Shown piece after piece: positions 1 to 64,000 of a stretch of DNA of 64,000 bases. The translations under genes were made by a program, and so were the position numbers. Numbering within the stretch: the stretch's first letter is position 1; every line of letters begins with the position of its first letter. Location of the stretch: positions 82,731 through 146,730 of the forward strand of contig JBFMHM010000001.1 in the NCBI GenBank assembly GCA_040753015.1, read 5' to 3'. The stretch comes from Candidatus Omnitrophota bacterium (GTDB lineage: Bacteria > Omnitrophota > Gorgyraeia > Gygaellales > JBFMHM01). The notes beneath the pieces are model-generated. The model saw only the letters and a program-made list of their open reading frames with translations, searched no databases and was not told the origin of the DNA.

Positions 1-299
1 CCAAAATCCCTTAAAACTAACTGCAATAATTGCACTTCGGAAAAAGCAGGATTTAAAATAAAAGCTGTCTTTATATTAGAATTAGCCTCGCTAAGGAATC
101 TTTTACACAGAGTAGTTTTACCAGCTCCAACCTCACCGGTAATTTTTATAATTCCTTTTCGCTCCTTTACTCCGTATAGCAAATGACTATAAGCTTCTTT
201 ATGTTTTTTGCTTAGAAAAAAAAAGCTTGGATCAGAAGTAACACTAAAAGGTTTTTCTTTTAAATTAAAAAAGTTTCTATACATATCTTTATCATACAT
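1..299 (-). CDS. ExeA/GspA-like AAA ATPase (type II secretion / MSHA MshM-like), 3'-partial at window edge
   Basis: Reverse translation from 299 gives MYDKDMYRNFFNLKEKPFSVTSDPSFFFLSKKHKEAYSHLLYGVKERKGIIKITGEVGAGKTTLCKRF, with a Walker A (GEVGAGKTT) and the typical ExeA N-terminus (PF..tPDp.fff.s..h.eal..L). Not in the ORF track because it is truncated. Confidence 0.6.
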   Translation of the reverse strand, partial: MYDKDMYRNFFNLKEKPFSVTSDPSFFFLSKKHKEAYSHLLYGVKERKGIIKITGEVGAGKTTLCKRFLSEANSNIKTAFILNPAFSEVQLLQLVLRDF

Positions 300-311
300 G
301 ATTTTATATTT

Positions 312-338
312 ATTATACCAATATTTATACCTTTGTCA
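312..338 (-). promoter_or_regulatory. sigma-70-like promoter for the exeA-like gene
   Basis: On the minus strand, TGACAA then a 16-nt spacer then TATAAT, about 12 nt upstream of the ATG at 299. No Shine-Dalgarno sequence. Confidence 0.35.
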
Positions 339-475
339 TTAAAAAATAATCTCGGTTGCTCATCATTATTTAACTTGTTATAATACATAAAACTTTTTTT
401 TATTAAATATAAGGGAGGATGCATGCAAATTCTAATAATCTATTTATCGCGGAATTTTTAAATACGCCATTAACT

Positions 476-1474
476 CTACCACCTAAAACCGACTCCGGCT
501 ACAACAGATAATTCCTTGTTATTTTTTAGTGCTTGCATAAATAATTGGCCATGATTATCAGGAAAAATTTTGGATAGCTTTAAGTTAACGCCTAAATCTT
601 CGCATAAATCATTTCTTAATCTAAGCTCTGCTTCGTAGTTATTTATAAATTTGCAGCTTGCGCCAAAGATAATGCTTCGAATCCTGTTTTGCTCATAAGG
701 CATTTCAAATACTATCCCTAATCTTTCATTAATCTTCCAAGAGCCAAAAATAACAAATTCTTTATTAAACGGTGCTCGGCTGCCAATACCTATTTCATAT
801 TGCAGGCCGCGCCTTGCCGGCTTTGCCACGCTTACCTTAAACTCAAAAAAAGAATTTATTTTTTTATCAAGCACATAAATAATTCTATGTCTGCCAGCAA
901 TTTCCCAAAAACCTTTAAATATAATTTCTCTCTCAATCTTTATTTTCCTTTTTAAAATTGTTTTTGTATATGTGTAGACAATTTGATTTTGCTTATTTAC
1001 CTGCCAAGCACCATTAAAAATAAGCTTATCGTGTAAATCCTTCTCTCGTGAAACAAAAAAAGTTAAACAATTATATCTATCTGTCTGCCATGCGCCAGAA
1101 ATATGTAAAATATAAAAATGGTAATTTCCCTTGGAATCTTTCATTGAAACAGAAAATCCAAGCTCATTCGATCTAGCATCGATAACTTCAGATTTAAAGA
1201 TAATCTTGCTATCTCTAAACTGGCCATCTTTATTTAAACTAAATACAATGTTATGATCCTTATCTAAAGACCAACTGCCCTTAAGCTTTATTTGCTTGGG
1301 GCAATCAGAGAAAGAAGAAAATTTAACCTGATAAATAAGATTATTATTTTTATCTATTTTATAAACTCCGTCAAGAATATTCCTAAATTTAGGAAGACCG
1401 GGGTGTTTTGCCGATTTAAAAATAAGACGATTAGATGGATCAATTTCGTAGGTTAATTTTTTATCTTTTCTCAT
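476..1474 (-). CDS. hypothetical beta-rich repeat protein
   Basis: 332-aa ORF with about six internal repeats around an aromatic G(S/A)W motif (KGSWSLDKDHN, SGAWQTDRYN, NGAWQVNKQN, KGFWEIAGRH, FGSWKINERL). No recognisable catalytic motif. Confidence 0.5.
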   Translation of the reverse strand: MRKDKKLTYEIDPSNRLIFKSAKHPGLPKFRNILDGVYKIDKNNNLIYQVKFSSFSDCPKQIKLKGSWSLDKDHNIVFSLNKDGQFRDSKIIFKSEVIDARSNELGFSVSMKDSKGNYHFYILHISGAWQTDRYNCLTFFVSREKDLHDKLIFNGAWQVNKQNQIVYTYTKTILKRKIKIEREIIFKGFWEIAGRHRIIYVLDKKINSFFEFKVSVAKPARRGLQYEIGIGSRAPFNKEFVIFGSWKINERLGIVFEMPYEQNRIRSIIFGASCKFINNYEAELRLRNDLCEDLGVNLKLSKIFPDNHGQLFMQALKNNKELSVVAGVGFRW

Positions 1475-1502
1475 CGCTAGATCATAGCATTTTTATTTTC
1501 TT

Positions 1503-1530
1503 TGAACAAGGAAGAAATTAAAGTATAATA
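1503..1530 (+). promoter_or_regulatory. putative promoter (TTGAAC, 16 nt, TATAAT) upstream of 1538
   Basis: TTGAAC aaggaagaaattaaag TATAAT lies about 8 nt before the ATG, giving a near-leaderless transcript. Confidence 0.35.
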
Positions 1531-1537
1531 ATAAAAG

Positions 1538-2467
1538 ATGAAAACTACCGAAACAATAAAAGCATGGGCATTATTAAGCCGGCTACCATTTCTTTCGGGT
1601 GGAATAGTGCCTTTTTTATTAGGCTCGCTGATTGCTTTTAAATTCCTACCTATCTTCAATCTACAAATATTTTTATTAGCCCTATTAGCTGTTATTTTAA
1701 TAATGATCATCACTAATTTTAACGGAGAAATTTATGATGTAGCAGAAGACACCTTATCAAGAAAACTTGGTAAGAGTCAATTTGGCGGCGGAAGTCAAAT
1801 GATTATAGAAAATAAGATCAAGTCAAAACATGTAAAAATTGTAAATTTTGTTTTTTTAATTATAACAATTACTATTGGCTGTGTTTTACAATTCTATTAT
1901 CAAACCGGATTATGGACGCTGCCGCTTGGAATAACCGGAATTATATTTGGATTTTTTTATTCTAAACCGCCGTTTCGCTGGGTAAAACGCGGAATAGGCG
2001 AAATAATGATAGGTTATAGCTATGGTTGGCTGCCTGTTATTGTAGGTTTTTATATACAAACTCAAACGATAATTCCAATTTTACATTGGATATCTTTACC
2101 TATTTCCTGCACAATATTCAACGTAATCCTTATTAACGAATTCCCCGACCATTTTGCTGATAAAGAAACAGGAAAGAATAATTTGACTGTACGGCTAGGA
2201 AAGAAAAAGGCTAGTTGGCTATACATATTTGTATCTTTAAGCGCTATTGCTTTATTTTTTATATCTATAAATAAAGGTGCGCCAAAACCTTCATTAATAC
2301 TTTATGTGCCTGTATGCGTATTATCTTTAATTGTATCTTTTATGATGTATAAAAGTCGATATGATGAAAAAAATACACTTGAGAAAATGTGTGCATCTAC
2401 AATAATCATAAACTTAGGCACATCATTAAGTTATATCTTAGGATTTCTAATAACTGAATTCCAATAA
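1538..2467 (+). CDS. UbiA-family prenyltransferase (integral membrane)
   Basis: 309 aa with about 8-9 hydrophobic helices. The second Asp-rich motif reads NEFPDHFADKETGKNN (N..xD..xD, UbiA type), and an earlier YDVAED region is present. Confidence 0.55.
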   Translation: MKTTETIKAWALLSRLPFLSGGIVPFLLGSLIAFKFLPIFNLQIFLLALLAVILIMIITNFNGEIYDVAEDTLSRKLGKSQFGGGSQMIIENKIKSKHVKIVNFVFLIITITIGCVLQFYYQTGLWTLPLGITGIIFGFFYSKPPFRWVKRGIGEIMIGYSYGWLPVIVGFYIQTQTIIPILHWISLPISCTIFNVILINEFPDHFADKETGKNNLTVRLGKKKASWLYIFVSLSAIALFFISINKGAPKPSLILYVPVCVLSLIVSFMMYKSRYDEKNTLEKMCASTIIINLGTSLSYILGFLITEFQ

Positions 2468-2650
2468 ATGGAAGCAAAAATAGGACATCTTAAAGTTAGT
2501 ATATTTAAGATTGAAAACAGAAGAGGATATGCTGCTGTTTGCTATAACCATCTCACTGAAGGAAAAACTGCCCAAGAAGCATATGCGCGGATGATCAAGG
2601 CATTAAACCGCACTAATAAAAAAGATCTAAAAAACCCATATAACAATTGA
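2468..2650 (+). CDS. hypothetical small protein (60 aa)
   Basis: The ORF immediately follows the upstream stop. There is no recognisable motif. Confidence 0.25.
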   Translation: MEAKIGHLKVSIFKIENRRGYAAVCYNHLTEGKTAQEAYARMIKALNRTNKKDLKNPYNN

Positions 2651-2717
2651 CAACTACCTATATTTATGTTAAACTTTTTATTATTTTAATACCCTAATTT
2701 TAAAGGAAAGGTGGGTT

Positions 2718-3878
2718 ATGGGTGAATGGATAGGTATAAATAAGCGCGCAAGACGGTGTTATGGCTTTGACGAAGTAGCACTTGTTCCGGGTAAAATTAC
2801 AATTAATCCTAATGAAGTAGATACAAATTTCATCCTTGCAGGAAAAAAAATCCGTATCCCAATAATCGCAGCAGCTATGGATGGAGTTGTCGACGTCAAA
2901 TTTGCTATTGCCATGGGTAAACTAGGCGGCCTTGCGATATTAAACCTTGAAGGCGTACAAACTAGATACGATAATCCTAGCGAAGTTTTAGACAGGATTG
3001 CCAAATCATCTCCCGAAGAAGCTACTGAACTCATTCAAAGTATTTATACCCACCCAATTAAAGAAAAATTAATCGCAAAAAGAATAGAAGAAATCAAAAA
3101 AGAAAAAGTAATTGCTGCGGTAAGCTGTACTCCTCAAAACGCGATTAAATTCGGAGAGATAGCACAAAAGGCAAAAGCAGATTTTTTCGTTATACAATCA
3201 ACGGTTACAACAATCACCCATATATCAAGCGAATACAAAACGCTCGATCTCCATAAATTTTGTAAAAAAATTAAACTACCGGTAATCATTGGAAATTGTG
3301 TCACTTATCAAACAACTCTAGAGCTACTTGAAACAGGATGCGCAGGGCTATTAATTGGTATAGGGCCAGGCGCGGCTTGTACCACCAGAGGGGTTCTAGG
3401 AATAGGCGTCCCGCAGGTAACATCAACCATCGATGCTGCCTGCGCAAGAGACTTTCATTATAAAAGAACTGGAAAATATATTCCCATAATAACTGATGGT
3501 GGAATGCGCATCGGCGGCGAAATTTGTAAAGCATTTGCTGCAGGAGCCGATGCAGTAATGGTTGGTTCTGCATTTGCAAGGGCCAAAGAAGCTCCGGGCC
3601 GTGGTTTTCATTGGGGCATGGCAACAAGCCACAGAAATTTACCTCGCGGAACACGCGTAAAGGTAGGCGTAAGCGGTAGCCTTCAAAATATATTATTCGG
3701 ACCTGCAAAAACCGATGATGGTTCACAAAACCTAATGGGAGCGTTAATGACATCTATGGGTTCACTGGGAGCAAAAAATATTAAAGAAATGCATGACGTT
3801 GAAATTATAATTGCACCATCAATTCAAACAGAAGGAAAGATCTTCCAAGCAGTACAAAAAGTTGGAATGGGAAAATAA
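2718..3878 (+). CDS. IMP dehydrogenase/GMP reductase family protein lacking the CBS pair (GuaB3-like)
   Basis: FDEVALVPGK, IIAAAMDGVVD and GIGPGAACTTRGVLGIGVPQVTS are TIM-barrel IMPDH motifs. The 386-aa length has no room for a CBS subdomain. It sits immediately upstream of guaA. Confidence 0.75.
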   Translation: MGEWIGINKRARRCYGFDEVALVPGKITINPNEVDTNFILAGKKIRIPIIAAAMDGVVDVKFAIAMGKLGGLAILNLEGVQTRYDNPSEVLDRIAKSSPEEATELIQSIYTHPIKEKLIAKRIEEIKKEKVIAAVSCTPQNAIKFGEIAQKAKADFFVIQSTVTTITHISSEYKTLDLHKFCKKIKLPVIIGNCVTYQTTLELLETGCAGLLIGIGPGAACTTRGVLGIGVPQVTSTIDAACARDFHYKRTGKYIPIITDGGMRIGGEICKAFAAGADAVMVGSAFARAKEAPGRGFHWGMATSHRNLPRGTRVKVGVSGSLQNILFGPAKTDDGSQNLMGALMTSMGSLGAKNIKEMHDVEIIIAPSIQTEGKIFQAVQKVGMGK

Positions 3879-3883
3879 AAAAT

Positions 3884-5512
3884 ATGAAAAAGGCAAAAAG
3901 ATCAGCAAAAAAAATATCCAAACCAAGATCAAAGCTAAGAAAAATCGCACCACGTATTAAAAAAAATAAAAAAATAGAAACTAATAAACCATCTTTGCAA
4001 AAAGAAACAATCCTAATCCTTGATTTTGGTTCACAATATACACAATTAATCGCAAGAAGAATAAGAGAAAGTCATGTCTACAGCCAGATTGTACCATATT
4101 CTATATCTATTGAAAAAATTAAAGAAATTAAACCCAAAGGTATAATCTTATCTGGCGGGCCTGCATCGGTTTATAAAGAGAAAGCGCCATTACCAGCAAG
4201 CCAAATATTTAAATTAGGAATACCTATATTAGGCATCTGCTATGGAATGCAGGTTATTGCTCAAGAATTTGGCGTTAAGGTTAAAACTACAGATCGAAGA
4301 GAATTTGGAAAAACTGAACTTTTTGTTGATGATCCAAAAGATATTTTCTTCAGACTTCCGTCAAATTTTACCTGTTGGATGAGCCATGGAGATTCAATAA
4401 CTAAACTTCCATCTGGTTTTATCAGCTTAGGGCATACTTTAAATACATCTTTTACAGCTATTGCAAACCGCTCAAAAAGAATCTATGGAGTACAATTCCA
4501 TCCAGAAGTAGCCCACACGACAAAAGGCAACGAAATACTATCAAATTTTCTATTTCAGGTATGTTCATGCCGCGGAAACTGGTTAATTAAATCATTTATA
4601 AAAGACTCTATAGAAAATATTAGAAATACAGTCGGTAATAAATCTGTTGTCTTAGGATTAAGCGGAGGAGTTGATTCCTCAGTAGCAGCATCGCTTCTTT
4701 ATAAAGCAATAAAGAAAAATTTGAGGTGTATTTTTATAAATAACGGGCTCTTAAGAGATGGTGAAGCAGAAGAAGTAAAAAGGGTATTTAAAGATGAATT
4801 AAAAATGAACCTTGACTATGTCGATGCTGAAAATAGATTTTTAAAAAGACTCGAAGGTATAATAGACCCTGAAGAGAAAAGAAAAATAATCGGCGAGGAG
4901 TTTGTCAGAGTTTTCGAAGAAAGGGCGCGAAAATTCAAAAAAGCATCTTTTCTCGCGCAAGGTACACTTTACCCGGATGTTATTGAGTCAACCGGCATAA
5001 AAACACACCACAATGTCGGAGGTATCCCAAAAGACCTAAAATTACAACTAATTGAACCACTACGCGATCTTTTTAAAGACGAGGTTAGAGAGATAGGTAA
5101 AGCATTAGGCCTTGCAACTGAAATTATTAACCGGCAGCCATTTCCCGGCCCAGGCCTAGCTGTCCGTATAATTGGGGAAGTAACACCTGAAAGGCTTAGA
5201 TTATTAAGGCATGCCGACAAAAAGGTAAATGAAATATTAAAATCATCTCAAGTAGATACTCCTATATGGCAATCATTTGCTGTGCTTTTGCCGATAAAAA
5301 CTGTCGGAGTTATGGGAGATGACCGCACTTATGAAAATGTTATCGCTATACGCTGTGTAAGCTCAAGCGATGGCATGACTGCTGACTGGGTAAAACTACC
5401 TTACGAAATTCTGGAAAAAATCTCAAACCGTATTGTTAACGAAGTAAAAGGAATAAATCGAGTAGTCTACGACGTATCTACTAAACCTCCTGCAACTATT
5501 GAGTGGGAATGA
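3884..5512 (+). CDS. guaA: GMP synthase (glutamine-hydrolysing)
   Basis: ILILDFGSQYTQLIARRIRE marks the GATase domain and GLSGGVDSSVAA the ATP-PPase P-loop. The C-terminal dimerisation region ends ...PATIEWE. An unusual 40-aa Lys/Arg-rich extension precedes the conserved start. Confidence 0.9.
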   Translation: MKKAKRSAKKISKPRSKLRKIAPRIKKNKKIETNKPSLQKETILILDFGSQYTQLIARRIRESHVYSQIVPYSISIEKIKEIKPKGIILSGGPASVYKEKAPLPASQIFKLGIPILGICYGMQVIAQEFGVKVKTTDRREFGKTELFVDDPKDIFFRLPSNFTCWMSHGDSITKLPSGFISLGHTLNTSFTAIANRSKRIYGVQFHPEVAHTTKGNEILSNFLFQVCSCRGNWLIKSFIKDSIENIRNTVGNKSVVLGLSGGVDSSVAASLLYKAIKKNLRCIFINNGLLRDGEAEEVKRVFKDELKMNLDYVDAENRFLKRLEGIIDPEEKRKIIGEEFVRVFEERARKFKKASFLAQGTLYPDVIESTGIKTHHNVGGIPKDLKLQLIEPLRDLFKDEVREIGKALGLATEIINRQPFPGPGLAVRIIGEVTPERLRLLRHADKKVNEILKSSQVDTPIWQSFAVLLPIKTVGVMGDDRTYENVIAIRCVSSSDGMTADWVKLPYEILEKISNRIVNEVKGINRVVYDVSTKPPATIEWE

Positions 5513-8500
5513 GCTTTGTCCATTTACATGTTCATACACAATTCAGCTTACTTGATGGCGCCTGCCGCTTAAAAGATTTATTTAAAAAAGCTCAAGATTT
5601 TAAAATGCCCGCCCTTGCAATTACTGACCATGGTAATATGTTTGGCGCAATCGATTTCTATCTTGAAGCAAAAAATTTTAATATAAAGCCAATTATTGGC
5701 TGCGAAATATATATTGCCCCTGGTTCACGCTTCGATAAAAAATTGAGCGCAAGCAAATCAGGTAATACCCGCGAAGAAGCTTCATACCATTTTATCCTTT
5801 TAGCAAAAAACGAGGCTGGCTACAAAAACTTAATGAAATTAGTCAGCATCGGCTATCTGGAAGGATTTTATTATAAACCAAGAATTGATAAAGAAATTTT
5901 AAGCGCACATTCTAACGGCCTAATTGGCCTATCTGCATGCCTAAAAGGGGAAATTCCTCAGGCCCTGCAATTTGATAATTTTAATGATGCGCTAAAAATT
6001 GCTGATGATTTTAGTGCTATATTTGGAAAAGGAAATTTTTATCTCGAGCTACAGGAAAATGGAATTAGAGAACAAAAAAAGGTAAATATCGATCTTTTAA
6101 AAATTGCGAAAAAATTATCGCTGCCAGTTGTTGCAACAAATGATGTGCACTACATAACAAGAGAAACCGCCAAAGCGCACGATGCTCTTTTATGCGTTCA
6201 AACTCAAAATGTCTTAAGCAATTCGAATCGTCTAAAACTTGAAACGGATGAATTTTATTTTAAAAGCGCCGAAGAAATGAAAAACCTATTTAAAGATTAT
6301 CCTCAAGAGATTATTTCTAATACACTAACTATTGCTGAAAGCTGTAATTTAAAACTAGACTTTTCTGAAACTCACTTACCAAAATTTGAACAAGACCAAT
6401 TCTCAAGTAACGAAGAATTTTTAAAGGATTTATGTCTCAAGGGCCTTACAAAAAGGTTCGATAAAATCACTCCGCAAATAAAGGAACGGCTTGACTATGA
6501 ATTAGAAGTTATTAATAAAACAGGATTTATAAGCTACTTTCTAATTGTCTGGGATTTTGTTAATTACGCAAAAAATAATAATATATCCGTCGGCCCAGGC
6601 AGAGGTTCAGCATCAGGCAGTTTAGTTAGTTATTTATTAAACATTACGGATATTGATCCTTTAAAATATGGCTTACTATTTGAAAGATTCCTAAATCCCC
6701 AACGTATAACTATGCCTGATATTGATATTGACTTCTGTTACGAAAGAAGACAAGAAGTAATTAATTATGTGACTAAAAAATATGGGCAGGAGAATGTTGC
6801 TCAAATTATAACTTTTGGAACTATGCAAGCGCGTGCAGCAGTGCGCGATGTAGGCAGAGTTATGGGCTTAAGTTATGCCGACGTCGATAAAATTGCAAAA
6901 ATGATACCACCCGATCCAGGCATCGATTTATCTACCGCGATAAAATCAGAACCCGAGCTAGAAAACATACAAAAAAATGACCCTAATATCAACCAATTAA
7001 TTGAAACAGCGCTCGCCCTTGAAGGCTTAAATAGGCATGCGTCAGTACATGCTGCAGGAGTTCTTATCGCAGATAAAGCATTAACAGAATATACGCCTTT
7101 GTATAAAACTTCTGACGATCAAATTACAACCGGCTATTCAATGGGAATATTAGAAAAAATCGGCTTATTAAAAGTTGATTTTCTGGGCTTACGGACATTA
7201 ACTGTTATTGAAAAAACCTTAAAGATTATTGAACAAACAAAAAATAAAAAAATCTCAATTAACGATATTCCTCTTGACGATAAAAAAACGTTTAGGCTTT
7301 TGGCCAGTGCGGAAACCTATGGTGTTTTTCAGCTGGAAAGTTCGGGAATGAGGGATCTTCTTAAAAAATTAAATCCTGATAGATTCGAAGACTTAATTTC
7401 TTTACTTGCGCTTTATAGGCCTGGGCCTATTGGTTCTGGAATGCTCGATGATTTTATGCAGAGAAAACATGGTAAGATACCGATAAAATATGACCACCCA
7501 AAGCTTGAGCCTATTTTAAAAGATACATATGGCATAATAATATTCCAAGAACAGGTTATGCGTATTGCAAGTGAACTTGCCGGATTCAGCCTTGCCCAAG
7601 CAGATTTGCTTCGCCGAGCAATGGGTAAAAAAATTCCTGAAGTTATGGAAAAACAAAGGATTGATTTTGTTAAAGGCTGCCATAAAAATACAATTGGTGA
7701 AAAACTTGCTAATAAAATATTCGATCTTATGGAATATTTTTCCGGCTACGGTTTTAATTTAAGCCATAGTGCTGCTTATGCAATGATTTCTTATCGCACA
7801 GCATATCTTAAAGCAAACTACTTAGTTGAATTTATGGCCGCGCTTCTAAATAGCGAAAAAAATAATACTGATAAAATTGTTGAATATGTTAGCGAAGCAA
7901 GCCGCTTAAATATAAATGTATTGCCTCCGGATATAAATGAAAGTTTTTCTGATTTTACTGTCATTAACGAAAAAACGATCCGCTTTGGCTTATTGGCAAT
8001 AAAAAACACAGGGGAGGGTGCGATAGAATCAATTGTTAAAGCAAGAGATGATGGAAAATTTAAAACTCTTGAAGACTTATCCCAAAGAATTGATTTAAGA
8101 CTTGCTAACAAAAAAGTTTTAGAGAGCTTAATCAAATCTGGGGCATGTGATTCTTTTGGGCTTTATCGCGCGCAATTAATGATGATACTTGAAGAAGTGC
8201 TTGCTAAATCGCAACGGCTAAACCGCGAACGCGATAAGGGGCAGCTTAGTTTGTTTGACTTTAATATTGACGTAGTAAAAACACCCAATGTGCAAGAATG
8301 GCCAAGTCAACAATTGCTTGCATTTGAAAAAGATTTCTTGGGTTTTTATATAAGCGACCACCCGCTAAACAGCTATTCAAGCACAATTAAAAAATTCAGC
8401 ACACCGCAAATAAACAAGCTTCCCCAACTTAAAGACGGCCAAGATATAAGAATCATTGGCCTAATTTCAAAAATCAAGCATACACTAACACGAGCAAAAA

Positions 8501-8940
8501 GCGAAAAAATGGCGATAATTAGGATAGAAGATTTATCGGGAAATGTTGAGGTTTTAGTTTTTCCAAAAACTTTTAATAAGACTCAAAATAATCTTGGCGC
8601 AAATAACATTGTAGTTGCGTCAGGAAAATTAAACCTAAAAGAAGATTCGCCTAAAATAATTGCTGACGATATTGTGTTGTTAGATGATGCCTTTAGGCTG
8701 ATATCGGGAATCAACATTAGAGTAAAAACACTTACCGAAGATACCCTACAAAATATTAAACAAAGGCTTTCGCTGTTTCCGGGAAAAACTCCAGTGAACC
8801 TATTAATTGAAAATAATCACCCAGAAAAAAAATGCGTCCACATCCGCGTTGGACAAAACCTTTATGTAAACCCAAGCGAAGACTTAATTAGCCAGTTAGA
8901 AAGCTTTATTGGCGAAGATCACCTAAGCTTCTCTTTGTAA
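5503..8940 (+). CDS. dnaE: DNA polymerase III alpha subunit
   Basis: 1145 aa. FVHLHVHTQFSLLDGA is the PHP domain. The polymerase core (GPGRGSASGSLVSYLL, ITMPDIDIDF) and a C-terminal OB fold are present. Confidence 0.92.
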   Translation: MGMSFVHLHVHTQFSLLDGACRLKDLFKKAQDFKMPALAITDHGNMFGAIDFYLEAKNFNIKPIIGCEIYIAPGSRFDKKLSASKSGNTREEASYHFILLAKNEAGYKNLMKLVSIGYLEGFYYKPRIDKEILSAHSNGLIGLSACLKGEIPQALQFDNFNDALKIADDFSAIFGKGNFYLELQENGIREQKKVNIDLLKIAKKLSLPVVATNDVHYITRETAKAHDALLCVQTQNVLSNSNRLKLETDEFYFKSAEEMKNLFKDYPQEIISNTLTIAESCNLKLDFSETHLPKFEQDQFSSNEEFLKDLCLKGLTKRFDKITPQIKERLDYELEVINKTGFISYFLIVWDFVNYAKNNNISVGPGRGSASGSLVSYLLNITDIDPLKYGLLFERFLNPQRITMPDIDIDFCYERRQEVINYVTKKYGQENVAQIITFGTMQARAAVRDVGRVMGLSYADVDKIAKMIPPDPGIDLSTAIKSEPELENIQKNDPNINQLIETALALEGLNRHASVHAAGVLIADKALTEYTPLYKTSDDQITTGYSMGILEKIGLLKVDFLGLRTLTVIEKTLKIIEQTKNKKISINDIPLDDKKTFRLLASAETYGVFQLESSGMRDLLKKLNPDRFEDLISLLALYRPGPIGSGMLDDFMQRKHGKIPIKYDHPKLEPILKDTYGIIIFQEQVMRIASELAGFSLAQADLLRRAMGKKIPEVMEKQRIDFVKGCHKNTIGEKLANKIFDLMEYFSGYGFNLSHSAAYAMISYRTAYLKANYLVEFMAALLNSEKNNTDKIVEYVSEASRLNINVLPPDINESFSDFTVINEKTIRFGLLAIKNTGEGAIESIVKARDDGKFKTLEDLSQRIDLRLANKKVLESLIKSGACDSFGLYRAQLMMILEEVLAKSQRLNRERDKGQLSLFDFNIDVVKTPNVQEWPSQQLLAFEKDFLGFYISDHPLNSYSSTIKKFSTPQINKLPQLKDGQDIRIIGLISKIKHTLTRAKSEKMAIIRIEDLSGNVEVLVFPKTFNKTQNNLGANNIVVASGKLNLKEDSPKIIADDIVLLDDAFRLISGINIRVKTLTEDTLQNIKQRLSLFPGKTPVNLLIENNHPEKKCVHIRVGQNLYVNPSEDLISQLESFIGEDHLSFSL

Positions 8941-8978
8941 GTTCTTGTGCTATAATAAAAAATAAAAAAGGAGGGTAT

Positions 8979-9089
8979 ATGAGTTGGGGATTGTTTGGAC
9001 AAATCGTATTACTAATAATTATATTTTCTTTTGTAAAAACATTTGTGAAATGTATGCACGACACCTGCTGCATAAAGTGTAAAAAATAA
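8979..9089 (+). CDS. putative small Cys-rich membrane peptide (36 aa)
   Basis: Hand-translated as MSWGLFGQIVLLIIIFSFVKTFVKCMHDTCCIKCKK. AGGAGG sits 5 nt upstream and a TATAAT at 8951. It is not in the ORF track (under 60 aa). Confidence 0.3.
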   Translation: MSWGLFGQIVLLIIIFSFVKTFVKCMHDTCCIKCKK

Positions 9090-9091
9090 TT

Positions 9092-9361
9092 ATGCAAATA
9101 AAAATTGAGCAATTAAGCGAAGAAGAATTGAAAAAGCGAAAAGTTCCATCTTGGCCGATATGGGAAAAAGAAATATCCACTTTTGACTGGCATTATGACG
9201 ATATGGAAGAGTGTTTATTTCTTGAAGGCGATGTTACCGTTACAACGAAAGACGGCAAAAGCGTAAATATTAAGCCCGGCGACTTCGTCACCTTCCCAAA
9301 AGGTTTATCTTGTAGTTGGAATATAAAGAAACCAGTTAAGAAATATTATAGGCTGTTCTGA
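9092..9361 (+). CDS. cupin-fold protein (DUF861/cupin_3 family)
   Basis: WPIWEKEISTFDWHYDDMEECLFLEGDVTVTTKDGKSVNIKPGDFVTFPKGLSCSWNIKKPVKKYY matches the cupin_3 pattern end to end. Confidence 0.7.
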   Translation: MQIKIEQLSEEELKKRKVPSWPIWEKEISTFDWHYDDMEECLFLEGDVTVTTKDGKSVNIKPGDFVTFPKGLSCSWNIKKPVKKYYRLF

Positions 9362-9375
9362 AGCCATGCCTAACT

Positions 9376-9539
9376 CTGCTAAGAAAAATATCGAGTGTTT
9401 TATAGCGAGAAATTTTTTTAGCGTTTAGAGTTTGGCATAGTTATTTTGAATTTGCAGTTGTACTTGTAGGGACAGGCCTGTGTGCCTGTCCGAAATAATG
9501 AGATTGAAGAATAATTAAGTTGTGTGTGCCCCCGGAATT
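9376..9539 (+). repeat. 165-nt repeated leader element, copy 1, with conserved hairpin GTAGGGACAGGCCTGTGTGCCTGTCC (9466-9491) and 3' CCGGAATT site
   Basis: About 80% identical to 10175-10340. The 5' and 3' thirds are near-identical and the centre has indels. It lies directly upstream of the CDS at 9573. Confidence 0.7.
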
Positions 9540-9548
9540 TCTTATAAT
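9529..9548 (+). promoter_or_regulatory. CCCCCGGAATT operator-like site abutting a -10 TATAAT
   Basis: CCGGAATT at 9532-9539 and TATAAT at 9543-9548. AGGAGG and the ATG follow at 9573. Confidence 0.45.
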
Positions 9549-9572
9549 CTAGTATTATCTGTAAGGAGGAAG

Positions 9573-9998
9573 ATGAGAAAACTAATTAAGCATAAGAATG
9601 TTTCAGAATCAACAGATTTAGCAAGTTTAGTTAATAAAATATATGAACAGTTGGTTAGTCTGGAGAAAAAAGTTGATACATTAATCAATCGGTCTTCAGT
9701 TAGCACCCATAATAGCGGTGATCGTTTCCAAAGGGCTAATTCGCATTTTAGGCGCTCTGATCGCTTTCAAGGGGCAAGATATGAGGAAAGACCCAGAGAA
9801 ATAAATTTTACGCAGGCGGTTTGCGCAGAATGTGGTAAAGAATGCGAAGTTCCTTTTAGGCCCACAGGAGATCGTCCAGTATATTGTAGCGATTGTTTTT
9901 CGGTGCGTAATGATTCTGGATCATCTAGAGGAAAATTCAATAATAATAAGAGAAAGGGTTCATTTTTCCGAAGAAGAAAAGAGCACTCTCGATCTTAA
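9573..9998 (+). CDS. zinc-ribbon protein, Arg/Lys-rich (CxxC-x17-CxxC)
   Basis: The start is revised to MRKLIKHKN, with AGGAGG 6 nt upstream; the track ORF begins at 9522. The sequence contains CAECGKECEVPFRPTGDRPVYCSDCF, RFQ/RR repeats and a basic tail. Confidence 0.5.
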   Translation: MRKLIKHKNVSESTDLASLVNKIYEQLVSLEKKVDTLINRSSVSTHNSGDRFQRANSHFRRSDRFQGARYEERPREINFTQAVCAECGKECEVPFRPTGDRPVYCSDCFSVRNDSGSSRGKFNNNKRKGSFFRRRKEHSRS

Positions 9999-10174
9999 TG
10001 TTGCTTGCTTGCTCGCCTCGCGGCGAAGCCGAGGGCCGGCAGGGAGGCAGGTGTTCCCGGAATTCTAGGATTAATAACCCGATGGCAAAGATAAAGCTAG
10101 ATTTGCACAACAAAAACTCCGGCCGAATCTTTGTGCATTTTAGGTTTTAGGCCGTTTTTCGGCCATGTCGAATT

Positions 10175-10340
10175 CTGCTAAGAAAAATATCGAGTGTTTT
10201 ATAGCGAGAAATTTTTCTAGCGATTAGAGTTCGACGAAGTTGCATTTGTAGGGACAGGCCTGTGTGCCTGTCCGAAATGATTGATATTCGGATGATGGAA
10301 TAATTAAGTGTCGTGTCCCCGGAATTAAATTTCCGGAATT
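10175..10340 (+). repeat. 165-nt repeated leader element, copy 2 (hairpin at 10248-10273; inverted CCGGAA-6-TTCCGG at 10319-10336)
   Basis: See copy 1. Tandem TTACCAAACAAA(R)TATAAT modules follow at 10352-10371 and 10409-10427, then AGGAGG and the ATG at 10460. Confidence 0.7.
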
Positions 10341-10459
10341 TCAAAAACCTATTACCAAACAAAAATATAATATCTAATAAATTGTTAGGTAAAAATAACT
10401 TGATTTTTTTACCAAACAAAGTATAATTTTATTAGTTAAATGTTTGGTAAGGAGGATGT

Positions 10460-10774
10460 ATGAGCGTTATTAAGGGTGTATTAAAAGAAGAGCTACAAAA
10501 TTCTCTCGATATGCTGAAGGGATATAAAAGAGAGATAGTCAAAATAAAAGGCTGTCTTGTTAGGAAAAAAGTTGGTAAACATTATTATTACTACTTGGCT
10601 AAGAGGCAAGGAAAAAAGATAAAGTTTACATACAAAGGTCCGATTTCAGAAGAGATAAGAAAAGCCTATACTCAGCAAAGAAAAATGCTTAATAAATATA
10701 AGAAATTATTACTACAGGTTAAAAATCAAATTAAATTTATAAGGAGAGCTCTGCGTGGAAAAGAAACAGCGTGA
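10460..10774 (+). CDS. hypothetical small basic protein, partner of the downstream nucleotidyltransferase-fold protein
   Basis: 104 aa, Lys-rich. It overlaps the next ORF by 20 nt, so the two are translationally coupled. Confidence 0.5.
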   Translation: MSVIKGVLKEELQNSLDMLKGYKREIVKIKGCLVRKKVGKHYYYYLAKRQGKKIKFTYKGPISEEIRKAYTQQRKMLNKYKKLLLQVKNQIKFIRRALRGKETA

Positions 10775-11453
10775 GTTATGCCTTGAAATATTAAGACGGT
10801 TTAATGAATCTGGTATACTTGAAAATTTTATTTTAATCGGTAGCTGGGCTGCATATTTCTATAATGAATATTTTTCAGGTACTTCGTATTTAGATCGCCT
10901 CGCTGTAAAAACCAGAGACATTGATTTCTTAATTGATAATCCTCGAAAAATAAAAAGAGATGTTAATATACCCAAGCTCCTTGAAGATTTAGGTTTTATT
11001 GTTATATATAAAGGCAGCGGAGGATATATAAAATTAGATCACCCTGATTTGCTACTTGAATTTTTATCTCCTGAATTAGGTAAAGGCACAGGCAAGCCAA
11101 TACCTCTACCAAAATTAGGAGTAAATGCTGTTGCGCTAAGATTCTTAAGTTTTTTATCTAGTAATACAATTGAAGTTAAGGTTGAGAATTTCTATGTAAC
11201 TTTACCTCACCCAGCTAATTTTGCCTTACATAAATTGATTATTTTCCAACGTAGGTTTAAAGAAGAAAAAGCGCTAAAAGATAGAAATACTGCGATTGAA
11301 GTTTTAAAAGCTTTGATTAATAAGGGCGAGTCAGATACAATTAAGCAAGTTTTTGATTCAATGCCTAAAAAATGGCAAAACAAAATAGTTAATGGCTTAG
11401 ATAAAAACCAAGATAAGAATATATTAATCATATTGCAAAAAATAATTAAATAA
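10755..11453 (+). CDS. putative minimal nucleotidyltransferase-fold protein
   Basis: LIGSWAAYFY...TRDIDFLID fits the pol-beta superfamily G[SG]x(n)DhD pattern. The assignment is tentative. Confidence 0.4.
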   Translation: MEKKQRELCLEILRRFNESGILENFILIGSWAAYFYNEYFSGTSYLDRLAVKTRDIDFLIDNPRKIKRDVNIPKLLEDLGFIVIYKGSGGYIKLDHPDLLLEFLSPELGKGTGKPIPLPKLGVNAVALRFLSFLSSNTIEVKVENFYVTLPHPANFALHKLIIFQRRFKEEKALKDRNTAIEVLKALINKGESDTIKQVFDSMPKKWQNKIVNGLDKNQDKNILIILQKIIK

Positions 11454-11463
11454 GAGTAAGTCA

Positions 11464-11547
11464 TGCAAATAAAAATTGAAAGATTAAGTTATAATGTGTT
11501 GATAGAATTAATGTTACGCAGAAACGACACTGGATTTCTATGCTAGA
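11464..11547 (+). pseudogene. truncated duplicate of the cupin gene 5' end
   Basis: atgcaaataaaaattga is a 17/17 match to 9092-9108, and attaag follows after 3 mismatches. It translates MQIKIERLSYN... and stops after 27 codons. Confidence 0.4.
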
Positions 11548-11678
11548 GAAAAAAGTGTTGCGTCAATTGCCAGGTAAAGGCCGCAGTGTGCATTACGATT
11601 TAGCCTGGCCAGAGAATAAATCGTGAAGAGGTAAAATTTAGTGTTAAAATAAAGGGGAAATAATTATAGTAGCTGTCC

Positions 11679-11731
11679 CCGGAATTTCCCGGAATTCCTA
11701 GATTGCTGCTTAGTTTTTCAAATGGTATAAT
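11679..11731 (+). promoter_or_regulatory. partial third copy of the leader-element 3' end (tandem CCGGAATT, GGAATTCC) plus extended -10 TGGTATAAT
   Basis: aataattatagtagctgtccccggaatttcccggaattcc parallels the 3' ends of copies 1 and 2. TGGTATAAT lies at 11723-11731, upstream of 11790. Confidence 0.5.
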
Positions 11732-11789
11732 AAAGAAAATTTGCTAGGCTTAATGAAAACAAAAACTTTCTTAAATTGGAAATAAAGTT

Positions 11790-12401
11790 ATGAGTGAAAT
11801 TATTTATATTCTCACAAATGAAGCGATGAGTGGCTATGTAAAAATCGGTAAAACAACCAATAATCTTGAGCAACGGGTTAGAGAATTGAGCGCGTCAACA
11901 AGCGTTCCATTGCCTTTTACGGTTTTTTATGCTTGCACAGTAAAAAATGCTCAATTTGTTGAACATCAACTTCACGATGCTTTTGATGATAATCGTGTCA
12001 ACCCAAAAAGAGAATTTTTCCGAGTCGCTCCAGAACGAGTAGTCGCGGCTCTAAAGCTTGCAGAAATTGAGAATATAACACCAAAGAAAGACTTTGTTGA
12101 ATCTAAGGAAGATCAGGCGGCATTAAATGCCGCAAGAAAAATAAGAAGTAGATTTAACTTCGAAATGGTAAAAATTCCCGTAGGAGCTGAATTGTATTTT
12201 AGTCGCGATGAAAGCAGTAAGGCAAAAGTCATTGATACGCGTACCGCCAATTCTATTGAATTTAACGGAAAAAAAACAAGTCTATCTCGTTCAGCCCAAA
12301 AAATACTCGGCTATCAATACGGTGTATCAGGCACAGATTACTGGATGTATGAAGGCGAGACGCTCGATGAGCGCCGCAGGAGATTTGAAAGCGGAAAATG
12401 A
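11790..12401 (+). CDS. T5orf172/MUG113 (GIY-YIG-like) domain protein
   Basis: The N-terminus IIYILTNEAMSGYVKIGKTTNNLEQRVRELS...PLPFTV...EHQLHDAF matches the T5orf172 domain pattern. Confidence 0.6.
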   Translation: MSEIIYILTNEAMSGYVKIGKTTNNLEQRVRELSASTSVPLPFTVFYACTVKNAQFVEHQLHDAFDDNRVNPKREFFRVAPERVVAALKLAEIENITPKKDFVESKEDQAALNAARKIRSRFNFEMVKIPVGAELYFSRDESSKAKVIDTRTANSIEFNGKKTSLSRSAQKILGYQYGVSGTDYWMYEGETLDERRRRFESGK

Positions 12402-12405
12402 TTTT

Positions 12406-13449
12406 ATGAAAACTAAATCTTTAAATAGAAACTTACACAAAGCAAGCCAAGCCAAAAAAGACGAGTTTTATACTCAACTTGCCGATATTGAAAATGAATT
12501 GAAATATTATAAAGATCAATTCCGCGGTAAAGTAGTTTTTTGCAACTGTGATGATCCTAGAGAAAGTAATTTCGTCAAATATTTCAGCATGAATTTTGAG
12601 CATTTAGGGCTAAAAAAATTGATAGCCACACATTATAAAGAAGCAAATTTATTTTCCCAAGAACCGCCTTATAAATTAGAATACACAGGCGATAAAAATG
12701 GTAATCGCACACCTGATCCAAGTGAGTTTATGACTGAGATGATAGGAACGGGCGATTTTCGTAGCGTGGAGTGTATTGAACTACTCAAAGAAGCGGATAT
12801 TGTTATGACTAATCCGCCATTTTCGCTGTTTCGTGAATATGTTGCACAGCTCGTGAAGTACAAAAAAAAGTTTTTGATTATAGGCAATACAAATTCACTA
12901 ACCTATAAAGAGATTTTTAAGCTAATTAAAGACAACAAGCTCCGTACTGGTTACACGAATTTTAATGTAGGAATGTTTTTTATTGTGCCAGACGATTGGG
13001 AGCATTTTCATCATATCGATGAAGATGGCAAGAAAATTGTGCGTGTCTCAACTTCGTGTTGGTTTACGAATCTTGTAGTTGAGAAGCATAAGCAAGATAT
13101 CACTCTTTATAAGAAATATTCACGTAAAGAATATCCAAAGTACTACAATTATGATGCAATTAACGTAGACAAATATACCGACATACCTTGCGACTATGAC
13201 GGTGCGATTGGTGTACCCATTACTTTCCTTGATAAATATAATCCGGAACAATTTGAGGTTATTGGTTTGGGTATATCTAATTCAGGGATAGAAATTGGAG
13301 TTAAACCATATAAAGAGGAACATAAAAAATACAGAAGAGAAGTTCAAAAAAGAGGTGCAGTTGATGGTGATTTATATATGATTAAAAATGGAATTGTTGA
13401 TGTTCCTTACGCTCGAGTTATTATAAAAAACAAGAAGGTGAAAAAATAA
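12406..13449 (+). CDS. N6-adenine DNA methyltransferase (EcoRI-methylase-like family, NPPF motif)
   Basis: The start is revised to MKTKSLN, 4 nt after the upstream stop; the track ORF begins at 12208 in an overlapping frame. The sequence contains DEFYTQ..., CNCDDPRESNFVKYF and DIVMTNPPF (motif IV). Confidence 0.7.
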   Translation: MKTKSLNRNLHKASQAKKDEFYTQLADIENELKYYKDQFRGKVVFCNCDDPRESNFVKYFSMNFEHLGLKKLIATHYKEANLFSQEPPYKLEYTGDKNGNRTPDPSEFMTEMIGTGDFRSVECIELLKEADIVMTNPPFSLFREYVAQLVKYKKKFLIIGNTNSLTYKEIFKLIKDNKLRTGYTNFNVGMFFIVPDDWEHFHHIDEDGKKIVRVSTSCWFTNLVVEKHKQDITLYKKYSRKEYPKYYNYDAINVDKYTDIPCDYDGAIGVPITFLDKYNPEQFEVIGLGISNSGIEIGVKPYKEEHKKYRREVQKRGAVDGDLYMIKNGIVDVPYARVIIKNKKVKK

Positions 13450-13450
13450 T

Positions 13451-14557
13451 ATGAAAATTGAACTACACAAAATTAAAATTCATAGAGTGATAGCGGGCTA
13501 CAAAGATAGCGCAGAAGAAGGCGTAGTGGCTTATGATGGTAAACTTGATATTCGTCCAAAATATCAGCGTGAATTTGTGTACAAGGAAAAACAACGTAAT
13601 GCCGTAATCGAAACCATCAAAAACAGCTTTCCACTGAATGTGATGTATTGGATGATCAGAGAAGATGGTGGCTACGAAATGCTAGATGGCCAACAGCGCA
13701 CTATCAGTATCGGTCAATATGTGAATGGCGATTTTTCACTGAACGACCGGTTTTTTCATAATCTGACCAAAGAAGAGCAAGATAAAATTTTGGATTATGA
13801 ATTGATGATTTACTTTTGCGAAGGCACGGATAAAGAGCGATTAGACTGGTTCACGGTCATCAATACATATGGGGAAAAAGTGAACGAACAAGAAATTCGC
13901 AACGCGGTTTACACGGGGCCATGGCTCTCGGATGCTAAATTAAAGTTTAGCAAATCAAATTGCGCGGCATATCTTTTGGCAAATGACGGTGGGCAATTGG
14001 TAAACGGTTCGCCGATCCGCCAGGAATACTTAGAAACTGCACTTTCTTGGATAAACGATGGCAAAATAGAAGATTATATGGCCAAGCATCAGCATAAAAA
14101 AAATGCTGATGAATTATGGCAATATTTTCAGGATGCTATTGCATGGACAAGAAAGACGTTTACGCATTACCGCAAGGAAATGAGTAGTGTACAATGGGGC
14201 GAATTGTATAACCAATTCAAAGACAAAAAACTCAACGCCAATAAACTCGAAGCTGAGATTAAAGAGCTAATGCAAGACGAAGATGTTACCAAGAAATCAG
14301 GTATTTATCCATATGTTTTAACGCGGCAAGAAAAACATCTCTCAATACGCGCGTTTAATGACAAAATGAAGCGCGAAGCATACGAAAGGCAAAAAGGTAT
14401 TTGCCCACACTGCAAAAGCGAGAACAAGAAAAAGAAATGGGAAATTGAAGAAATGGAGGCCGACCATATTACCCCTTGGCATGAGGGTGGAAAGACAACC
14501 ACAGAAAATTGTCAAATGTTATGCAAGCAATGCAACCGGACTAAGTCTGGAAAATAA
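13451..14557 (+). CDS. DUF262 (ParB/GmrS-like) - HNH fusion endonuclease
   Basis: The N-terminal DUF262 hallmarks are QREFVY, LDGQQRT and DWFTVINTYGEKVNEQEIRNA. The C-terminal canonical HNH is CPHCKSE...ADHITPWHEGGKTTTENCQMLCKQCNRTK. It starts 1 nt after the methyltransferase stop. Confidence 0.7.
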   Translation: MKIELHKIKIHRVIAGYKDSAEEGVVAYDGKLDIRPKYQREFVYKEKQRNAVIETIKNSFPLNVMYWMIREDGGYEMLDGQQRTISIGQYVNGDFSLNDRFFHNLTKEEQDKILDYELMIYFCEGTDKERLDWFTVINTYGEKVNEQEIRNAVYTGPWLSDAKLKFSKSNCAAYLLANDGGQLVNGSPIRQEYLETALSWINDGKIEDYMAKHQHKKNADELWQYFQDAIAWTRKTFTHYRKEMSSVQWGELYNQFKDKKLNANKLEAEIKELMQDEDVTKKSGIYPYVLTRQEKHLSIRAFNDKMKREAYERQKGICPHCKSENKKKKWEIEEMEADHITPWHEGGKTTTENCQMLCKQCNRTKSGK

Positions 14558-14561
14558 AAGC

Positions 14562-15260
14562 ATGAATTCATTTAAAGGCGTTATCTATACGGTTTTGAAA
14601 AAAATTAAAAATTTGATTATTGGATTTTTAAGATGGGTGCATAGAGTAGCAAAATTTCTAAATAAACACGCAAAGATTAGGTGGCCAGAGACCATGATGG
14701 CTGTGGCTAATATAATTCTTGCAATAGTAACTTGGCGTTATGTCGTTCTTACTAAATACATCGTTCAGCAACAAATAAATCAAACTAACCAACAAAAAGA
14801 GCAATTTGAGTTGGTTAATAGAGCTAAGGTGTGGTTTCAAGGCTTATCAGGAGATATACAAAAAGGAAATTTATTATTTATTAATTCTGGCAATTTGCCA
14901 GCAAAATATTGTAAATTTTTATGGAGAATAGTTAAAGTAGATGGTGAACAAGTTTTACAAGAATTTAAGGAACAAAGTAATATAATCAAAATTGATAGCC
15001 TTGATCAAGAAGAGATTTTTTCACTCCCATATTCTTCGAATTTTAGTCTAAAAGATCAGATTGTTTTTCTTGTTGTCGTATGGAAATATAGTGGAAAAGG
15101 AATAGAAGATTCGACCCCAAAAGAAAAAGTTCTACTATGGAATATTGACCAGAAGCCTAATGCAGCATGGGTTATTCCATCTTCTAGTATGGGCTCGAAT
15201 CATGTAAGCACACTGGATGCTATAAAGAAAGAATTAAGATCTGCTTTAGATAAAGAATAA
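14562..15260 (+). CDS. hypothetical membrane-anchored protein
   Basis: The start is revised to MNSFKG, 4 nt after the HNH stop. One TM helix (MMAVANIILAIVTWRYVVL) is followed by a 150-aa soluble domain. Confidence 0.45.
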   Translation: MNSFKGVIYTVLKKIKNLIIGFLRWVHRVAKFLNKHAKIRWPETMMAVANIILAIVTWRYVVLTKYIVQQQINQTNQQKEQFELVNRAKVWFQGLSGDIQKGNLLFINSGNLPAKYCKFLWRIVKVDGEQVLQEFKEQSNIIKIDSLDQEEIFSLPYSSNFSLKDQIVFLVVVWKYSGKGIEDSTPKEKVLLWNIDQKPNAAWVIPSSSMGSNHVSTLDAIKKELRSALDKE

Positions 15261-15350
15261 GATAACAAGCAATAAGTAAAAAAGTAAAATGGGGGCGTTT
15301 CTAATTTTTAAAAAAATAAACGTCCCAATTTTCTAACACCGTTTTATTTT

Positions 15351-16268
15351 ATGTTTGATCAAGTTAATATTCCAGATGAATTTATTACAGAAAAAATTTC
15401 TTGGGAAGAAATAAAGAAGATCTTTGGTAAATTTAGTGATCAATGGATTTTTCGCGGGCAAAGTAATGATAGCATTCCAGAATCTATTCTTTATCGAAAT
15501 GAAAAATGTCTCAATTACGGCTCCGAAGAAGAAAGAGCTATAAACGATTTTAAAAATGAGATTGATAAGTATCCCGGTGTCGAATGTAGCCCGGTAACAA
15601 AAGTTGATTGGTTATGTTTGATGAGGCATTACGGCTATCCTAGTAGAATTCTAGATTGGACGAGTTGTCCGTACATAGCAACTTTTTTCGCATTTAAAGA
15701 AGATAAAATTAATTCTGGAGCACCTGTTGTTTGGGCTGTAAACAAGGATTGGCTAAAATATTGGGCTATTCGTAGAATAAAAACTATAGAAAAATATATA
15801 AATTGCACAGAAACTGATTTAACAACAGATGAATGTTTCAATGATATATTTATATTTAATAATGATTATTTGAATTTTGTATATCCATTTTTACCGAGTA
15901 GTAATATTTCAAAATCAGGTAGAATCTCTAAACAAAAATCAGTATTTTTGTGCCCAGGAAATCCCATTAGGGATTTTATGACTAACCTATGTTGCGAGTT
16001 TAGTTCACAAAATAATATAAACAGAGAAATATCCGATGGTTTGATTAGTCAATTCACAGATGAAAAAAATAAATATATTTATAAATTACGAATTAATATT
16101 GAAGATAAAGATAAAATCATAAATGATCTGAAAAATAAAAATATAACAGAGCACAGTCTATCTTTAAATCCACATTCTCTTGATGAAGCCGGTAAAAAAT
16201 TTAAAGAAATGGCACTAAAAAGAGACGAATATTGGCGTAATTGGCTATCAGAAGAAATAAATATATGA
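15351..16268 (+). CDS. FRG-domain protein
   Basis: WIFRGQSNDSIPESILYR...DWLCLMRHYGYPSRILDWTSCPYIATFFAF contains the FRG-domain signature motifs. Confidence 0.6.
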   Translation: MFDQVNIPDEFITEKISWEEIKKIFGKFSDQWIFRGQSNDSIPESILYRNEKCLNYGSEEERAINDFKNEIDKYPGVECSPVTKVDWLCLMRHYGYPSRILDWTSCPYIATFFAFKEDKINSGAPVVWAVNKDWLKYWAIRRIKTIEKYINCTETDLTTDECFNDIFIFNNDYLNFVYPFLPSSNISKSGRISKQKSVFLCPGNPIRDFMTNLCCEFSSQNNINREISDGLISQFTDEKNKYIYKLRINIEDKDKIINDLKNKNITEHSLSLNPHSLDEAGKKFKEMALKRDEYWRNWLSEEINI

Positions 16269-16284
16269 GAGAGGCGGGAGACTG

Positions 16285-17037
16285 ATGACCCAATATTATA
16301 ACTCAAAACGAAAATATAATTTGTATACGCCAAACGGCGCGGAGGCGTATAAACTTAGCCGCTCGCAAATTGAGCTTTACATAAATTGCCCAAGATGTTT
16401 TTATCTCGATAGAAAACTTGGTGTGGGAAGACCGCCGGGGTTTCCTTTTGCCTTAAATAGCGCAGTCGATATCCTTCTTAAAAAAGAATTTGACCTATTG
16501 CGGGCAAACGGCGAGGCTCACCCGTTAATGAAAAAATATAAAGTAGATGCAATTCCTGCAAAACACCCTGACCTTGAAGATTGGCGAAATAATCGAAAGG
16601 GAGTGCAATATTTGCATAAGCCGACTAATTTTCTTATTACTGGCGCAATTGACGACTTATGGGAAAACTCCGCTAAAGAATTTATCGTTGTGGATTATAA
16701 GTCTACTGCGAAAGCAGAAGAAATTGTTGAGCTTAAAGAAGACTGGCAAGATTCATATAAACGCCAAATGGAAATATATCAATGGCTTATTCGTCAAAAT
16801 GGGCATAAAGTATCCAACACAGGTTATTTTGTATATTGCAACGGGAAAATAGGCCAAGATAAGTTTGACGGAAAACTTGAATTTGATATTGCGCTAATTG
16901 CACACGTAGGCAAGGACGATTGGATAGAAGGCGTTATTAAGAATATCCACTGCTGCTTGTCTAAAGACGAAATACCGCCTGCTGATAAAAACTGCGACTA
17001 TTGTGCTTATCGTGAATCAGCCAATATGGTTCGTTAA
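16285..17037 (+). CDS. PD-(D/E)XK nuclease, Cas4/RecB-like, with Cys clusters
   Basis: The N-terminus has CPRC and the centre has GAIDDL...VVDYKST (D..D/E.K). The C-terminus carries HCC...CDYC, a possible 4Fe-4S site as in Cas4. Confidence 0.55.
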   Translation: MTQYYNSKRKYNLYTPNGAEAYKLSRSQIELYINCPRCFYLDRKLGVGRPPGFPFALNSAVDILLKKEFDLLRANGEAHPLMKKYKVDAIPAKHPDLEDWRNNRKGVQYLHKPTNFLITGAIDDLWENSAKEFIVVDYKSTAKAEEIVELKEDWQDSYKRQMEIYQWLIRQNGHKVSNTGYFVYCNGKIGQDKFDGKLEFDIALIAHVGKDDWIEGVIKNIHCCLSKDEIPPADKNCDYCAYRESANMVR

Positions 17038-17045
17038 AAGCGATA

Positions 17046-17525
17046 TTGCAAATGAATAAAATCAAAAAATATTTATGTTGGTTGGGTGGTGGCATAGCCA
17101 CTGTTCTTTGGTATATCTTTGCCGAAGGATGGCTTATTTTAATGGTTGACTTATTCGGGTTTTTTGGTTCAACGATAATCGTAACATTAGTTACGGTTAT
17201 TTTATCATGGCTTATTATCTATGCATCTAAAAACTCTAGTAAACTTGATCGCCTGCAGAATTGGTTAGTAGGCAAAGAAGGCGACCTATCTAAAAAAGCG
17301 CAAGCAGCAATGAAAAGCGGTAAGATATTAGTTGTAGCTAATACGGCAATTTTTTTAGGGCCAATGGTTGCTACATTTTTGATGCTTATGATGGGAATCA
17401 AAGCTAAGAAAGTTTATATTTATTCTATTTTTTGTGCTTTACTATGCGCAATTGTCTGGTGCGGGCTTTACTCGGGCATATTTTGGGAAATTCATAAAAT
17501 ATTTCACAAACCACCAATTACATAA
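17046..17525 (+). CDS. hypothetical small membrane protein (3-4 TM helices)
   Basis: 159 aa. It starts 8 nt after the upstream stop and is hydrophobic throughout. Confidence 0.5.
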   Translation: MQMNKIKKYLCWLGGGIATVLWYIFAEGWLILMVDLFGFFGSTIIVTLVTVILSWLIIYASKNSSKLDRLQNWLVGKEGDLSKKAQAAMKSGKILVVANTAIFLGPMVATFLMLMMGIKAKKVYIYSIFCALLCAIVWCGLYSGIFWEIHKIFHKPPIT

Positions 17526-17527
17526 AA

Positions 17528-17683
17528 ATGCAAACCATTACTGCAAAAGAAATGAGAAAGTTAGATGCTTTGGCGACAAGCCGATACGGAATTCCCAGCT
17601 TGATTCTGATGGAAAATGCGGGAAGATCAGCCAAAGAAGAAGCCTTAAAGATGCTACCAAAAAATGCGCCAAGAAAACAGTAA
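17528..17683 (+). pseudogene. truncated N-terminal fragment of NAD(P)H-hydrate epimerase (nnr/yjeF_N)
   Basis: MQTITAKEMRKLDALATSRYGIPSLILMENAGRSAKEEALKML matches the YjeF_N start pattern (T..EMR..D..A....GIP...LMENAG). It stops at codon 52, before the GxGNNGGDG motif. Confidence 0.45.
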
Positions 17684-17785
17684 CCTTTGGCTTATTGAAA
17701 AAAGGCTTGATTAAAAAACAAGCAAATAAATTTACCGGTGGGGTAGTAGTTGGAGATATTTCCCTCCCACAAAATTAAAGGGGCT

Positions 17786-18568
17786 ATGAAAACAGTTATA
17801 TTTTATTTTTCCGGGACAGGAAATTGTTTGAAGGTTGCGCAGGATATTGCCGCAGGACTTAAGGATACCGAAATTATCGCTATTCCTAAAGTAATCGATG
17901 AAAGCGAAATTTCTACCAAGGCAAATAATGTCGGAATAATTTATCCTGTTTACATGTTCGGAATGCCTTTAATTCTTAGCCGGTTTATAAAAAAACTTAA
18001 ATTTAATAGTGCTCAATATATTTTTAGCGTGGCAACATACGGCGGAATGATGGGAAGCACGCTTATACAAACAAAACGAGAACTCAAAAAACAGGGGATA
18101 AAATTATCCGCGGGATTTGGCATAAAGATGCCGGGAAATTATACGCCGCTTTACGGAGCATTGCCTTTAGATAAACAAGAAAAAATGTTCGCGAAAGAAA
18201 ATGAGAAGATTAAGCTTATTTGCGAAATCGTGAAAGCATCTAAAGAAGCACCTATAGAAAAAGGTTTAATTCTCGAAAATCTGTTACTAAGCGGTATTAT
18301 TTACAACGTTTGTTCGCCACAGATACCCAGCATGGATAAATCTTTCTGGGTAAATGATAAATGTAACAGCTGTGGCATCTGCCAAAAAGTTTGCCCGGTG
18401 AAGAATATTAAAATTGTAGACGCAAAGCCAGCGTGGCTAGGTAAATGCGAGCAATGTATGGCATGTTTACAGTGGTGCCCCAAAGAAGCAATCCAATACG
18501 GCAAAAGGACAATCGGACGCAAACGCTATCATCATCCGCAAATATCTCTAGACGATATTATTTTTTAA
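17786..18568 (+). CDS. EFR1-family ferrodoxin (flavodoxin-like domain plus 2x[4Fe-4S])
   Basis: The start is revised to MKTVIFYFSGTGNCLKVAQ; the track ORF begins at 17750. Two cysteine clusters are present: CNSCGICQKVCP and CEQCMACLQWCP. Confidence 0.6.
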   Translation: MKTVIFYFSGTGNCLKVAQDIAAGLKDTEIIAIPKVIDESEISTKANNVGIIYPVYMFGMPLILSRFIKKLKFNSAQYIFSVATYGGMMGSTLIQTKRELKKQGIKLSAGFGIKMPGNYTPLYGALPLDKQEKMFAKENEKIKLICEIVKASKEAPIEKGLILENLLLSGIIYNVCSPQIPSMDKSFWVNDKCNSCGICQKVCPVKNIKIVDAKPAWLGKCEQCMACLQWCPKEAIQYGKRTIGRKRYHHPQISLDDIIF

Positions 18569-19738
18569 ATGGAAAATAATAGATTTATTGTCCATGTTGA
18601 TATGGACGCATTTTTTGCAAGCATAGAACAGCGCGATAATCCTGTATATCAGGGAAAACCAGTTGTTGTTGGCGCCAACCCAAAAGCAGGTAACGGCCGT
18701 GGTGTTGTTTCAACCTGCTCTTACGAAGCAAGAAAATTTGGCATACACTCCGCAATGCCAATTTCAATTGCTTATCGAAAATGCCCAAATGCAATATTTG
18801 TGCCAGTTAATTATTCAAAATATGTTGAAGTTTCCAACCAAATTGTTGATATATTTAACACATTTTCTCCGGATGTTGAACAAGTAAGCATTGACGAGGC
18901 ATTCATAGATATTAGCGACACATATAAACTGCATCATTCTGCCCATCAAACTTGTGTTGAAATGAAAAAGCAAATAAAAAAAGAAACCGGCTTAACTGCT
19001 TCTGTTGGCTTAGCGCCCACTAAAATGGCAGCGAAAATTGCATCAGGGCTTAAAAAACCAGATGGCCTAGTTGAAGTAACAAAAGATAAATTGCTTAATT
19101 TTCTTTGGCCCCTTGATGTTGACAAATTGTGGGGCATAGGAGAAAAAACAAAAATTGCTCTAAACCAAATGGGGATTTATAAAATAAAAGACCTGGCCCA
19201 AAAAACCAAAAATGAACTTATTAGTGTATTCGGCAAAAACGGAGCTTGGTTTTGGGAGGCAAGCCATGGCATAGATGAAAGCGAAGTTATAAGCGAACAT
19301 CAGACAAAATCAATCAGTAACGAAACTACATTTGAAAAAGATACCTCTGACAAAACAGAAATAGAAAGAGAGCTTGCCTGGCTTTGCGAGCTTGTCGCAA
19401 GCCGCCTGCGAAAAGAAATGTTTAAGTGCAGAACAATTACTTTAAAAATCCGCCTTGAAGGATTTCAAACTTATACACGCGCAAAAACAGTTGCAGAGCC
19501 AACTAACTTTCCTGAAATTCTAATTAAAGAAATAAAACAGCTTCTTGAGAACTTCAAACTGAACGATAAAAAGGTAAGGCTTTTAGGGGTGCGCACCTCA
19601 AACTTATCTAATGCCTCTGATGAACTTCTTTTTAAAACTAACGATGAAATAAAAAAAGAAAAAGTAAACAAAGCCGTAGATAAAATAAAAAATAAATTTG
19701 GCAAAAGTTGTATTTTGCGCGCAATTAGCGTAAAATAA
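18569..19738 (+). CDS. dinB: DNA polymerase IV (Y-family)
   Basis: FIVHVDMDAFFASIEQRDNP, SIDEAFIDIS and a little-finger domain are present. Length is 389 aa. Confidence 0.88.
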   Translation: MENNRFIVHVDMDAFFASIEQRDNPVYQGKPVVVGANPKAGNGRGVVSTCSYEARKFGIHSAMPISIAYRKCPNAIFVPVNYSKYVEVSNQIVDIFNTFSPDVEQVSIDEAFIDISDTYKLHHSAHQTCVEMKKQIKKETGLTASVGLAPTKMAAKIASGLKKPDGLVEVTKDKLLNFLWPLDVDKLWGIGEKTKIALNQMGIYKIKDLAQKTKNELISVFGKNGAWFWEASHGIDESEVISEHQTKSISNETTFEKDTSDKTEIERELAWLCELVASRLRKEMFKCRTITLKIRLEGFQTYTRAKTVAEPTNFPEILIKEIKQLLENFKLNDKKVRLLGVRTSNLSNASDELLFKTNDEIKKEKVNKAVDKIKNKFGKSCILRAISVK

Positions 19739-19761
19739 ACTATAAAGATTACGAGGTATAT

Positions 19762-20244
19762 ATGCAAATTATAATAATGTATTATTCGAGGTCAGGCAAT
19801 ACTGAAAAATTAGCACACGAAATTGCAAAAGGCGTAGAGAAAGTAAAAGATATAAAATGTATAATAAAACCTTCATCAGCTATTACAAAAGACGACCTTA
19901 TAGCATCAGATGGCATAATTGCTGGCTCTCCAGTATATTTTGGCACAATGGCAGCAGAATTAAAACAAGTATTCGATAAATTTGTTGCAATACGCAAACA
20001 AATGGGTGATAAAATAGGCGCGGCATTCGCAACTTCCGGAGATAATTCCGGAGGCAAAGAAACAACGCTTATTTCAATCATACAAGCAATGCTAATATAC
20101 GGCATGATAATTGTAGGTGATCCGCTTGATGCAACCGGCCATTATGGGGTAAGCTGCACAGGCGCGCCGGATAGCAAAACCTGCCAAAATGCGTTTAAGC
20201 TTGGCAAACGCGTTGCAACTCTAGTAAAAAAATTAAAAAGCTAG
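19762..20244 (+). CDS. flavodoxin-family protein (WrbA/NADPH-FMN reductase-like)
   Basis: IIMYYSRSGNTEKLAHEIAKG is the flavodoxin FMN-binding loop. Length is 160 aa. Confidence 0.6.
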   Translation: MQIIIMYYSRSGNTEKLAHEIAKGVEKVKDIKCIIKPSSAITKDDLIASDGIIAGSPVYFGTMAAELKQVFDKFVAIRKQMGDKIGAAFATSGDNSGGKETTLISIIQAMLIYGMIIVGDPLDATGHYGVSCTGAPDSKTCQNAFKLGKRVATLVKKLKS

Positions 20245-20246
20245 TA

Positions 20247-21458
20247 ATGTTTTCCTCTCCTGAATTAATTTCTCCAGCTGGCAGCTGGGCGTCACTACAA
20301 AGCGCAATAAAAGCTGGCGCAGACGCAGTTTATTTTGGTATAAAAGAATTAAATATGCGCGACTCAGCAGATAATTTCGATGTGCTTGAGATAAAAAAAA
20401 TAATGCAATTACTGCACAGCAATCAGAAAAAAGGCTATCTAACCCTAAACTGCCTTATTTATAATAATGAAATAGAAAAGCTAGAAAAAATTTTAGCGCA
20501 TGCTAAAGCTGCCAAAGTTGATGCAATAATTGCCTGGGATATGGCAGTAATAGAACTTGCCAAAAAATTTAACATACCTATACACCTATCAACACAGGCA
20601 AGCGTTTCAAATTTTCTTTCATTAAAGTTTTTCGTTAATCTTGGCATTAAAAGAATAGTTTTAGCCAGAGAATGTTCTCTTGCTGATATAAAAAATATGG
20701 TTGCTAAAATTAAGGCGTTTAAATTAGATTGCCAAATTGAAACATTTATTCATGGGGCAATGTGTGTTAGTATTTCAGGCAGGTGCCTATTGTCAGAGCA
20801 TGCCTTTGATAAATCAGCAAATAGAGGAGAATGCCTACAACCATGCCGTAGAGAATATTTGATTAAAGATAGTGAATTAGGCGATGAATATAATTTAGGC
20901 AAAAACTATATTCTTAGCACAAAAGACCTCTGCACAATTAATTTTATTGATAAACTAATAAAAGCAGGTGTAAGCGCATTTAAAATTGAGGGAAGAATGC
21001 GTTCTCCAGAATATGTCAGCACAGTCACTTTTACTTATCGGCAAGCAATTGATGCATTTTTTAAAGGTAAGCTAAATGCTGCATTAAAAAAATCATTGCG
21101 AAATAAACTAAAAACTGTTTTTAACCGCGATTTTGATGAAGGCTTTTATTTGTCACCTCCTAAAGAAACAGGCATTCCTAATGGCACAAGTGATTATGAA
21201 AAGATTTTTATCGGTGAAGTAAAGAATTTTTATAAGCGCATAAATGTTGCAGAGGTCTTGCTCTATAGCGGTAAAATTTCTCTAGGTGATAAAATACTAA
21301 TTTTTGGTAAAAAAACACCTGCTTTATTTATAAAAATTTCTGAACTGCAAATAGAACATAAAAATGTAGAAAACGCACAAAAAGGAGATTTAGTTGGAAT
21401 AAAAGTAAAATCTCCACTTAAGCCCAAAGATAAAGTTTTTCTATGGAGAAAAAAATAG
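20247..21458 (+). CDS. peptidase U32 family protein
   Basis: LSTQASVSNFLSLKFFVNLGIKRIVLARECSL, the E..C..C motif (CLQPCRREY) and a C-terminal barrel are present. Confidence 0.8.
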   Translation: MFSSPELISPAGSWASLQSAIKAGADAVYFGIKELNMRDSADNFDVLEIKKIMQLLHSNQKKGYLTLNCLIYNNEIEKLEKILAHAKAAKVDAIIAWDMAVIELAKKFNIPIHLSTQASVSNFLSLKFFVNLGIKRIVLARECSLADIKNMVAKIKAFKLDCQIETFIHGAMCVSISGRCLLSEHAFDKSANRGECLQPCRREYLIKDSELGDEYNLGKNYILSTKDLCTINFIDKLIKAGVSAFKIEGRMRSPEYVSTVTFTYRQAIDAFFKGKLNAALKKSLRNKLKTVFNRDFDEGFYLSPPKETGIPNGTSDYEKIFIGEVKNFYKRINVAEVLLYSGKISLGDKILIFGKKTPALFIKISELQIEHKNVENAQKGDLVGIKVKSPLKPKDKVFLWRKK

Positions 21459-21481
21459 AAGTGTTATAATAGCACAATAAT

Positions 21482-21949
21482 ATGAACAAAAAACTAAGTC
21501 AATTAATTATGGTATGGTTTTTGCCGCTAATAATTTTTGGTGGTTTATTTTTTTCGCTATTAGGCTACATTGTCTTTTTAATGATGATTTTTATGTTAAT
21601 TTTATCTTACTTTAAGGGGAGATTTTGGTGCTGGAATTTATGCCCGCGCGGAGCATTTTTAGATTTAGCCTTGAGTAAATTTAGCCGTAAAAATAAATTT
21701 CCAAAAATATTTTCTAGCATAAAGTTCAGGTGGGCTTTTTTTGCATTATTTATGTCGTTTTTTATTTTCCAATTAATCATCGCGCCTAAAAACATATATG
21801 CAATTGGCTTTGTATTTGTAAGAATGTGCTTATTAACTACCCTAATTGCAATTTTACTTGGCATTCCTTTATTAGAACGCGCATGGTGCATAATTTGCCC
21901 AATGGGCACACTGCAACACAAAATCTCACAATTAAATAAAAGAAAATAG
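21482..21949 (+). CDS. hypothetical membrane protein with two CxxCP motifs
   Basis: Four TM helices. CWNLCPRGAF and CIICPMGT suggest a metal or Fe-S site. Confidence 0.45.
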   Translation: MNKKLSQLIMVWFLPLIIFGGLFFSLLGYIVFLMMIFMLILSYFKGRFWCWNLCPRGAFLDLALSKFSRKNKFPKIFSSIKFRWAFFALFMSFFIFQLIIAPKNIYAIGFVFVRMCLLTTLIAILLGIPLLERAWCIICPMGTLQHKISQLNKRK

Positions 21950-21967
21950 CTAAAAAACAGATTTATC

Positions 21968-21996
21968 TTGACTTCGTAACCTTTTGATGATACAGT
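21968..21996 (+). promoter_or_regulatory. sigma-70-like promoter for hup (TTGACT, 17 nt, TACAGT)
   Basis: TTGACT tcgtaaccttttgatga TACAGT is followed by an 84-nt leader to the hup ATG. Confidence 0.4.
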
Positions 21997-22080
21997 AGTT
22001 ATCGTAAATAAGCCCCTCGTTCCGACACTTGCCTTAACTCGGGGTCAATTTTACAAACCGAAATTGAGAGGACTAAAAAA

Positions 22081-22353
22081 ATGACAAAAAAAGATATTGT
22101 AATAAAAATTAGCGAGCAAACTGGGTTAAAACAAATTGATGTAAAAAAAGTAGTGCAAAAAACTTTTGACACTATAGTTGATGCATTATCAAAGGGCGAG
22201 AAGATTGAATTGCGTAATTTTGGCGTATTTAAGACAAAAGAGCGCCGGGCGCGAGCTGGTAGGAATCCCCGTACAGGCGAAATCGTCCCTGTACCCGCAA
22301 GAAAAGTAGTCGTGTTCAAATCTGGCCTTGTAATGAAACAACAAACAAAATAA
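22081..22353 (+). CDS. hup: DNA-binding protein HU
   Basis: 90 aa. ELRNFGVFKTKERRARAGRNPRTGEIVPVPARKVVVFKSG is the HU arm. Confidence 0.9.
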   Translation: MTKKDIVIKISEQTGLKQIDVKKVVQKTFDTIVDALSKGEKIELRNFGVFKTKERRARAGRNPRTGEIVPVPARKVVVFKSGLVMKQQTK

Positions 22354-22371
22354 TCCCTTCTTAGTAAATTA

Positions 22372-23619
22372 ATGTATACTTCACCCAGAGGAACGCAAGA
22401 CAGGATAGGTCAAGATTTAACCGTTTTAAGATTTATAGAAAAACAGGCCCGCCAAATTTTTAAAAAATATAATTACAATGAAATCTCAACCCCAATAATT
22501 GAAGAAGAAAAACTTTTCATGCGTTCGCTTGGTAAAACTACAGAAGTTGTAAAAAAACAAATGCTCACAATCAAAAAAAGCGGAGAAACACTTGTGCTTA
22601 GGCCTGAAGCGACTGCTGGTGTAATCAGAGCTTATCTAGAAAATAACCTTGATAAATGCGGCGAATTCACTAAATTATTTTATATTGGCCAAATGTACCG
22701 CGGAGAACGGCCACAAAAAGGCCGACTACGAGAATTTTATCAATTCGGCGTTGAGGCAATAGGCAGCAGTAGTCCATTTATTGATGCTGAAGTAATTGCA
22801 TTAGCCAGTCAAATCCTTGATAACATAAATGTCTGCGGATACAGAATCATCATAAATACGCTTGGCTGCTTAAATGATAAAGATAAATTTGCACAAATTC
22901 TTAAGAAAATATTATCTACAAAAATAAAAATATTTTGCCCAGACTGCAAGCGCCGTATAAAAGAGAATGTCTTTCGTGTGCTTGACTGTAAAAATGAAAC
23001 ATGTAAAGAAGCAGTAAGAAATTTAAATATCAACAGAAAAGATTATCTTTGCAATGACTGCCAGAACCATTATGAAAGCGTAAAAGATAATTTAAAACAA
23101 ATTGATATAGGTTTTGAAGAAGATATTTGCTTGGTCCGCGGGCTTGATTATTATACAAAAACTGTATTTGAAATTAAACATGCCTCGCTGGGGTCACAAG
23201 ATACACTTGGTGCAGGCGGAAGATATGACAACTTGGTTCAAGAGCTCGGAGGAAAACCTACTGCAGCAGTTGGCTTTGCTTTCGGTATCGAACGTGTAAT
23301 TTTAGTCAGCGATATAGCTGAAAAAATCAAGGATCAGGAAGAAAAATTACGAGTATTTATTGCATGCCTTGGAGACAATGCATTAAAGTGTGGATTTAAA
23401 TTACTGCAAAATTTGAGAAAAAATAATATCAACGCAGAAGCTGATTTACGCCAGAGTTCTTTAAAATCTCAAATGCGCCAGGCGAATAAATTAAATGCAA
23501 GATTTGTTATAATTATCGGGGATAATGAACTAGAAAAAGGAACCGTAGTATTAAAAAATATGGCTTCGGGAGAACAGAAAGAAATAAAGAAAGAAGAATT
23601 GATAGGAGCAATATGTTAA
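22372..23619 (+). CDS. hisS: histidyl-tRNA synthetase
   Basis: PRGTQDRIGQD, LRPEATAGVIRAY, the class II motifs GGRYDNL, and a C-terminal anticodon-binding domain are present. Confidence 0.88.
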   Translation: MYTSPRGTQDRIGQDLTVLRFIEKQARQIFKKYNYNEISTPIIEEEKLFMRSLGKTTEVVKKQMLTIKKSGETLVLRPEATAGVIRAYLENNLDKCGEFTKLFYIGQMYRGERPQKGRLREFYQFGVEAIGSSSPFIDAEVIALASQILDNINVCGYRIIINTLGCLNDKDKFAQILKKILSTKIKIFCPDCKRRIKENVFRVLDCKNETCKEAVRNLNINRKDYLCNDCQNHYESVKDNLKQIDIGFEEDICLVRGLDYYTKTVFEIKHASLGSQDTLGAGGRYDNLVQELGGKPTAAVGFAFGIERVILVSDIAEKIKDQEEKLRVFIACLGDNALKCGFKLLQNLRKNNINAEADLRQSSLKSQMRQANKLNARFVIIIGDNELEKGTVVLKNMASGEQKEIKKEELIGAIC

Positions 23620-24998
23620 GAACACATACATGCAATGAATTAAATATAAATAATCTAGATAAAGAAGTTATTTTATGCGGTTGGGTACACAGAAGAAGGG
23701 ATCATGGAAAATTAATTTTTATTGATTTAAGAGATAGATACGGAATAACTCAAGTTGTATTTTTCCCAGATAAAAAAAACCCCATCCTTTATGAAAGGGC
23801 TCAAACATTGCGTTCGGAATTCGTAATATCTGTTAAGGGTAAAGTTGGAAAAAGGCCAAAAGGTAACGAGAACCCAAATATTGCTACAGGTGAAATCGAG
23901 CTTCAATCGCTAGAATTACAGATATTAAATACCTCTGAAACTCCGCCATTTGAGATTGATGAAAATCTAGATATAACAGAGGAACTTCGCTTAAAATATC
24001 GCTATCTTGACTTAAGGCGCTGTAATGTTTTAAATAATCTTATAACCAGGTCAAATGTTTGCAATATAATCCGCAAAATACTTTTAAAAGAAAATTTTGT
24101 AGAAGTAGAAACGCCAATTTTAACCAAGTCTACGCCTGAAGGTGCGCGCGATTATCTAGTGCCATCAAGATTAAACCCAGGACATTTTTATGCCCTGCCG
24201 CAATCTCCGCAGTTATTTAAACAAATCCTTATGGTAGGCGGAATGGATCGTTATTTTCAGATTGCGAAATGTTTCCGCGATGAAGACTTAAGAGCAGATA
24301 GGCAACCAGAATTTACACAGCTCGACCTAGAAATGTCATTTGTCGATGAAAACGATATCTATTGTATAATTGAAGAAATTTTTAAACAAATTTTTAAACT
24401 GGTAAAAGGCATTGATATAAAAACTCCGTTTAGGAAAATAACATATGATGAAGCAATATCAAAATATAATTCTGATAAACCAGACCTGCGGCCTGAGACA
24501 AAAGAAGAATTTAGTTTTACATGGATCGTAGATTTTCCGCTATTTAAATACAATGAAGATGAAAAAAGATGGGAATCCGAACATCATCCATTTACAGCAC
24601 CAGCAATCGAAGAATTAGATAAACTGTGCCTGGATGATCTATCGAAAATAAAATCCCGCTCTTACGATCTTGTATTAAACGGCCAAGAGATTGGATCTGG
24701 ATCAATCAGGATACATAGTCAAGATTTACAAGAAAAGATTTTTGAAATAATTGGTATAAATAAAGAAGAGGCAAAAGTAAGATTTGGATTTATGCTTGAG
24801 GCGTTTAAATATGGCGCGCCGCCGCATGGAGGTTTTGCTTTTGGACTAGATAGACTACTTGCAATTCTTTGTAATTCTGAGACTATAAGGAATGTGATCG
24901 CATTCCCAAAGACACAGAAAGCAGCATGCTCCATGACTGAAGCCCCAAGCACAGTAGACATAAAACAATTAAAGGAATTAGGAATTGATATAAAGTAG
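23613..24998 (+). CDS. aspS: aspartyl-tRNA synthetase, short form lacking the GAD insertion
   Basis: The N-terminus is LRTHTCNEL...WVHRRRDHGKLIFIDLRDRYGITQVV. Bacterial-type motifs FRDEDLRADRQPEFTQLDLEMSF are present. Only about 12 residues separate SDKPDLRPE and FSFTWIVDFPLF, where E. coli has a 130-aa GAD domain. Length is 461 aa. Confidence 0.85.
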   Translation: MLRTHTCNELNINNLDKEVILCGWVHRRRDHGKLIFIDLRDRYGITQVVFFPDKKNPILYERAQTLRSEFVISVKGKVGKRPKGNENPNIATGEIELQSLELQILNTSETPPFEIDENLDITEELRLKYRYLDLRRCNVLNNLITRSNVCNIIRKILLKENFVEVETPILTKSTPEGARDYLVPSRLNPGHFYALPQSPQLFKQILMVGGMDRYFQIAKCFRDEDLRADRQPEFTQLDLEMSFVDENDIYCIIEEIFKQIFKLVKGIDIKTPFRKITYDEAISKYNSDKPDLRPETKEEFSFTWIVDFPLFKYNEDEKRWESEHHPFTAPAIEELDKLCLDDLSKIKSRSYDLVLNGQEIGSGSIRIHSQDLQEKIFEIIGINKEEAKVRFGFMLEAFKYGAPPHGGFAFGLDRLLAILCNSETIRNVIAFPKTQKAACSMTEAPSTVDIKQLKELGIDIK

Positions 24999-25018
24999 AG
25001 GCACATACGAGGAGAATT

Positions 25019-25267
25019 ATGAAAAATATAAATATATTTTTGTTAATGATGTTCACTGTACTGCTTGTATCGGGTTGTCTTATGCGGACTTATTCTATAA
25101 AAAAAGAACGTGTTGATCAAACTATATCTGGCAACTGCGGTTATATTACAGGAACTCCCAGCGATAAAGAAAAACAGCCGTCAAATAAAACACATCGCCA
25201 GATAAATATATTAGAGATAGAATTAGGGCCGCACAACATTGATGGAACAACTAATACAATAAAATAA
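25019..25267 (+). CDS. small lipoprotein
   Basis: The signal peptide MKNINIFLLMMFTVLLVSGC ends in a lipobox Cys. Confidence 0.45.
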   Translation: MKNINIFLLMMFTVLLVSGCLMRTYSIKKERVDQTISGNCGYITGTPSDKEKQPSNKTHRQINILEIELGPHNIDGTTNTIK

Positions 25268-25272
25268 TTTTT

Positions 25273-26637
25273 ATGCAAAGATTGCTTCCGGAAAGTAAAA
25301 ATAAAATATCTACGCTTATTGGATATTTTATCCTGCTAACATCAGCCTATCTTTTAGGTTTTAACATGCTTGTTGTGTTTTTTATTATTGGTATCCTAAG
25401 CTACCTATGGCTTTCATCTAAAAAAATAAAATATAACTTATATCAGTTTAGTCTTTTAATTTTACTCCTTCTTTTCGCAAGCAAGTTAATTATAGAAAAT
25501 AAGCTTTCGGCATACTTTATTCCAATTTCTGCAATTGCAATGTTAGCTACATTATTATTCAATAACCTCAATATTGCATTTTTAATGACAATTATATCAT
25601 CCATACTAGTATCACTTTTTATTAGAAGCGATCTTTACTTATTTTTAATATTCTTAATTTCTGGCATCACGAGCGTTATCCTAAGCTTTAAGGCGAGAAG
25701 GCGCATACAAATTATAAATGCAGGGATCATAGTTGGGATAGTTCAAGTTATATGTATTTTATTTGTTAATGATTTTCAAATTTTAGATTTTAAGCGCTCG
25801 ATTCTGCCTAGTATATTAAATGGCTTCTTATCAAGTATTTTTGTTCTAGGTACATTGCCAATTTTTGAATATCTATTCGGCGTTTTAACTGATATAAGTT
25901 TATTAGAACTGACCGATTTTAATCATCCTCTGCTAAAAAGACTTACATTAGAAGCACCCGGCACATATCACCACTCGCTTATTGTAGGCAATCTTAGCGA
26001 AGCTGCTTGTGATGCAATAGGGGCCAATTCTCTTTTGGCCAGGGTAGGCGCATACTATCACGATATTGGCAAACTAGCCAAACCTGAATATTTCAACGAA
26101 AACCAACTTAAAACAAATAAACATGATAACATTTCTCCGAATTTAAGCAGGATGATTATCATGAACCATGTTAAAGAAGGCATTAACCTTGGAAAAAAAT
26201 ATAGGATTAATCCTATAATCTCAAGTTTTATTGAACAGCATCATGGCACAAGCATGATCTATTATTTTTATCGCAAAGCGCAAGAAACGGGATTAGATAA
26301 GAATATTAAAGAAGATGCGTTTAGATACCAAGGGCCGAAACCAAAAACTATTGAAACAGCGGTCGTTCTTTTGGCAGATTCTGCTGAAGCTGCAACTCGC
26401 GCAATAGAAGATCCAACTCCTTCAAAAATTCAAGAAACGGTACATAAAATAATTAATAATAAATTTACTGACGGCCAACTTGATGAATGCGAATTAACCT
26501 TAAAAGACTTAGAAAAAATTGCCAAAACTTTTATCCGCCTTCTTAATGTCGTATATCATACAAGAATAGAATATCCTGATGAAAATAAAGCTGCAAAACA
26601 TACAGAAAAAAATTTGCCTAAACCAAAAAATAATTAA
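25273..26637 (+). CDS. 7TM-receptor HD/HDIG phosphohydrolase (PgpH/YqfF-like)
   Basis: Seven N-terminal TM helices. The HD domain reads HHSLIVGNLSEAACDAIGANSLLARVGAYYHDIGK. Confidence 0.75.
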   Translation: MQRLLPESKNKISTLIGYFILLTSAYLLGFNMLVVFFIIGILSYLWLSSKKIKYNLYQFSLLILLLLFASKLIIENKLSAYFIPISAIAMLATLLFNNLNIAFLMTIISSILVSLFIRSDLYLFLIFLISGITSVILSFKARRRIQIINAGIIVGIVQVICILFVNDFQILDFKRSILPSILNGFLSSIFVLGTLPIFEYLFGVLTDISLLELTDFNHPLLKRLTLEAPGTYHHSLIVGNLSEAACDAIGANSLLARVGAYYHDIGKLAKPEYFNENQLKTNKHDNISPNLSRMIIMNHVKEGINLGKKYRINPIISSFIEQHHGTSMIYYFYRKAQETGLDKNIKEDAFRYQGPKPKTIETAVVLLADSAEAATRAIEDPTPSKIQETVHKIINNKFTDGQLDECELTLKDLEKIAKTFIRLLNVVYHTRIEYPDENKAAKHTEKNLPKPKNN

Positions 26638-27031
26638 TGAGGCAATAAAAAAGTTAGAGAAAATTAAATTATTTAAAAACTATTCATTTTCAGTTTCGCT
26701 TATTTCTAATAATCAAATAAAAAAAATAAATAAAGATTATCATAAAAAAAATTATCCTACAGATGTACTTAGCTTTGAAATAAACCAACCTGAATTTATT
26801 AAAAAGAAGGTAAAAGTCTTCGATGGCGACATCATAATATCTGTTGATACCGCAAAGGATAATTCTAAAATCTATAATAAAAGCATAGAAGAAGAAATTT
26901 TACTTTATATTATTCACGGCATATTACACCTAACTGGTTTTAACGATAAAACAAGGAAAGAGGCAGAAATAATGCATAAAAAACAAGAAAAAATTCTAAA
27001 TAAAGTTATAAAGATTAAGAATCAAGGATAA
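26579..27031 (+). CDS. ybeY: rRNA maturation RNase YbeY
   Basis: PTDVLSF...IIHGILHLTGFND is the H..H.....H zinc motif. The first ATG in frame overlaps the upstream gene by 59 nt, so the true start may lie downstream. Confidence 0.8.
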   Translation: MKIKLQNIQKKICLNQKIINEAIKKLEKIKLFKNYSFSVSLISNNQIKKINKDYHKKNYPTDVLSFEINQPEFIKKKVKVFDGDIIISVDTAKDNSKIYNKSIEEEILLYIIHGILHLTGFNDKTRKEAEIMHKKQEKILNKVIKIKNQG

Positions 27032-27774
27032 TGGCTATTGTTAAGACTGAAGCGTTTGTATTAAATAAAAAAGATTTACGCGAAACAAGCATACTAGCGA
27101 CTTTTTTAACAAGAAATTTTGGTAAAATAAAGGGAGAACTAAAAGGTATAAGAACAACCCCTAAAAAATTCGGCTCAAGCCTTGAAATCGGCTCTTTAAA
27201 TGAAATTGTTTTTTATCAAAAACGTAGCCTTATACACCTAATTGATCAATGTGATTTAAAAGAAAGTTTTGATTTTATAAAAACGAATCATAAAATAATG
27301 TCTTTAGCATTTTATTTAATTGAATTAATTGACCTAATCATGCCGCTTGAAGAAAGAAATGAAGCTGTGTTTGATTTATTAAATAAGAGTTTAATTGCTT
27401 TATCAACAAAAGATGCGCTTAATTCACTGCATATATTCCAAATTAAACTATTAAAATTATCGGGGTTTAAACCTCATATTGACTCTTGCTTGTCATGCAA
27501 CAACGATATCGGGCAAAACTGCGCTTTATTCAGTTTAAGGTTAGGCGGGCTGCTTTGTCAAAATTGTTCCACGCGGGATAAAAATGCAAATCCAATTCTT
27601 GGAGGTACTATTGCATCTTTAAAACATATCGAAAAAAGTGACTGGCCAGGATCACTTCGCCTTAAATTAATGCCTGCTATACATAATGAATTGAATAAAC
27701 TCTTATTTAGTTTTTTTGATTTTCATTTAGAAAAACATCCTAGAAGTATAAAATTTTTGAAATATGCTGAATAA
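27031..27774 (+). CDS. recO: DNA repair protein RecO
   Basis: An N-terminal OB fold (AIVKTEAFVL) and a C-terminal zinc site (CLSCN...CQNC) are present. An ATGG overlap couples it to ybeY. Confidence 0.8.
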   Translation: MAIVKTEAFVLNKKDLRETSILATFLTRNFGKIKGELKGIRTTPKKFGSSLEIGSLNEIVFYQKRSLIHLIDQCDLKESFDFIKTNHKIMSLAFYLIELIDLIMPLEERNEAVFDLLNKSLIALSTKDALNSLHIFQIKLLKLSGFKPHIDSCLSCNNDIGQNCALFSLRLGGLLCQNCSTRDKNANPILGGTIASLKHIEKSDWPGSLRLKLMPAIHNELNKLLFSFFDFHLEKHPRSIKFLKYAE

Positions 27775-29485
27775 ACAAGTTGCAGATATATTTAATGAAA
27801 TAGCTAAAATTCTTGAGCTAAAAGGAGATAACGTATTTAGAATACGCGCCTACGGACGGGCTGCATTAAATATTGAATCGCTTGATGAAGATTTAAAAAA
27901 AATAGTAGATGAAGATAGGCTAGATAAAATCCCAGGGGTTGGCAAAGACCTGGCTGAAAAAATTAGGGAAATCGCAAAAACTGGAAAATTGAAATCTCTA
28001 GATGAATTAAAAAGAACCGTTCCTTACGGCCTTATCGAAATGTTAGATATACCTGGTATTGGACCAAAAAAAATAAAACTATTTTATGATAAATTAAAAA
28101 TTAAGAACATTGGAGAACTTCAAGAAAAGGCAAAAACCAAACAACTCCTAAAACTAGAAGGCATAAAAGAAAAAACAATTTATAACATTTTAAAAGGAAT
28201 TGAAATATTTAAAAAGGGCAAAGAGCGAATGCCACTAGCAACTGCAATAAAAATTGCAAATGAATTTATTGAAGAGTTAAAAAAAATACCATATATAAAA
28301 AAAATTATGCCTGCTGGCTCTCTCCGCCGTTGTAAAGAGAGTATTCGCGATATCGATATTCTGGTAATTTCAAAAAAACCTCACGAAGTTATGGATGCAT
28401 TTACAAAATTACCACAGGTTACTCGAATTATTGCCAAAGGCCAAACGAAATCATCTGTCTTAACAAGCGACAATACTCAAGTAGACCTACGAGTCCTAGA
28501 AGAGAGCTCTTACGGCGCAGCTTTAATTTATTTTACTGGATCAAAAGAATTTAATATAAAACTGCGGCAACTTGCAATTAAAAAAAATTTTAAAATTAAT
28601 GAATATGGCATATTCTCTGCGAAGGGGAAGAATAATAAACGAATTGCCGGTAAAACAGAAGAAGAATTATTTAAAACGCTTGGGCTTAAATATATTGAAC
28701 CAGAATTAAGAGAAGACCGAGGAGAAATTGAAGCAGCGCAAAAAAATAAACTGCCGAAACTAATTGAACTTAAAGATATAATCGGTGACTTTCATGTGCA
28801 TTCAAAATGGTCTGACGGTAAAAGCACAATCCAAGAAATGGCCGAAACGGCGCAAAAATTAGGGCTTAAATACATTAATTCAACGGACCACTCTAAAAGT
28901 CTAAAAATTGCGCGCGGATTATCAATAGCAGACTTAAAAAAGAAAAGAAAAGAAATTGATAAATTAAATAAAAAAAACAAGAATTTCAACATTCTTTTTG
29001 GCACAGAAGTTGATATTGATAGCAATGGAAAAATAGACTATCCAAATGAAGTTTTAAAACAGTTTGATGTTGTTGTTGCAGGAATTCATACGGGCTTTAA
29101 GCAATCAAGAGAGAGGCTTACAAGAAGAATAGTTATGGCTTGCCAAAATAAATATGTCCATATAATTGCTCATCCCAGCGGCCGGCTTTGGGGACAAAGA
29201 GAAGCCTATGATTTAGATTTTGAACAAATACTAAAAATATGCAGCGAAACTAATACAGCCCTAGAAGTCAGCGCATCTCCGAGCAGGCTTGACCTTAATG
29301 ATATAAATGCCCGAATGGCCAAAGAAAAAAAAGTAATGCTAGCTATTGGAAGTGATTCACATATTTATGAACAATTAACTTCACTAAAATTTGGCATAAT
29401 GGTGGCCCGGCGCGCATGGTTAGAAAAAAAAGATGTCTTAAATACCTTAGAGGTTAATGAATTATTAAGGAGAATTAAAAAATGA
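27764..29485 (+). CDS. DNA polymerase X family protein with C-terminal PHP domain
   Basis: ADIFNEIAKILELKGDNVFRIRAYGRAA (HhH), GSLRRCKESIRDIDILV (NTase), and the PHP motif HVHSKWSDGK are present. Confidence 0.85.
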   Translation: MLNKQVADIFNEIAKILELKGDNVFRIRAYGRAALNIESLDEDLKKIVDEDRLDKIPGVGKDLAEKIREIAKTGKLKSLDELKRTVPYGLIEMLDIPGIGPKKIKLFYDKLKIKNIGELQEKAKTKQLLKLEGIKEKTIYNILKGIEIFKKGKERMPLATAIKIANEFIEELKKIPYIKKIMPAGSLRRCKESIRDIDILVISKKPHEVMDAFTKLPQVTRIIAKGQTKSSVLTSDNTQVDLRVLEESSYGAALIYFTGSKEFNIKLRQLAIKKNFKINEYGIFSAKGKNNKRIAGKTEEELFKTLGLKYIEPELREDRGEIEAAQKNKLPKLIELKDIIGDFHVHSKWSDGKSTIQEMAETAQKLGLKYINSTDHSKSLKIARGLSIADLKKKRKEIDKLNKKNKNFNILFGTEVDIDSNGKIDYPNEVLKQFDVVVAGIHTGFKQSRERLTRRIVMACQNKYVHIIAHPSGRLWGQREAYDLDFEQILKICSETNTALEVSASPSRLDLNDINARMAKEKKVMLAIGSDSHIYEQLTSLKFGIMVARRAWLEKKDVLNTLEVNELLRRIKK

Positions 29486-30354
29486 GGAAAAACATTTGGA
29501 TATCTTTTATATTACTATTATTGGCAATTAATTGTTTTGCACAAACGGAAGAGCCAACATTATACCGTCAAAGAGAAATGATGCTAGGAACTTTTGTTGA
29601 GATAGTTTCACCAGATAAAAATGCAATAAAAACTGCATTTAGTGAAATAAAACGTTTAGAAGATATTACAACTAAGTTTAAAGAGGGAGCTGATATCTAC
29701 GAGCTAAATAAAAAGCGCTCTTTAAAAGTGCAACCAGAAACAATCGAGATAATTGAAAAAGCAAAATATTTTTATGATCTAACTAATGGCGCATTTGATA
29801 TCACGGCGGAGCTTGGCAAGAAGTCAAGAGGGCTTAGCGCAATTATAATTGATAAACAAAATCAAACTGTTACCCTAAAAGATCCTAACATAAATATTGA
29901 CTTAGGTGGAATTGGTGATGGCTATATTTTGGATAAAGTTGTTGCACTAGTGAAGAAACAAGGCGTAAGTTCAATGCTTATAAATGCTGGAGGAGATATT
30001 TACTGTTTAGGAAAAAAGTCAAAAGATAAACCTTGGGAAATTGGTATACAAAATCCTTATATAGAAAAAGATGTCTTGAAAATTATATCTTTGGAAAATA
30101 AAGCAATAACTACTTCCGGAACTTATCAACAACCAAAGCACATAATTAATCCAAAAACGGGTAAACCAGCCCAATCAAATATCGTGTCAGTAAGCATTAT
30201 TACGAATGATTGCATAACCGCAGACGCCTTAGCAACAGCGGCTTTTGTTTTAGGAAAAGATAAAGCTCTAAAAATGATATCTGCTATAGGCGGTAAAAAA
30301 ATAGACGCATATATTTATACAAAAAAAGATATAATAAAAATAATGAATGGATAG
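29482..30354 (+). CDS. apbE: FAD:protein FMN transferase ApbE (lipoprotein)
   Basis: Signal peptide. IDLGGIGDGYILDKV and the C-terminal DALATAAFVLG match ApbE. Confidence 0.75.
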   Translation: MRKNIWISFILLLLAINCFAQTEEPTLYRQREMMLGTFVEIVSPDKNAIKTAFSEIKRLEDITTKFKEGADIYELNKKRSLKVQPETIEIIEKAKYFYDLTNGAFDITAELGKKSRGLSAIIIDKQNQTVTLKDPNINIDLGGIGDGYILDKVVALVKKQGVSSMLINAGGDIYCLGKKSKDKPWEIGIQNPYIEKDVLKIISLENKAITTSGTYQQPKHIINPKTGKPAQSNIVSVSIITNDCITADALATAAFVLGKDKALKMISAIGGKKIDAYIYTKKDIIKIMNG

Positions 30355-31183
30355 AAAATTAACTATTGAAGATATCCTGTCGTTAAAAGGCAAGCGAAAA
30401 ATTACCATGCTCACCGCCTATGATTACCCGTTTGCATCAATAATTGATGAAGCGGGAGTTGATATAATTTTAGTAGGGGACTCTTTAGCAAATGTTGTAC
30501 TTGGACTTAACAGCACTACCGAAATCGGAATGAGCGAAATGTTGGTTGCTGCAAAAGCAGTTACACGCGCTGTAAAAAAATCTCTCGTCGTTGGTGATAT
30601 GCCTTATGAGGCATATCAATTAGGTAAGGGCACATCGCGATATGCCCCTACGGTTAACGCAAGACGCTTTATCGATGAAGCAAAATGTGATGCGATAAAA
30701 CTAGAATGGTTTGATAATTGTATCGAAGTAACTCGTGAAATTATAAAAGAAAATATTCCTGTTATGGGGCACATCGGGATTACTCCGCAAACCGCTGATA
30801 AATTAGGCGGGTTTAAAGTGCAAGGCAAAGATATCGAAAGTGCAAAAACATTAATTGATGAAGCGAAAAAATTAGAAGACGCTGGCTGTTTTTCAATTGT
30901 CTTAGAATGCATTCCAGATACTGTTTCAAAAATAATTACATCTAAGCTATCAATACCAACGATTGGAATTGGTGCAGGTTTAAATTGTGATGGACAAGCG
31001 CTAGTTACCTATGATATACTTGGTTTGTTTAAACGCTTTCAACCAAAATTTGTTAAACAATACGTAGATTTATCGAAAGAAATTGAAAAAGCAGTAAATG
31101 ATTTTAAGCTTGAAGTGGAATCACAAAAATTTCCCGATAAAGCTCACAGTTTTAATTCAAACATAAAAGAAAAAGACTTATAA
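30347..31183 (+). CDS. panB: 3-methyl-2-oxobutanoate hydroxymethyltransferase
   Basis: ITMLTAYDYPFASIIDEAGVDIILVGDSLANVVLG and GHIGITPQ are present. Confidence 0.88.
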   Translation: MDRKLTIEDILSLKGKRKITMLTAYDYPFASIIDEAGVDIILVGDSLANVVLGLNSTTEIGMSEMLVAAKAVTRAVKKSLVVGDMPYEAYQLGKGTSRYAPTVNARRFIDEAKCDAIKLEWFDNCIEVTREIIKENIPVMGHIGITPQTADKLGGFKVQGKDIESAKTLIDEAKKLEDAGCFSIVLECIPDTVSKIITSKLSIPTIGIGAGLNCDGQALVTYDILGLFKRFQPKFVKQYVDLSKEIEKAVNDFKLEVESQKFPDKAHSFNSNIKEKDL

Positions 31184-31192
31184 ATTTTTACA

Positions 31193-32491
31193 ATGGAAAA
31201 AATAATTTCATTATGTAAACGCCGGGGTTTTATTTTTCAAGGGTCAGAAATTTATGGCGGCCTTGCAAATACTTGGGATTATGGCCCACTAGGCGTAGAA
31301 TTAAAAAATAATGTAAAACGCGCTTGGTGGAAGGCAAGCATTTATGACCGCTTTGATATGTATGGGCTAGATAGCGCAATTTTAATGCATCCAAAAACTT
31401 GGGAAGCATCAGGCCACACAAAAAACTTTTCAGATATTTTAGTAGATTGCAAGACGTGTAAAAAACGCTTACGGGCCGATAAGATTAAAGGAATCTGTCC
31501 GGAATGTGGCGGCAAAGAATTTACAGAAGGCCGGCCGTTTAATTTAATGTTTAAAACCGAGATTGGCGTAGTTAGCGACGCAACATCAATTGCTTATCTT
31601 CGCCCAGAAACTGCCCAAGGAATATTTGTAAACTTTCTAAATATACTTGATTCAATGCATCCAAAACTTCCTTTTGGAATTGCCCAAATTGGAAAATCTT
31701 TCCGCAATGAAATTACTCCGGGAAATTATACCTTTCGCACGCGCGAATTCGAACAAATGGAAATTGAATATTTCGTTAAGCCAGAGGCTGCGGAAAAATA
31801 TTATAATGAGTGGATAGAATCAAGATTCAATTGGTATACCAGTTTAGGTATAAAAAAAGAAAACTTAAGGATTAGGCCGCACGAAAAAAATGAACTTGCA
31901 CACTATGCTCTTGCCTGCTCTGATATTGAATATAAATTCCCCTTTGAAGGCGGAGATTGGCAAGAGCTTGAAGGAATTGCCAACCGTACAGATTTTGATT
32001 TAAAACAACATTCTGAATTCAGCGGAAAGAAATTAGAATATTTCGATGAGGCAACGAAAGAAAGATTCTTACCTTATATTATAGAACCTTCTGGAGGAGT
32101 TGACCGGGCAACGCTTGCATTCTTAGTTGATGCGTATTGCGAAGAGGAAGTAAAAGAGGCAACGCGAGTAGTCCTAAAATTGCACCATAAACTATCCCCA
32201 TATAAAATTGCTGTTTTTCCACTTTTGAAAAATAGGCCGCAAGTAGTTGAGCTTGCAAAAAAAATCGCACTTGATTTGAAAAAATATTTTATTACAATTT
32301 ATGATGATACTGGAGCAATTGGAAAACTTTACCGCAGGCAAGATGAAATAGGAACGCCTTTTTGCGTAACAGTAGATGTGCAATCAACGGAAGATCAAAA
32401 AGTTACAATTAGAAATCGCGACACAATGTTACAAGACAGAATAGATATTAATAACTTAAAAAAATATTTTGAAGAAAAAATAATTATATAA
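31193..32491 (+). CDS. glyQS: glycyl-tRNA synthetase (alpha2 type)
   Basis: RRGFIFQGSEIYGGLANTWDYGPLG and FRNEITPGNYTFRTREFEQME are present, with a C-terminal anticodon-binding domain. Confidence 0.88.
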   Translation: MEKIISLCKRRGFIFQGSEIYGGLANTWDYGPLGVELKNNVKRAWWKASIYDRFDMYGLDSAILMHPKTWEASGHTKNFSDILVDCKTCKKRLRADKIKGICPECGGKEFTEGRPFNLMFKTEIGVVSDATSIAYLRPETAQGIFVNFLNILDSMHPKLPFGIAQIGKSFRNEITPGNYTFRTREFEQMEIEYFVKPEAAEKYYNEWIESRFNWYTSLGIKKENLRIRPHEKNELAHYALACSDIEYKFPFEGGDWQELEGIANRTDFDLKQHSEFSGKKLEYFDEATKERFLPYIIEPSGGVDRATLAFLVDAYCEEEVKEATRVVLKLHHKLSPYKIAVFPLLKNRPQVVELAKKIALDLKKYFITIYDDTGAIGKLYRRQDEIGTPFCVTVDVQSTEDQKVTIRNRDTMLQDRIDINNLKKYFEEKIII

Positions 32492-32546
32492 ATGTAGGAA
32501 ACGGTTTACAAACCGCTCCCTACGCAAATTGAAAGGGGCAGAAAAA

Positions 32547-35276
32547 ATGGCAACAAAAAAATATGTTTACTTCTTTGGTGGTGGAAAAGCAGATGGTAAC
32601 GCAAGTATGAAAAATTTACTCGGAGGAAAAGGGGCAAATCTAGCTGAAATGGCAGGACATAAAGATTTAAGGCTTCCTGTTCCGCCCGGTTTTACAATTA
32701 CAACTGAAGTTTGCACATATTACTATAAAAATGGAAAAAAATACCCAAAAGAATTAAAAGCCCAAGTGCAAAAATCTCTGGCTAAAGTCGAAACTTTAAT
32801 GGGTAAAAAATTTGGCTCAACCGAAGACCCACTTTTAGTTTCAGTGCGTTCTGGCGCAAGAAAATCAATGCCGGGTATGATGGAAACAGTTTTAAATGTC
32901 GGCCTTACAGAAAAAACAATACCCGGATTAATTAAAAAAACTGGCAATGAAAGATTTGCCTATGATGCCTACAGAAGGCTTCTTACAATGTACTCTGATG
33001 TTGTTATGGAAAAAGCAGCAGGCATTGAACCAAAAAGCGATCATTTAGGTATTCGTAAACAACTTGAAAAAATAATGGATACGGTTAAAGAAGAAAAAGG
33101 TTGTACACAAGATACTGACTTAACTGTTGAAGATTTAAAAAAAATTTGTTCTGCCTACAAATCAAAGATTAAAGAAGTTCTAGGTAAAGAATTTCCTGAT
33201 GACCCCTATTTGCAACTTTGGGGTGGCATTGGCGCAGTGTTTGCATCATGGAATGGCAAAAGAGCAATTTCCTATCGCAAAATCGAAGGCATACCAGAAG
33301 AATGGGGCACAGCAGTAAACGTGCAATCTATGGTGTTTGGAAACATGGGCAATGCATCCGCTACTGGTGTTGCATTCAGCAGAAATCCAGCAAATGGTGA
33401 GAATAAATTTTACGGAGAATATCTAATTAATGCTCAGGGTGAAGACGTTGTTGCTGGCATTAGAACTCCCGCGCCAGTAAACGAAGATTCAAAAAATGAA
33501 CAAAACAAAGCATTGACTAGCCTAGAAAAAGCAATGCCTAAGCTCTATAAAGAATTGTTCGAAATTAAAAAACGCCTCGAGAATCATTATCGCGATATGC
33601 AAGACATTGAGTTTACAATTGAAAATGGCGTACTTTATATGCTGCAATGCCGCGTTGGAAAACGCAACGGGCCTGCTGCTGTTAAAATGGCAGTAGATAT
33701 GCATAAAGAAAAATTCATTTCAAAAGAAGAAGCTGTATCTAGAGTAACACCGTCACAGCTTGATGAATTGCTCCATCCAATGATCGACCCAAAAGAAGAA
33801 TTGAAAGTTAAACCGCTTGCAAAAGGGCTTCCTGCAGGCCCAGGTGGTGCTGTTGGCATGGCTGTGTTTAATGCAAAAGATGCTGTTGAATGGGCAAAAC
33901 AAGGTAAAAAAGTAATTTTAGTGCGTGAAGAAACAAACCCTGAAGACGTCGAAGGCATGCGTGCAGCACAAGCAATTCTTACATCGCGCGGCGGCATGAC
34001 ATCGCACGCAGCGCTTGTTGCCCGTGGTTGGGGAAAATGCTGCATTGTAGGTTGTGGCGCATTAGAGGTAGACGCACATAAAAAAGAATTACACGTAGAT
34101 GGAAAAATTATCAAAGAAGGAGGCTGGCTCACATTAAACGGCACAAAAGGCGCTGTTTATGAAGGCAAGCTTGCAATGATAGATGCAACCGAAGAAAATA
34201 AACTGCTTAATGATTTTTTAAAACTTGCTGATGGTATTCGTAAACTTAAAGTCCGGACAAATGCTGATACTCCAGAAGATGCAAAAAAAGCCCGCGCCTT
34301 TGGAGCAGAAGGCATTGGCTTATTTAGAACCGAACATATGTTTTACGGTGCTGGTTCTGATGAACCGCTTTTTAAACTTCGTAAAATGATTGTTTCATCA
34401 ACACAAGAAGAGCGCCAAAAAGCAGTTGATGAATTATTTCCTCACGTAAAACATGATATAAAACAAACGCTTGAAGCAATGGCAGGTTATCCTGTAACTA
34501 TTCGACTACTTGATCCGCCGCTTCATGAGTTTATTCCAAAAGAAAAAGATAAACTAGAAGAGCTCGCAAAAAGCTTAAATATTACAATGGAACAGCTTGA
34601 AAAACGCGCAGAAGCATTACACGAATCAAACCCAATGATGGGCCACCGCGGGGTAAGGCTTGGCGTAACCTATCCAGAAGTAACTAAAATGCAAGTACGC
34701 GCAATTCTAGAGTCTGCAGCAGAGTTAGTAAAAGCGGGATTAAAAGTTGAGCCAGAAATAATGATTCCTGTTGTCTGCGATAAAAAAGAGCTTGATAATC
34801 AATATACACTGATTACTTCCATATATAAAGAAGTTCTTGCAAAATACGGAATGAAGAAACTTAATTATATGGTCGGCACAATGATTGAAATTCCGCGCGC
34901 AGCCTTAATGGCAAGCGAAATCGCTCAAAGCGCTGAATTTTTCTCATTTGGCACAAATGACTTAACACAAATGACTTTTGGTTTTTCAAGAGATGATATT
35001 GGCGGGTTTTTGCCAGATTATCTGAATAAAGGAATCTTGCCGGGTGATCCATTCCAAAGTATTGATAAGAATGGCGTAGGTGAATTAATTGATATCGGCA
35101 TTAAACGCGGAAGAAAAACAAAACCAAACTTAAAAATAGGCATCTGCGGTGAACATGGCGGCGAACCACAATCGGTTGAATTCTGCCACAAGGTTGGAAT
35201 GAATTATGTCAGCTGTTCGCCGTTTAGAGTGCCAATTGCGCGCCTAGCAGCTGCACAAGCAGTATTGAAGAGGTAA
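32547..35276 (+). CDS. ppdK: pyruvate, phosphate dikinase
   Basis: The start is revised to [13 protein letters not shown]; the track ORF begins at 32529. The catalytic His region reads [15 protein letters not shown], the C-terminal PEP-utilising domain has GICGEHGG, and the length matches. Confidence 0.92.
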
Positions 35277-35277
35277 C

Positions 35278-36099
35278 ATGGAAGCGATACGCGCTTACCT
35301 TAAAGAAATAAAGAATATCCCTCTTCTTAAACCTGAGGAAGAAATTGAACTTGCAATAAAAATTAAAAAAGGCAATAAAGCCGCGCGTAAAAAGATGATA
35401 CAGTCAAACCTACGGCTTGTTATTAATGTTGCAAAGCGCTATATTCATTTTGGCGTTCCTTTAATGGATTTGATAGAAGAAGGGAATATAGGGCTAATGA
35501 GAGCAGTAGACAAATTTAATCATAAAAAAGGATTTCGCTTCTCTACTTATGCAACATGGTGGATAAGACAAGCAATAACACGTTTTATTGCCGATCATGG
35601 TAAATTAATCCGTGTTCCTGTTTATATGAACGATCAGCTCGTGCAATGGAAAAAGACAATTAATGATTTAAAACAAAAGTTAGGCCGTGAACCATTACAA
35701 GAAGAAATAGCAAAAAAAATGCAAGTACCAATATCAAAAGTAGAAGAAATTAGCAAATGGGTCATTAAAACAGGTTCCCTAGAAGCCCCTATTGGCGACA
35801 ACGAAGAAGGCCAAATTATAGACCTCGTTGAAAATACCCAGGTAGCCAGCCCAGACGAAGAAGTAACCAAGCTTTTAAAACATGAACGTATAGGTAATTT
35901 ATTAGCAAAGGTAACTGATAAAGAAAAAAAGGTTCTAAATCTACGATTTGGCCTAATCGATCAAAAACCAATGACGCTTGCACAAGTAGCTAATAAACTT
36001 AAAGTTTCTCGTGAACGAATAAGGCAAATCGAAGAAAATGCACTTTCAAAATTAAAAAACATGATAAATCAAGAAAATAGAGAACAAAAGGTATATTAA
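35278..36099 (+). CDS. RNA polymerase sigma-70 family factor (group 1/2-like, short)
   Basis: Region 2 reads [37 protein letters not shown]. Region 4 reads [15 protein letters not shown]...[20 protein letters not shown]. Confidence 0.85.
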
Positions 36100-36100
36100 A

Positions 36101-36634
36101 ATGAGCAAGCAATCTGATTTTAAAAAATATATTCGTAATATACCCGACTTCCCGAAAAAAGGAATAATTTTTCGCGATATTACTACGTTAATTGAAAATA
36201 AAATTGCTTTTAAAAAAGCAATTGACTTAATGGCGAAACAATTTAAAAATGTAAAAATTGATAAAGTTGCTGGCGTTGAAGCGCGAGGGTTTATTTTTGG
36301 CGGGGCAATTGCCTATAAGCTAGGTGTTGGTTTTGTACCAATCAGAAAAAAAGGGAAACTTCCATATAAAACTAAAAGCATTAGCTATTCGCTAGAGTAC
36401 GGCGTAGATACTTTAGAAATACATGAAGATGCAATTAAAAAAGGCGAACGAGTTTTAATTATCGATGACCTTTTAGCAACCGGGGGTACAGTAAAAGCAG
36501 TTTGCGATTTAATTGATAGTGTCGGCGGAAAGATCATTGGTATAGAGTTTTTAATTGAGCTTGTTGATTTAAAAGGCCGCCAGAAATTAAGCAAATATCC
36601 GATTGTTTCATTTGTTGAGTTTGAAGGCGAATAG
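36101..36634 (+). CDS. apt: adenine phosphoribosyltransferase
   Basis: FRDITTLIENK and VLIIDDLLATGGT (the PRPP motif) are present. Length is 177 aa. Confidence 0.88.
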   Translation: MSKQSDFKKYIRNIPDFPKKGIIFRDITTLIENKIAFKKAIDLMAKQFKNVKIDKVAGVEARGFIFGGAIAYKLGVGFVPIRKKGKLPYKTKSISYSLEYGVDTLEIHEDAIKKGERVLIIDDLLATGGTVKAVCDLIDSVGGKIIGIEFLIELVDLKGRQKLSKYPIVSFVEFEGE

Positions 36635-36635
36635 C

Positions 36636-36743
36636 GCCCCCGTAGCTTCAGCCAAAGGCTGATAGGATAGACTAAGTTATGCCCCCGTAGCTTCAGCCAA
36701 AGGCTGATCCGCCTCTGGCGGACAATAGGATAGACTAAGTTAT
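36636..36743 (+). repeat. two tandem partial copies of the tRNA-Arg 5' half with palindromic inserts (45-nt and 63-nt units)
   Basis: Unit 1 (36636-36680) reads GCCCCCGTAGCT, then the hairpin TCAGCCAAAGGCTGA, then TAGGATAGACTAAGTTAT. Unit 2 (36681-36743) is the same plus an extra hairpin, TCCGCCTCTGGCGGA. The tRNA acceptor, D-stem and D-loop parts are identical to the downstream tRNA. Confidence 0.7.
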
Positions 36744-36816
36744 GCCCCCGTAGCTCAATAGGATAGAGCAGCGGTTTCCTAAACCGCGCGCGGGCGTTCG
36801 AATCGTCCCGGGGGCA
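36744..36816 (+). tRNA. tRNA-Arg (anticodon CCT)
   Basis: Folded by hand. Acceptor GCCCCCG/CGGGGGC, D-arm GCTC-AATAGGATA-GAGC, anticodon arm GCGGT-TTCCTAA-ACCGC, a 4-nt variable loop, T-arm GGGCG-TTCGAAT-CGTCC and discriminator A. No CCA is encoded. Confidence 0.8.
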
Positions 36817-36878
36817 CATAAATACAGAATTAAGAGTTAAGAAATAAGAATTAAGATAAAATCAAATACAAATAATTT

Positions 36879-37520
36879 ATGTTTGATTTACACACGCATT
36901 CAATATTAAGTGATGGGCATTTACTTCCAAGCGAAGTTGCCCGTCGATATGAAGAAAAAGGTTACAAAATAATTGCCATAACCGACCATGTTGACCGTTC
37001 AAACATAGAATTTGTCTGCAGTTCAATTCTAGAGTTCACAAATTCATTTAGGAACAATAAAATTAAAGTTTTACCAGGAGTAGAACTCAGTCACATTCCA
37101 CCTGACCAGTTCCTGCCGCTTGCAGAATATGCTCGTTCCCGTGGAATAAAAATTATTATTGGCCACGGAGAAACTATAGTTGAGCCGGTAATCCCCGGCA
37201 CAAATCGCGCAGCAATTCAAGCTGATGTAGATATTTTAGCCCACCCCGGATTAATTAGTAAAGAAGATGTAAAACTTGCTGTAAAAAAAGGCACATTTTT
37301 AGAAATTACTTCCCGCCGCGGCCACTCATTAACTAACGGACACATTGCAAAACTTGCTTTAAAATATAAAGCAAAAATTTCTATTGACTCCGATTCCCAC
37401 GGCCCAGAAGATATCTTAAATCCCGAAGACAAATTAAAAATCGCTCAAGGCAGCGGCCTATCCTTAGAACAAATAGCCCTCGCTTATAAAAATTTAGAAA
37501 ATTTTCTAAAAAATAAATAA
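36879..37520 (+). CDS. PHP-domain metal-dependent phosphoesterase (histidinol-phosphatase family)
   Basis: MFDLHTHSILSDGH, ITDHVD and HPG are the PHP His/Asp motifs. Confidence 0.65.
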   Translation: MFDLHTHSILSDGHLLPSEVARRYEEKGYKIIAITDHVDRSNIEFVCSSILEFTNSFRNNKIKVLPGVELSHIPPDQFLPLAEYARSRGIKIIIGHGETIVEPVIPGTNRAAIQADVDILAHPGLISKEDVKLAVKKGTFLEITSRRGHSLTNGHIAKLALKYKAKISIDSDSHGPEDILNPEDKLKIAQGSGLSLEQIALAYKNLENFLKNK

Positions 37521-37609
37521 TCTGTGGTATAATATATTGCAAAAATAAGAGGATATTAGAATGCCTGAGATATCAAGATTTTATTGAGCCATTAAATTAG
37601 GAGAAGGCA

Positions 37610-37876
37610 ATGATAGATTTAAAAAAAGCAGAATATTTAGGTGATTACAAAATAAGACTTACTTTTGAAGACGGTAAAAGTGGCGTAGTTGACTTTGCGT
37701 CTTATATTGATAAAAAAGGAGTCTTTAAAAAATTCGAGGATTTATCTTTTTTTAAAAATTTTGTTATTGATCCTGAAGTTAAAACACTTATGTGGGGGAA
37801 TGAAATTGATATAGCACCTGAAATACTTTATTCTCAAGCAACCCACTCTTGTCTTCCAAAATGGATGCAGAGTTAA
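37610..37876 (+). CDS. DUF2442-family protein
   Basis: EYLGDYKIRLTFEDGKSGVVDFASYI is the typical DUF2442 N-terminus. Confidence 0.55.
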   Translation: MIDLKKAEYLGDYKIRLTFEDGKSGVVDFASYIDKKGVFKKFEDLSFFKNFVIDPEVKTLMWGNEIDIAPEILYSQATHSCLPKWMQS

Positions 37877-37889
37877 CCCGGAGGAGAAA

Positions 37890-40445
37890 ATGAAAAAAAT
37901 ATTTTTTAGTTTGGTTGTTTCTATAACTTTAATTTGTTTGGGCACTATGTCCGCTGATGCACAAATCAAGAAACAACCTTATAATACAAAAGGTAATCCC
38001 GTGGCTATGCCAAGGCTTTCTATGGAAATAAGTTTACAAAATCAAAATCAACAAGCAATCAATGAAATTCGCGCGGGGCAGCCATTTAATATTCGTGCGA
38101 TCGTAACAAATAGCGGTAACGCTGAAGGTAGAATAACGCGACTTGAACTTTCAGATAATGGGCAGCGTATTAATCCACCGCTCAATACAATTGAAGTTCA
38201 AAATAATGGCCGTATGCCTTATAAAGCAACTAGTTGTGAAGTAATTATTCGTAATATAGTTATTCAGCAACAAGGCCAGCATACAATAACTTTACAACTA
38301 CGAGATGGCAATAATAACATTATCCCGGGTAATAATTCAGTTCCTTTACAAGTAATCGCCCCACAAGTTCAGCAACCAGCCGGAAGAGCTAGTATTGATA
38401 TTATTGATCCCATAGAAATAAATCCTAATCCCCTACGACCTGAGGATATATTTATTATTAATATTAATGCAAGAAACTTTGGTGCCGCGCACGGAATAAT
38501 AGAAAGAGTAGAAGTTACAGATAATTTTAATGTTATTCCTAACCTAATTCTTAATGTTAATGCACAACACGGACGCATCGTAATTCCTAACGATAATCAG
38601 AGTTACCCAATTTCGGTTCAATGCCAGCCGTTACAAACAGGAAGACATACAATACGTGTTAGATTTTTTTACAGCAGTGCTGCAGAACATCAAGAACATA
38701 TTTTTGATAGTCCGTACTCTGATCCAGTTATTCTAGAAATATCTGAACCGCAAGCACAGCCAAGCTTTGATAATCCCCAGCCTAGAATAATTGCGATAGC
38801 ACCAAGTCGCCCCAGTATCAATGAACCTTTTGGCGTAACTACAAGAATTACAAATTCCGGCAATGGTCCAGCTACAATAACTATGTCACGAATCTTTGAA
38901 GGCGATAATACTATTGGCACTAATAATGAAAGATTTGAAATAAACCCCAATATTACTATTAATAAAAATATAGCTTGCCAAGGTATAAGGCATCCCGGCG
39001 AACATACTATAGTTACTAAATTTTTTGATATTAATAATACGCCTATTTCAAGCGAACCGTTTACTTTTAATGTTATAGCAGCTAATTTTAACGAATCTTC
39101 TATATCGCGAGCTAGCCATTCAATCATTGCGAATCAATTATTTACAGTAACAGCAAACATTACGAATTCTGGAAACGGCCTAGGTACAATAAATACATCG
39201 ACAATTTTGTTACCAAACGGCAACCCTATAAGCACAGGAAGAAATGTATCACAACGTATTAATATCAAACCAGGCGAAACTGTTACTAAAGATATACAAT
39301 GTTTTATTATGCAGCAAGGTGAATATGATATAATTTTGGAACTAACTGACTCTAATAATAATGTTTATCGAAGCACGCCATTTCATATTGTCGTTGAACC
39401 TGCGCCACAAAGATTACCTAATCTTTCTATTGCCCGCGTATTTGCTACGATAGAAAACCGAGAAATCGATATAGTGCCGTCCAATACACCTTTTACTATT
39501 TCTATCGTAGTAAGCAATAGAGAAGGACAAGCAGATGGAATACTCTCTAATATCGAAATCAGAGATAATAATGCAATAATACCCTTGCCTGCGCCAAATC
39601 GTAATGTAACTGTTACTCGCGGCCAAGAACTAACTATACCAATCCGTATTCCAAACGGCATACAACAACCTGGTGAGCATAGGATAATGGTAACCCTTAT
39701 CGATAACAATAATAATTCTATTCCCGGCAATAATTTAGTTGCTCTACAAGTCCAAGAAGCACCTCGGCCACAGCCCCAGCTTGCTATATCTAACATTGCC
39801 ATAACAAATTTACAAAATCAGCCAATTAACTCCATTATCGCAGGCCAGCCTTTTAATATTGCCGTAACCGTAAATAATTCAGGCAACGCAGAGGGTGTTA
39901 TACAACGGGCGGAAGCGATAGATAACAATAATCTCATGAATCCGCAACCTCAAGTTAATCTTTCGAATAATGGACGCATTCCCGCTGGTGAACGAAATTA
40001 TAGAATAGAGTTTCTTAATGCAATAATTCAAAATCCCGGACCTCATCAAATCAACGTAAGGCTTACTGATTCAAGTGGAAATAGATACGATGTTAACCCG
40101 ATTATCCTACAAGTCCAAGAAGAACCCCGGCCAGAGGTTATAATTAATTCTGTAACTGCTACAGCTAATATCAACCTAAGAGATAGGCCCCAACCAGTTA
40201 CAGTAAATATTGAAGCAAGAAGCAATAATGCTCCTAGTACAATTAATGTAGAAATATTAGACCCGGATAACAACAGGCTAGAATTAGTTAGAAACATATT
40301 GCTTAATGTAAATGTAGATACCAGAGTACCACCAATAACAACATCACAAAACGCCCCTAGATCAACAAGACAAGTAAGGATTATAATCACCAGAGAAGAT
40401 AACACTGTTATTTTTGATCAACAGATAGATATTGCAAATCAATAG
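37890..40445 (+). CDS. secreted multi-domain CARDB-like repeat protein
   Basis: Signal peptide MKKIFFSLVVSITLICLGTMSADAQ. At least seven modules each contain a (T/V)N(S/F)GN(A/G)xG(R/T/V)I strand (NSGNAEGRI, NSGNGPATI, NSGNGLGTI, ...). The modules are separated by LQVQEAPRP-type linkers. Confidence 0.65.
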   Translation: MKKIFFSLVVSITLICLGTMSADAQIKKQPYNTKGNPVAMPRLSMEISLQNQNQQAINEIRAGQPFNIRAIVTNSGNAEGRITRLELSDNGQRINPPLNTIEVQNNGRMPYKATSCEVIIRNIVIQQQGQHTITLQLRDGNNNIIPGNNSVPLQVIAPQVQQPAGRASIDIIDPIEINPNPLRPEDIFIININARNFGAAHGIIERVEVTDNFNVIPNLILNVNAQHGRIVIPNDNQSYPISVQCQPLQTGRHTIRVRFFYSSAAEHQEHIFDSPYSDPVILEISEPQAQPSFDNPQPRIIAIAPSRPSINEPFGVTTRITNSGNGPATITMSRIFEGDNTIGTNNERFEINPNITINKNIACQGIRHPGEHTIVTKFFDINNTPISSEPFTFNVIAANFNESSISRASHSIIANQLFTVTANITNSGNGLGTINTSTILLPNGNPISTGRNVSQRINIKPGETVTKDIQCFIMQQGEYDIILELTDSNNNVYRSTPFHIVVEPAPQRLPNLSIARVFATIENREIDIVPSNTPFTISIVVSNREGQADGILSNIEIRDNNAIIPLPAPNRNVTVTRGQELTIPIRIPNGIQQPGEHRIMVTLIDNNNNSIPGNNLVALQVQEAPRPQPQLAISNIAITNLQNQPINSIIAGQPFNIAVTVNNSGNAEGVIQRAEAIDNNNLMNPQPQVNLSNNGRIPAGERNYRIEFLNAIIQNPGPHQINVRLTDSSGNRYDVNPIILQVQEEPRPEVIINSVTATANINLRDRPQPVTVNIEARSNNAPSTINVEILDPDNNRLELVRNILLNVNVDTRVPPITTSQNAPRSTRQVRIIITREDNTVIFDQQIDIANQ
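40134..40445 (+). repeat. 312-bp segment identical to 41553-41864 (shared 3' end of the two CARDB-like genes)
   Basis: Compared base by base, with a constant offset of 1419. Only the stop codons differ (TAG versus TAA). Confidence 0.8.
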
Positions 40446-40478
40446 ATAGTACGTAAGATTATAATGAATGGAGGCTGC

Positions 40479-41864
40479 ATGAAAAAAATATTTTTTGTTT
40501 TTGTTGTACACGTAGTATTAACTTGTTTAATTAATACTACAGCATACTCACAAGGAATTTTAAACCAAGATAACCAAAATCTTATTATTAATTCAGTTAT
40601 TATTGATCCTCAAATACCAGAGGCTAACCAACTTTTTAATATAAATGTTGAATTAAAAAATATTGGTAAGCAAAATCTTACTTTTGATGTCATAGAAGCA
40701 CAGACCCAACCCGAAGGAGTTATTTGGCGTCTAAGCTTTCCGAATGCAAGAACCATATCTCCAAAAACTAGTTTTTATTCCGGGCTAATTGAATGTCGTC
40801 CATTAGTCAATTCCGGGAAGCGAACATTAACAATAGTTGTAAAAAGTAGGAATAGAATAATTACACAAAAAAATATTGAAATAAAAGTTAGAAATGCAGC
40901 TGGGCCACTACTTTCAATTACTAATGTAATCGCTAGTCCTATTAATCAAAATCAGGGTTTTACCGTCACGGCTACAGTAAGAAATAGCGGGAATGCCGAA
41001 GGACGTATTATATCTACAACACTGCGAGCACAAGGAAATAATTTTATACTACAAAATAATATTGATAGGCTTGTAAGATCGCGATCAGAAGAACAAATTG
41101 AAATACGTTCACCAAATGGTTTTCCTACTCCAGGATTCAAAAATATGCTTTTAATTATTGAAACTGCCGATAACGCAAGAATACCTCCATTTCCTTTTGT
41201 AATAGAAGTTATTGAAACCAGAGCGCAAATTGGAATTATTAATCCTATTGAGATAAATCCTAATCCCGCTAACACAGGACAAGCATTTGATATTCTTACA
41301 AGAGTGCAAAATATCGGAAATGAAGGAGGAAGCATACGACACTTAATCGTAACGGATAACAATTTTCATCTTTTTGATGAAAGACCCAATGAAGTTATTC
41401 CCGCGGGTGAAAATCGAGTAATTACAACACGTATCCAAAACGGCATTCAAAATCTCGGCCCGCACCAGGTAAGCGTGCGCCTAACTGACTCAAATAATTA
41501 TCTCCATACCAGTAACCCAGTTATTATCCAAGTCCAAGAAGCACCTCGGCCCGAGGTTATAATTAATTCTGTAACTGCTACAGCTAATATCAACCTAAGA
41601 GATAGGCCCCAACCAGTTACAGTAAATATTGAAGCAAGAAGCAATAATGCTCCTAGTACAATTAATGTAGAAATATTAGACCCGGATAACAACAGGCTAG
41701 AATTAGTTAGAAACATATTGCTTAATGTAAATGTAGATACCAGAGTACCACCAATAACAACATCACAAAACGCCCCTAGATCAACAAGACAAGTAAGGAT
41801 TATAATCACCAGAGAAGATAACACTGTTATTTTTGATCAACAGATAGATATTGCAAATCAATAA
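40479..41864 (+). CDS. secreted CARDB-like repeat protein, paralogue of 37890-40445
   Basis: The start is revised to MKKIFFVFVV, with GGAGG 5 nt upstream. The signal peptide, NSGNAEGRI and NIGNEGGSI modules, and a C-terminal 104 aa identical to the upstream gene are present. Confidence 0.65.
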   Translation: MKKIFFVFVVHVVLTCLINTTAYSQGILNQDNQNLIINSVIIDPQIPEANQLFNINVELKNIGKQNLTFDVIEAQTQPEGVIWRLSFPNARTISPKTSFYSGLIECRPLVNSGKRTLTIVVKSRNRIITQKNIEIKVRNAAGPLLSITNVIASPINQNQGFTVTATVRNSGNAEGRIISTTLRAQGNNFILQNNIDRLVRSRSEEQIEIRSPNGFPTPGFKNMLLIIETADNARIPPFPFVIEVIETRAQIGIINPIEINPNPANTGQAFDILTRVQNIGNEGGSIRHLIVTDNNFHLFDERPNEVIPAGENRVITTRIQNGIQNLGPHQVSVRLTDSNNYLHTSNPVIIQVQEAPRPEVIINSVTATANINLRDRPQPVTVNIEARSNNAPSTINVEILDPDNNRLELVRNILLNVNVDTRVPPITTSQNAPRSTRQVRIIITREDNTVIFDQQIDIANQ

Positions 41865-42131
41865 CATTGAAGCTGACTTTAAAAAATTTTATATATTTTA
41901 TAAAAAAAACTTGACAATATCAATTTAATATGATAAAAATTAAATATAATATATAATTTTAAACACTAGAGATAACTTAAATTATGGCAGAAAGGAGGGA
42001 TGAAAAAATCTTTTTCTTAAAGATTATGCGCCTAGAGTTATCAAAATCTAGTGATATATAAAAGAAAATACCTTAGGGTTTAACCCTAGTTCTAAAATAT
42101 AACAAACGTTTTTTTAATGTGGAGGATTCAA

Positions 42132-43784
42132 ATGAAAAAAAGTTTATTAATCGCATGTTTAGCGATACTTGCATTTATCGCTATAACTATGCCCTCATAC
42201 GCCGCTGTGCAAAATATTAAGCTAAGCGGTGATTTGTTGATGAGAGGCATCTCTCGCTGGCAATTTGATTTTGTCGGTGACAAAACTGATGACGGAGCAA
42301 CCGTAATGGCTGGCGCAGGGGCTTGGAATGAAAATGGTCAAAATTATTTTATGACAACTGCCAGAGTAAGACTTGATGCTGATTTAACTGATAATGTTTC
42401 TGCAACTGTTAGAGTTCTAAATGAAAGAAAATGGGGTAACAAAGGAACTGATTCAAATCATGCTAATGGAAACCCTGGCTATAAAGCAGGAAGCGGTATC
42501 GATACTAATGATGATAATGTTAGGATTGATCTTGCTTATGCCACGTTAAAAGAATTCCTTTATGCACCATTAACATTAACTATCGGCCGGCAAAGAATGC
42601 AATTCGGCAATGGCATGATTGTTGGTGATTGGGATACAAATCTTGCCGCAACAACTGGTTATGCTACAGCACCTAACCCATCAACAGTAGCTCAAGCTGG
42701 CGGCCCACAAGGCGCTGTTATGAACAGATGGGGCAATTTTGGTTATTATAATCCTGCTCCTGATTTAAGCGAAGATAAATCGTTTGATGCAATCAGAGCA
42801 ACTATTAATTTAGATCCTTTAACAATGGATCTTTTATATGCAAAGTTAGATGAACAAGATCCTGCATTAGCCGATGATCTCGATCTCTGGGGTTTAAATA
42901 CCGGCTATAAGTTTGATTTACCTATACCATTTTTTTCTGAAATTTATTATTTTGGAAAATACCGTGGTAAAGATTATGTTAATGATGATACCGGTGTACT
43001 CTCAGCAGCAGCCGGCGCTACCCGTGAAATCAATAAAAATGATCAAGTACATACGCTCGGTGCAAGAGTGAGCCTCGATCCAGCTGAAAATCTTAATGTT
43101 CAATTTGAACTTGCTGGCCAGGTTGGTAGATACAATCCTCGGTTAGATCCAAATGATAGTGGTGCTTCTACTGTAAATGGTGTAGCAAGAGCTGCATGGG
43201 CAACTGAATTATCTGTTAATTATGATATACCAAAGTGGAAATTCAACCCAAAATTTATGGGTAGTTATGCATTTTTCTCTGGTGATCCGAAAGCAGCTAA
43301 CAGAGATCCTTCTATCGCCCCTGTCGCAGGAAATGCAGCATCATCAACTTCAGGCGCAGAAACATATAATGGATGGGATCCAATGTTTGAAAATCAAACA
43401 TTTGGCCATATTGCCAATGCTTTATTCAAACAAACCAATATGCACATATGGATGCTAAAAAGTTCCTTTACGCCATTACAGGATATCAATGTTGACCTTG
43501 GCTATAGCTATTACAGATTAAATAGGGGTTTTAATCAAGGTGATAGAGTTATCTTAAATGGTTTATTTGGCGGCCGTGCATATTTTATGAATGCACACGA
43601 TCATCTTGGACAAGAACTCGATGCAAACATCACTTACGACTACACTGAAGATGTTCAATTCGGGCTATTAGGAGGATTATTCTTCCCCGGAAATGCATTT
43701 ATGGAAAGTGGTAACGGTGGGCAATTCTTAACAAACCACAAAACAGCATCTGAAGTTATCGGTTCAATGAAAGTAACCTTCTAA
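42132..43784 (+). CDS. putative outer-membrane beta-barrel protein (porin/alginate-export-like)
   Basis: The start is revised to MKKSLLIACLAILAFIAITMPSYA, with GGAGG 6 nt upstream. The body has alternating amphipathic strands rich in Gly, Asn, Tyr and Asp. The C-terminal ...SMKVTF ends in Phe, as in an OMP beta-signal. Confidence 0.55.
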   Translation: MKKSLLIACLAILAFIAITMPSYAAVQNIKLSGDLLMRGISRWQFDFVGDKTDDGATVMAGAGAWNENGQNYFMTTARVRLDADLTDNVSATVRVLNERKWGNKGTDSNHANGNPGYKAGSGIDTNDDNVRIDLAYATLKEFLYAPLTLTIGRQRMQFGNGMIVGDWDTNLAATTGYATAPNPSTVAQAGGPQGAVMNRWGNFGYYNPAPDLSEDKSFDAIRATINLDPLTMDLLYAKLDEQDPALADDLDLWGLNTGYKFDLPIPFFSEIYYFGKYRGKDYVNDDTGVLSAAAGATREINKNDQVHTLGARVSLDPAENLNVQFELAGQVGRYNPRLDPNDSGASTVNGVARAAWATELSVNYDIPKWKFNPKFMGSYAFFSGDPKAANRDPSIAPVAGNAASSTSGAETYNGWDPMFENQTFGHIANALFKQTNMHIWMLKSSFTPLQDINVDLGYSYYRLNRGFNQGDRVILNGLFGGRAYFMNAHDHLGQELDANITYDYTEDVQFGLLGGLFFPGNAFMESGNGGQFLTNHKTASEVIGSMKVTF

Positions 43785-43815
43785 TTAATCAGAAGGAAGC
43801 AATTTATCCCCCGCA

Positions 43816-43847
43816 GAGTTTCTGCGGGGGATTTTTTATTGACAAAA
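43816..43847 (+). terminator. rho-independent terminator
   Basis: CCCCCGCAGAG-TTT-CTGCGGGGG is followed by ATTTTTTATT. Confidence 0.75.
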
Positions 43848-43888
43848 TCTATTGTAGTATATACAATAAGAATAAAGAGAGGAATCAA

Positions 43889-44206
43889 ATGCAGAATGAT
43901 GATGAAATAAAAGAAGGTAAAATATTTGCCTTAATGGGTTATTTGTCAATACTTTGTTTGATTCCGCTTATTCTCAAGAAAGATAATAAATTCGTTTTAT
44001 ATCATGCTAAGCAAGGGCTCGTTATATTTATTATTGAACTAATTCTTATGCTTATAGGAATTTTACCATTTATTGGCTGGCTAATAAGTGTTTTAGGAAC
44101 ATTTTTATGTATGTTAATTTCACTATATGGTATTATTGAATGTTTAATAGGAAACTACGTTAAAATTCCTCTGGTTAGCTATATTGCTTCAAAAATTGAT
44201 TTATAA
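43889..44206 (+). CDS. DUF4870-family small membrane protein
   Basis: ALMGYLSILCLIPLILKKDNKFVLYHAKQGLVIFII matches the DUF4870 (F)HAKQ signature. Confidence 0.6.
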   Translation: MQNDDEIKEGKIFALMGYLSILCLIPLILKKDNKFVLYHAKQGLVIFIIELILMLIGILPFIGWLISVLGTFLCMLISLYGIIECLIGNYVKIPLVSYIASKIDL

Positions 44207-44208
44207 TA

Positions 44209-44685
44209 ATGAATAAAATGAAATTATTAATATTTGTATTATCTACGGTTTTTTTATTTATTAATCCTTATATTTCTTATAGCGAAAAAGCGAAGGACTT
44301 GCAAGCAGTGGTTAGTGAAAACATAACTAATGCAAGATCCCTAAAACAAGAAATTGAATCATTAAATAATTCCTTAAATTGCCAAAGTTTAACAAAAATT
44401 AAATTAGCTTATAAAACACTTTATTCTAAATTTGGCCTGTACGATAAAGAGTTAACTGATTTACTACAAGTATTAATAAACCTGCAAGGCATAGCTCAAA
44501 AAGTTGATGGCCTGTCAAACGGCCTACTTTTACTTACAGTAAGAAATAGCATCGCAAGCGACCTCGATCTATTAAAAAATAATATCTTTAGTATTGAACT
44601 AAATACACTCTTCAAAAAATATCTATTATTAATTAGCTCTCTATTGATTACCCTAATTATCTATTTATACTTTAGAAAACGCTAA
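44209..44685 (+). CDS. hypothetical protein with N- and C-terminal TM helices
   Basis: 158 aa, with a signal/anchor sequence plus a C-terminal TM helix. It starts 3 nt after the upstream stop. Confidence 0.4.
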   Translation: MNKMKLLIFVLSTVFLFINPYISYSEKAKDLQAVVSENITNARSLKQEIESLNNSLNCQSLTKIKLAYKTLYSKFGLYDKELTDLLQVLINLQGIAQKVDGLSNGLLLLTVRNSIASDLDLLKNNIFSIELNTLFKKYLLLISSLLITLIIYLYFRKR

Positions 44686-44687
44686 TA

Positions 44688-45020
44688 ATGGAGTTTGATA
44701 AACGCTCGATCAAGGTTGAATTTTTTAAATCAAGCGGCCCTGGTGGACAGCATAAGAATAAGAAAAAGACTGCTGTGAAGCTTACCTATATACCCACAAG
44801 GGTAACTATCAGAGAAACTCGAGAGCGCTCCCAAACCCAAAACCTCAAAAATGCTCTAAACAAGCTCGATATCAAACTTAAAAAACTGCACAAAAAGGGG
44901 AAAAAGAGGGTAGCAACTAAACCTACAAAAATATCCAGAGAAAACAGACTAAAATATAAAAAATTCATTAGCAAAAAGAAAAAGATGCGGCTAAAAAATA
45001 TTAAACTAGATAATTTATAA
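44688..45020 (+). CDS. arfB: ArfB-like ribosome rescue factor (GGQ peptidyl-tRNA hydrolase domain with basic tail)
   Basis: KSSGPGGQHKNKKKTAV is the GGQ motif. The Lys-rich C-terminal tail is typical of ArfB/YaeJ. Length is 110 aa. Confidence 0.65.
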   Translation: MEFDKRSIKVEFFKSSGPGGQHKNKKKTAVKLTYIPTRVTIRETRERSQTQNLKNALNKLDIKLKKLHKKGKKRVATKPTKISRENRLKYKKFISKKKKMRLKNIKLDNL

Positions 45021-45051
45021 TCTTTGTAGTATAAATAAAAAAGGAGGCTAT

Positions 45052-45333
45052 ATGTTATGTTGTTGTGCAATTATGCCTATAATAAAGGCAGTATTTATGC
45101 TCGTATTGGCTTTTTTTGTATTCTTGGCTGTAAGTAAAACAGAGTTAAAAGGCCTGAAACTATTTGGAAAAATCTTAGGGGTTATATTATTAATATTGGC
45201 AGGATACATGATTGCCATGAATGTATGTTCGCGCATGTCAAATGGCCGATGCCCAATGAAATACAATAAAGATAAAGGTAATATTCATATGAAAATGCAT
45301 CACCAACAAATGATACAGCAAGAAGTAAAATAA
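45052..45333 (+). CDS. hypothetical small membrane protein with His-rich C-terminus
   Basis: Two TM helices, followed by HMKMHHQQM. AGGAGG lies upstream. Confidence 0.4.
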   Translation: MLCCCAIMPIIKAVFMLVLAFFVFLAVSKTELKGLKLFGKILGVILLILAGYMIAMNVCSRMSNGRCPMKYNKDKGNIHMKMHHQQMIQQEVK

Positions 45334-45352
45334 ACAATAAATAAAAGTAGAA

Positions 45353-45392
45353 TTATCTATAGGCATCCATAAATTGGGTGCCTATTTTTATA
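45353..45392 (+). terminator. rho-independent terminator
   Basis: ATAGGCATCC-ataaatt-GGGTGCCTAT is followed by TTTTTAT. Confidence 0.55.
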
Positions 45393-45730
45393 TTGCTTTA
45401 CTTCCTATAATATATCTTATGTTAACTACGATAAATAGCAATATATTCCATAACACATTGTTTTATAAGGATTTATGTAATTGTAGGGATTTCCTGTTAA
45501 TAAGCACTTCTTGGCTTACTGAGACTTACTTATTCTTAACAGGCAAGCTGCTATCTCTTTACATTTAATTTAGTTATGAATAATCTGTTATCTTATCTAA
45601 ACTTACTTTTATTTCACTTACCCTAACTTACTTATTATTTCAAAAAAATCTACCTCTGGCTGGTACCAGAAAGTATATACTCTAAATCGCCGTTTGTTAA
45701 GTTTATTTTCAAAAAAGATGGTATATATTA

Positions 45731-46033
45731 TTAAGTAATAATAGCAATTTGAATTAGTGATAAATCAATACCACCTGTAGGCTCTACTGAAGCCATTTTG
45801 GTACCAGATTGACCTGGATTTGGTAAGGCTTTTTGGGCTTGATTGGCTATAATTTCTAGTGCTTCTTGACCGCTAGGATTACCCGCAACCAACTGCGCAG
45901 TATCCGGCTTAACCCCGGCTTTAAGAAGTTTGGTTATAGCTAGATTCGTAAACATATTAATAAATTGTTTTATATCCTTTCCTAGCACAAGTATCTGCCT
46001 GGTCAGGAGCGCCGGGGGTGACGTGCCAGTCAC
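45731..46033 (-). CDS. hypothetical ORF overlapping the 3' end of the giant gene (possibly a frameshifted continuation)
   Basis: 100-aa ORF that overlaps 45957-51140 by 77 nt in another frame. No motif is recognised. Confidence 0.2.
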   Translation of the reverse strand: MTGTSPPALLTRQILVLGKDIKQFINMFTNLAITKLLKAGVKPDTAQLVAGNPSGQEALEIIANQAQKALPNPGQSGTKMASVEPTGGIDLSLIQIAIIT

Positions 46034-49000
46034 GACCCTCTTTACCTCTGTTAAAGAATTGTTGAGTTAGGCGGATGATTTGATAGTGATCTAGGTCTGT
46101 ATTTTCAAGTAATTCGTGGAGGATATATTCGTCAATTAAGTCATTTGGTAAACCATTCACTCCCTCCCTTTCACTTAAATATTGTATTAGATTAATTGCA
46201 AGAGCACTTTCAGCGCCTAAGAAGTAACGGTTAGGGCTTTCTACTTCGGCGTTAAACCAGTTAAATGGACAAGTTTCAGCTTCAGGCAGACCGAAGGCCT
46301 CGCCAGTTTTTAGTGGCGGGCCGCGTAAGCGATTGAGTAAACCTTGCGCGTCTTGTTGTGACATGCCTGCGTTGATCAATAAAGCTTCTATTTCAGCCCC
46401 TCTGTTATCCAACAACGCCTGTATTCGCCTATGCGCTAAAACAACAACTTCGCGGTTATCTTGTGCTACTTGGCTTGAGTTTGCCTTGATTGCTTCCCTC
46501 TTCCGCGCAAGTTCCTCTTCGCTGTAGCCACGCGATATTTCGCCGGTAGGAGTTTTAGTCCTCGCGTTATTAATATCGCGAATTATTCTCTCTATATCAT
46601 TTCTGACTTCCCTAGAACCTCGATTAAAAGCTGTTTCTAATGCAGGTAATGCTACTTTGCCGATTTTAATAAGGGATTCGATCGCAGAGTCGCGAACAGT
46701 AGGATCTTTCAAACACTCAATTAAAGACTCAACTGCTGGCCGACCGGTTTTAATAAGTGCTTCTCTGGCGTTATAGCGGACAGACCCATCCTCATCCTTC
46801 AAACATTTAATCAAAGGCTCAACTGCACGAGGATCGCCGATTTCGCCAAGGGCTTTGATAGCGGATTGACTGAGCAAATTGTTATCATATCTCAAGCATG
46901 CAATCAGACGCTCGACTGCTGGCCGACCAATTTTAATAAAGGCCTTAACGGCAGCTTGACGAACATTTTTATCCTCATCTCTCAGACACACAATTAGAGG
47001 ATCGACTGCCGGCTGGCCAATTTTAGCAAGGGCCTGGGCAGCTGCGTGGCGGATATCTTCGTTTTCATCTCTTAAGCACGTAATTAACGGTTCGACTATC
47101 AATGGATGACGACTCTCGCCAAGATTACGAATAATAGATTTGCGATCTGTTTCATCATCGGGATTAAGAAAACTGACCTGCCTTGCAACATCTTCTGGCA
47201 TCCCCAAATTACTTAAAAGTGTAATTAACCTACCCGTATCTATCATTAGATTTAGGAGATGAGGCGCATTAACTCTAGTAAAATCCAAATTAGTATGTGA
47301 TAATATATTGATTAAATTTCTACGCCAAGTAGCCCATTGTTCAATTTCTGGATTAAATGAGCGTTTTAATAATTGTAATAAATGTTTGTCCATAAGTTTT
47401 CGAGCTTCATCAGTACTTATCGCAGCTTCGGCATACGCAATTAAATCATTCACAACGTATGCATTACCTCTTTGCGCTAGAATGACAAGGATATCTTCTA
47501 TGTCATCCTTTGCCCGGGAAAGCCGCCATAATCTTTTACACTGTTCCTCTGTAAAATTTTTAGGATGATGTTCTGCTATTTGTCTAAGGCTAGTAGATAT
47601 TTCAGCGCTATATTTTGTAGTTTCTTGTTTATGTAGTCGGATAATTTGTAGTACCTTACGCATAGTATTTTTCGACTCTATTAACTCTAGGTATTCCAAC
47701 ATTACATCAATTGCCTTTAACCTCCCCAACTCAGCAATTGCATCTTTGCGCGCTTGATCTAAGTCAGTGCGTAAAGCAATAAGCACACGAAAGTCTGCTT
47801 TTAGTTTATGCCAATTATCATCAGTAGTTTCGATGATTTGAGCACATCTTTTAACTGCTTGCTCTCTTTGGCCTTTAGTCAAGTCGGCTGCAAGTAACAC
47901 GCCAGTTAGCTGGAATTCAAGCTCTGTGTTATATTCTTGAGGCCGTGTTTTAATAAGCGCCTCATGGAGTTCTCTTGCTTGATCTAGCGCTTCTACTGCC
48001 GGGCCGAGAAGAATACGTTCTGCTAATCTGCGTGAGTCTTGATCATATAGCTGTTGATTATGAACCATAACATCAAGCGTGCCTACTGCTTTAGGCTGGT
48101 TTATTCTAGCTAAGAGCAATGATAAAAATTCAACGCATCTTATTTTATCCGATAAGTCATAACCAGCTACAGCTAATCTAGGCTGGTTTTGGCCTAGTGT
48201 ATTAACAAAAATAGCTATTGCCTGAGGTTCTTGTACGGTTATAAGCTCTACCAAAAGATCAAAAGCAACAATGCCTTTATCTTTGGCAAAGCCTGCTAGT
48301 GCCTTAACAACATCTGCTGGTAGACGGCCAAGCATACATATATCCGAGACTCTTCTTAGTTCTCTTGCGTATATCTGTTGCGGTGAGTCACTATCTGTTG
48401 TTCTTGCTATAGCTGCAGCACTGGCTTGTTGTTTTAATTCTTGCAGCTTATTATAACTTCTACTAAGTTCAGTTTGTATTGCTTCTATGTCATCAATACT
48501 CTTTTGAAAGCTTATAGTTTGTGTTTGGCCTCTAGTTATAGTTCCTTGTTGCCTTATTGTATCTACTAAAACAATAAGCCTAGCTACAGTAGCAAGCCCA
48601 GCAATCTTATCTTCAGTTTTCATATGGGTTCTAATAGCAGCAATGTAAGGCTTGTATCTTCTTGTTTCCATCATATGGGCAAGAACATAACAAGATAATG
48701 GTAGATTAGCAAGGACTTCTTCAGTAAGCATTCCTTTGTATTGAGCAAGGCAAAGCCTAGCCCTTGCAGAGTCTAAAAAACTTAGCCAAGTTATTAGGCT
48801 TACCACATCATCAGAAGTCCTGGCAAAGCTTTTCATAAATACTAAAGTTGCTGTTTCTGTATCTAAGTAAGTGAGTAATTCTAATACAGCTGGTTGTATA
48901 TCTAACTGTCTTGTGAGATTAATTAGCATCTTAACAGCTTGCTCTCTATCACGGTTAGTACTCATAAGCAGCGCTGTTTGGCTAAACGCTTCTTGTCTTT

Positions 49001-51140
49001 GGGAATTAGTAAGACAAGTTGCTTCTTGAAGCAATGTTCTTAGCCTTTGAGCAAGCGGTAGGTTTGTAACAGGCCAGGCTCTATTTCTTAGAGAGAACAT
49101 ATCCATAACTCGTCTGGCTATACCTAATTTTTGCGGTTTTTCTTCATTTTCTGATGCTTGAGCTTCTGGAACAGCTAAAGCAGTTGTTGGTGCTATTACT
49201 TCAACAACATAATCTTCAGATAAAATACCAGCTGCTTGTAATTGTAATTCTGACCGTCTTTCATCTGTTATGGCCTCTGTAACAACAGCTAATCCTGGCG
49301 TAGATAGTTCAGCATTAGTTACAAATATTGGCCTGTTGGCAATATACCTTAAGTTCCAACCAAGCTGGCCAATAAAATAACTAACCCTTTGAGCTGACGT
49401 ACCACTATCTGCTATTCTTGTTTCACTAACGCTTTCTATAGGTAAATGTTCACATAAATAAGTAAATAAATCTTGCTTGAGATTGTCTGTAGTAACGCTT
49501 TCAATAATAACACTAGTCAAATATTCAAAAACTAGCTTAAGATAATCCGCGGAAGGAACATTCAAACTATCAAGCACGCCTCTTGATAAAAGAGCGGTTT
49601 CTTGGCCGACATAATTCAAACCAGCTTCAAGAATTAATCTTTGTTCATAGCTACCACCTCTACTTGCACGAATCCTACGGTCAAAATCTAACAATGTATA
49701 TGCTAAATGCCTACGCTTCTGTTCTGAATAAGCTAGGCCCTTGGATAAGTCTAGGTCTTGAAGAATTGCATTAGATGTTTGAGGAACACCAGCTATTAAA
49801 ATTATGGGATAATGAACCTCATCAGAAACAGCCATATACATCTCACCAGTTTTTAAGAACCTCTCTGCTGCGCCTTTGTAACTACCACTAGCTAAAACTC
49901 TACCTAGGTCTCTTTCTAACCTTTCTTGTCCTAGATCTACTCTTACATTAATACCAGCATCTTGAATATATGTACCCAGACGCATTGATCCATTTGCAGT
50001 TACACCAGGAAAGTTTTTAGGATCAAAACCTACACCCCCACTCACATAACTTCTCCTGATATTCGCCTTTAGCTCTTCATTGTAGTTAGTCTTAGTAAGG
50101 TGGTATTCCCCTTGCTTAACAGAATCTAAATAAGCAGCAAAGATTTGTTCTTTTGTTACAGGCTCTTTGGAGATTAGGCCGTTTAGGTTATTGGTGTTGA
50201 TTATTGAAGAAAAGGCGTTCTTCAGTTCGTCCGTTCGCTGGTTCGTCAGTTCTTCTAACTTTTCGCTTTGACTTTTCCCGCCTGAGGCGGGTCCGCCTTT
50301 GGCGGATACGTTTTCTTTGTACCACTTCGCAAGAATAATTGCATTGTATATTTGTCTTAAAGGCTCATATGATGGATCATGGTTTACTTTATAGGTTAGG
50401 TTAGGAAGTATTAGTTCTTTTAGTTGAGCTTCGCAGTAGGATTGTAACTCTTGGTTGTTATCAAACTCCCCCTTTATCCCCCTCTTTGGTAAAGAGGGGG
50501 TCTGGGGGAGTTGTAGATACTCACTTTCCAGTAACACTTTCAGTGTTGATTTGGTAATTACACAGCTTCCTTTACCGTCTTCGTATACTTCTGCTTTGTC
50601 TGGGACTATCCAGACACGGAAGGTTGTGGGGATAGATACAGTTCGACTGTTCTTCAGTTCGTCAGTTCGTCGGTTAGATAATTGTTTTGCCTTGGCAAAC
50701 ACACGTTCCCAATAGGTAGTTGCTCCAGTAGATAATCCGGGAAATAGGCTAAAGGCTGTGTCTTTCTTAAGCTTTAGGTCTAGGAGTAGTAGATGCTTGC
50801 CCATGTCTGTGTAGGATAGATTAGTTCCTGTGAGCCTGTTAGGTTGGTTTGGGTTAAGGTTAACCCAGAATTCAGAGTCTTGTATGGTTAGAGCGGTTAG
50901 GAAGTAGTTTATGTTGGTTTGTAGATCTTTACGTTGGTCTAGGGAAAGAATGGTGCCTTTGGGGATGTTTAGATTGAATTGGATACCTGTAGGGACAGAC
51001 CCGTGTGTCTGTCCAAATGTTATGCCTAACAATATAGGCGCCTGTAAGGGTGCGGTAACCGTACCCTGAATAAAACCCAAGCCTATTTGGCTAAAAGCTA
51101 GCGTAAAAATTAAAACCACAGAAACTATACGACGTATCAT
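45957..51140 (-). CDS. giant secreted protein (1727 aa) with PBS-lyase-type HEAT repeats
   Basis: Signal peptide MIRRIVSVVLIFTLAFSQ. The long all-alpha body has at least six HEAT-like repeats of the pattern PLI.CL.DED..VR..A..AL.KIG.PAV. Duplicated TDELKN motifs and Gly/Pro-rich in-frame palindrome segments are present. Confidence 0.7.
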   Translation of the reverse strand: MIRRIVSVVLIFTLAFSQIGLGFIQGTVTAPLQAPILLGITFGQTHGSVPTGIQFNLNIPKGTILSLDQRKDLQTNINYFLTALTIQDSEFWVNLNPNQPNRLTGTNLSYTDMGKHLLLLDLKLKKDTAFSLFPGLSTGATTYWERVFAKAKQLSNRRTDELKNSRTVSIPTTFRVWIVPDKAEVYEDGKGSCVITKSTLKVLLESEYLQLPQTPSLPKRGIKGEFDNNQELQSYCEAQLKELILPNLTYKVNHDPSYEPLRQIYNAIILAKWYKENVSAKGGPASGGKSQSEKLEELTNQRTDELKNAFSSIINTNNLNGLISKEPVTKEQIFAAYLDSVKQGEYHLTKTNYNEELKANIRRSYVSGGVGFDPKNFPGVTANGSMRLGTYIQDAGINVRVDLGQERLERDLGRVLASGSYKGAAERFLKTGEMYMAVSDEVHYPIILIAGVPQTSNAILQDLDLSKGLAYSEQKRRHLAYTLLDFDRRIRASRGGSYEQRLILEAGLNYVGQETALLSRGVLDSLNVPSADYLKLVFEYLTSVIIESVTTDNLKQDLFTYLCEHLPIESVSETRIADSGTSAQRVSYFIGQLGWNLRYIANRPIFVTNAELSTPGLAVVTEAITDERRSELQLQAAGILSEDYVVEVIAPTTALAVPEAQASENEEKPQKLGIARRVMDMFSLRNRAWPVTNLPLAQRLRTLLQEATCLTNSQRQEAFSQTALLMSTNRDREQAVKMLINLTRQLDIQPAVLELLTYLDTETATLVFMKSFARTSDDVVSLITWLSFLDSARARLCLAQYKGMLTEEVLANLPLSCYVLAHMMETRRYKPYIAAIRTHMKTEDKIAGLATVARLIVLVDTIRQQGTITRGQTQTISFQKSIDDIEAIQTELSRSYNKLQELKQQASAAAIARTTDSDSPQQIYARELRRVSDICMLGRLPADVVKALAGFAKDKGIVAFDLLVELITVQEPQAIAIFVNTLGQNQPRLAVAGYDLSDKIRCVEFLSLLLARINQPKAVGTLDVMVHNQQLYDQDSRRLAERILLGPAVEALDQARELHEALIKTRPQEYNTELEFQLTGVLLAADLTKGQREQAVKRCAQIIETTDDNWHKLKADFRVLIALRTDLDQARKDAIAELGRLKAIDVMLEYLELIESKNTMRKVLQIIRLHKQETTKYSAEISTSLRQIAEHHPKNFTEEQCKRLWRLSRAKDDIEDILVILAQRGNAYVVNDLIAYAEAAISTDEARKLMDKHLLQLLKRSFNPEIEQWATWRRNLINILSHTNLDFTRVNAPHLLNLMIDTGRLITLLSNLGMPEDVARQVSFLNPDDETDRKSIIRNLGESRHPLIVEPLITCLRDENEDIRHAAAQALAKIGQPAVDPLIVCLRDEDKNVRQAAVKAFIKIGRPAVERLIACLRYDNNLLSQSAIKALGEIGDPRAVEPLIKCLKDEDGSVRYNAREALIKTGRPAVESLIECLKDPTVRDSAIESLIKIGKVALPALETAFNRGSREVRNDIERIIRDINNARTKTPTGEISRGYSEEELARKREAIKANSSQVAQDNREVVVLAHRRIQALLDNRGAEIEALLINAGMSQQDAQGLLNRLRGPPLKTGEAFGLPEAETCPFNWFNAEVESPNRYFLGAESALAINLIQYLSEREGVNGLPNDLIDEYILHELLENTDLDHYQIIRLTQQFFNRGKEGRDWHVTPGAPDQADTCARKGYKTIY

Positions 51141-51143
51141 TTA

Positions 51144-51191
51144 ATTCTCTCCGTATGTTCCCGTGGCTTATAATAAAGTATACACTATAAA
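51144..51191. repeat. 48-bp exact direct repeat (promoter/5'UTR of the giant gene), copy A
   Basis: ATTCTCTCCGTATGTTCCCGTGGCTTATAATAAAGTATACACTATAAA is identical at 55413-55460. Confidence 0.8.
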
Positions 51192-51222
51192 TACATATAT
51201 TTCAAGGCAATACGAATTTCGT

Positions 51223-51579
51223 TTACCCAGTAATATTTTCGTAGTGATTTAGGCGGTTTTGAGATAGATCTTCGTTAAGCACAATACATATTGCATCAAT
51301 GCGGCACGCTCCATTATATTTATTAATTACAACGTAAGTATTAACATTTTTTATGAGTTTCTTCATTTTTCGTTTATCAAGAGTCTCTTCTGGGCTGCCA
51401 AAATCCTTACCTATTTTTGTACGCACCTCAACAAAAACAAGAACACCTCTGTGTGTAGCGATTAAATCAATTTCTAAGTAGGGAGTTTTATAATTTTGAT
51501 CGACGACTTTATAACCTTTAGCTGTTAGATATTTTCTTGCAATATTTTCACCAATACGGCCGATTTCAACGGTTTCCAT
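51223..51579 (-). CDS. yraN: YraN family (UPF0102) endonuclease-like protein
   Basis: IGENIARKYLTAKGYKVVDQNYKTPYLEIDLIATHRGVLVFVEVRTK matches UPF0102. It is adjacent to comM, as in many bacteria. Confidence 0.7.
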   Translation of the reverse strand: METVEIGRIGENIARKYLTAKGYKVVDQNYKTPYLEIDLIATHRGVLVFVEVRTKIGKDFGSPEETLDKRKMKKLIKNVNTYVVINKYNGACRIDAICIVLNEDLSQNRLNHYENITG

Positions 51580-51580
51580 A

Positions 51581-53113
51581 TTATTCTTGTTTATTTTTCG
51601 GTCGGTATTGCAATGCCTCGGCTATATGTTTTACACCTATCTCCTCGCTATTATCCAAATCTGCAATTGTGCGTGCTACTTTTATTACTTTAAAATATGC
51701 CCGCGCAGAAAGTTGAAAAGTTACTGCTGCCTGATTAAGCAATTCTTTTATTTCTTTTGAAAGTTTACAATATTTTTTAATATGTTTATTGCGCATCTCT
51801 GCATTTACAAAAATGTCATCATTTATAAACCGTTCTTTCTGTATTTGGCGTGCTTTAATTACTCTTTCCCTGATTTTTTTCGACTGCTCTTGCGATTGAG
51901 CCTGTTCTGACTCTGAAAATTCTTTAATATCAACTACCGGTACCTCAACGTGCAAATCAATCCTATCTAAAAGCGGCCCAGAAATTCGCTTAGCATATTT
52001 TTTAATTTCTCGGCTGCTGCAGCTGCAAGCTTTTTTAGGATGATATAAATATCCGCACGGACAAGGGTTGGCTGAAGCAACTAATGTAAAACGTGATGGA
52101 AAAGTAACTCTATTCTTACTTCTTGAAATAGTTAAAAAGCCGTCTTCTAATGGCTGGCGCAAAACTTCCAGCACTGAACGCGGAAACTCATTTAGCTCAT
52201 CTAAAAATAGTACCCCTCTATGCGCCAAGCTTACATCGCCTGGCTGCGGATAAGTACCCCCTCCTATTAAACCAACGCGCGATGTTGTGTGATGTGGGCT
52301 ACGAAATGGAGGCAATTTTATTAGAGAACCTTGCGCTGGCATATGACCTGATGCTGAGTACATTTTAGTTACCTCCAAAGATTCACCATCAGTTAGTGGC
52401 GGTAAAATTCCCGGAAGTGCGCGCGCCATCATTGTCTTTCCAGAACCCGGACTTCCTACCATAAATAAATTATGCCCACCGCTTGCAGCAATCTCTAATG
52501 CTCGCTTTGCTTGTTCTTGGCCTAAAACCTCGGCCATATCAAACTCGACCTGCGCATCTAACTCTATCGTTTTTGTTTCTCGATATTTAACTGGCGCAAG
52601 CTTAACATTTCCCATTAAATAAGCAACAAGCTCGCTCAAATTTTCCACGCCATAGATATTTATTCCCTCAACTATTGCTGCTTCATTAGCAGAAGCTTTA
52701 GGCAAAAATATATTTTTGATACCGTTTTCTTTTGCAAATAAACTTAAGAGCAACGCTCCTTTTACATGGCGCAAAGATCCATCTAGTGATAATTCACCAA
52801 AAAACAGACTATCCTTTGGCAAGGCAACATCTAAAGTTAAACTTAAAATACCAACCGCAATTGGCAAATCATAAAACGACCCTTCTTTAGGAACATCCGC
52901 AGGGGCTAAATTAACAATAATTCTTTTTGCCGGAAAATCAACGTTTGAATTTATAATTGCCGTACGCACACGCTCTTTACTCTCATCTACAGCTTTAGTA
53001 GTTAAACCAACTATTTCAAAAATCGGCAGGCCGCGTAAGGCAACATTAATTTCTACATCTATTGCAATAGTTTGAAGCCCTAAATTTGCCGCTGACATTA
53101 CTTTAATTAACAT
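51581..53113 (-). CDS. comM: Mg-chelatase-like AAA ATPase YifB/ComM
   Basis: An N-terminal Lon-like domain, Walker A GSPGSGKTM, a CPCG zinc motif and the C-terminal domain are present. Length is 510 aa. Confidence 0.88.
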   Translation of the reverse strand: MLIKVMSAANLGLQTIAIDVEINVALRGLPIFEIVGLTTKAVDESKERVRTAIINSNVDFPAKRIIVNLAPADVPKEGSFYDLPIAVGILSLTLDVALPKDSLFFGELSLDGSLRHVKGALLLSLFAKENGIKNIFLPKASANEAAIVEGINIYGVENLSELVAYLMGNVKLAPVKYRETKTIELDAQVEFDMAEVLGQEQAKRALEIAASGGHNLFMVGSPGSGKTMMARALPGILPPLTDGESLEVTKMYSASGHMPAQGSLIKLPPFRSPHHTTSRVGLIGGGTYPQPGDVSLAHRGVLFLDELNEFPRSVLEVLRQPLEDGFLTISRSKNRVTFPSRFTLVASANPCPCGYLYHPKKACSCSSREIKKYAKRISGPLLDRIDLHVEVPVVDIKEFSESEQAQSQEQSKKIRERVIKARQIQKERFINDDIFVNAEMRNKHIKKYCKLSKEIKELLNQAAVTFQLSARAYFKVIKVARTIADLDNSEEIGVKHIAEALQYRPKNKQE

Positions 53114-53963
53114 AAAATTTTGCTCCTTCTTGCTGTATTAAACCCTTTATTTGCATAATCGAGATTGCACTGCTAATTTGCGAGGCAGAAACTTTAAGTT
53201 TACGTGCTAACACATCTATTTCTTGCGGCTCATTTTTTAATGTTTCAATTATGCTTGCCTCTAATTTGCTTAAATCTTGATTACCTGAGCGCGCATCTTT
53301 AGTAATAGTATTTGTTATTCCATAATGCAATAGTATATCCTCAGCAGAACTTACAACACTTGCCCCTTCTTTAATTAATTGTAATGTACCATAAGAAACA
53401 CTGCTGTTAATTGGCCCGGGAACACTAAAAATTTTTCTTTTAAATTTTTTAGCAAAACCTGCAGTAATTAATGAACCACTATTTTCGCCTGCTTCAACAA
53501 CTAACGTGCCTAAAGAAAGCCCGGCAATAATCCTATTTCTTTGTGGGTATGTCCAAAGCTGAGGTAGGGTAGCGCCTTCATATTCTGAAATAATTAGGCC
53601 ATTATTTTTCAAAATTTGAGTGTATAAATCTTCTTGGTATGCCGGGTGAATCATATTAATACCGCAAGGCATAACAGCAATAGTCCTACCTCCTCCCTCA
53701 AGGGCTGCCTTATGCGCTGTTGCGTCAATCCCATACATGAATCCTGATACTATTGTTACGCCTAAAGTTGCAATTTCAGAGACTATCTTTTGCGTAGCCT
53801 GTTTGCCATAAGTAGTCATCTTGCGAGAACCAACAACTGCTAAGCAATTTACAAAAATTTCTGAATCTAGTTTGCCTTTATAGTAAAGCTGCTTGGGAGG
53901 AGATTTTATCGTTTTAAGTAATGTGGGGTATTCTGAATCGCTAAATTTAACAACACCTTGCAT
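53103..53963 (-). CDS. dprA: DNA processing protein DprA
   Basis: The Rossmann-like domain reads LAVVGSRKMTTYGKQ...GLIISEYE...PQRNRIIAGLS. A C-terminal winged-helix-like domain follows. Length is 286 aa. Confidence 0.8.
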   Translation of the reverse strand: MQGVVKFSDSEYPTLLKTIKSPPKQLYYKGKLDSEIFVNCLAVVGSRKMTTYGKQATQKIVSEIATLGVTIVSGFMYGIDATAHKAALEGGGRTIAVMPCGINMIHPAYQEDLYTQILKNNGLIISEYEGATLPQLWTYPQRNRIIAGLSLGTLVVEAGENSGSLITAGFAKKFKRKIFSVPGPINSSVSYGTLQLIKEGASVVSSAEDILLHYGITNTITKDARSGNQDLSKLEASIIETLKNEPQEIDVLARKLKVSASQISSAISIMQIKGLIQQEGAKFYVN

Positions 53964-54002
53964 AGAGATTTTTTATCACACAAATACCGCTATGTCAAGG
54001 TA

Positions 54003-54509
54003 TTATAAAGATATTTTTTTAATATCTAGAGACTTGCAGAGCAACAATAATGTATTAAGCGTAATATTCTTTTTGCCCTCTTCAATTTTTGAAATATCCG
54101 GCTGATCAATACCGGTAACCAATGCTAAGTCCTTTTGACTTAAACCTTTCTCTATGCGCGCAATTTTAATTGTTTTTCCAATATTTAAAAATGATATTGG
54201 TACTGCCCCTTTAAATGTATGTTTTTTTTGAATACCTTTTTTTTCCAAAAGTTGATCGTAAACAGTTTGCCACCACTGCCGAAAATCTGATTTCTTTTCA
54301 ACTTTAATCCAATATAATTTTACCCTAGTCCAATTTTTAATAAATTCGTCTTTGGAAATAACAGAAAAAATTATTTTTGGCTCATCACATCGAGAAAATA
54401 AATTGACCAAGCGAATAATAAATTTAGGATGATTTGGATCTTTAAGAATTACTTTGGTTTCCTTTAAGGCCTTATCATTTAAGTCCCAAAAATATTTCGA
54501 TATATCCAT
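54003..54509 (-). CDS. XRE-family HTH protein with N-terminal domain of unknown function
   Basis: The C-terminal HTH reads IARIEKGLSQKDLALVTGIDQPDISKIEEGKKNITLNTLLLLCKSL. Its ATG overlaps the stop of the upstream gene (ATGA). Confidence 0.6.
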   Translation of the reverse strand: MDISKYFWDLNDKALKETKVILKDPNHPKFIIRLVNLFSRCDEPKIIFSVISKDEFIKNWTRVKLYWIKVEKKSDFRQWWQTVYDQLLEKKGIQKKHTFKGAVPISFLNIGKTIKIARIEKGLSQKDLALVTGIDQPDISKIEEGKKNITLNTLLLLCKSLDIKKISL

Positions 54510-55219
54510 TATTCAATTTCCTCCGCCATAAATTTTTTGACTTCGTTTTCTAGATAAATAATCATTTCTCGAGAATCAAAGTTTTTTATATAAATATCCA
54601 TATCAAGTAAATCAAATTTCAAATCCTGTCTAGAAAATGTTTGATACCAGTAAATCATGCCTCTTTGAATCTGACGGGGCAGTGTTTTTAAAAATAAATG
54701 CAGCGGCTCAATTTTCTTTGAAAGCATATAAATATCAAAAACATCTCGCGCTTTTCTCCTGCCCTCCATTATCTCAGCACCCACATCATTTTCTTTTATG
54801 CTTAAACCCGTAATAGTTGTGATTTTTTGCAAATAGATAATTTTCACATCGTAAACAGGCACTCCATCAAAATATTTTATTTTAGGTTTATCAAAAATAA
54901 CATCTTCAACAAAATCAAGTTTTAGGGATCTTTTTGTGCTTTTTATCGGGACAGAATAAAATCTCACTTTAGCCATATTTGGAGCTATAAACTCTGATTC
55001 AAGCTTTATATTAAGCCTTGTTTCTTTTTTAAATTCTTTTACAATCTCATTTATCTCTTTTACATCATATATCGGTGAAAAAAAATCCAAATCAACAGAA
55101 AACCTGTGATACAAATAATAAAGTTCGAGTGCGGTTCCACCCGTAAGTGCGAATGTTTTTGTTTTTTTCGCAAAAATATTTAAAATCTTATGCTGTAATT
55201 GCCTATTTTCCTTATCCAT
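54509..55219 (-). CDS. AbiEii-like nucleotidyltransferase (type IV toxin family, DUF1814)
   Basis: KTFALTGGTALELYYLYHRFSVDLDFF matches the AbiEii GGTAL...R.S.DLDF motif. Length is 236 aa. Confidence 0.65.
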   Translation of the reverse strand: MDKENRQLQHKILNIFAKKTKTFALTGGTALELYYLYHRFSVDLDFFSPIYDVKEINEIVKEFKKETRLNIKLESEFIAPNMAKVRFYSVPIKSTKRSLKLDFVEDVIFDKPKIKYFDGVPVYDVKIIYLQKITTITGLSIKENDVGAEIMEGRRKARDVFDIYMLSKKIEPLHLFLKTLPRQIQRGMIYWYQTFSRQDLKFDLLDMDIYIKNFDSREMIIYLENEVKKFMAEEIE

Positions 55220-55295
55220 ATCATCATAATTTTTATAGTTTATAAACTATATCTAATATAGAGTATAAACTATATTTTATGTTTTGTCAAGTTCT

Positions 55296-55460
55296 AATTT
55301 ACACAAGACTCCCCTTTCTTCGTATATTTTTGCTTCGTCTGGTACGATCCAGACACGGAAGATTGTGGGGATAGATACGGTTCGACTGTTCGTCAGTTCT
55401 TCAGTTCTTTTGATTCTCTCCGTATGTTCCCGTGGCTTATAATAAAGTATACACTATAAA
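55296..55460 (-). pseudogene. degenerate 5' remnant of a giant-gene paralogue: promoter copy B plus an internally deleted coding fragment
   Basis: 55413-55460 is identical to 51144-51191. 55300-55412 is about 85% identical to 50560-50680, which encodes ...EELTNSRTVSIPTIFRVWIVPDEAKIYEE, compared with NSRTVSIPTTFRVWIVPDKAEVYED in the intact gene. The first 450 nt or so of coding sequence are missing. Confidence 0.5.
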
Positions 55461-55519
55461 CTCAAAATTTTGCACTTTTTCTCTTTTATTTTTAATAATA
55501 TATTATATAATTTACTATT

Positions 55520-56935
55520 ATGCCAATTACACTAAAATTTTGTGGTGGAGCACGCACTGTCACTGGCTCCATGCACTTACTAACTGTAGACAGAGTAAAA
55601 ATTTTAATTGACTGTGGCTTATTTCAAGGCAGGCGCGATGAATTTTTTGCGGTAAACTCTGAATTTCCTTTTGAACCTTCAGGAATAGATAACTGTATTA
55701 TATCCCATGCCCATATTGACCACTGCGGAAATTTTCCAACTTTAGTTCGAAAAGGGTTTCGTGGAAAAGCCTATCTTACACCTCAAACGCGCGATCTCTT
55801 ACGCTACATGTTACCAGATTCTGGACATATACAAGAAGAAGATATTAAATATGTAAATAAAATTAATCGCAGACGAGGATTGCTTCCTCGTTGGCCGCTC
55901 TATACACAAGCTGATGCAGAAAAATCTTTAAAATTTCTTAGGCCAATTGAATACCGCAAAACTATCGATATAGCCAAGGGTACAGGCCTTACTTTATATG
56001 ACTCCGGGCATATCCTAGGCGCATCAATTCCTGTAATTGATATCGAAACTAATAAAGGAAAAATTAGAATTGCTTATGCTGTGGATCTTGGCCGGCCAAA
56101 CCTACCTTACTTAAAGAATCCGGAGATTCCTGAAGATATAGATTACATTATAATAGAAAGTACTTATGGCGGAAAATCACACTCTGCTATTGAAACCGCT
56201 GAGAAAAAATTAGAAATTGCAATAAATAAGACTGTAAGACGCGGTGGAAAAGTTATTATACCTGCATTCGCGTTAGAAAGATCTCAAGAAGTTTTATATT
56301 TCATTGCGCGACTTTTTAAACATAAAAAAATCGAAGATATACCTGTATATGTTGACTCTCCGCTTGCAGTAGATATCACAAAAGTATTTATGAGCCATTG
56401 GGATTATTTTGATGAGGAAACCAGAAATACTTTTCAAAAAGAACTAGGACCGCTTTCGCACCATAATATAAACTATATATCCAATGTGAATCAATCAAAA
56501 AAACTAAATGACAAGAAAGGCCCAATGATTATAATCTCTTCATCGGGAATGTGTGAAAACGGGCGTATATTGCACCATCTAAAAAATAATATCGAAAACC
56601 CTTACAACACAATAATCGTAGTAGGCTTTATGGCAAAAGATACTTTAGGTAGAAAAATTGTTGATAAAAAACCTTTCGTCAATATTTTTGGCAGGCCTTA
56701 TCAATTAAACGCAGAAGTAGTATTAGACGATGCCTTTAGTGCTCACGCTGATAGAGAATATCTTGTTAAATATATAAAAGAATGCCGTAAATACGGAAGG
56801 CTTAAAAAAATATTCATTGTTCACGGTGAACCTAATCAATCTGATGAACTCAGAAAATCATTAAAATCATTAAACCTGCGAGTCTCTGTACCTGAAAAAA
56901 ATGAAGTAGCATTTCTTAATGCAAACCAGAAATAA
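55520..56935 (+). CDS. beta-CASP family ribonuclease (MBL fold, RNA-specificity domain)
   Basis: PITLKFCGGARTVTGSMHLLTVDRVKILIDCGLFQG and HAHIDHCGNFP match the family. The C-terminal beta-CASP His motifs are present. Confidence 0.78.
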   Translation: MPITLKFCGGARTVTGSMHLLTVDRVKILIDCGLFQGRRDEFFAVNSEFPFEPSGIDNCIISHAHIDHCGNFPTLVRKGFRGKAYLTPQTRDLLRYMLPDSGHIQEEDIKYVNKINRRRGLLPRWPLYTQADAEKSLKFLRPIEYRKTIDIAKGTGLTLYDSGHILGASIPVIDIETNKGKIRIAYAVDLGRPNLPYLKNPEIPEDIDYIIIESTYGGKSHSAIETAEKKLEIAINKTVRRGGKVIIPAFALERSQEVLYFIARLFKHKKIEDIPVYVDSPLAVDITKVFMSHWDYFDEETRNTFQKELGPLSHHNINYISNVNQSKKLNDKKGPMIIISSSGMCENGRILHHLKNNIENPYNTIIVVGFMAKDTLGRKIVDKKPFVNIFGRPYQLNAEVVLDDAFSAHADREYLVKYIKECRKYGRLKKIFIVHGEPNQSDELRKSLKSLNLRVSVPEKNEVAFLNANQK

Positions 56936-56937
56936 AC

Positions 56938-57708
56938 TTACTCTTTAGACTCTTCTTTTTTTATACCACTAACTTTTTCTTCTAACATTGCTTGTAATTG
57001 CTTTCTACCTGCTTCAAACTGTCTGCTTACATCAATGAATTTTAAATTCAAATCATCGTATTTTTCTTTTAAAGCAATAAATTCTTCTTTCGAAACCCAC
57101 TGGCTTTCTTCCTGTTTCTTATTCATATCAGCAATCATATCTTGATAACCCTTTATTTGGCTAGAATAAGAATCAATATCTCTCAAATTATTTTCTATCT
57201 TTAATCTTAGATCACTAATCTCATTAATTTTTACCTTAATTTCTTTATCTTTTAAGCCTGCGCTATCTACGGCTTCTCTTAATTCTTTATTTAGCTTTAC
57301 ATTTTTTGAAAATTCTTTTTCTAGCTCTGCCTCTTTATTTTTTAGAGTGCTTTCTAACTCTATAATTTTTTCATTAGCTTTTTTAAAACGCACTTCATCA
57401 TTCACAACCCATTCCTTTTGTTTCAATAATTCATTTTTGAATTCTAAATTTACAGCTTCTAAATTTTTTAATTGTTTTTGTAAATTATTAAGTTCTTGTG
57501 ATTTTTTTTCTAATTCATTTTTTAATCCATCGGCTTGACGTTCAACCCTTAAAATATGATCTTGGTCAGAATAGATCTTTTGTCTATTATCTTGTTTTAT
57601 ATATCTTGACTTATCTCTCTTTCTGTATTTTTTATCTTCTAGAGATAATGCATATATTACAATAGCGATTACTCCAATAATTAATATTGAAAATAAAAAG
57701 GGCATCAT
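56938..57708 (-). CDS. membrane-anchored coiled-coil protein
   Basis: An N-terminal TM helix is followed by about 200 aa of heptad-like Lys/Glu/Leu-rich sequence. The start is revised to the internal MMPF to avoid a 62-nt overlap. Confidence 0.45.
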   Translation of the reverse strand: MMPFLFSILIIGVIAIVIYALSLEDKKYRKRDKSRYIKQDNRQKIYSDQDHILRVERQADGLKNELEKKSQELNNLQKQLKNLEAVNLEFKNELLKQKEWVVNDEVRFKKANEKIIELESTLKNKEAELEKEFSKNVKLNKELREAVDSAGLKDKEIKVKINEISDLRLKIENNLRDIDSYSSQIKGYQDMIADMNKKQEESQWVSKEEFIALKEKYDDLNLKFIDVSRQFEAGRKQLQAMLEEKVSGIKKEESKE

Positions 57709-57715
57709 AACTCCT

Positions 57716-58666
57716 TCAATAAATTGTCTTTTTCGGCTTAATATGAATACCAGCCAAATGGTCGAGCCCATAATCATCTTGAATCCAGCCGTTATCTAAA
57801 TCACATTCTTGCATAATCCTTTTTGCATCTTCATACTCTACGGAATTAATACGCCGGTTAATCTGCGAATAATTCATGGCTTTATAATATGGCGTATATT
57901 GACTCATTAGGCTAATATGAATATCTTTTGAAACCTTCTTTGTAATAAATCTCATAATTTCATATGTACCAGAAACATTATCAGGTAATACTAGATGCCT
58001 TATTATCATGCCTTTTTGCATAACATCATTTTTATTAAATTTTACCACGCCTACTTGCTTATACATCTCAATGACAGACTCTTGATTATGTTTTGGATAA
58101 TCAGGCGCGGAAGAGTATTTTATAGATTGATCTTTATCGGCATAGCGCATATCTACTAAATAAATATCTATAACCCCATCCAAAAGCTTAATTACATCTT
58201 CAAGTTCATAACCACTTGTATTATAAACTAATGGAATTTTAAGCCCAGCATCAATCGCTAGAACTAAAGCTTCTAGAATTTGCGGCATAAAATGTGTAGG
58301 AGTTACGAAATTTATATTGTGGCAACCTTGTCTTTGCAATTCAATCATATAATCAGCTAATACATTAATCGAAATTTCCTTACCTTTATCTAATTGGCTA
58401 AATTTATAATTCTGGCAATATACACATTTTAAATTACAATGAGAAAAAAATATTGTACCTGATCCATATGTGCCAGAAATTGGCGGTTCCTCACCGAAAT
58501 GCGGCGCATAACTATAAACAATGGGCAGCCTACCAACCCGACAAAATCCTCTATCGCCTTTTAGCCTATTTACTCCACAGCGACGCGGGCAAATTGAACA
58601 TTTTTCTAAAAGGCTAAGCGAAAAATCACGGCGTTGCTCTAGTATCTTTTTTGTTAATTTCTTCAT
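57716..58666 (-). CDS. radical SAM protein (AmmeMemoRadiSam-type / PflA-like)
   Basis: The N-terminus has CSICPRRCGVNRLKGDRGFCR. The CNLKCVYCQN triplet is the CxxxCxxC SAM cluster. Confidence 0.72.
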   Translation of the reverse strand: MKKLTKKILEQRRDFSLSLLEKCSICPRRCGVNRLKGDRGFCRVGRLPIVYSYAPHFGEEPPISGTYGSGTIFFSHCNLKCVYCQNYKFSQLDKGKEISINVLADYMIELQRQGCHNINFVTPTHFMPQILEALVLAIDAGLKIPLVYNTSGYELEDVIKLLDGVIDIYLVDMRYADKDQSIKYSSAPDYPKHNQESVIEMYKQVGVVKFNKNDVMQKGMIIRHLVLPDNVSGTYEIMRFITKKVSKDIHISLMSQYTPYYKAMNYSQINRRINSVEYEDAKRIMQECDLDNGWIQDDYGLDHLAGIHIKPKKTIY

Positions 58667-59177
58667 AGTACCGGTTTCTAATTTCGTTAAATATCTTAAT
58701 ATATTCCTGGCTTGTATAATCCGAATAAGTCAAAGGATTAGGATTAAACGTATTATTTTTAAAAGTAAGCGTTATTTCAGCAAAAATACCCCGGTTTAGA
58801 TAGATCCGATGCGAATAATTTTTTGTTGTTGCAAGAATCAGCTTTGCAAGGTCTATGTATCCAGGATCAATATTAATCGAACGCCTAGCTCCTATAGCCA
58901 ACTTTTGCTCTATTTTATTCGTAAAAATCTTTATACGGCTTATATCTTTGGGATTAATTAATTTTTTGAAAGAGGCAAACTTACGAATCAAATTTTTCCC
59001 AAACTCATCCTCATAATACTTAGTATAGATAAAAGCTAAATCATTTGATTCAAAATCAACCCGGCCAAATTTATTTTCGAGTATATTCTTAGCCTTTGTA
59101 TAATAATTTTGGTTACGAAAAATAAAACCGCAGATTAATTTTGTTTTATTAGGCAGGAAAATCTCACCCATTAACAC
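58626..59177 (-). CDS. hypothetical protein (possibly DUF4416 family)
   Basis: 183 aa. The N-terminus is PNKTKLICGFIF. It is translationally coupled to the downstream radical SAM gene. Confidence 0.4.
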   Translation of the reverse strand: MLMGEIFLPNKTKLICGFIFRNQNYYTKAKNILENKFGRVDFESNDLAFIYTKYYEDEFGKNLIRKFASFKKLINPKDISRIKIFTNKIEQKLAIGARRSINIDPGYIDLAKLILATTKNYSHRIYLNRGIFAEITLTFKNNTFNPNPLTYSDYTSQEYIKIFNEIRNRYYEEINKKDTRATP

Positions 59178-59509
59178 AAATTTTGTTTAATATATTCGGC
59201 TATTTTTTGTTGGTCGGTTTTCTTAATATCAGTAAAGAAAATTGCGATATGATTATCGCCGTCTGAATCAACTTCAGTTCTTACTACAACGCCAGAACAT
59301 ATTATCTTCTTATTGGCGCTTGACGGTAAAAACATTATAATTTTAAGCTTTGTCATCAGCTCAAAATGCTTACTTACTCGGCAATATAAACCAGACGCGC
59401 TAATATTTCTACTTTCGGCTTCGACGTCAAAACCTTCAAGTAAAAGTTTTAGGGGCATATCCTGATTGAGCCGTGGATATACCCTTCTCTCTAAAAAACT
59501 ATTCTTCAT
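59171..59509 (-). CDS. PilZ-domain protein
   Basis: RRVYPR (RxxxR) and NISASGLYC (D/NxSxGG) are the PilZ c-di-GMP binding motifs. Confidence 0.6.
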   Translation of the reverse strand: MKNSFLERRVYPRLNQDMPLKLLLEGFDVEAESRNISASGLYCRVSKHFELMTKLKIIMFLPSSANKKIICSGVVVRTEVDSDGDNHIAIFFTDIKKTDQQKIAEYIKQNLC

Positions 59510-59530
59510 TATCTTATTCCTGCCTATTAC

Positions 59531-59701
59531 TTAGGCTTTACTGGCAGATTTCTTCTGTTTTTCAGCGAATTTTCCATAGCAAGATTTACTACAATAATAT
59601 TTGCTATTTCTATAATAACGCTTAATTTTTTTAATACGCTTATTGCAAGCCGGGCAGTTAGTTACAACCGCCGCTGTCTCTTTCGCTGCTTCTTCGGGCA
59701 T
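59531..59701 (-). CDS. putative small zinc-ribbon protein (56 aa)
   Basis: Hand-translated as MPEEAAKETAAVVTNCPACNKRIKKIKRYYRNSKYYCSKSCYGKFAEKQKKSASKA. AGGAGG lies 6 nt upstream. It is not in the ORF track. Confidence 0.35.
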   Translation of the reverse strand: MPEEAAKETAAVVTNCPACNKRIKKIKRYYRNSKYYCSKSCYGKFAEKQKKSASKA

Positions 59702-59794
59702 ATACTTCCTCCTCTATAATTCATAAAATATTATTTGTATAAATATTATAATACAAATATATACAGCTAATTATTTAATATTATACCAAATTAT

Positions 59795-60478
59795 TCATCT
59801 CGGTTCAAATGAGATTATTATATCGAAAAACTCTTTGTCTTTACCCAGCTCTTTAGGAAATGATTGAAATGGCGATGCATTCCTAACTGACCTAGAGCCT
59901 GCCTTCTTTAAATTATTAGGTAAACTATTTATGCTATCTTCTATAATTTCTATATCTAGAATTTGGCCGATATTTGATATAGAAAATACTAAGCGAACTT
60001 CACCAGTTAAGCTTCTTTCATTATAAAGTTCTTGATAAGCAGAGTGCCTAATCTTTTCCCATATTTCAAAATAATATTTATTAAGCTCTGTTGGGTTTCT
60101 CCTGTATTCACTTTGGATATTGGTCAAATTTACGGCTTGTGCCATAGGCGGTTTTGATTCTACTTTAGGCTCAAGTAGTACGGTCTCAAGTTTTGCCTTG
60201 ATTATTTCTTGAGGAATTTTAGATAATATAAGCTTTTCTTGTTTAGGTTTAATATTATCGAGCGAATCTTTTTCTTTATAAACAGAAAATTGTTTTTCTT
60301 TATTAATAAAGCAATAACTTACTTCGATTTTCTTATCGGGAATAAAAGTAAACTGCCTAAATATAGGCATACGCCAAATAATCGCTCCATGAGCAATCAC
60401 TGAAATCCCAATCATTATTTTAAACAAATTTTTTGCATCCATTATCTTAATTAATATCGCTTTGCCTCTGCCCGGCAA
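59795..60478 (-). CDS. TM-anchored protein with TonB-C-like C-terminus; candidate Rhs immunity protein
   Basis: An N-terminal TM helix is followed by the C-terminal segment TGEVRLVFSISNIGQILDIEIIEDS. It lies immediately downstream of the Rhs toxin gene and overlaps it by 32 nt. Confidence 0.45.
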   Translation of the reverse strand: MPGRGKAILIKIMDAKNLFKIMIGISVIAHGAIIWRMPIFRQFTFIPDKKIEVSYCFINKEKQFSVYKEKDSLDNIKPKQEKLILSKIPQEIIKAKLETVLLEPKVESKPPMAQAVNLTNIQSEYRRNPTELNKYYFEIWEKIRHSAYQELYNERSLTGEVRLVFSISNIGQILDIEIIEDSINSLPNNLKKAGSRSVRNASPFQSFPKELGKDKEFFDIIISFEPR

Positions 60479-63400
60479 CCGCTATACCAGACATACCATA
60501 GCTGCCATTAATTCCATAAAGAGAAGTTGAAACTAAATAAGAAGTAGACCCGTGTGATAATGTAGTAGTAAAAGCCCCTACCGCACTCATGCCACCAGCC
60601 ATCAAAGTATTAAACGTTGCCTGATGACAAGTTGCTGTCCAAGGCATACCCCAAATAACACCTTTTGTCGGATCTAATAAGCTAAATTGAGCAGAATCAA
60701 CAAGAACACCATTAACATTAACCAAAGCATTTACATGTCTTATACCTAAAATATTAAACGTCTTTCCCAAAAATGGAACTTGACCAAAAGCAGCATCCGA
60801 CGTAACTAACCCTTGCTCCACAAAAGAAACTTTAGGATTAAGACCATTATGTGTTCTTATATAATTAGCTCCTGTACCCCCCAAATTATCTGGATTTAAT
60901 GTTTCTTTACCATATTCCATTATCGCCCCTTGTTGATTTTCTACCTTTGTATAGTTTGGGCCCGTATAATTTGCTGGCATAGTTATAGATGATAAACCTA
61001 TAAATAATGCAGAGGATAAAGCCGTATGCGATACTAGAGATGAAAAAAAATCAGCAAACCTAGGAGACATCCCCAATACATCATCAAAAAATTCTTTAGC
61101 AAACCATCTTACAAATTGCCTACCTATTCCAGTGTCCAATAATGCTGTTGCTCCGGCTGCAGCAGCTCCTGCAGTAAGTGCCACTGTAGCAAATCCAAAT
61201 TTTGTAATTAAAGGTGCAAACGATGGAACAAGTGCAACAGTTACTATAGCAAGCACAGCAGCAATAAGTGGTTTAAAAATTTTTTTCCAAAAATCCTTCC
61301 ATCCTAATCCAGTTGGATCTGTGTATTTTAACGGATTGTTTCTACAATAACTATAGCGATTGAAATCTTGTGGATCGTAAATCTTCTGAGTAGTTGGATC
61401 CGGAGTAATAAATCTTGCTAATTCTGGATCATAATATCTTGCTCCGTAAAAATATAAACCAGTATTATCAAGCTCTCTACCATTAAATTTATAATTCGTA
61501 AGGTTATCACCTTCTTCTTTTGCACTCAATCCATACGGATAATATTCATTAAGCTGAATAATTTCGCCTTGATCATTGGTAATAATATTTGAAGATCCTA
61601 AATGATCTCCGTGATAATATCTACGCGATATTAAACCTGACCCAGAAATAACTGAACATATTTTTTGCAAACCAAGGAAAATATGATTAGTTAAAACTGT
61701 ATCCTCATTTTTTGAATTAACTTCGTATAAATCACCCACATAAATAGTCGAATCTAAAATCTGGCCATTACTATTTATCAAATTTTTCTTATATCTTCCC
61801 CCATCTGAATCATAATAAAAACGTGCAACAACAGGCTGCTGTTCTTTTATTAGCTGCCCCGGAGCACTACAACGGATCAAATATCCCTTGCCAAGATTTA
61901 ATCGTGCATTAATTTGTGTTTGCTCAAATTGAGCTTGTTGATTATCAAACATGTATAGTGCCTCTATTAGATTATTTCCCGATAACTTAAAGTTAGCGCC
62001 AATAAAATTATACTGAGAAACAAAATTCACCTGAACCTGTTCATCAGGAATTCTGCCTCTAATGTGTACAACCTTAGGAACATTTGACGATATATAAATA
62101 AAATATCCTCTCCCGTATTCGAGTGAATTAAATTGATTATATATCACATCTTTTACAAAATGTTCGTAATTTTGTGTATAGGGATTAAGCCGCGAAACTT
62201 GAAGATAATCGCTTAGACTCAATTCATTAAGCACAGAAGTTACCGCTAAATCATTTGGAATAACACTTAAAGAAAATGTATTCCATCCTGGATTAAGAGT
62301 AACCTCAACAGTTTTTTCTAGTTGCTGTTCATTGCGCACTTCAACAAGTCGATTATTAACATCATAATCATAAGCGACTATAATTTGATCATTTAACAAC
62401 TTAGATTTTAAATTACCATTATAATCATATATAAAATTTCTTCCATCAGATAAAGATGTAAGCGCATGAGGCCCTCCATAAGATAGACCATTTCCTAAAT
62501 TCGGGAGGCCTTGTTTATCGTAAGAATAGTTTAAATAATTATTGCGAATCATGTTTCCTATTGAATCATAACGATAATCAATAAGCCCATAAGAAATTCC
62601 GTCTGCTTGTATAAGACGATTTAAAGAGTCATATCGGAAGCTTTGAGTATTAGTATGTATCTTATCCTGTATCTGAGTAATATTACCAACAGCATCAAAA
62701 ACATAAGTCAAATCCTGAAGTATGCGATTATTTTGATTTCGCGAAATCAAATGTTCTAATCTAATCGTATTTGGATTATAAGCGTATTCTCTTATATCGC
62801 CATTACCATATACAACACGGCTAATCTGCCCCAATTGGTTATAGTCAACTTCTTGCACATATTGAATATCATCACTAGCCACCCCGATTATTTGCCCTGT
62901 AACCGAATCATATGTATACCTTATTGTTGTATTGTCTGGGTAAATCAAAACTTTGGGTTGGCTCAATGCGTCAAACGTACGCCTCATTTCATATTGATTG
63001 GAATCTATTGTTTTTATTGTCCTTATTTCACGACCTAAAGCATCATAAAAAAATTCAACTTGACCATCAGGATATTCTATTGTCGAAATACGACCAATAG
63101 AATCTTGTTTCTGAATATCATCATATATATGTGTTGCTAAAATTGTTGGGTTATTTTGATTTGTAGAATCTCTCTTTTGCATTAAACGATTAAGTTCGTC
63201 ATACGCGAATTCAATAGTTTGCCCTTTTGCATCAATCTGGGCAACAAGGTTCCCAGCCAAATCATAACTATAATTATATAACCCCATATCCGAATCAATC
63301 ATTCTAATCTTCCTGCCCAAAGAATCGTAGGTAAAAATAATTTGATTGTTCTGATTATCTATTGCTTGGACTAAATTATTTTTTGTATCATATAAATAAG

Positions 63401-64000
63401 AAGTTCTATAATTTTCTACCGCACCACTATCAGGATTAACATAATGTTCCGTAATTTGAATTATCCTATTATATGCATCAGTTGTAAAAACAGTAGAATT
63501 CCCGTTTTCATCAATAATAGTTTTACTAAAACCATCATAATTTACACTTGATGAGCTATTGTCTGCATTTAGCGTTCTTATTACTCTCCCAAGCACATCA
63601 TAATCAATAACAATATGCGGCTGACTCAAATCTGGCTCTGAAAATTGGCCTTGGGGATCAAAGGAAAAATATGGCACATATTTCTCCTTCACTCTTCCTT
63701 GATAATCAAAAGTTTGCGTATCTTGAATTATATAACGGCTTTGATGAGTATTTGGATCGTTTTGCGCAGGAACCTTCGTTTGAATAAGCCTACCTAAACC
63801 ATCAAAAAAAGAAACAATCGTTAAATAGTTATTAAGATCAAAGTGATCTATATGATCTTTTTTAATTTTTTTAATAATTTTTGTCGGAGTCTCGCCTAAA
63901 CAATACTCATAGATTGCACTAGGATTATCTTCTGTATCAAAAGGCCCAATAACTTTAACAAGCCTACCCAAAGCATCATAAATATTACGACTTATCTGAT
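60447..64000 (-). CDS. Rhs/YD-repeat protein with novel hydrophobic C-terminal toxin domain (5'-partial; continues beyond window)
   Basis: Many YD repeats are present (YDSLGR, YDALGRE, YDYNGN; the frame stays open to the window edge with ...YDALGRL). The Rhs core reads GARYYDPELARFITPDPTT...YCRNNPLKYTDPTGL. About 290 aa follow, beginning with 2-3 predicted TM helices. Confidence 0.8.
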   Translation of the reverse strand, partial: QISRNIYDALGRLVKVIGPFDTEDNPSAIYEYCLGETPTKIIKKIKKDHIDHFDLNNYLTIVSFFDGLGRLIQTKVPAQNDPNTHQSRYIIQDTQTFDYQGRVKEKYVPYFSFDPQGQFSEPDLSQPHIVIDYDVLGRVIRTLNADNSSSSVNYDGFSKTIIDENGNSTVFTTDAYNRIIQITEHYVNPDSGAVENYRTSYLYDTKNNLVQAIDNQNNQIIFTYDSLGRKIRMIDSDMGLYNYSYDLAGNLVAQIDAKGQTIEFAYDELNRLMQKRDSTNQNNPTILATHIYDDIQKQDSIGRISTIEYPDGQVEFFYDALGREIRTIKTIDSNQYEMRRTFDALSQPKVLIYPDNTTIRYTYDSVTGQIIGVASDDIQYVQEVDYNQLGQISRVVYGNGDIREYAYNPNTIRLEHLISRNQNNRILQDLTYVFDAVGNITQIQDKIHTNTQSFRYDSLNRLIQADGISYGLIDYRYDSIGNMIRNNYLNYSYDKQGLPNLGNGLSYGGPHALTSLSDGRNFIYDYNGNLKSKLLNDQIIVAYDYDVNNRLVEVRNEQQLEKTVEVTLNPGWNTFSLSVIPNDLAVTSVLNELSLSDYLQVSRLNPYTQNYEHFVKDVIYNQFNSLEYGRGYFIYISSNVPKVVHIRGRIPDEQVQVNFVSQYNFIGANFKLSGNNLIEALYMFDNQQAQFEQTQINARLNLGKGYLIRCSAPGQLIKEQQPVVARFYYDSDGGRYKKNLINSNGQILDSTIYVGDLYEVNSKNEDTVLTNHIFLGLQKICSVISGSGLISRRYYHGDHLGSSNIITNDQGEIIQLNEYYPYGLSAKEEGDNLTNYKFNGRELDNTGLYFYGARYYDPELARFITPDPTTQKIYDPQDFNRYSYCRNNPLKYTDPTGLGWKDFWKKIFKPLIAAVLAIVTVALVPSFAPLITKFGFATVALTAGAAAAGATALLDTGIGRQFVRWFAKEFFDDVLGMSPRFADFFSSLVSHTALSSALFIGLSSITMPANYTGPNYTKVENQQGAIMEYGKETLNPDNLGGTGANYIRTHNGLNPKVSFVEQGLVTSDAAFGQVPFLGKTFNILGIRHVNALVNVNGVLVDSAQFSLLDPTKGVIWGMPWTATCHQATFNTLMAGGMSAVGAFTTTLSHGSTSYLVSTSLYGINGSYGMSGIAVAGQRQSDIN

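What the first reader, a model, noticed from the sequence alone, without database searches (positions are those of the whole stretch)
9092..17683. Inserted accessory island of about 8 kb with two candidate multigene defence operons
The block sits between the dnaE-cupin genes and the ferredoxin-dinB genes. Within it, the genes are tightly packed, with gaps of 1-16 nt. Their products are typical of phage-defence loci: a T5orf172 nuclease-like protein, an N6A methyltransferase, a DUF262-HNH nuclease, an FRG-domain protein, a Cas4-like PD-(D/E)XK nuclease, a nucleotidyltransferase-fold pair and small membrane proteins. The left edge carries a duplicate of the cupin gene start. That is a 17-mer exact match (23/26 positions over the aligned stretch) at 9092 and 11464. 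The right edge carries a truncated nnr (yjeF_N) pseudogene at 17528-17683. Both are expected of an insertion or recombination scar. The combination of genes does not match a named system that I recognise.
Basis: partly seen in the sequence, partly recalled or inferred. Interest (0 to 1): 0.8.

Follow-up and report, generated by a model that had tools for sequence, protein, structure and literature searches.

The report
Patchwork defence-gene cluster around R-M cassette
This 8-kb stretch of an uncultured Omnitrophota chromosome holds one ordinary two-gene restriction-modification cassette, of a kind shared with plasmids of many phyla, beside several unrelated single nuclease-type genes; it does not hold two new multi-gene defence systems, and its arrival as one inserted island cannot be shown.

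Summary
The two-operon reading does not hold.

- **R-M cassette:** the core (12412-14557) is a complete Type II R-M cassette, an EcoRI-family m6A methyltransferase followed by a DUF262-HNH endonuclease. The same M-then-R pair occurs at 50-60% identity on plasmids of Pseudomonadota, Bacillota, Actinomycetota and Bacteroidota, without the other window genes.
- **Other genes:** T5orf172 (PADLOC PDC-S57), FRG (PDC-S15), the Cas4-like PD-(D/E)XK nuclease and the 232-aa membrane protein each have homologues elsewhere with different neighbours.
- **"Nucleotidyltransferase pair":** this is one GSU2403-family protein split into two ORFs.
- **Packing:** tight gene spacing is genome-wide here, so it does not show shared function.
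- **nnr pseudogene:** it keeps both ends and lost its middle, so no insertion cut it.
- **17-mer repeat:** it is real (at 11463, not 11464) but weak evidence.
- **Stronger feature:** a structured direct repeat of about 195 nt brackets a CxxC zinc-finger gene.
- **Insertion:** the region has no integrase or flanking tRNA and no GC or tetranucleotide deviation (codon usage differs only slightly). No close relative exists for a synteny test, so insertion as one island stays untested. Horizontal origin is supported only for the R-M cassette.

The cluster is an ordinary defence-island-like patchwork.

The parts
9092..9361 (+). Cupin_3 (EutQ-like) gene, taken as the left flank. Its first 26 nt recur at 11463.
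   Evidence: Pfam Cupin_3 3e-23. It is 100% identical to an NCBI Omnitrophota MAG protein on a 417-kb contig. The nearest homologues (72%) lie in different gene contexts.
9346..9539 (+). Copy 1 of a direct repeat of about 195 nt. The structured core at 9362-9500 holds a long hairpin of about 75 nt and an 8-bp G+C hairpin. The repeat ends in a CCGGAATT box.
   Evidence: Fold z-score -3.7. Covariance model R1 scores 177 bits.
9567..9998 (+). CxxC-x17-CxxC treble-clef zinc-finger protein. The mechanical ORF starts at 9522, and ATG 9567 behind GGAGG is the likely start. The two repeat copies bracket this gene.
   Evidence: Pfam zf_Tbcl_2 4e-17. NCBIfam TIGR04272 5e-17. No PADLOC hit.
10145..10326 (+). 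Copy 2 of the direct repeat, with its structured core at 10161-10282. Two CCGGAATT boxes follow at 10319 and 10333.
   Evidence: Fold z-score -4.8. R1 scores 153 bits. Most substitutions between the copies preserve the hairpin.
10460..10774 (+). 104-aa ORF equivalent to the N-terminal domain of GSU2403-family proteins. It is the upstream half of a split gene.
   Evidence: BLASTP to residues 15-66 of the 340-aa Mesorhizobium pMLb protein, E 4e-6. No Pfam, PADLOC or PHROG hit.
10755..11453 (+). NTP_transf_8 (GSU2403-family) nucleotidyltransferase-fold protein. It overlaps the previous ORF by 20 nt in another frame, and AAGGAG precedes its GTG start.
   Evidence: Pfam PF12281 3e-23. Plasmid homologues are annotated as GSU2403 family. 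Sequence.
11463..11488 (+). 26-nt copy of the cupin gene start, matching 23 of 26 positions with a 17-nt exact core.
   Evidence: The similarity ends after 26 nt.
11790..12401 (+). T5orf172 (GIY-YIG-like) protein of 203 aa. It is a single-gene defence candidate and lies 10 nt upstream of the methyltransferase.
   Evidence: Pfam T5orf172 3e-19. PADLOC PDC-S57 2e-70 over its full length. Homologues are stand-alone on plasmids and in phages.
12412..13449 (+). EcoRI-family N6-adenine DNA methyltransferase carrying the NPPF motif. This is the M gene of the R-M cassette.
   Evidence: Pfam EcoRI_methylase 6e-126. PADLOC MTase_II 8e-114. Up to 62% identity to plasmid methyltransferases, and 60% over the full length.
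13451..14557 (+). DUF262 (DGQQR motif) + HNH endonuclease. This is the R gene of the cassette and starts 1 nt after the M stop codon.
   Evidence: Pfam GmrSD_N 2e-15 and HNH 7e-13. PADLOC REase_II PDLC03418 1e-126 over its full length. 52-59% identity to plasmid genes that sit next to an EcoRI-family methyltransferase.
14562..15260 (+). 232-aa single-pass membrane protein from a rare family. It is probably co-transcribed with the R-M genes, but no link to them is seen elsewhere.
   Evidence: No Pfam, PADLOC, NCBIfam or PHROG hit. Only 30 cluster representatives among 1.84 billion proteins. One hydrophobic segment. A 62%-identical homologue follows an ORF whose translation carries a GLSGAP motif, which I read as protease-like; no HMM was run on it.
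15261..15350 (+). The only spacer inside 11790-17778. It holds the inverted repeat GGGGCGTTT...AAACGTCCC followed by AATTTT, a likely transcription stop between the two gene strings.
   Evidence: Read directly from the sequence. The consensus scan did not list it because its loop is too long for that scan.
15351..16268 (+). FRG-domain protein of 305 aa. It is a single-gene defence candidate.
   Evidence: Pfam FRG 4e-19. PADLOC PDC-S15 1e-26. Plasmid homologues are annotated as FRG domain-containing proteins.
16285..17037 (+). Cas4-like PD-(D/E)XK nuclease of 250 aa. The family is very widespread and conserved. Whether it belongs to the accessory cluster or to the chromosomal backbone is unresolved.
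   Evidence: Pfam PDDEXK_1 2e-16. More than 8000 homologues, with the top 120 at 64-74% identity. The contexts vary: IS110 units, a type I R-M plus an OLD-type nuclease, a UvrD helicase, and a core-like string that includes dinB.
17046..17525 (+). Four-segment membrane protein of 157-159 aa. It ends 2 nt before the nnr start codon.
   Evidence: for the hydrophobic segments. Only a sub-threshold VTT_dom hit. No PADLOC or PHROG hit.
17528..17778 (+). nnr (YjeF_N) pseudogene. Codons 1-45 and the last 35 or so codons survive in two different frames, and about 138 codons between them are deleted.
   Evidence: tblastn against plasmids hits the N-termini of NAD(P)H-hydrate epimerase genes. Alignment to the Pusillibacter protein maps residues 1-45 to 17528-17662 and residues 184-218 to 17668-17772.

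Best explanation
The region is a patchwork of independent, mostly horizontally mobile nucleic-acid-targeting genes. It sits in a housekeeping neighbourhood of a Candidatus Omnitrophota chromosome: guaB-guaA-dnaE on the left and EFR1 ferredoxin-dinB-...-hisS-aspS-recO-polX on the right.

Only one complete, recognisable system is present, an orthodox Type II restriction-modification cassette.
- The EcoRI-family methyltransferase (12412-13449) would mark host DNA with m6A at its target site.
- The translationally coupled DUF262-HNH endonuclease (13451-14557) would cut incoming DNA that lacks the mark.
- This mechanism is inferred from family knowledge and was not tested here.

The genes around the cassette most likely act on their own and not as subunits of larger machines:
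- a T5orf172/GIY-YIG-like protein;
- an FRG-domain protein;
- a split GSU2403-family nucleotidyltransferase-fold protein;
- a rare single-pass membrane protein;
- a very widespread Cas4-like nuclease that may even be native backbone.

The left part of the region, carrying the CxxC gene and the GSU2403 unit, has been reshuffled by recombination between copies of a structured repeat of about 195 nt. The nnr gene on the right decayed through an internal deletion.
For: **R-M cassette**
- Full-length HMM matches to PADLOC MTase_II (8e-114) and REase_II (1e-126), and to Pfam EcoRI_methylase, GmrSD_N and HNH.
- The NPPF, DGQQR and HNH motifs are visible in the translations.
- In 14 of the 15 best plasmid hits to the endonuclease, the methyltransferase gene lies directly adjacent (coordinates).
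- The five inspected loci from different genera show M then R on one strand, overlapping or 1 nt apart.
- Identity to Bacillota and Pseudomonadota plasmids is 52-60%. The window's DnaE reaches only 58% within its own phylum and 44-53% elsewhere. This argues for horizontal transfer of the cassette.

**Independence of the other genes**
- The five inspected R-M plasmid loci have no gene annotated as T5orf172, GIY-YIG or FRG, and a tblastn of all window ORFs against three of them (L086-L088) found only the M and R genes.
- T5orf172 homologues are solitary or sit next to unrelated systems.
- PD-(D/E)XK homologues in 18 other loci share no neighbour with the window apart from dinB in one genome.
- A homologue of the 232-aa membrane protein follows a different, non-R-M gene.

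**Packing is genome-wide:** gaps of 25 nt or less, or overlaps, separate most of the flanking housekeeping genes.

**Split GSU2403 protein:**

**Repeat-mediated shuffling**
- establish the repeat.
- The hairpin is kept by compensatory changes in the two window copies and in a third copy in a related contig.
Against: - No gene was tested functionally, so the specificity and even the activity of the R-M pair are unknown.
- From 11790 to 15260 the four genes are separated by only 1-10 nt and are probably one transcript, so cooperation between T5orf172, the R-M pair and the membrane protein is not excluded.
- The sample of neighbourhoods is modest. It relies on plasmid records and about 20 metagenome loci, and FRG neighbourhoods were not examined directly.
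- The Cas4-like nuclease is found in mobile or defence contexts in three of the four best-resolved cases, so calling it backbone is uncertain.
Confidence: 0.7

Rival explanations
1. The block holds two new multi-gene defence systems whose parts work together: T5orf172 + methyltransferase + DUF262-HNH + membrane protein, and FRG + Cas4-like nuclease + membrane protein.
For: - The genes are co-directional, with gaps of 1-16 nt inside each string.
- A terminator-like spacer separates the two strings.
- All catalytic motifs look intact.
- Several of the genes hit defence-candidate HMMs.
Against: - The M+R pair occurs alone on plasmids of several phyla.
- T5orf172 homologues occur without it.
- None of the 18 other PD-(D/E)XK loci carries FRG or the 159-aa protein.
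- The same tight spacing continues into nnr, ferredoxin, dinB and other housekeeping genes, so spacing does not show functional linkage.
Confidence: 0.08
2. The region was not inserted at all. It is long-resident native sequence of this lineage, and only its gene families look defence-like.
For: - GC content and tetranucleotide usage of 9-17.5 kb lie within the window's normal range.
- There is no integrase or transposase, and no tRNA at the edges.
- NT8, mem232, FRG and mem159 have core-like codon usage.
- A PD-(D/E)XK homologue lies 2.5 kb upstream of dinB in a distantly related genome.
Against: - The R-M cassette is more similar to plasmid genes of other phyla (52-60%) than DnaE is to its nearest relative in the phylum (58%).
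- T5orf172, the methyltransferase and the endonuclease have the lowest codon-adaptation values and the highest GC3 of the set.
- The repeats, the gene-start remnant and the decayed nnr all point to local rearrangement.
Confidence: 0.15
3. The DUF262-HNH protein is a modification-dependent (Type IV, GmrSD/BrxU-like) nuclease and not the partner of the methyltransferase. The methyltransferase would then be an orphan enzyme or would serve another role.
For: - The N-terminal domain hits Pfam GmrSD_N (2e-15).
- The DUF262 + His-Me-nuclease architecture is that of the GmrSD, BrxU and SspE enzymes described in PMC12707154.
- There are weak PADLOC hits to mREase_IV (5e-5) and NsnA.
Against: - The best model by far is REase_II (1e-126, full length).
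- The C-terminal domain is a canonical HNH (PF01844), and no DUF1524 hit was returned.
- Strict M-R adjacency is conserved in 14 of 15 plasmids across phyla, as expected for a cognate pair.
Confidence: 0.05
4. The structured repeats and CCGGAATT boxes are recombination sites of an integrase-less cassette array, similar to an integron, that captured the CxxC, GSU2403 and T5orf172/R-M units one after another.
For: - Two repeat copies, 77% identical overall with blocks of 85-93%, bracket a single small gene 799 nt apart.
- The hairpin is kept by compensatory changes, and a third copy lies in a related contig.
- Six of the ten CCGGAATT sites in the window lie in the three spacers that precede the units.
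- All the genes are co-oriented.
Against: - No integron integrase or any other recombinase was found in the proteins scanned.
- Only two full copies exist, and the third spacer shares only about 40 nt with them.
- The genes from 11790 onward have no such elements between them.
- The hairpin could equally be a terminator or a REP-like element.
Confidence: 0.05

Closest known systems
Orthodox Type II R-M cassettes: EcoRI-family (Pfam PF13651) m6A methyltransferase + DUF262-HNH endonuclease, as annotated on plasmids such as Macrococcoides canis pMiCAN82a, Aeromonas caviae p1, Mammaliicoccus sciuri pH8C110P-cfr and Sulfitobacter indolifex pDSM14862_g
   Same: - Same two genes in the same order and on the same strand, with a 1-nt gap or a short overlap.
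- 45-60% amino-acid identity for the methyltransferase and 52-59% for the endonuclease.
- Full-length matches to the PADLOC MTase_II and REase_II models.
   Different: - The host is an uncultured Omnitrophota chromosome and not a plasmid.
- The recognition site is unknown.
- A T5orf172 gene and a membrane-protein gene flank the cassette here, and neither is present in the plasmid copies.
GmrSD / BrxU / SspE Type IV (modification-dependent) DUF262 nucleases
   Same: An N-terminal DUF262 (DGQQR) domain is fused to a C-terminal His-Me-finger nuclease (PMC12707154).
   Different: - The C-terminal domain is a canonical HNH and not DUF1524.
- The gene is always paired with a methyltransferase.
- The best HMM is a Type II endonuclease model.
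PADLOC defence candidates PDC-S57 (T5orf172) and PDC-S15 (FRG)
   Same: Strong HMM matches of 2e-70 and 1e-26, and a location beside an R-M system.
   Different: To my knowledge these are computational candidates without a demonstrated mechanism, and no functional study turned up in the paper search. Nothing here shows anti-phage activity.
CRISPR-associated Cas4 / RecB-family exonucleases
   Same: A PD-(D/E)XK core with a QxxxY motif, plus N- and C-terminal cysteine pairs.
   Different: - It scores 38 bits against a cut-off of 65 for NCBIfam cas4.
- No cas genes or CRISPR array lie in the window.
- It belongs to a very large stand-alone family found in many different contexts.
GSU2403-family nucleotidyltransferase-fold proteins (Pfam NTP_transf_8)
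   Same: An NTP_transf_8 domain together with the characteristic N-terminal domain.
   Different: - Here the protein is encoded as two overlapping ORFs of 104 and 232 aa instead of one of about 340 aa.
- The function of the family is unknown; the only paper found mentions the name once in another context.
Classical genomic islands and integron cassette arrays
   Same: A cluster of accessory-type, co-oriented genes with repeats at some unit boundaries.
   Different: There is no integrase, no tRNA target, no clear flanking direct repeats and no GC or tetranucleotide signature.

Membership tests
Type II restriction-modification system (separate M and R genes) | DNA methyltransferase with an N6-adenine catalytic motif | tested here: met
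   Pfam EcoRI_methylase 5.9e-126. PADLOC MTase_II 8e-114. NPPF is seen in the translation.
Type II restriction-modification system (separate M and R genes) | Endonuclease gene adjacent to the methyltransferase, with the pairing conserved in other genomes | tested here: met
   The gap is 1 nt in the window. The M gene is adjacent in 14 of the 15 best plasmid hits. The M-then-R order on one strand was confirmed in five inspected loci.
Type II restriction-modification system (separate M and R genes) | Endonuclease with a recognised nuclease catalytic domain and a match to curated Type II endonuclease models | tested here: met
   HNH 6.7e-13. PADLOC REase_II PDLC03418 1e-126, covering residues 1-368 of the protein and 1-372 of the model.
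Type II restriction-modification system (separate M and R genes) | Site-specific cleavage of unmethylated DNA that is blocked by the cognate methylation | not testable with these tools
   This needs enzyme assays or methylome data. A scan of palindrome avoidance in the 64-kb window gave no clear candidate site.
Type IV GmrSD/BrxU-type modification-dependent nuclease | DUF262 N-terminal domain | tested here: met
   Pfam GmrSD_N 1.9e-15.
Type IV GmrSD/BrxU-type modification-dependent nuclease | DUF1524-type C-terminal nuclease and no cognate methyltransferase | tested here: not met
   The C-terminus hits HNH PF01844 and no DUF1524 hit was returned. A methyltransferase is always adjacent.
PADLOC PDC-S57 / PDC-S15 single-gene defence candidates | Match to the candidate family HMM | tested here: met
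   PDC-S57 2.4e-70 for T5orf172 and PDC-S15 1.1e-26 for FRG.
PADLOC PDC-S57 / PDC-S15 single-gene defence candidates | Protection against phage | not testable with these tools
   There are no experimental data, and the literature search returned no functional study of either family.
CRISPR-associated Cas4 | Score above the curated cas4 threshold, and linkage to cas1/cas2 or a CRISPR array | tested here: not met
   TIGR00372 scores 38.2 bits against a cut-off of 65. No cas neighbours were found. No array is present in the window.
GSU2403-family nucleotidyltransferase-fold protein | NTP_transf_8 domain preceded by the family's N-terminal domain in one polypeptide | tested here: inconclusive
   Both parts are present but sit in two overlapping ORFs in different frames. 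The data do not distinguish a natural split from a frameshift.
Horizontally inserted genomic island | Integrase or transposase, tRNA or other att target, and flanking direct repeats | tested here: not met
   No recombinase domain was found in the proteins scanned. The only tRNA is at 36744. The 26-nt repeat encloses only 9092-11488, not the island.
Horizontally inserted genomic island | Composition that differs from the host | tested here: not met
   Tetranucleotide distance z-scores run from -0.5 to -1.0 across 8-18 kb. GC is 0.30-0.40, as in the flanks. Only a mild dip in codon adaptation is seen for T5orf172, the methyltransferase and the endonuclease.
Horizontally inserted genomic island | Absent from the same site in related genomes | not testable with these tools
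   The nearest relatives are too distant: DnaE 58%, cupin 72% and ferredoxin 71% identical, all in unrelated gene contexts.

The most novel reading that the evidence does not exclude
The structured repeats of about 140-195 nt and their CCGGAATT boxes bracket the CxxC gene and precede the GSU2403 and T5orf172/R-M units. They could be recombination sites of an integrase-less, integron-like cassette array that assembles accessory and defence genes next to dnaE in Omnitrophota.
Probability: 0.05. Interest if true: 0.6.

Novelty: new member of a known kind. Interest (0 to 1): 0.25.

Why it matters
The practical value is modest.

- **R-M cassette:** the work documents that a plasmid-borne Type II R-M cassette family (EcoRI-family methyltransferase + DUF262-HNH endonuclease) has reached the little-studied phylum Omnitrophota. 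I found no solved structure for this family and no paper that describes it.
- **Candidates for testing:** it lists uncharacterised proteins that cluster with the cassette and could be tested for anti-phage activity. These are T5orf172/PDC-S57, FRG/PDC-S15, the split GSU2403 nucleotidyltransferase and a rare membrane protein.
- **Caution for annotation:** in compact genomes, tight gene spacing should not be read as evidence for multi-gene systems.
- **Structured repeat:** this is the one feature that might repay a genome-wide follow-up.

Tried and rejected
- **Synteny test, three anchors, all without result.**
  - DnaE against species-representative genomes: the best hit is 58% identical and no relative has cupin after dnaE.
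  - Cupin homologues: the best is 72% identical and lies in another context.
  - EFR1 ferredoxin homologues: 62-71% identical with unrelated neighbours.
- **Exact look-up of the window's cupin in the contig index:** not on record.
- **Composition:** GC and tetranucleotide tests showed no deviation. Codon adaptation gave only a weak signal.
- **Recognition site:** a scan of palindrome under-representation was inconclusive. GAATTC and CAATTG are not avoided.
- **Rfam:** nothing was found in 9300-11850 even at E <= 1, and the whole window holds only tRNA-Arg.
- **Pfam on the two nnr fragments:** no hit because they are too short. This was solved with tblastn instead.
- **PDB sequence search:** nothing for the methyltransferase or the Cas4-like nuclease, and only generic HNH hits for the endonuclease.
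- **Third copy of the G+C hairpin at 50992:** it lies inside a 1727-aa ORF and matches only the short hairpin, so I treated it as unrelated.
- **Fusion partners of the 232-aa membrane-protein family:** no informative domains.
- **Literature on GSU2403 / NTP_transf_8:** none useful.

Full report
**Origin and layout**

The window comes from a metagenome-assembled Candidatus Omnitrophota genome. The cupin, the PD-(D/E)XK nuclease and the ferredoxin are each 100% identical to NCBI proteins from one 417,111-bp contig of such a MAG. All genes from guaB (2718) to beyond 44 kb lie on the + strand.

The flanks are housekeeping genes:
- IMPDH, GMP synthase and DnaE on the left;
- EFR1-type ferredoxin, DinB, a flavodoxin-like protein, a U32 peptidase, HisRS, AspRS, RecO and PolX on the right.

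**Checking the observation**

| Gene | Coordinates | Pfam | PADLOC |
|---|---|---|---|
| T5orf172 | 11790-12401 | 3e-19 | PDC-S57 2e-70 |
| EcoRI-family m6A methyltransferase | 12412-13449 | 6e-126 | MTase_II 8e-114 |
| DUF262 + HNH endonuclease | 13451-14557 | 2e-15 / 7e-13 | REase_II 1e-126 |
| FRG protein | 15351-16268 | 4e-19 | PDC-S15 1e-26 |
| Cas4-like PD-(D/E)XK nuclease | 16285-17037 | 2e-16 | Cas4 models, best 1e-11 |
| NTP_transf_8 protein | 10755-11453 | 3e-23 | none |

Two membrane proteins are also present, at 14562-15260 and 17046-17525.

The 17-mer occurs at 9092 and 11463 (not 11464) and extends to 23 of 26 matches. It is real but weak evidence. A third-order Markov model of the window yields about one exact 17-mer repeat per window by chance. 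Beyond 26 nt the two sequences are unrelated.

The nnr remnant is confirmed, but it is not a truncation:
- Codons 1-45 map to 17528-17662.
- The last 35 or so codons of the YjeF_N domain map to 17668-17772 in another frame.
- About 138 codons were therefore lost internally, and both gene ends are still in place.
- An insertion boundary would not leave this pattern.

- A CxxC-x17-CxxC zinc-finger gene lies at 9567-9998.
- A direct repeat of about 195 nt brackets that gene (9346-9539 vs 10145-10326; E 1e-37).
- The repeat folds into a long hairpin and a short G+C hairpin, with z-scores of -3.7 and -4.8.
- Most substitutions between the copies preserve pairing.
- A covariance model built from the two copies finds a third copy, at 43.5 bits, in the contig that carries the closest ferredoxin homologue.
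- Across the three copies, 5 of the 24 long-hairpin pairs show compensatory changes and every cell is paired. This rests on three sequences and on an alignment fitted to the model.
- The word CCGGAATT occurs 10 times against 2 expected, and six of those sites lie in the three spacers at 9532-11696.

**The R-M cassette**

tblastn against 72,556 plasmids finds the endonuclease at 52-59% identity and full length in Aeromonas, Mammaliicoccus, Macrococcoides, Chryseobacterium, Sulfitobacter, Variovorax, Gordonia and others.

Comparing coordinates with the methyltransferase search, 14 of the 15 best records have the EcoRI-family methyltransferase directly adjacent. The five annotated loci I inspected show M then R on one strand, overlapping or 1 nt apart, exactly as in the window. 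None of them has a gene annotated as T5orf172, GIY-YIG or FRG nearby.

This is a self-contained mobile Type II R-M module. Its cross-phylum identity equals or exceeds that of DnaE to its nearest relative within the phylum (58%), which supports horizontal transfer.

The DUF262 + His-Me architecture recalls the Type IV enzymes GmrSD, BrxU and SspE (PMC12707154). Three points favour an orthodox pair instead:
- the canonical HNH domain;
- the constant methyltransferase partner;
- the full-length REase_II match.

The specificity is unknown. A palindrome-avoidance scan was uninformative, and no solved structure exists for either protein family.

**The other genes**

- **T5orf172.** Plasmid homologues are annotated as GIY-YIG nuclease family proteins. 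They stand alone or lie beside unrelated systems, and phage homologues exist.
- **Cas4-like nuclease.**
  - It belongs to a very large family: more than 8000 homologues, with the top 120 at 64-74% identity.
  - Four neighbourhoods were resolved: an IS110-bounded repeated unit, the end of a type I R-M plus OLD-nuclease island, a position behind a UvrD helicase in a mobile region, and a core-like string of ABC-F, nuclease, MscS, M48 peptidase and DinB.
  - The last of these comes from a genome that shares other genes with this window.
  - In 18 other loci no neighbour is shared with the window apart from that dinB.
  - FRG and the 159-aa membrane protein are therefore not its partners, and the nuclease may even be part of the backbone.
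- **232-aa membrane protein.** It belongs to a rare family of 30 cluster representatives among 1.84 billion proteins. Its closest homologue follows an ORF whose translation carries a GLSGAP motif, which I read as protease-like without an HMM test.
- **104-aa ORF upstream of the NTP_transf_8 gene.** It aligns to the N-terminal domain of single-chain 340-aa GSU2403-family proteins. The 'pair' is one family member split in two. The split could be natural, since AAGGAG precedes the GTG start, or it could be a frameshift.

**Operon argument**

Overlaps or gaps of 25 nt or less are the rule between housekeeping genes across the window. The FRG, nuclease and membrane-protein string runs on without a break into nnr, ferredoxin and dinB. 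Spacing therefore says nothing about functional linkage.

The only internal spacer (15261-15350) carries an inverted repeat followed by AATTTT. T5orf172, M, R and the membrane protein are thus probably one transcript, and FRG starts another.

**Was it inserted?**

- No recombinase domain was found in the proteins scanned, and there is no nearby tRNA.
- GC and tetranucleotide usage are unremarkable.
- Codon adaptation is slightly low, and GC3 highest, for T5orf172, the methyltransferase and the endonuclease. It is core-like for NT8, mem232, FRG and mem159.
- Synteny could not be tested. The nearest DnaE, cupin and ferredoxin homologues are 58-72% identical and sit among different genes.

I conclude that horizontal origin is well supported for the R-M cassette only, and that a single 8-kb insertion is not demonstrated. 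The left part shows signs of repeat-mediated rearrangement.

**Verdict**

This is a defence-island-like patchwork built around an ordinary Type II R-M cassette. It is a new member of a known kind, and its interest is low to moderate. The most novel reading still open is that the structured repeats mark cassette boundaries of an integrase-less array. I rate that at about 5%.

Noticed in passing
window 9346-9539 and 10145-10326; L127 3215-3336 (- strand): A structured repeat element not present in Rfam. It has a hairpin of about 75 nt with compensatory substitutions, then an invariant 8-bp G+C hairpin. Two copies bracket the CxxC gene, and a third, diverged copy lies in an intergenic spot of a related Omnitrophota contig.
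   Followed up: partly
window 9532, 10057, 10319, 10333, 11679, 11689: The octamer CCGGAATT occurs 10 times in the window against 2 expected. Six of the sites cluster in the three spacers upstream of the CxxC, GSU2403 and T5orf172 units, partly as tandem or inverted pairs. It may be a regulator-binding site.
   Followed up: partly
window 36636-36743, just upstream of tRNA-Arg(CCU) at 36744-36817: Two tandem partial copies of the 5' part of the tRNA gene (GCCCCCGTAGCTTCAGCC...ATAGGATAGACTAAGTTAT) precede the intact tRNA. This could be a scar of repeated integration or excision, or a duplication.
   Followed up: no
L092/L093 (JGI Ga0222697_1000163) and L094: A 7.26-kb unit occurs at least three times in tandem in one metagenome contig and once in another sample. 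It carries an IS110 transposase, a Cas4-like nuclease 71% identical to the window's, a PNKP-like HAD, a 324-aa protein, a PLD nuclease and a TPR protein. It looks like a mobile defence-type cassette.
   Followed up: no
window 8979-9089: A 36-aa hydrophobic, Cys-rich ORF (MSWGLFGQIVLLIIIFSFVKTFVKCMHDTCCIKCKK) with a strong GGAGG ribosome-binding site lies between dnaE and the cupin gene. The mechanical ORF list does not show it because it is too short.
   Followed up: no
window 45957-51140 (- strand): A 1727-aa secreted protein with HEAT-like repeats near its C-terminus gives the strongest tetranucleotide deviation in the window (z up to 3.8). That is far more deviant than the proposed island.
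   Followed up: no
window 10460-11453: The GSU2403-family gene is split into two ORFs that overlap by 20 nt in different frames. This could be an assembly frameshift, a pseudogene or a genuine two-gene variant.
   Followed up: partly

Follow-up and report, generated by a model that had tools for sequence, protein, structure and literature searches.

What is the repeated, hairpin-bearing element that sits among the small genes of an Omnitrophota defence island: a structured RNA leader, a palindrome bound by protein, or a miniature mobile or REP-like sequence? These three options were raised by the original prediction, which described a 165-nt repeat, about 80% identical between two copies, with a covarying hairpin and a third partial copy inside a giant gene. 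We analysed the whole stretch of DNA on which this prediction was based (64,000 nt, hereafter called the window), which has a G+C content of ~35% and encodes a DnaE that is 100% identical to MEW5757935.1. Two homologous units were found on the + strand:

9346-9541, + strand: unit A, a composite intergenic module consisting of a small hairpin (H1), a long hairpin (H2), a REP-type hairpin and a tail; it starts within the final codons of a cupin gene (9092-9361).
10145-10342, + strand: unit B, the second copy of the composite module, between a CxxC zinc-finger gene (9573-9998) and a nucleotidyltransferase toxin-antitoxin-like pair (10460-11453).

The two full copies are spaced by 799 nt, and the search with nhmmer recovered them with E-values of 3.5e-70 and 2.3e-67 and no other full copy in the window. 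The repeat is thus real, with a length of ~195 nt per unit instead of 165 nt and an identity of 77% across 201 gapped columns (BLASTN). The similarity is a mosaic, in which a 58-nt block of 96.6% identity and a 41-nt block of 95% identity (nhmmer) are separated by diverged, indel-rich DNA.

The surroundings of the two units are variable. A relative with 65% DnaE identity has the gene order guaB-guaA-dnaE-PilZ-HU-hisS-aspS, and the interval between dnaE and hisS in the window (8.9-22.3 kb) is variable compared with relatives; it contains the cupin gene, unit A, the CxxC gene, unit B, the NTP_transf_8 pair and genes for T5orf172, an EcoRI-type methylase, GmrSD-HNH, FRG, PD-(D/E)XK and DinB proteins, among others. 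Each unit does precede an island gene, as proposed, but all genes between 1.5 and 44 kb lie on the + strand, so that each unit can equally be said to follow a gene. The genes located 3′ of the units are unrelated to each other, one encoding a zf_Tbcl_2 CxxC protein and the other belonging to the nucleotidyltransferase toxin-antitoxin-like pair.

The hairpin that drew attention to the element occurs three times:

9466-9491, + strand: REP-type hairpin of unit A, with a GTAG head, the stem GGACAGGC/GCCTGTCC and the loop CTGTGT (stem-loop 9470-9491).
10248-10273, + strand: REP-type hairpin of unit B, identical to that of unit A (stem-loop 10252-10273).
50989-51014, + strand: copy C, a lone REP-type hairpin, GTAG-GGACAGAC-CCGTGT-GTCTGTCC (stem-loop 50993-51014), antisense to the giant gene.

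These were the three matches of a degenerate hairpin pattern in the window, against 0.00 expected from shuffles, and the two CTGTGT loops and the CCGTGT loop could be confirmed; all three hairpins lie on the + strand, with GTAG on their 5′ side. No further GTAG-headed, GC-rich hairpin was found in the 64 kb. In the predicted folds the GTAG is unpaired, the stem consists of 8 perfect base pairs and the loop of 6 nt; folded as DNA, the hairpins reach -8.7 and -7.4 kcal/mol (z-scores of -5.3 and -3.6), the first of each pair of values being that of unit A. Copy C differs from the hairpins of units A and B by two compensatory changes in the stem and one change in the loop. It had been taken for a third partial copy of the whole element; however, it shares with the unit only ~34 nt (50984-51017, 85% identity, BLASTN) and is hence a copy of the hairpin. 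Two of the hairpins are intergenic, between co-directional genes, and one lies in frame inside a gene. All three are singletons in one orientation, and the window contains no inverted dimer of the REPIN type.

To place this hairpin among other genomes, we scanned one genome per species with the 26-mer pattern, in which the covarying stem pair was left free as R/Y. The same 26-mer was present in 22 stretches from many phyla, with hosts among Nitrospira/Nitrospirales, Phormidium, Ignavibacteria, Moraniibacteriota, Saccharibacteria, Oscillospiraceae, Prevotella, Anaerolineaceae, Avibacterium and Geosporobacter. The flanks of these matches are unrelated to the window and to one another, and at many of them (for example, loci L025, L040 and L042) the hairpin is accompanied by an inverted partner whose end reads CCCTAC, as in REPINs. 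The free stem pair was complementary in 24/24 matches, 12 times as G-C and 12 times as A-T, and was G-T or A-C in none. The same loci also contain the same head and CYRYGT loops with other stems, including GGGACGGC, GGGCGAAC, GGGTTGAC and GGGCGCAC. In viral contigs, scanned with the head and loop fixed and with 5+5 stem bases free (GTAGGG-N5-CCTGTGTG-N5-CC), there were 74 matches, and all five free pairs were complementary in 63 of them (15 stem cores; ~0.1% by chance). Covariation thus extends to further copies of the hairpin. The hairpins form a cross-phylum family with a GTAGG(G) head, an 8-bp stem that is free to vary but stays complementary, and a CYGTGT-type loop. The compensatory G-C/A-T pair reported between the copies in the window does reflect selection on the stem, but it corresponds to two widespread sub-variants (12 and 12 of the 24 matches) and does not speak for a conserved local RNA of 165 nt.

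The published GTAG REP superfamily is characterised by a terminal GTAG and stems of 6-9 bp, and its sub-families differ in stem residues that remain complementary (Di Nocera et al. 2013, PMC3733652). Its members occur as singletons and as head-head or tail-tail dimers, downstream of ORFs and also within genes, in some cases near N-termini, and clusters of them are reiterated together with flanking DNA (PMC3733652). Since the anatomy of the present hairpin matches that of this superfamily, its identification as a GTAG-tagged REP-type palindrome is well supported; it is a new member of a class that is already known rather than a novel leader RNA. The literature was also searched for the precise sequences of the hairpins, and nothing relevant was returned. 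The features shared with GTAG REPs (PMC3733652; Bertels and Rainey 2011, PMC3116915; Nunvar et al.) are the unpaired terminal GTAG, the short GC-rich stem with a short loop, the complementary stem sub-variants, the location downstream of ORFs, the occasional in-frame intragenic copies near N-termini and, in other genomes with the same 26-mer, both single and inverted-dimer arrangements. There are also differences. A classical REP family shows little variation inside one genome and is mostly confined to a species or genus, whereas in the present family only the head and loop are kept from phylum to phylum, the stems are free to vary, and the very same 26-mer is found from Pasteurellaceae to CPR bacteria. 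In REPIN/RAYT systems, two inverted REPs make up the mobile doublet, and the genome has a cognate gene for a RAYT (Y1 HUH transposase), usually with REPs at its sides; the window has three singletons in one orientation, and no RAYT was seen among its ORFs of at least 150 aa.

Copy C lies within a giant ORF on the opposite strand (45957-51140, - strand), which has a signal-peptide-like start behind a GGAGAG ribosome-binding site. Doubt had been cast on the start of this gene. However, the first ~280-300 residues of the protein, which belong to a very large conserved family, have 6908 protein matches, so that the N-terminal region is truly coding and the annotated start is plausible. Read in frame, copy C encodes GQTHGSVP(T) at codons 43-51, in agreement with the earlier estimate of about codons 40-55, and falls between the conserved motifs LLG(I/L) and TG(I/L)xFNLNIPKG, in a stretch that is length-variable in all homologues. 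Two paralogues in the same MAG (AB1755_04905 and AB1755_06550), which are 90-92% identical, differ exactly at the hairpin, with LDLS at this site in one and DLNGRDALQCVS in the other. In a homologue from another contig (L133), a REPIN-like dimer (GTAGGGGCGCCCCTTGTGGGTGCCC...GGGTACAAGACCCTCCCCTAC) is likewise in frame but occupies a variable loop other than that of copy C, and the tolerance of in-frame palindromes in the loops of this protein family is hence recurrent. We also considered, prompted by the repeats D7 and D9, that the 468-nt stretch holding copy C might itself be an insertion; this was rejected, as the N-terminal domain is widely conserved and the apparent insertion is explained by a decayed promoter and gene fragment at 55317-55471.

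The remainder of the unit has a structure of its own. RNAalifold applied to units A and B gave three hairpins on the + strand, namely H1, H2 and H3, the latter being the GTAG hairpin:

9351-9365, + strand: H1 of unit A, a small hairpin, GGCT-GTTCTGA-AGCC, overlapping the stop codon of the cupin gene (TGA, 9359-9361).
9366-9438, + strand: H2 of unit A, a long, imperfect hairpin (~24 pairs, z-score -4.1) whose 3′ arm has a bulge of 4 nt.
10150-10164, + strand: H1 of unit B, GGCCG-TTTTT-CGGCC.
10167-10235, + strand: H2 of unit B, a long hairpin.

In H1, a U-A pair of unit A is replaced by a C-G pair in unit B, and in H2 there is one compensatory change, from C-G to U-A. Two further single changes between the units, in H2, keep pairing through G-U wobble, which works on the + strand only. 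In the paired columns of H1 and H2, all the A/B changes preserve pairing. H2 also contains a core of 43 nt without any difference between A and B. The mosaic conservation, with this identical core, is a hint of some sequence-specific role, for which the stabilisation of a 3′ end would not account.

These properties could be read as those of a structured RNA from the + strand, whether a leader that regulates in cis or a small RNA, in which H1, H2 and the REP hairpin make up one fold that controls the downstream island genes. Consistent with this, the three hairpins carry compensatory and wobble-preserving changes, the H2 core is invariant, the fold is stronger on the + than on the - strand (for H2 RNA, -25.1 vs -23.3 kcal/mol in unit A and -25.5 vs -17.8 kcal/mol in unit B), and the whole units fold with z-scores of -3.0 (A) and -6.65 (B). 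The distribution of the unit argues against it. With nhmmer, the unit was absent from 80 loci with homologues of the CxxC gene (351 kb), from the neighbourhood of homologues of the cupin gene and from dnaE relatives; the cupin homologues in relatives have a different context, with the next gene starting 4-14 nt after them. A covariance model of H1+H2 found A and B and nothing else in 557 kb of related loci, so that the search for more copies of the unit there came up empty. A 23-mer from the unit core had no match in viral contigs, and a 22-mer from the core none in JGI metagenomes. The non-REP part of the ~195-nt unit was thus found only in this window, in two full copies. With Rfam 15, the sole match in the window was the tRNA at 36744, and in the region 9250-10500, searched with E up to 10, the best matches were to eukaryotic snoRNA and miRNA models (E 2.3-8.7). 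A known Rfam RNA was therefore rejected, as no covariance model came near its gathering score for the unit. The mutual unrelatedness of the two downstream genes also counts against a shared regulatory RNA.

The position of the predicted promoters bears on the leader reading in particular. The tail of unit A is overlapped by a TTGTGT-17-TATAAT site (9520-9548, read by eye), which lies 25 nt before the start codon of the CxxC gene, and a consensus promoter, TTGATT-16-TATAAT (10400-10427), lies between unit B and the next gene. Each unit begins at or after the end of the upstream gene and is complete before the promoter predicted for the downstream gene, which is at or after the 3′ edge of the unit. 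Use of these promoters would place the hairpins at the 3′ ends of the transcripts that come from upstream. A role of the unit as a 5′ leader is hence unlikely, and the same holds for the wider reading as a regulatory RNA, which we regard as improbable. Of the options raised at the outset, the REP-like one stands for the hairpin, while the leader is left unsupported by the promoter positions, by the absence of the unit at the 80 CxxC loci and beside the cupin homologues, and by the Rfam searches. No hairpin has a canonical T-run on its 3′ side in both copies, so that classic intrinsic termination is not supported either. A 20-codon ORF within H2 was considered as a peptide gene and rejected, as it shows three non-synonymous changes against one synonymous change and lacks a Shine-Dalgarno sequence.

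Downstream of H3, each unit ends in a tail of the form GAATAATTAAG...GTSCCCCGGAATT, and the homology between A and B stops just past a CCCGGAATT box. Tail and box sequences, together with a fragment of a cupin gene, recur further along the island:

9509-9539, + strand: tail of unit A, GAATAATTAAG...GTGCCCCCGGAATT, overlapped by the TTGTGT-17-TATAAT promoter-like site.
10051-10064, + strand: isolated GTGTTCCCGGAATT box, between the CxxC gene and unit B.
10298-10342, + strand: tail of unit B, in which the CCGGAATT box is doubled and folds into a small hairpin.
11463-11488, + strand: stub of a cupin 5′ end, 26 nt (MQIKIERLS; BLASTN E 0.003; score 37 vs a shuffle maximum of 30).
11658-11696, + strand: a third tail without the rest of the unit, AATAATTATAGTAGCTGTCCCCGGAATTTCCCGGAATT, on the 5′ side of the T5orf172 gene (score 38 vs a shuffle maximum of 30).

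On the + strand there are five CCCGGAATT boxes within 2.2 kb (9531-11696), compared to 0.43 expected for the whole window. The cupin stub and the third tail are both significant relative to shuffled sequence, and together they indicate the decayed remnant of a third module comprising a cupin gene and a unit. An ORF at 10084-10150, considered as another cupin remnant, was rejected for its lack of significant DNA similarity.

The boxes suggest a further explanation, in which the units would be junctions left by the site-specific accretion of cassettes or islets, resembling attC or an att core, with CCCGGAATT as the crossover core; the array of cupin, CxxC, toxin-antitoxin, T5orf172 and further genes would then have been built by successive integrations. 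The homology between A and B does end exactly at the CCCGGAATT box, the five boxes share one orientation and each stands before a new gene, the region is variable compared with relatives, and the cupin stub with the third tail would fit such a history. Like the sites of integrons and CALINs, the units place a long imperfect hairpin after each small ORF, next to cargo of the toxin-antitoxin and defence type. In attC sites, an R″ box (RYYYAAC) and an R′ box (GTTRRRY) close an imperfect hairpin; H2 of unit A is flanked by GCCTAAC, which fits, and by GTTTGGC, which has one mismatch (boxes read by eye). In unit B, however, the corresponding sequences, also read by eye, are GTCGAAT, with two mismatches and the loss of AAC (AAC to AAT), and GTTCGAC, with one mismatch, so that the R″ consensus is broken in B and both R′ boxes deviate. 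The bulge of H2 is on the + (top) strand and not on the bottom strand, as attC would have it, nhmmer and cmsearch found two sites only, no integrase or IntI is encoded by the window ORFs of at least 150 aa, and the REP and tail modules are foreign to any attC. An attC/CALIN identity was rejected on these grounds. The broader notion of cassette junctions is doubtful as well, since the pattern stops after 11.7 kb, where the later genes are tightly packed, and the copies are just 77% identical. In its most far-reaching form, the ~195-nt module would be a new cassette-junction element, a structured + strand RNA or single-stranded DNA site with a CCCGGAATT core, that stacks small cassettes into an Omnitrophota defence island, and the GTAGGG/CYGTGT family, with free-running stems and identical 26-mers in more than ten phyla, may be a horizontally spreading hairpin system, unlike the classical REP/RAYT pairs, which are inherited vertically. 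We consider this far-reaching version equally doubtful.

The unit might instead be a neutral relic of a segmental duplication of the cupin gene with its downstream spacer, with constraint acting on the REP hairpin only. There are only two full copies, 799 nt apart, the decayed third copy is accompanied by a cupin stub, and the unit is present in no relative examined. Neutral decay, however, would not be expected to give the strongly mosaic divergence or the pairing-preserving changes in H1 and H2, and we regard this explanation as improbable too.

Two classes of mobile element were also compared with the unit. In a test for a MITE, the ends of the unit (TTATAGGCTG... and ...CCCGGAATTTC) were not mutually complementary and no flanking direct repeat was found; the inverted repeats of the unit are internal, namely H1, H2 and H3. 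A MITE, with terminal inverted repeats and a target-site duplication, was therefore rejected. The second comparison was with the ends of IS200/IS605 elements, of which REP/RAYT systems are domesticated relatives. Like the subterminal hairpins of IS200/IS605, the units have strand-specific DNA hairpins with a conserved tetranucleotide nearby, and they lie in direct orientation on either side of a gene. Unlike in those elements, there is no tnpA or tnpB, the flanked gene encodes a zinc-finger protein, and there was no match to an IS605-type or other Rfam RNA, so that an IS200/IS605 end was rejected. More generally, no RAYT, transposase or integrase was found among the window ORFs of at least 150 aa, and a crude scan of the window and loci for HUH+Y motifs returned none.

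The unit also resembles the BIMEs (bacterial interspersed mosaic elements) of enterobacteria, in which REPs alternate in inverted orientation; these occur in hundreds of copies, and their proposed targets are the ends of transcripts and proteins that bind DNA. As in BIMEs, a REP palindrome is combined with other conserved, non-REP motifs into a composite module between co-directional genes. The present module differs in that it has one REP together with a 70-nt hairpin, and in that two to three clustered copies are known. Our preferred reading, to which we give a probability of about 55%, is that of a REP-type palindrome in a BIME-like composite intergenic module that was locally reiterated in a defence island. 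One GTAG REP hairpin is embedded in a lineage-specific module of ~195 nt (H1, H2, REP and the CCCGGAATT tail), and this module has been reiterated together with flanking DNA at the left edge of the island, giving two full copies and a decayed third. From the location of the units relative to the predicted promoters, we infer that the module may be co-transcribed at the 3′ end of the upstream gene, where the + strand hairpins, if they have any role, would form a transcript-end or insulator structure that separates adjacent genes, as REPs and BIMEs do. The REP core may spread, or may formerly have spread, as single-stranded DNA by means of a RAYT-type HUH transposase. Copy C would be an independent REP insertion, tolerated in frame in a hypervariable loop of the giant secreted protein.

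Three features of the element are unusual in their own right: the identity of the 26-mer across phyla in a family whose stems otherwise run free, the strand-specific conservation of H1 and H2, and the presence of CCCGGAATT boxes at the ends of homology.

A compensatory change between REP copies, in a family with such widespread sub-variants, is no proof of a local functional RNA. If the module were nevertheless a cassette-junction site, it would be relevant to the assembly of defence islands in phyla that have no cultured members. The host range of GTAG-tagged palindromes now includes the Omnitrophota as well as some CPR bacteria with AT-rich genomes, and in-frame REP insertions are documented in hypervariable loops of giant secreted proteins that make up a very large family; there they could mislead gene callers and break assemblies.

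The dnaE-hisS interval is variable: in an Omnitrophota relative its place is occupied by PilZ-HU, whereas in the window it holds a defence-type island, in which no integrase was seen. The features considered here are as follows.

8940-22372: dnaE-hisS interval, defence-type island (NTP_transf_8 pair, T5orf172, EcoRI-like methylase, GmrSD-HNH, FRG and PD-(D/E)XK)
9366-9428 (unit A) and 10165-10227 (unit B): 20-codon ORFs, at an equal position in both units
9531-9539, 10056-10064, 10318-10326, 11678-11686 and 11688-11696, + strand: boxes with the 9-mer CCCGGAATT
11463-11488: stub of the cupin gene 5′ end, 26 nt
11658-11696: third copy of the unit tail, the part 3′ of the REP-type hairpin

The five CCCGGAATT boxes fall within 2.2 kb, compared to 0.43 copies expected in the whole window. 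A gene start lies downstream of every copy and the homology between repeat copies stops at each box. The 9-mer may be a site for a regulator or a core for recombination. The cupin stub and the third tail copy are both located downstream of a toxin-antitoxin pair, and their presence suggests a third module of cupin gene and unit, now decayed. We also considered the small ORF inside H2, the long imperfect hairpin of units A and B, which encodes the peptides MPNSAKKNIECFIARNFFSV and MSNSAKKNIECFIARNFSSD. Since the two copies differ by three non-synonymous changes and one synonymous change, and no Shine-Dalgarno sequence precedes the ORF, it is probably not coding.

Two neighbouring CARDB-like ORFs (37890-40445 and 40464-41864) share a direct repeat of 300 nt (40094-40393 and 41513-41812), whose 97% identity points to gene conversion or to a recent duplication of part of the sequence. 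At 55317-55471, beside an AbiEii/HTH toxin-antitoxin pair (54003-55219), the promoter and ribosome-binding site of the giant gene recur in decayed form, fused to about 30 codons of its codon-160 region. Short repeats with an 8-nt period, GTTCGTCAGTTCTTCAGTTCG, which translate to RTDELKN-like motifs, occur in the giant gene (50217-50693) and in this fragment (55372-55424). The giant HEAT-repeat secreted protein (45957-51140) has at least three paralogues on other contigs of the MAG (MEW5758786, MEW5759101 and MEW5758508), and as all of these are cut off at contig ends, the family breaks the assembly.

On another contig (L133, 1857-1920 and 2306-2319), a homologue of the giant protein carries an in-frame REPIN-like dimer, i.e., two REPs in inverted orientation, with the peptide VGAPLVGAQNNNKAGTRPSPT. 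At the end of this contig the same hairpin is repeated as a fold-back, which probably arose when the palindrome was misassembled. The identical 26-mer, the GTAG-headed REP-type hairpin, forms tandem REPIN-like arrays in Avibacterium gallinarum, a cultured Pasteurellaceae (L040, 6803-7062), and dense clusters of the hairpin with mixed stems occur in an Anaerolineaceae MAG (L033). These two genomes are well suited to a search for the cognate transposase.

What the first reader, a model, noticed from the sequence alone, without database searches (positions are those of the whole stretch)
11790..15260. T5orf172 - EcoRI-like N6A methyltransferase - DUF262/HNH nuclease - membrane protein operon
Four translationally coupled genes. 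The methyltransferase has DEFYT and NPPF motifs. The nuclease fuses a GmrS-like DUF262 NTPase-like domain to a canonical HNH domain instead of the usual DUF1524. A GIY-YIG-like T5orf172 protein leads the operon. This could be one of two things. It could be a restriction-modification system with an unusual two-nuclease architecture. Or it could be a type IV (modification-dependent) GmrSD-like enzyme paired with a protective methyltransferase. Both are uncommon arrangements.
Basis: partly seen in the sequence, partly recalled or inferred. Interest (0 to 1): 0.7.

Follow-up and report, generated by a model that had tools for sequence, protein, structure and literature searches.

The report
EcoRI-family methylase with conserved DUF262-HNH nuclease
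The core of this operon is a very widespread two-gene restriction-modification cassette, and its nuclease stays almost unchanged while the partner methylase swaps its likely DNA-reading segments, which suggests that the methylase, not the nuclease, chooses the target.

Summary
The four genes are real and tightly packed on the + strand at 11790-15260, but two start codons needed correcting. Only the two middle genes form a conserved unit.

An EcoRI-family N6-adenine methyltransferase (12406-13449) lies 1 nt upstream of a DUF262(ParB-like NTPase)-HNH nuclease (13451-14557). The same pair occurs in 77 of 80 related loci from many phyla, on plasmids and in a phage. PADLOC's Type II MTase and REase models match both proteins end to end, so the arrangement is common and already catalogued.

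The surprise is evolutionary. The nucleases are 73-99% identical (median 82%) although synonymous sites are saturated. The methylases carry two hypervariable cassettes (13 and 26 types, 38 combinations). No nuclease column tracks the cassette type.

My best reading (about 0.45) is that the methylase supplies sequence specificity and the nuclease is a specificity-blind, NTP-switched cutter, as in Type III systems.

The T5orf172 gene is a promiscuous leader that also precedes many unrelated restriction-modification cassettes. The "membrane protein" is an orphan with one homologue in 5.8 billion proteins. I found no paper describing this pair, and REBASE could not be consulted.

The parts
11790..12401 (+). 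T5orf172 / GIY-YIG-like protein (203 aa). A promiscuous leader gene, not a dedicated subunit of the pair.
   Evidence: PF10544 E=3.4e-19. PADLOC PDC-S57 full length, E=2.4e-70. Found in 12 of 80 MT-NUC loci. Homologues at 74-93% identity precede EcoRI-family MTases (27 loci), Tsp45I REase (8), Type III Res (4), other MTases, RhuM and KilA-N.
12406..13449 (+). EcoRI-family gamma-class N6-adenine DNA methyltransferase (347 aa).
   Evidence: PF13651 E=5.9e-126, full profile. PADLOC MTase_II E=8e-114. 48% identical to M.EcoRI. DEFYT, CNCDD and NPPF are kept in 70-71 of 71 homologues.
12937..13083 (+). Methylase variable region VR1 (residues about 178-226).
   Evidence: 13 sequence types among 73 MTases. 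VR1 co-varies with VR2 (0.70 against 0.47 identity) but is also shuffled against it.
13267..13410 (+). Methylase variable region VR2 (residues about 288-335), a hypervariable cassette between highly conserved flanks.
   Evidence: Column conservation is 0.22-0.43, against 0.85-0.94 in the core. There are 23-26 cassette types of different lengths. The M.EcoRI cassette type recurs in L040, L044 and L049.
13451..14557 (+). DUF262 (ParB/Srx-like NTPase) - helical region - HNH nuclease (368 aa).
13685..13699 (+). DGQQR nucleotide-binding motif of the DUF262 domain.
   Evidence: Identical in 71 of 71 homologues. Retained (DGQQR or DGKQR) in homologues at 28-64% identity.
14402..14548 (+). HNH catalytic core with zinc-ribbon cysteines (CxxC ... 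DH ... N ... C ... N).
   Evidence: PF01844 covers residues 318-366. D338, H339, N353 and N362 are invariant. Profile against PDB sequences: Gme HNH 4h9d E=1.1e-8.
14562..15260 (+). Orphan ORF4 (232 aa) with one predicted transmembrane helix. A locus-specific passenger.
   Evidence: No family hits. No homologue in 80 loci. Two proteins in the 5.8e9 database, itself and one at 62% identity. Kyte-Doolittle peak at residues 45-63.
15283..15334 (+). Terminator-like hairpin followed by a U-run, ending the operon.
   Evidence: RNA fold -15 kcal/mol, z=-2.5. The consensus scan missed it.

Best explanation
The functional unit is the two-gene cassette methylase -> nuclease.

Shown:
- The EcoRI-family methylase keeps all catalytic motifs.
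- The nuclease keeps the ParB-like DGQQR nucleotide-binding motif and the HNH catalytic and zinc residues.
- The pair is obligately linked and reshuffled by recombination.

Inferred:
- The methylase marks host DNA with m6A at a site set by its two swappable segments, VR1 and VR2. These lie in the C-terminal half, where gamma-class N6A methylases carry their target-recognition domain.
- The nuclease has no sequence specificity of its own. It is directed to, or licensed at, unmethylated sites through the methylase. It uses NTP binding or hydrolysis in the DUF262 domain as a conformational or sliding switch before the HNH domain cuts.
- This is the division of labour of Type III Mod/Res (or Type I M2S/R), with a ParB-like NTPase in place of a helicase motor.

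T5orf172 is an independent module: either a homing-endonuclease-like gene or a single-gene defence candidate that rides in front of many RM cassettes. ORF4 is an unrelated passenger.
For: Obligate pairing:
- The MTase lies directly upstream on the same strand in 77 of 80 loci, usually with a 1-nt gap.
- The same pairing is seen at 36-59% identity on plasmids and in a Flavobacterium phage.

Nuclease conservation is selective, not recent:
- Median pairwise identity is 82%, with dN about 0.11 and dS at or above about 2 (saturated).

Methylase variability:
- Median pairwise identity is 63%, with a conserved core and two hypervariable cassettes.
- VR1 has 13 types and VR2 has 26 types, giving 38 combinations in 73 proteins.
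- The M.EcoRI VR2 type recurs in nuclease-linked MTases.

The nuclease does not follow the cassette type:
- Nuclease identity is 0.842 for same-type pairs and 0.826 for different-type pairs, against 0.70 and 0.47 for VR1.
- No nuclease column has more than 0.60 of its entropy explained by VR2 type, with a null 99th percentile of about 0.45-0.55. Six methylase columns outside VR2 reach 0.8-0.96.

Modules recombine:
- Window against L011: DNA is about 95% identical across the MTase and the first 250 nt or so of the nuclease, then 63-83%.
- In L083 the T5orf172 and nuclease are 93% identical to the window proteins, but the MTase is 54%.

Other support:
- One MAG carries two pairs with different VR2 types and nucleases 82% identical.
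- A natural in-frame fusion of an EcoRI-methylase domain that has lost DEFYT, CNCDD and NPPF to DUF262-HNH exists.
- DGQQR and the HNH residues are invariant.
- The structure resembles BrxU, SspE and CTP-switch ParB/Noc.
Against: - No biochemistry is available, and no recognition motif is known for any VR type.
- That VR1 and VR2 set specificity is inferred from their position and cassette behaviour, not shown.
- M.EcoRI works as a stand-alone methylase with an independent REase and shares every conserved segment with these methylases. There is therefore no visible nuclease-docking feature.
- MTase-nuclease identities correlate only weakly (r=0.19). That fits free shuffling, but it equally fits no physical contact.
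- The fusion is a single case, and its dead methylase domain could mean something else.
- I could not run a complex prediction.
- PADLOC files the nuclease as an ordinary Type II REase.
Confidence: 0.45

Rival explanations
1. Orthodox Type IIP system. The DUF262-HNH protein recognises one fixed sequence by itself. All partner methylases modify that same site, and VR1 and VR2 are tolerated surface variation or an arms-race surface.
For: PADLOC MTase_II and REase_II models match full length. The two genes are separate, and M.EcoRI itself belongs to a classical Type IIP system.
Against: About 26 VR2 types with large length differences lie between highly conserved flanks, in the region expected to be the target-recognition domain. 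The invariant NTPase motif is unexplained. Two pairs with different VR types occur in one genome. The window shows no avoidance of GAATTC or AATT, which is weak evidence.
Confidence: 0.2
2. SspE-like logic. The DUF262 domain itself reads the m6A mark, or its local density, whatever the sequence context. NTP hydrolysis on marked (self) DNA keeps the HNH domain off, and unmarked DNA is nicked or cut. No methylase-nuclease contact is needed.
For: This explains a constant nuclease with variable methylase specificity, and the lack of a docking feature relative to M.EcoRI. SspE and BrxU are the nearest folds. SspE couples recognition of a modification to its NTPase (PMC10952713).
Against: No m6A-reader domain was detected. 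Two pairs in one genome would be redundant. The fusion to a methylase-like reader domain argues for sequence targeting.
Confidence: 0.15
3. Guard or addiction module. The nuclease is a non-specific toxin held in check by the methylase or by methylation. Phage attack on the methylase releases it and causes abortive infection, and the VR diversity reflects escape from phage inhibitors.
For: Linkage is obligate, and both VRs are hypervariable. The locus sits in a defence island with TA-like genes.
Against: The VRs lie in the expected DNA-recognition half rather than on an obvious inhibitor surface. No direct evidence exists. All catalytic methylase motifs are conserved, as expected if methylation itself matters.
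Confidence: 0.08
4. One reading: (a) a four-gene system with two nucleases (T5orf172 and HNH) plus a membrane partner, or (b) a modification-dependent Type IV GmrSD-like enzyme with a protective methylase.
For: All four genes are packed with 1-4 nt gaps before a terminator-like hairpin. T5orf172 recurs with the pair, sometimes between the MTase and the nuclease. The DUF262 fold is that of GmrSD enzymes.
Against: ORF4 is an orphan. T5orf172 is absent from 68 of 80 loci and precedes unrelated RM systems. Type IV enzymes do not need a methylase, yet this nuclease almost never occurs without one. There is no DUF1524.
Confidence: 0.07

Closest known systems
EcoRI restriction-modification system (M.EcoRI, PF13651)
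   Same: The methylase is a full-length family member, 48% identical to M.EcoRI, with DEFYT, CNCDD, NPPF and the same C-terminal tail.
   Different: The partner nuclease is DUF262-HNH, not the PD-(D/E)XK enzyme R.EcoRI. Gene order is methylase first. The window's VR1 and VR2 differ from those of M.EcoRI, so the target is probably not GAATTC.
GmrSD family Type IV enzymes (GmrSD, BrxU) and SspE
   Different: The protein is 368 aa, not about 560-590. It has a zinc-ribbon PF01844 HNH instead of DUF1524. It is always next to a methylase, whereas GmrSD and BrxU are solitary and modification-dependent.
Type III restriction-modification (Mod/Res)
   Same: Operon order is methylase then nuclease. The methylase carries swappable recognition segments while the nuclease subunit is conserved, and the nuclease has an NTPase module.
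   Different: The methylase is gamma-class EcoRI-family, not beta-class Mod. The NTPase is ParB-like, not an SF2 helicase. The nuclease is HNH, not PD-(D/E)XK. No complex has been shown.
ParB/Noc/KorB CTP-dependent DNA clamps
   Same: These are the best Foldseek hits for residues about 1-250 (probability 0.97-0.99), and the nucleotide-binding fold is shared.
   Different: TM-scores are low (0.2-0.4). No parS-type HTH was identified. The protein is fused to a nuclease.
PADLOC PDC-S57 and phage T5orf172 homing-endonuclease-like genes
   Same: Gene 1 matches PDC-S57 end to end. Phage T5orf172 genes are treated as homing endonuclease genes at recombination boundaries (PMC10448857). Here it sits at the boundary of swapped RM cargo.
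   Different: The context is chromosomal defence islands of uncultured bacteria. The C-terminal domain of about 100 aa has no family or structure match. Activity is untested.

Membership tests
EcoRI_methylase family (PF13651) | Full-length profile match above the gathering score | tested here: met
   420.9 bits against a cut-off of 26.4, profile positions 1-345 of 345.
EcoRI_methylase family (PF13651) | Catalytic NPPF (motif IV) and the family's DEFYT and CNCDD motifs, as in M.EcoRI | tested here: met
   All are present in the window protein and in 70-71 of 71 homologues.
EcoRI_methylase family (PF13651) | GAATTC specificity | not testable with these tools
   VR1 and VR2 differ from those of M.EcoRI. 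GAATTC is not depleted: 22 observed, 24 expected.
Orthodox Type II (IIP) restriction-modification | Separate adjacent methylase and endonuclease genes | tested here: met
   The genes are 1 nt apart. PADLOC MTase_II and REase_II models match full length.
Orthodox Type II (IIP) restriction-modification | The endonuclease itself carries the sequence specificity that matches its methylase | tested here: inconclusive
   Comparative data argue against it. The nuclease is invariant across about 26 methylase cassette types and has no tracking columns. There is no biochemistry.
Orthodox Type II (IIP) restriction-modification | No nucleotide cofactor requirement | not testable with these tools
   The invariant DGQQR NTP-binding motif suggests otherwise.
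GmrSD / BrxU Type IV restriction enzymes | N-terminal DUF262 domain with DGQQR | tested here: met
GmrSD / BrxU Type IV restriction enzymes | C-terminal DUF1524 (PF07510) nuclease domain | tested here: not met
   Only PF01844 and PF14279 HNH match. There is no DUF1524 hit.
GmrSD / BrxU Type IV restriction enzymes | Stand-alone gene without a cognate methylase; cleavage dependent on modification | tested here: not met
   A methylase lies immediately upstream in 77 of 80 loci. Dependence on modification itself is not testable here.
Type III restriction-modification | Res subunit with SF2 helicase motifs and a PD-(D/E)XK nuclease; beta-class Mod | tested here: not met
   No ResIII or helicase hits for the nuclease. 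The methylase is PF13651, not PF01555.
Type III restriction-modification | Specificity resides only in the methylase subunit | tested here: inconclusive
   Comparative evidence is consistent with this. There is no functional test.
T5orf172 / PADLOC PDC-S57 | Profile match over the whole protein | tested here: met
   PF10544 E=3.4e-19. PDC-S57 positions 5-208 of 212, E=2.4e-70.
T5orf172 / PADLOC PDC-S57 | Acts as a single-gene unit independent of its neighbours | tested here: inconclusive
   Downstream partners vary across at least six RM or defence families, which fits independence. About two thirds of 70 partners are RM genes, which also hints at a link with RM.

The most novel reading that the evidence does not exclude
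The pair represents an uncharacterised mechanistic class of restriction-modification. A gamma-class EcoRI-family methylase with two combinatorially exchangeable recognition cassettes acts as the only specificity subunit. A small, extremely conserved ParB-like NTP-switch/HNH protein acts as the specificity-blind cutter, working as a helicase-free analogue of Type III Res. It would either be loaded by the methylase at unmethylated sites or read the m6A state directly. The conserved nuclease and T5orf172 genes would serve as homology anchors for cassette exchange across phyla.
Probability: 0.4. Interest if true: 0.75.

Novelty: new member of a known kind. Interest (0 to 1): 0.55.

Why it matters
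If the methylase alone sets specificity, this very abundant cassette would be a compact, naturally modular restriction system: about 700 aa in total with swappable recognition cassettes. It is especially abundant in Patescibacteria and other uncultured lineages. Its NTP use would resemble ParB CTP switches rather than helicase motors.

That would add a mechanistic type to restriction-modification. It would also explain how one nuclease gene stays more than 80% identical across phyla, and it would offer a small programmable methylase/nuclease scaffold.

If it proves to be an ordinary Type IIP enzyme, the locus is routine. The remaining puzzle would then be why the methylase is so variable and the nuclease so constrained.

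Tried and rejected
- AF2 on a shallow alignment (26 sequences, 84-91% identity) failed with pLDDT 39. A 50-sequence alignment spanning 60-91% identity gave pLDDT 82.
- Sequence searches of the PDB found nothing for the methylase or T5orf172, and only HNH domains plus a marginal BrxU hit for the nuclease.
- NCBIfam gave no useful names.
- Rfam found nothing in 9000-18000.
- The upstream intergenic region 11454-11789 is not conserved in any related locus.
- The promoter scan was at background level: 18 found against 15.8 expected.
- Palindrome-avoidance analysis of the 64-kb window gave no clue to the recognition site. GAATTC was 22 observed against 24 expected, and AATT 915 against 913.
- The C-terminal domain of T5orf172 has no Pfam match even at E<=5.
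- Literature searches on DUF262+HNH+methyltransferase, DUF262+EcoRI, PF13651, ParB-like+HNH+RM, DUF262 since 2023, PDC-S57 and RAATTY found no paper describing this pair.
- Recent horizontal transfer as the reason for nuclease conservation was rejected, because dS is saturated.
- A hidden specificity region in the nuclease was rejected after region-wise and column-wise tests.
Full report
OBSERVATION

The four ORFs lie head to tail on the + strand.
- T5orf172, 11790-12401: PF10544 E=3.4e-19 and PADLOC PDC-S57 full length, E=2.4e-70.
- The methyltransferase matches PF13651 end to end at 421 bits. Its real start is ATG 12406 (347 aa), 4 nt after the T5orf172 stop, not the mechanical ORF start at 12208.
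- The nuclease, 13451-14557 (368 aa), starts 1 nt after the methylase stop. It has GmrSD_N/DUF262 (E=1.9e-15) plus a PF01844 HNH domain (E=6.7e-13) and no DUF1524.
- ORF4 starts at ATG 14562 (232 aa, the NCBI call). It has one hydrophobic helix and no family hit.
- A hairpin with a U-run at 15283-15334 closes the unit.

The source is a 417-kb contig of a Candidatus Omnitrophota MAG.

The locus lies in a small defence island between dnaE (5503-8940) and dinB (18569-19738). Its neighbours are:
- an NTP_transf_8 toxin-antitoxin-like pair (10460-11453);
- an FRG/PDC-S15 gene (15351-16268);
- a Cas4-like PD-(D/E)XK gene (16285-17037).

M.EcoRI itself has KVVYCNCDD at that position and the window enzyme has KVVFCNCDD.

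WHAT IS CONSERVED

A scan of one genome per species found 368 genomes encoding a nuclease relative. The best 80 are 80-89% identical. They come from many Patescibacteria lineages, Omnitrophota, Elusimicrobiota, Gammaproteobacteria, Bacteroidota, Poribacteria, Planctomycetota, Atribacterota and one archaeal MAG.

- An EcoRI-family methylase sits immediately upstream on the same strand in 77 of the 80 loci. In two of the other three the nuclease lies within about 460 nt of the contig start; in the third (L002) a different, unmatched ORF lies upstream. The stop-to-ATG gap is usually 1 nt.
- ORF4 has no homologue in any of these loci and only one homologue in 5.8e9 proteins.
- A T5orf172 homologue is present in 12 of 80 loci. 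It lies upstream of the methylase in seven or eight of them. In four it lies between the methylase and the nuclease, at about 30% identity or, in L037, detected only by clustering.
- Everything else in the flanks is variable. Recurrent neighbours include a large serine recombinase (11 of 81 loci, the 80 plus the window), RhuM, Bro-N, Hypoth_Ymh, DUF2130 and SocA/Panacea.

The pair also occurs elsewhere:
- at 37-59% identity on plasmids of Aeromonas, Macrococcoides, Variovorax, Gordonia, lactobacilli and others, annotated [quoted passage not shown];
- in seven IMG/VR contigs;
- in Flavobacterium phage laban6-1.

The family comprises 488 50%-identity clusters at E<=1e-30. PADLOC's REase_II model PDLC03418 matches the nuclease over positions 1-372 of 372 (E=1e-126), and MTase_II matches the methylase. 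The arrangement is therefore common and already catalogued as Type II RM.

THE UNUSUAL PATTERN

Among 71 complete pairs:
- Nuclease pairwise identity runs from 73 to 99% (median 82%).
- Methylase pairwise identity runs from 49 to 98% (median 63%).
- The nuclease is the more conserved partner in 98.6% of pairwise comparisons.

This is not recent transfer. Synonymous sites are saturated (dS about 2 or uncomputable) while nuclease dN is about 0.11.

The methylase core is itself well conserved (column conservation 0.85-0.94). Two segments are hypervariable:
- VR1, residues about 178-226.
- VR2, residues about 288-335, with conservation 0.22-0.43. It lies between highly conserved flanks (GVPITFLDKYNPEQFEI ... 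INGK..Y.RILIKNKKVKK) and varies in length by tens of residues.

VR1 falls into 13 types and VR2 into 26 types. These give 38 combinations in 73 methylases, and single VR1 types pair with up to 10 VR2 types.

M.EcoRI, next to R.EcoRI on an E. coli plasmid, is a normal member of the family. Its VR2 (KFRKGVDEKDLSING) is the same type as in L040, L044 and L049, whose partner is DUF262-HNH.

Both VRs lie in the C-terminal half. In gamma-class N6A methylases that is where the target-recognition domain sits. This is established knowledge of the class, not tested here.

The nuclease has no comparable variable segment; its lowest 20-residue block scores 0.73. It also does not follow the methylase type:
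- Nuclease identity is 0.842 for same-type pairs and 0.826 for different-type pairs. The corresponding figures for VR1 are 0.70 and 0.47.
- No nuclease column has more than 0.60 of its entropy explained by VR2 type, against a permutation 99th percentile of about 0.45-0.55. Six methylase columns outside VR2 reach 0.8-0.96.

The modules recombine:
- Against L011, the window DNA is about 95% identical over the methylase and the first 250 nt or so of the nuclease. It then drops to 63-83%, which places a breakpoint inside the nuclease gene.
- In L083 the T5orf172 and nuclease are 93% identical to the window proteins, while the methylase between them is 54%.
- One Patescibacteria MAG carries two pairs with different VR2 types and nucleases 82% identical.

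All catalytic motifs are intact throughout:
- DEFYT in 71 of 71; CNCDD and NPPF in 70 of 71 each.
- DGQQR in 71 of 71, and the DH...N...N residues of the HNH core.
- The motifs persist in homologues at 28-64% identity.

One representative protein (P0266, from an organism that reads TGA as Trp) is an in-frame fusion of an EcoRI-methylase domain to DUF262-HNH. In it DEFYT, CNCDD and NPPF are all degenerate. It therefore looks like a dead methylase domain kept as a reader. It is a single case.

STRUCTURE

An AF2 model (pLDDT 82) has three parts: an N-terminal ParB/Srx-like domain, a helical middle region and a zinc-ribbon HNH domain.
- Foldseek ranks the CTP-binding ParB/Noc structures first, at probability 0.97-0.99 but with low TM-scores.

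MECHANISM

Shown: an obligate methylase-nuclease pair with intact active sites, a constant nuclease, a modular methylase, and frequent recombination between the modules.

Inferred, and my best explanation (confidence about 0.45): the methylase is the only specificity determinant. The DUF262-HNH protein is a specificity-blind, NTP-switched cutter that acts at or from unmethylated methylase sites. This is a Type III-like division of labour with a ParB-like switch instead of a helicase.

Rivals:
- An orthodox Type IIP enzyme, with VRs that do not affect specificity (0.2).
- SspE-like direct sensing of the m6A mark (0.15).
- A guard or addiction module (0.08).

Against my reading: M.EcoRI shares every conserved segment with these methylases, so no docking feature is visible. 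No motif data or complex prediction could be obtained.

T5orf172

This subfamily is itself 74-93% conserved in the best 80 of at least 486 related metagenome stretches. In 70 of those 80 loci with a called downstream same-strand gene, that gene is:
- an EcoRI-family methylase in 27. These include pairs whose nuclease is only 28-38% identical to the window's;
- a Tsp45I REase in 8;
- a Type III Res in 4;
- other N6/N4 or D12 methylases in 9;
- Hypoth_Ymh, RhuM, KilA-N and others in the rest.

It is therefore a promiscuous leader of RM cassettes, not a subunit of this one. Phage T5orf172 genes have been interpreted as homing endonuclease genes at boundaries of genetic exchange (PMC10448857), which fits its position beside swapped cargo. 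Its C-terminal domain of about 100 aa is conserved but unassigned.

COMPARISON AND NOVELTY

- The methylase is a bona fide EcoRI-family member.
- The nuclease is not a GmrSD member: it has no DUF1524 and it is not solitary.
- The pair is not Type III: it has no helicase and no beta-class Mod.
- Standard tools file the pair as Type II RM.

I rate this locus a new member of a catalogued kind. The family-level pattern is worth an experiment.

Noticed in passing
window 11790-12401; loci L083-L162: This T5orf172 subfamily (74-93% identical in the best 80 of at least 486 related metagenome stretches) sits directly in front of many unrelated RM or defence genes. These are EcoRI-family MTase (27 loci), Tsp45I REase (8), Type III Res (4), N6_N4 and D12 MTases (9), Hypoth_Ymh, RhuM and KilA-N. 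It looks like a conserved anchor next to exchangeable cargo.
   Followed up: partly
L171 6001-8067 (protein P0266): A natural in-frame fusion of an EcoRI-methylase-like domain (DEFYT, CNCDD and NPPF all degenerate) to DUF262-HNH, in an organism that reads TGA as Trp. No second EcoRI-family methylase lies within 9 kb.
   Followed up: partly
window about 13700-13775, compared with L011: A recombination breakpoint lies inside the nuclease gene. DNA is about 95% identical to another Omnitrophota MAG from 12400 to about 13700, then 63-83%, with no similarity in the flanks.
   Followed up: yes
window 15351-16268 and 16285-17037: An FRG-domain gene (PADLOC PDC-S15) is followed by a Cas4-like PD-(D/E)XK gene. 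Homologues of the PD-(D/E)XK gene (50-65% identity) recur near the MT-NUC pair or T5orf172 in L018, L036, L057, L075, L077, L113, L142, L157 and L163.
   Followed up: no
window 10460-10774 and 10755-11453: An overlapping gene pair: a 104-aa protein with no family hit, then an NTP_transf_8 (PF12281) nucleotidyltransferase. It looks like a toxin-antitoxin-type module just upstream of the operon.
   Followed up: no
window 9092-9117 and 11463-11488; 10299-10340 and about 11659-11696: A 26-nt direct repeat (88%) copies the start of the cupin gene into the intergenic region upstream of T5orf172. A second similarity of about 40 nt (79%) contains CCGGAATT(T)CC repeats. These may be scars of island insertion or shared operators.
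   Followed up: no
methylases of L004, L013, L019, L044, L049 (alignment region before GDFRS; absent in window residues about 98-115): Many partner methylases carry an insertion of about 30 aa with a D-x-D-x-DG-A-I-x-x-x-D motif that resembles an EF-hand or dockerin calcium loop. The window enzyme and M.EcoRI lack it.
   Followed up: no
loci L001, L009, L037, L061, L064, L065, L069, L077 and others: A large serine recombinase (Resolvase + Recombinase + Zn_ribbon_recom) lies within a few kb of the pair in 11 of 81 loci (the 80 plus the window). This suggests carriage on integrative elements. None was found near the window copy.
   Followed up: partly
whole window: GATC, GTAC and CATG are the most depleted 4-bp palindromes (z about -4.1 to -4.4), which hints at other restriction pressures on this genome. 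GAATTC and AATT are at expectation.
   Followed up: no
L013 and L030 (same MAG, JAKLGH01): One Patescibacteria genome carries two copies of the cassette. Their methylase VR2 types differ and their nucleases are 82% identical.
   Followed up: partly
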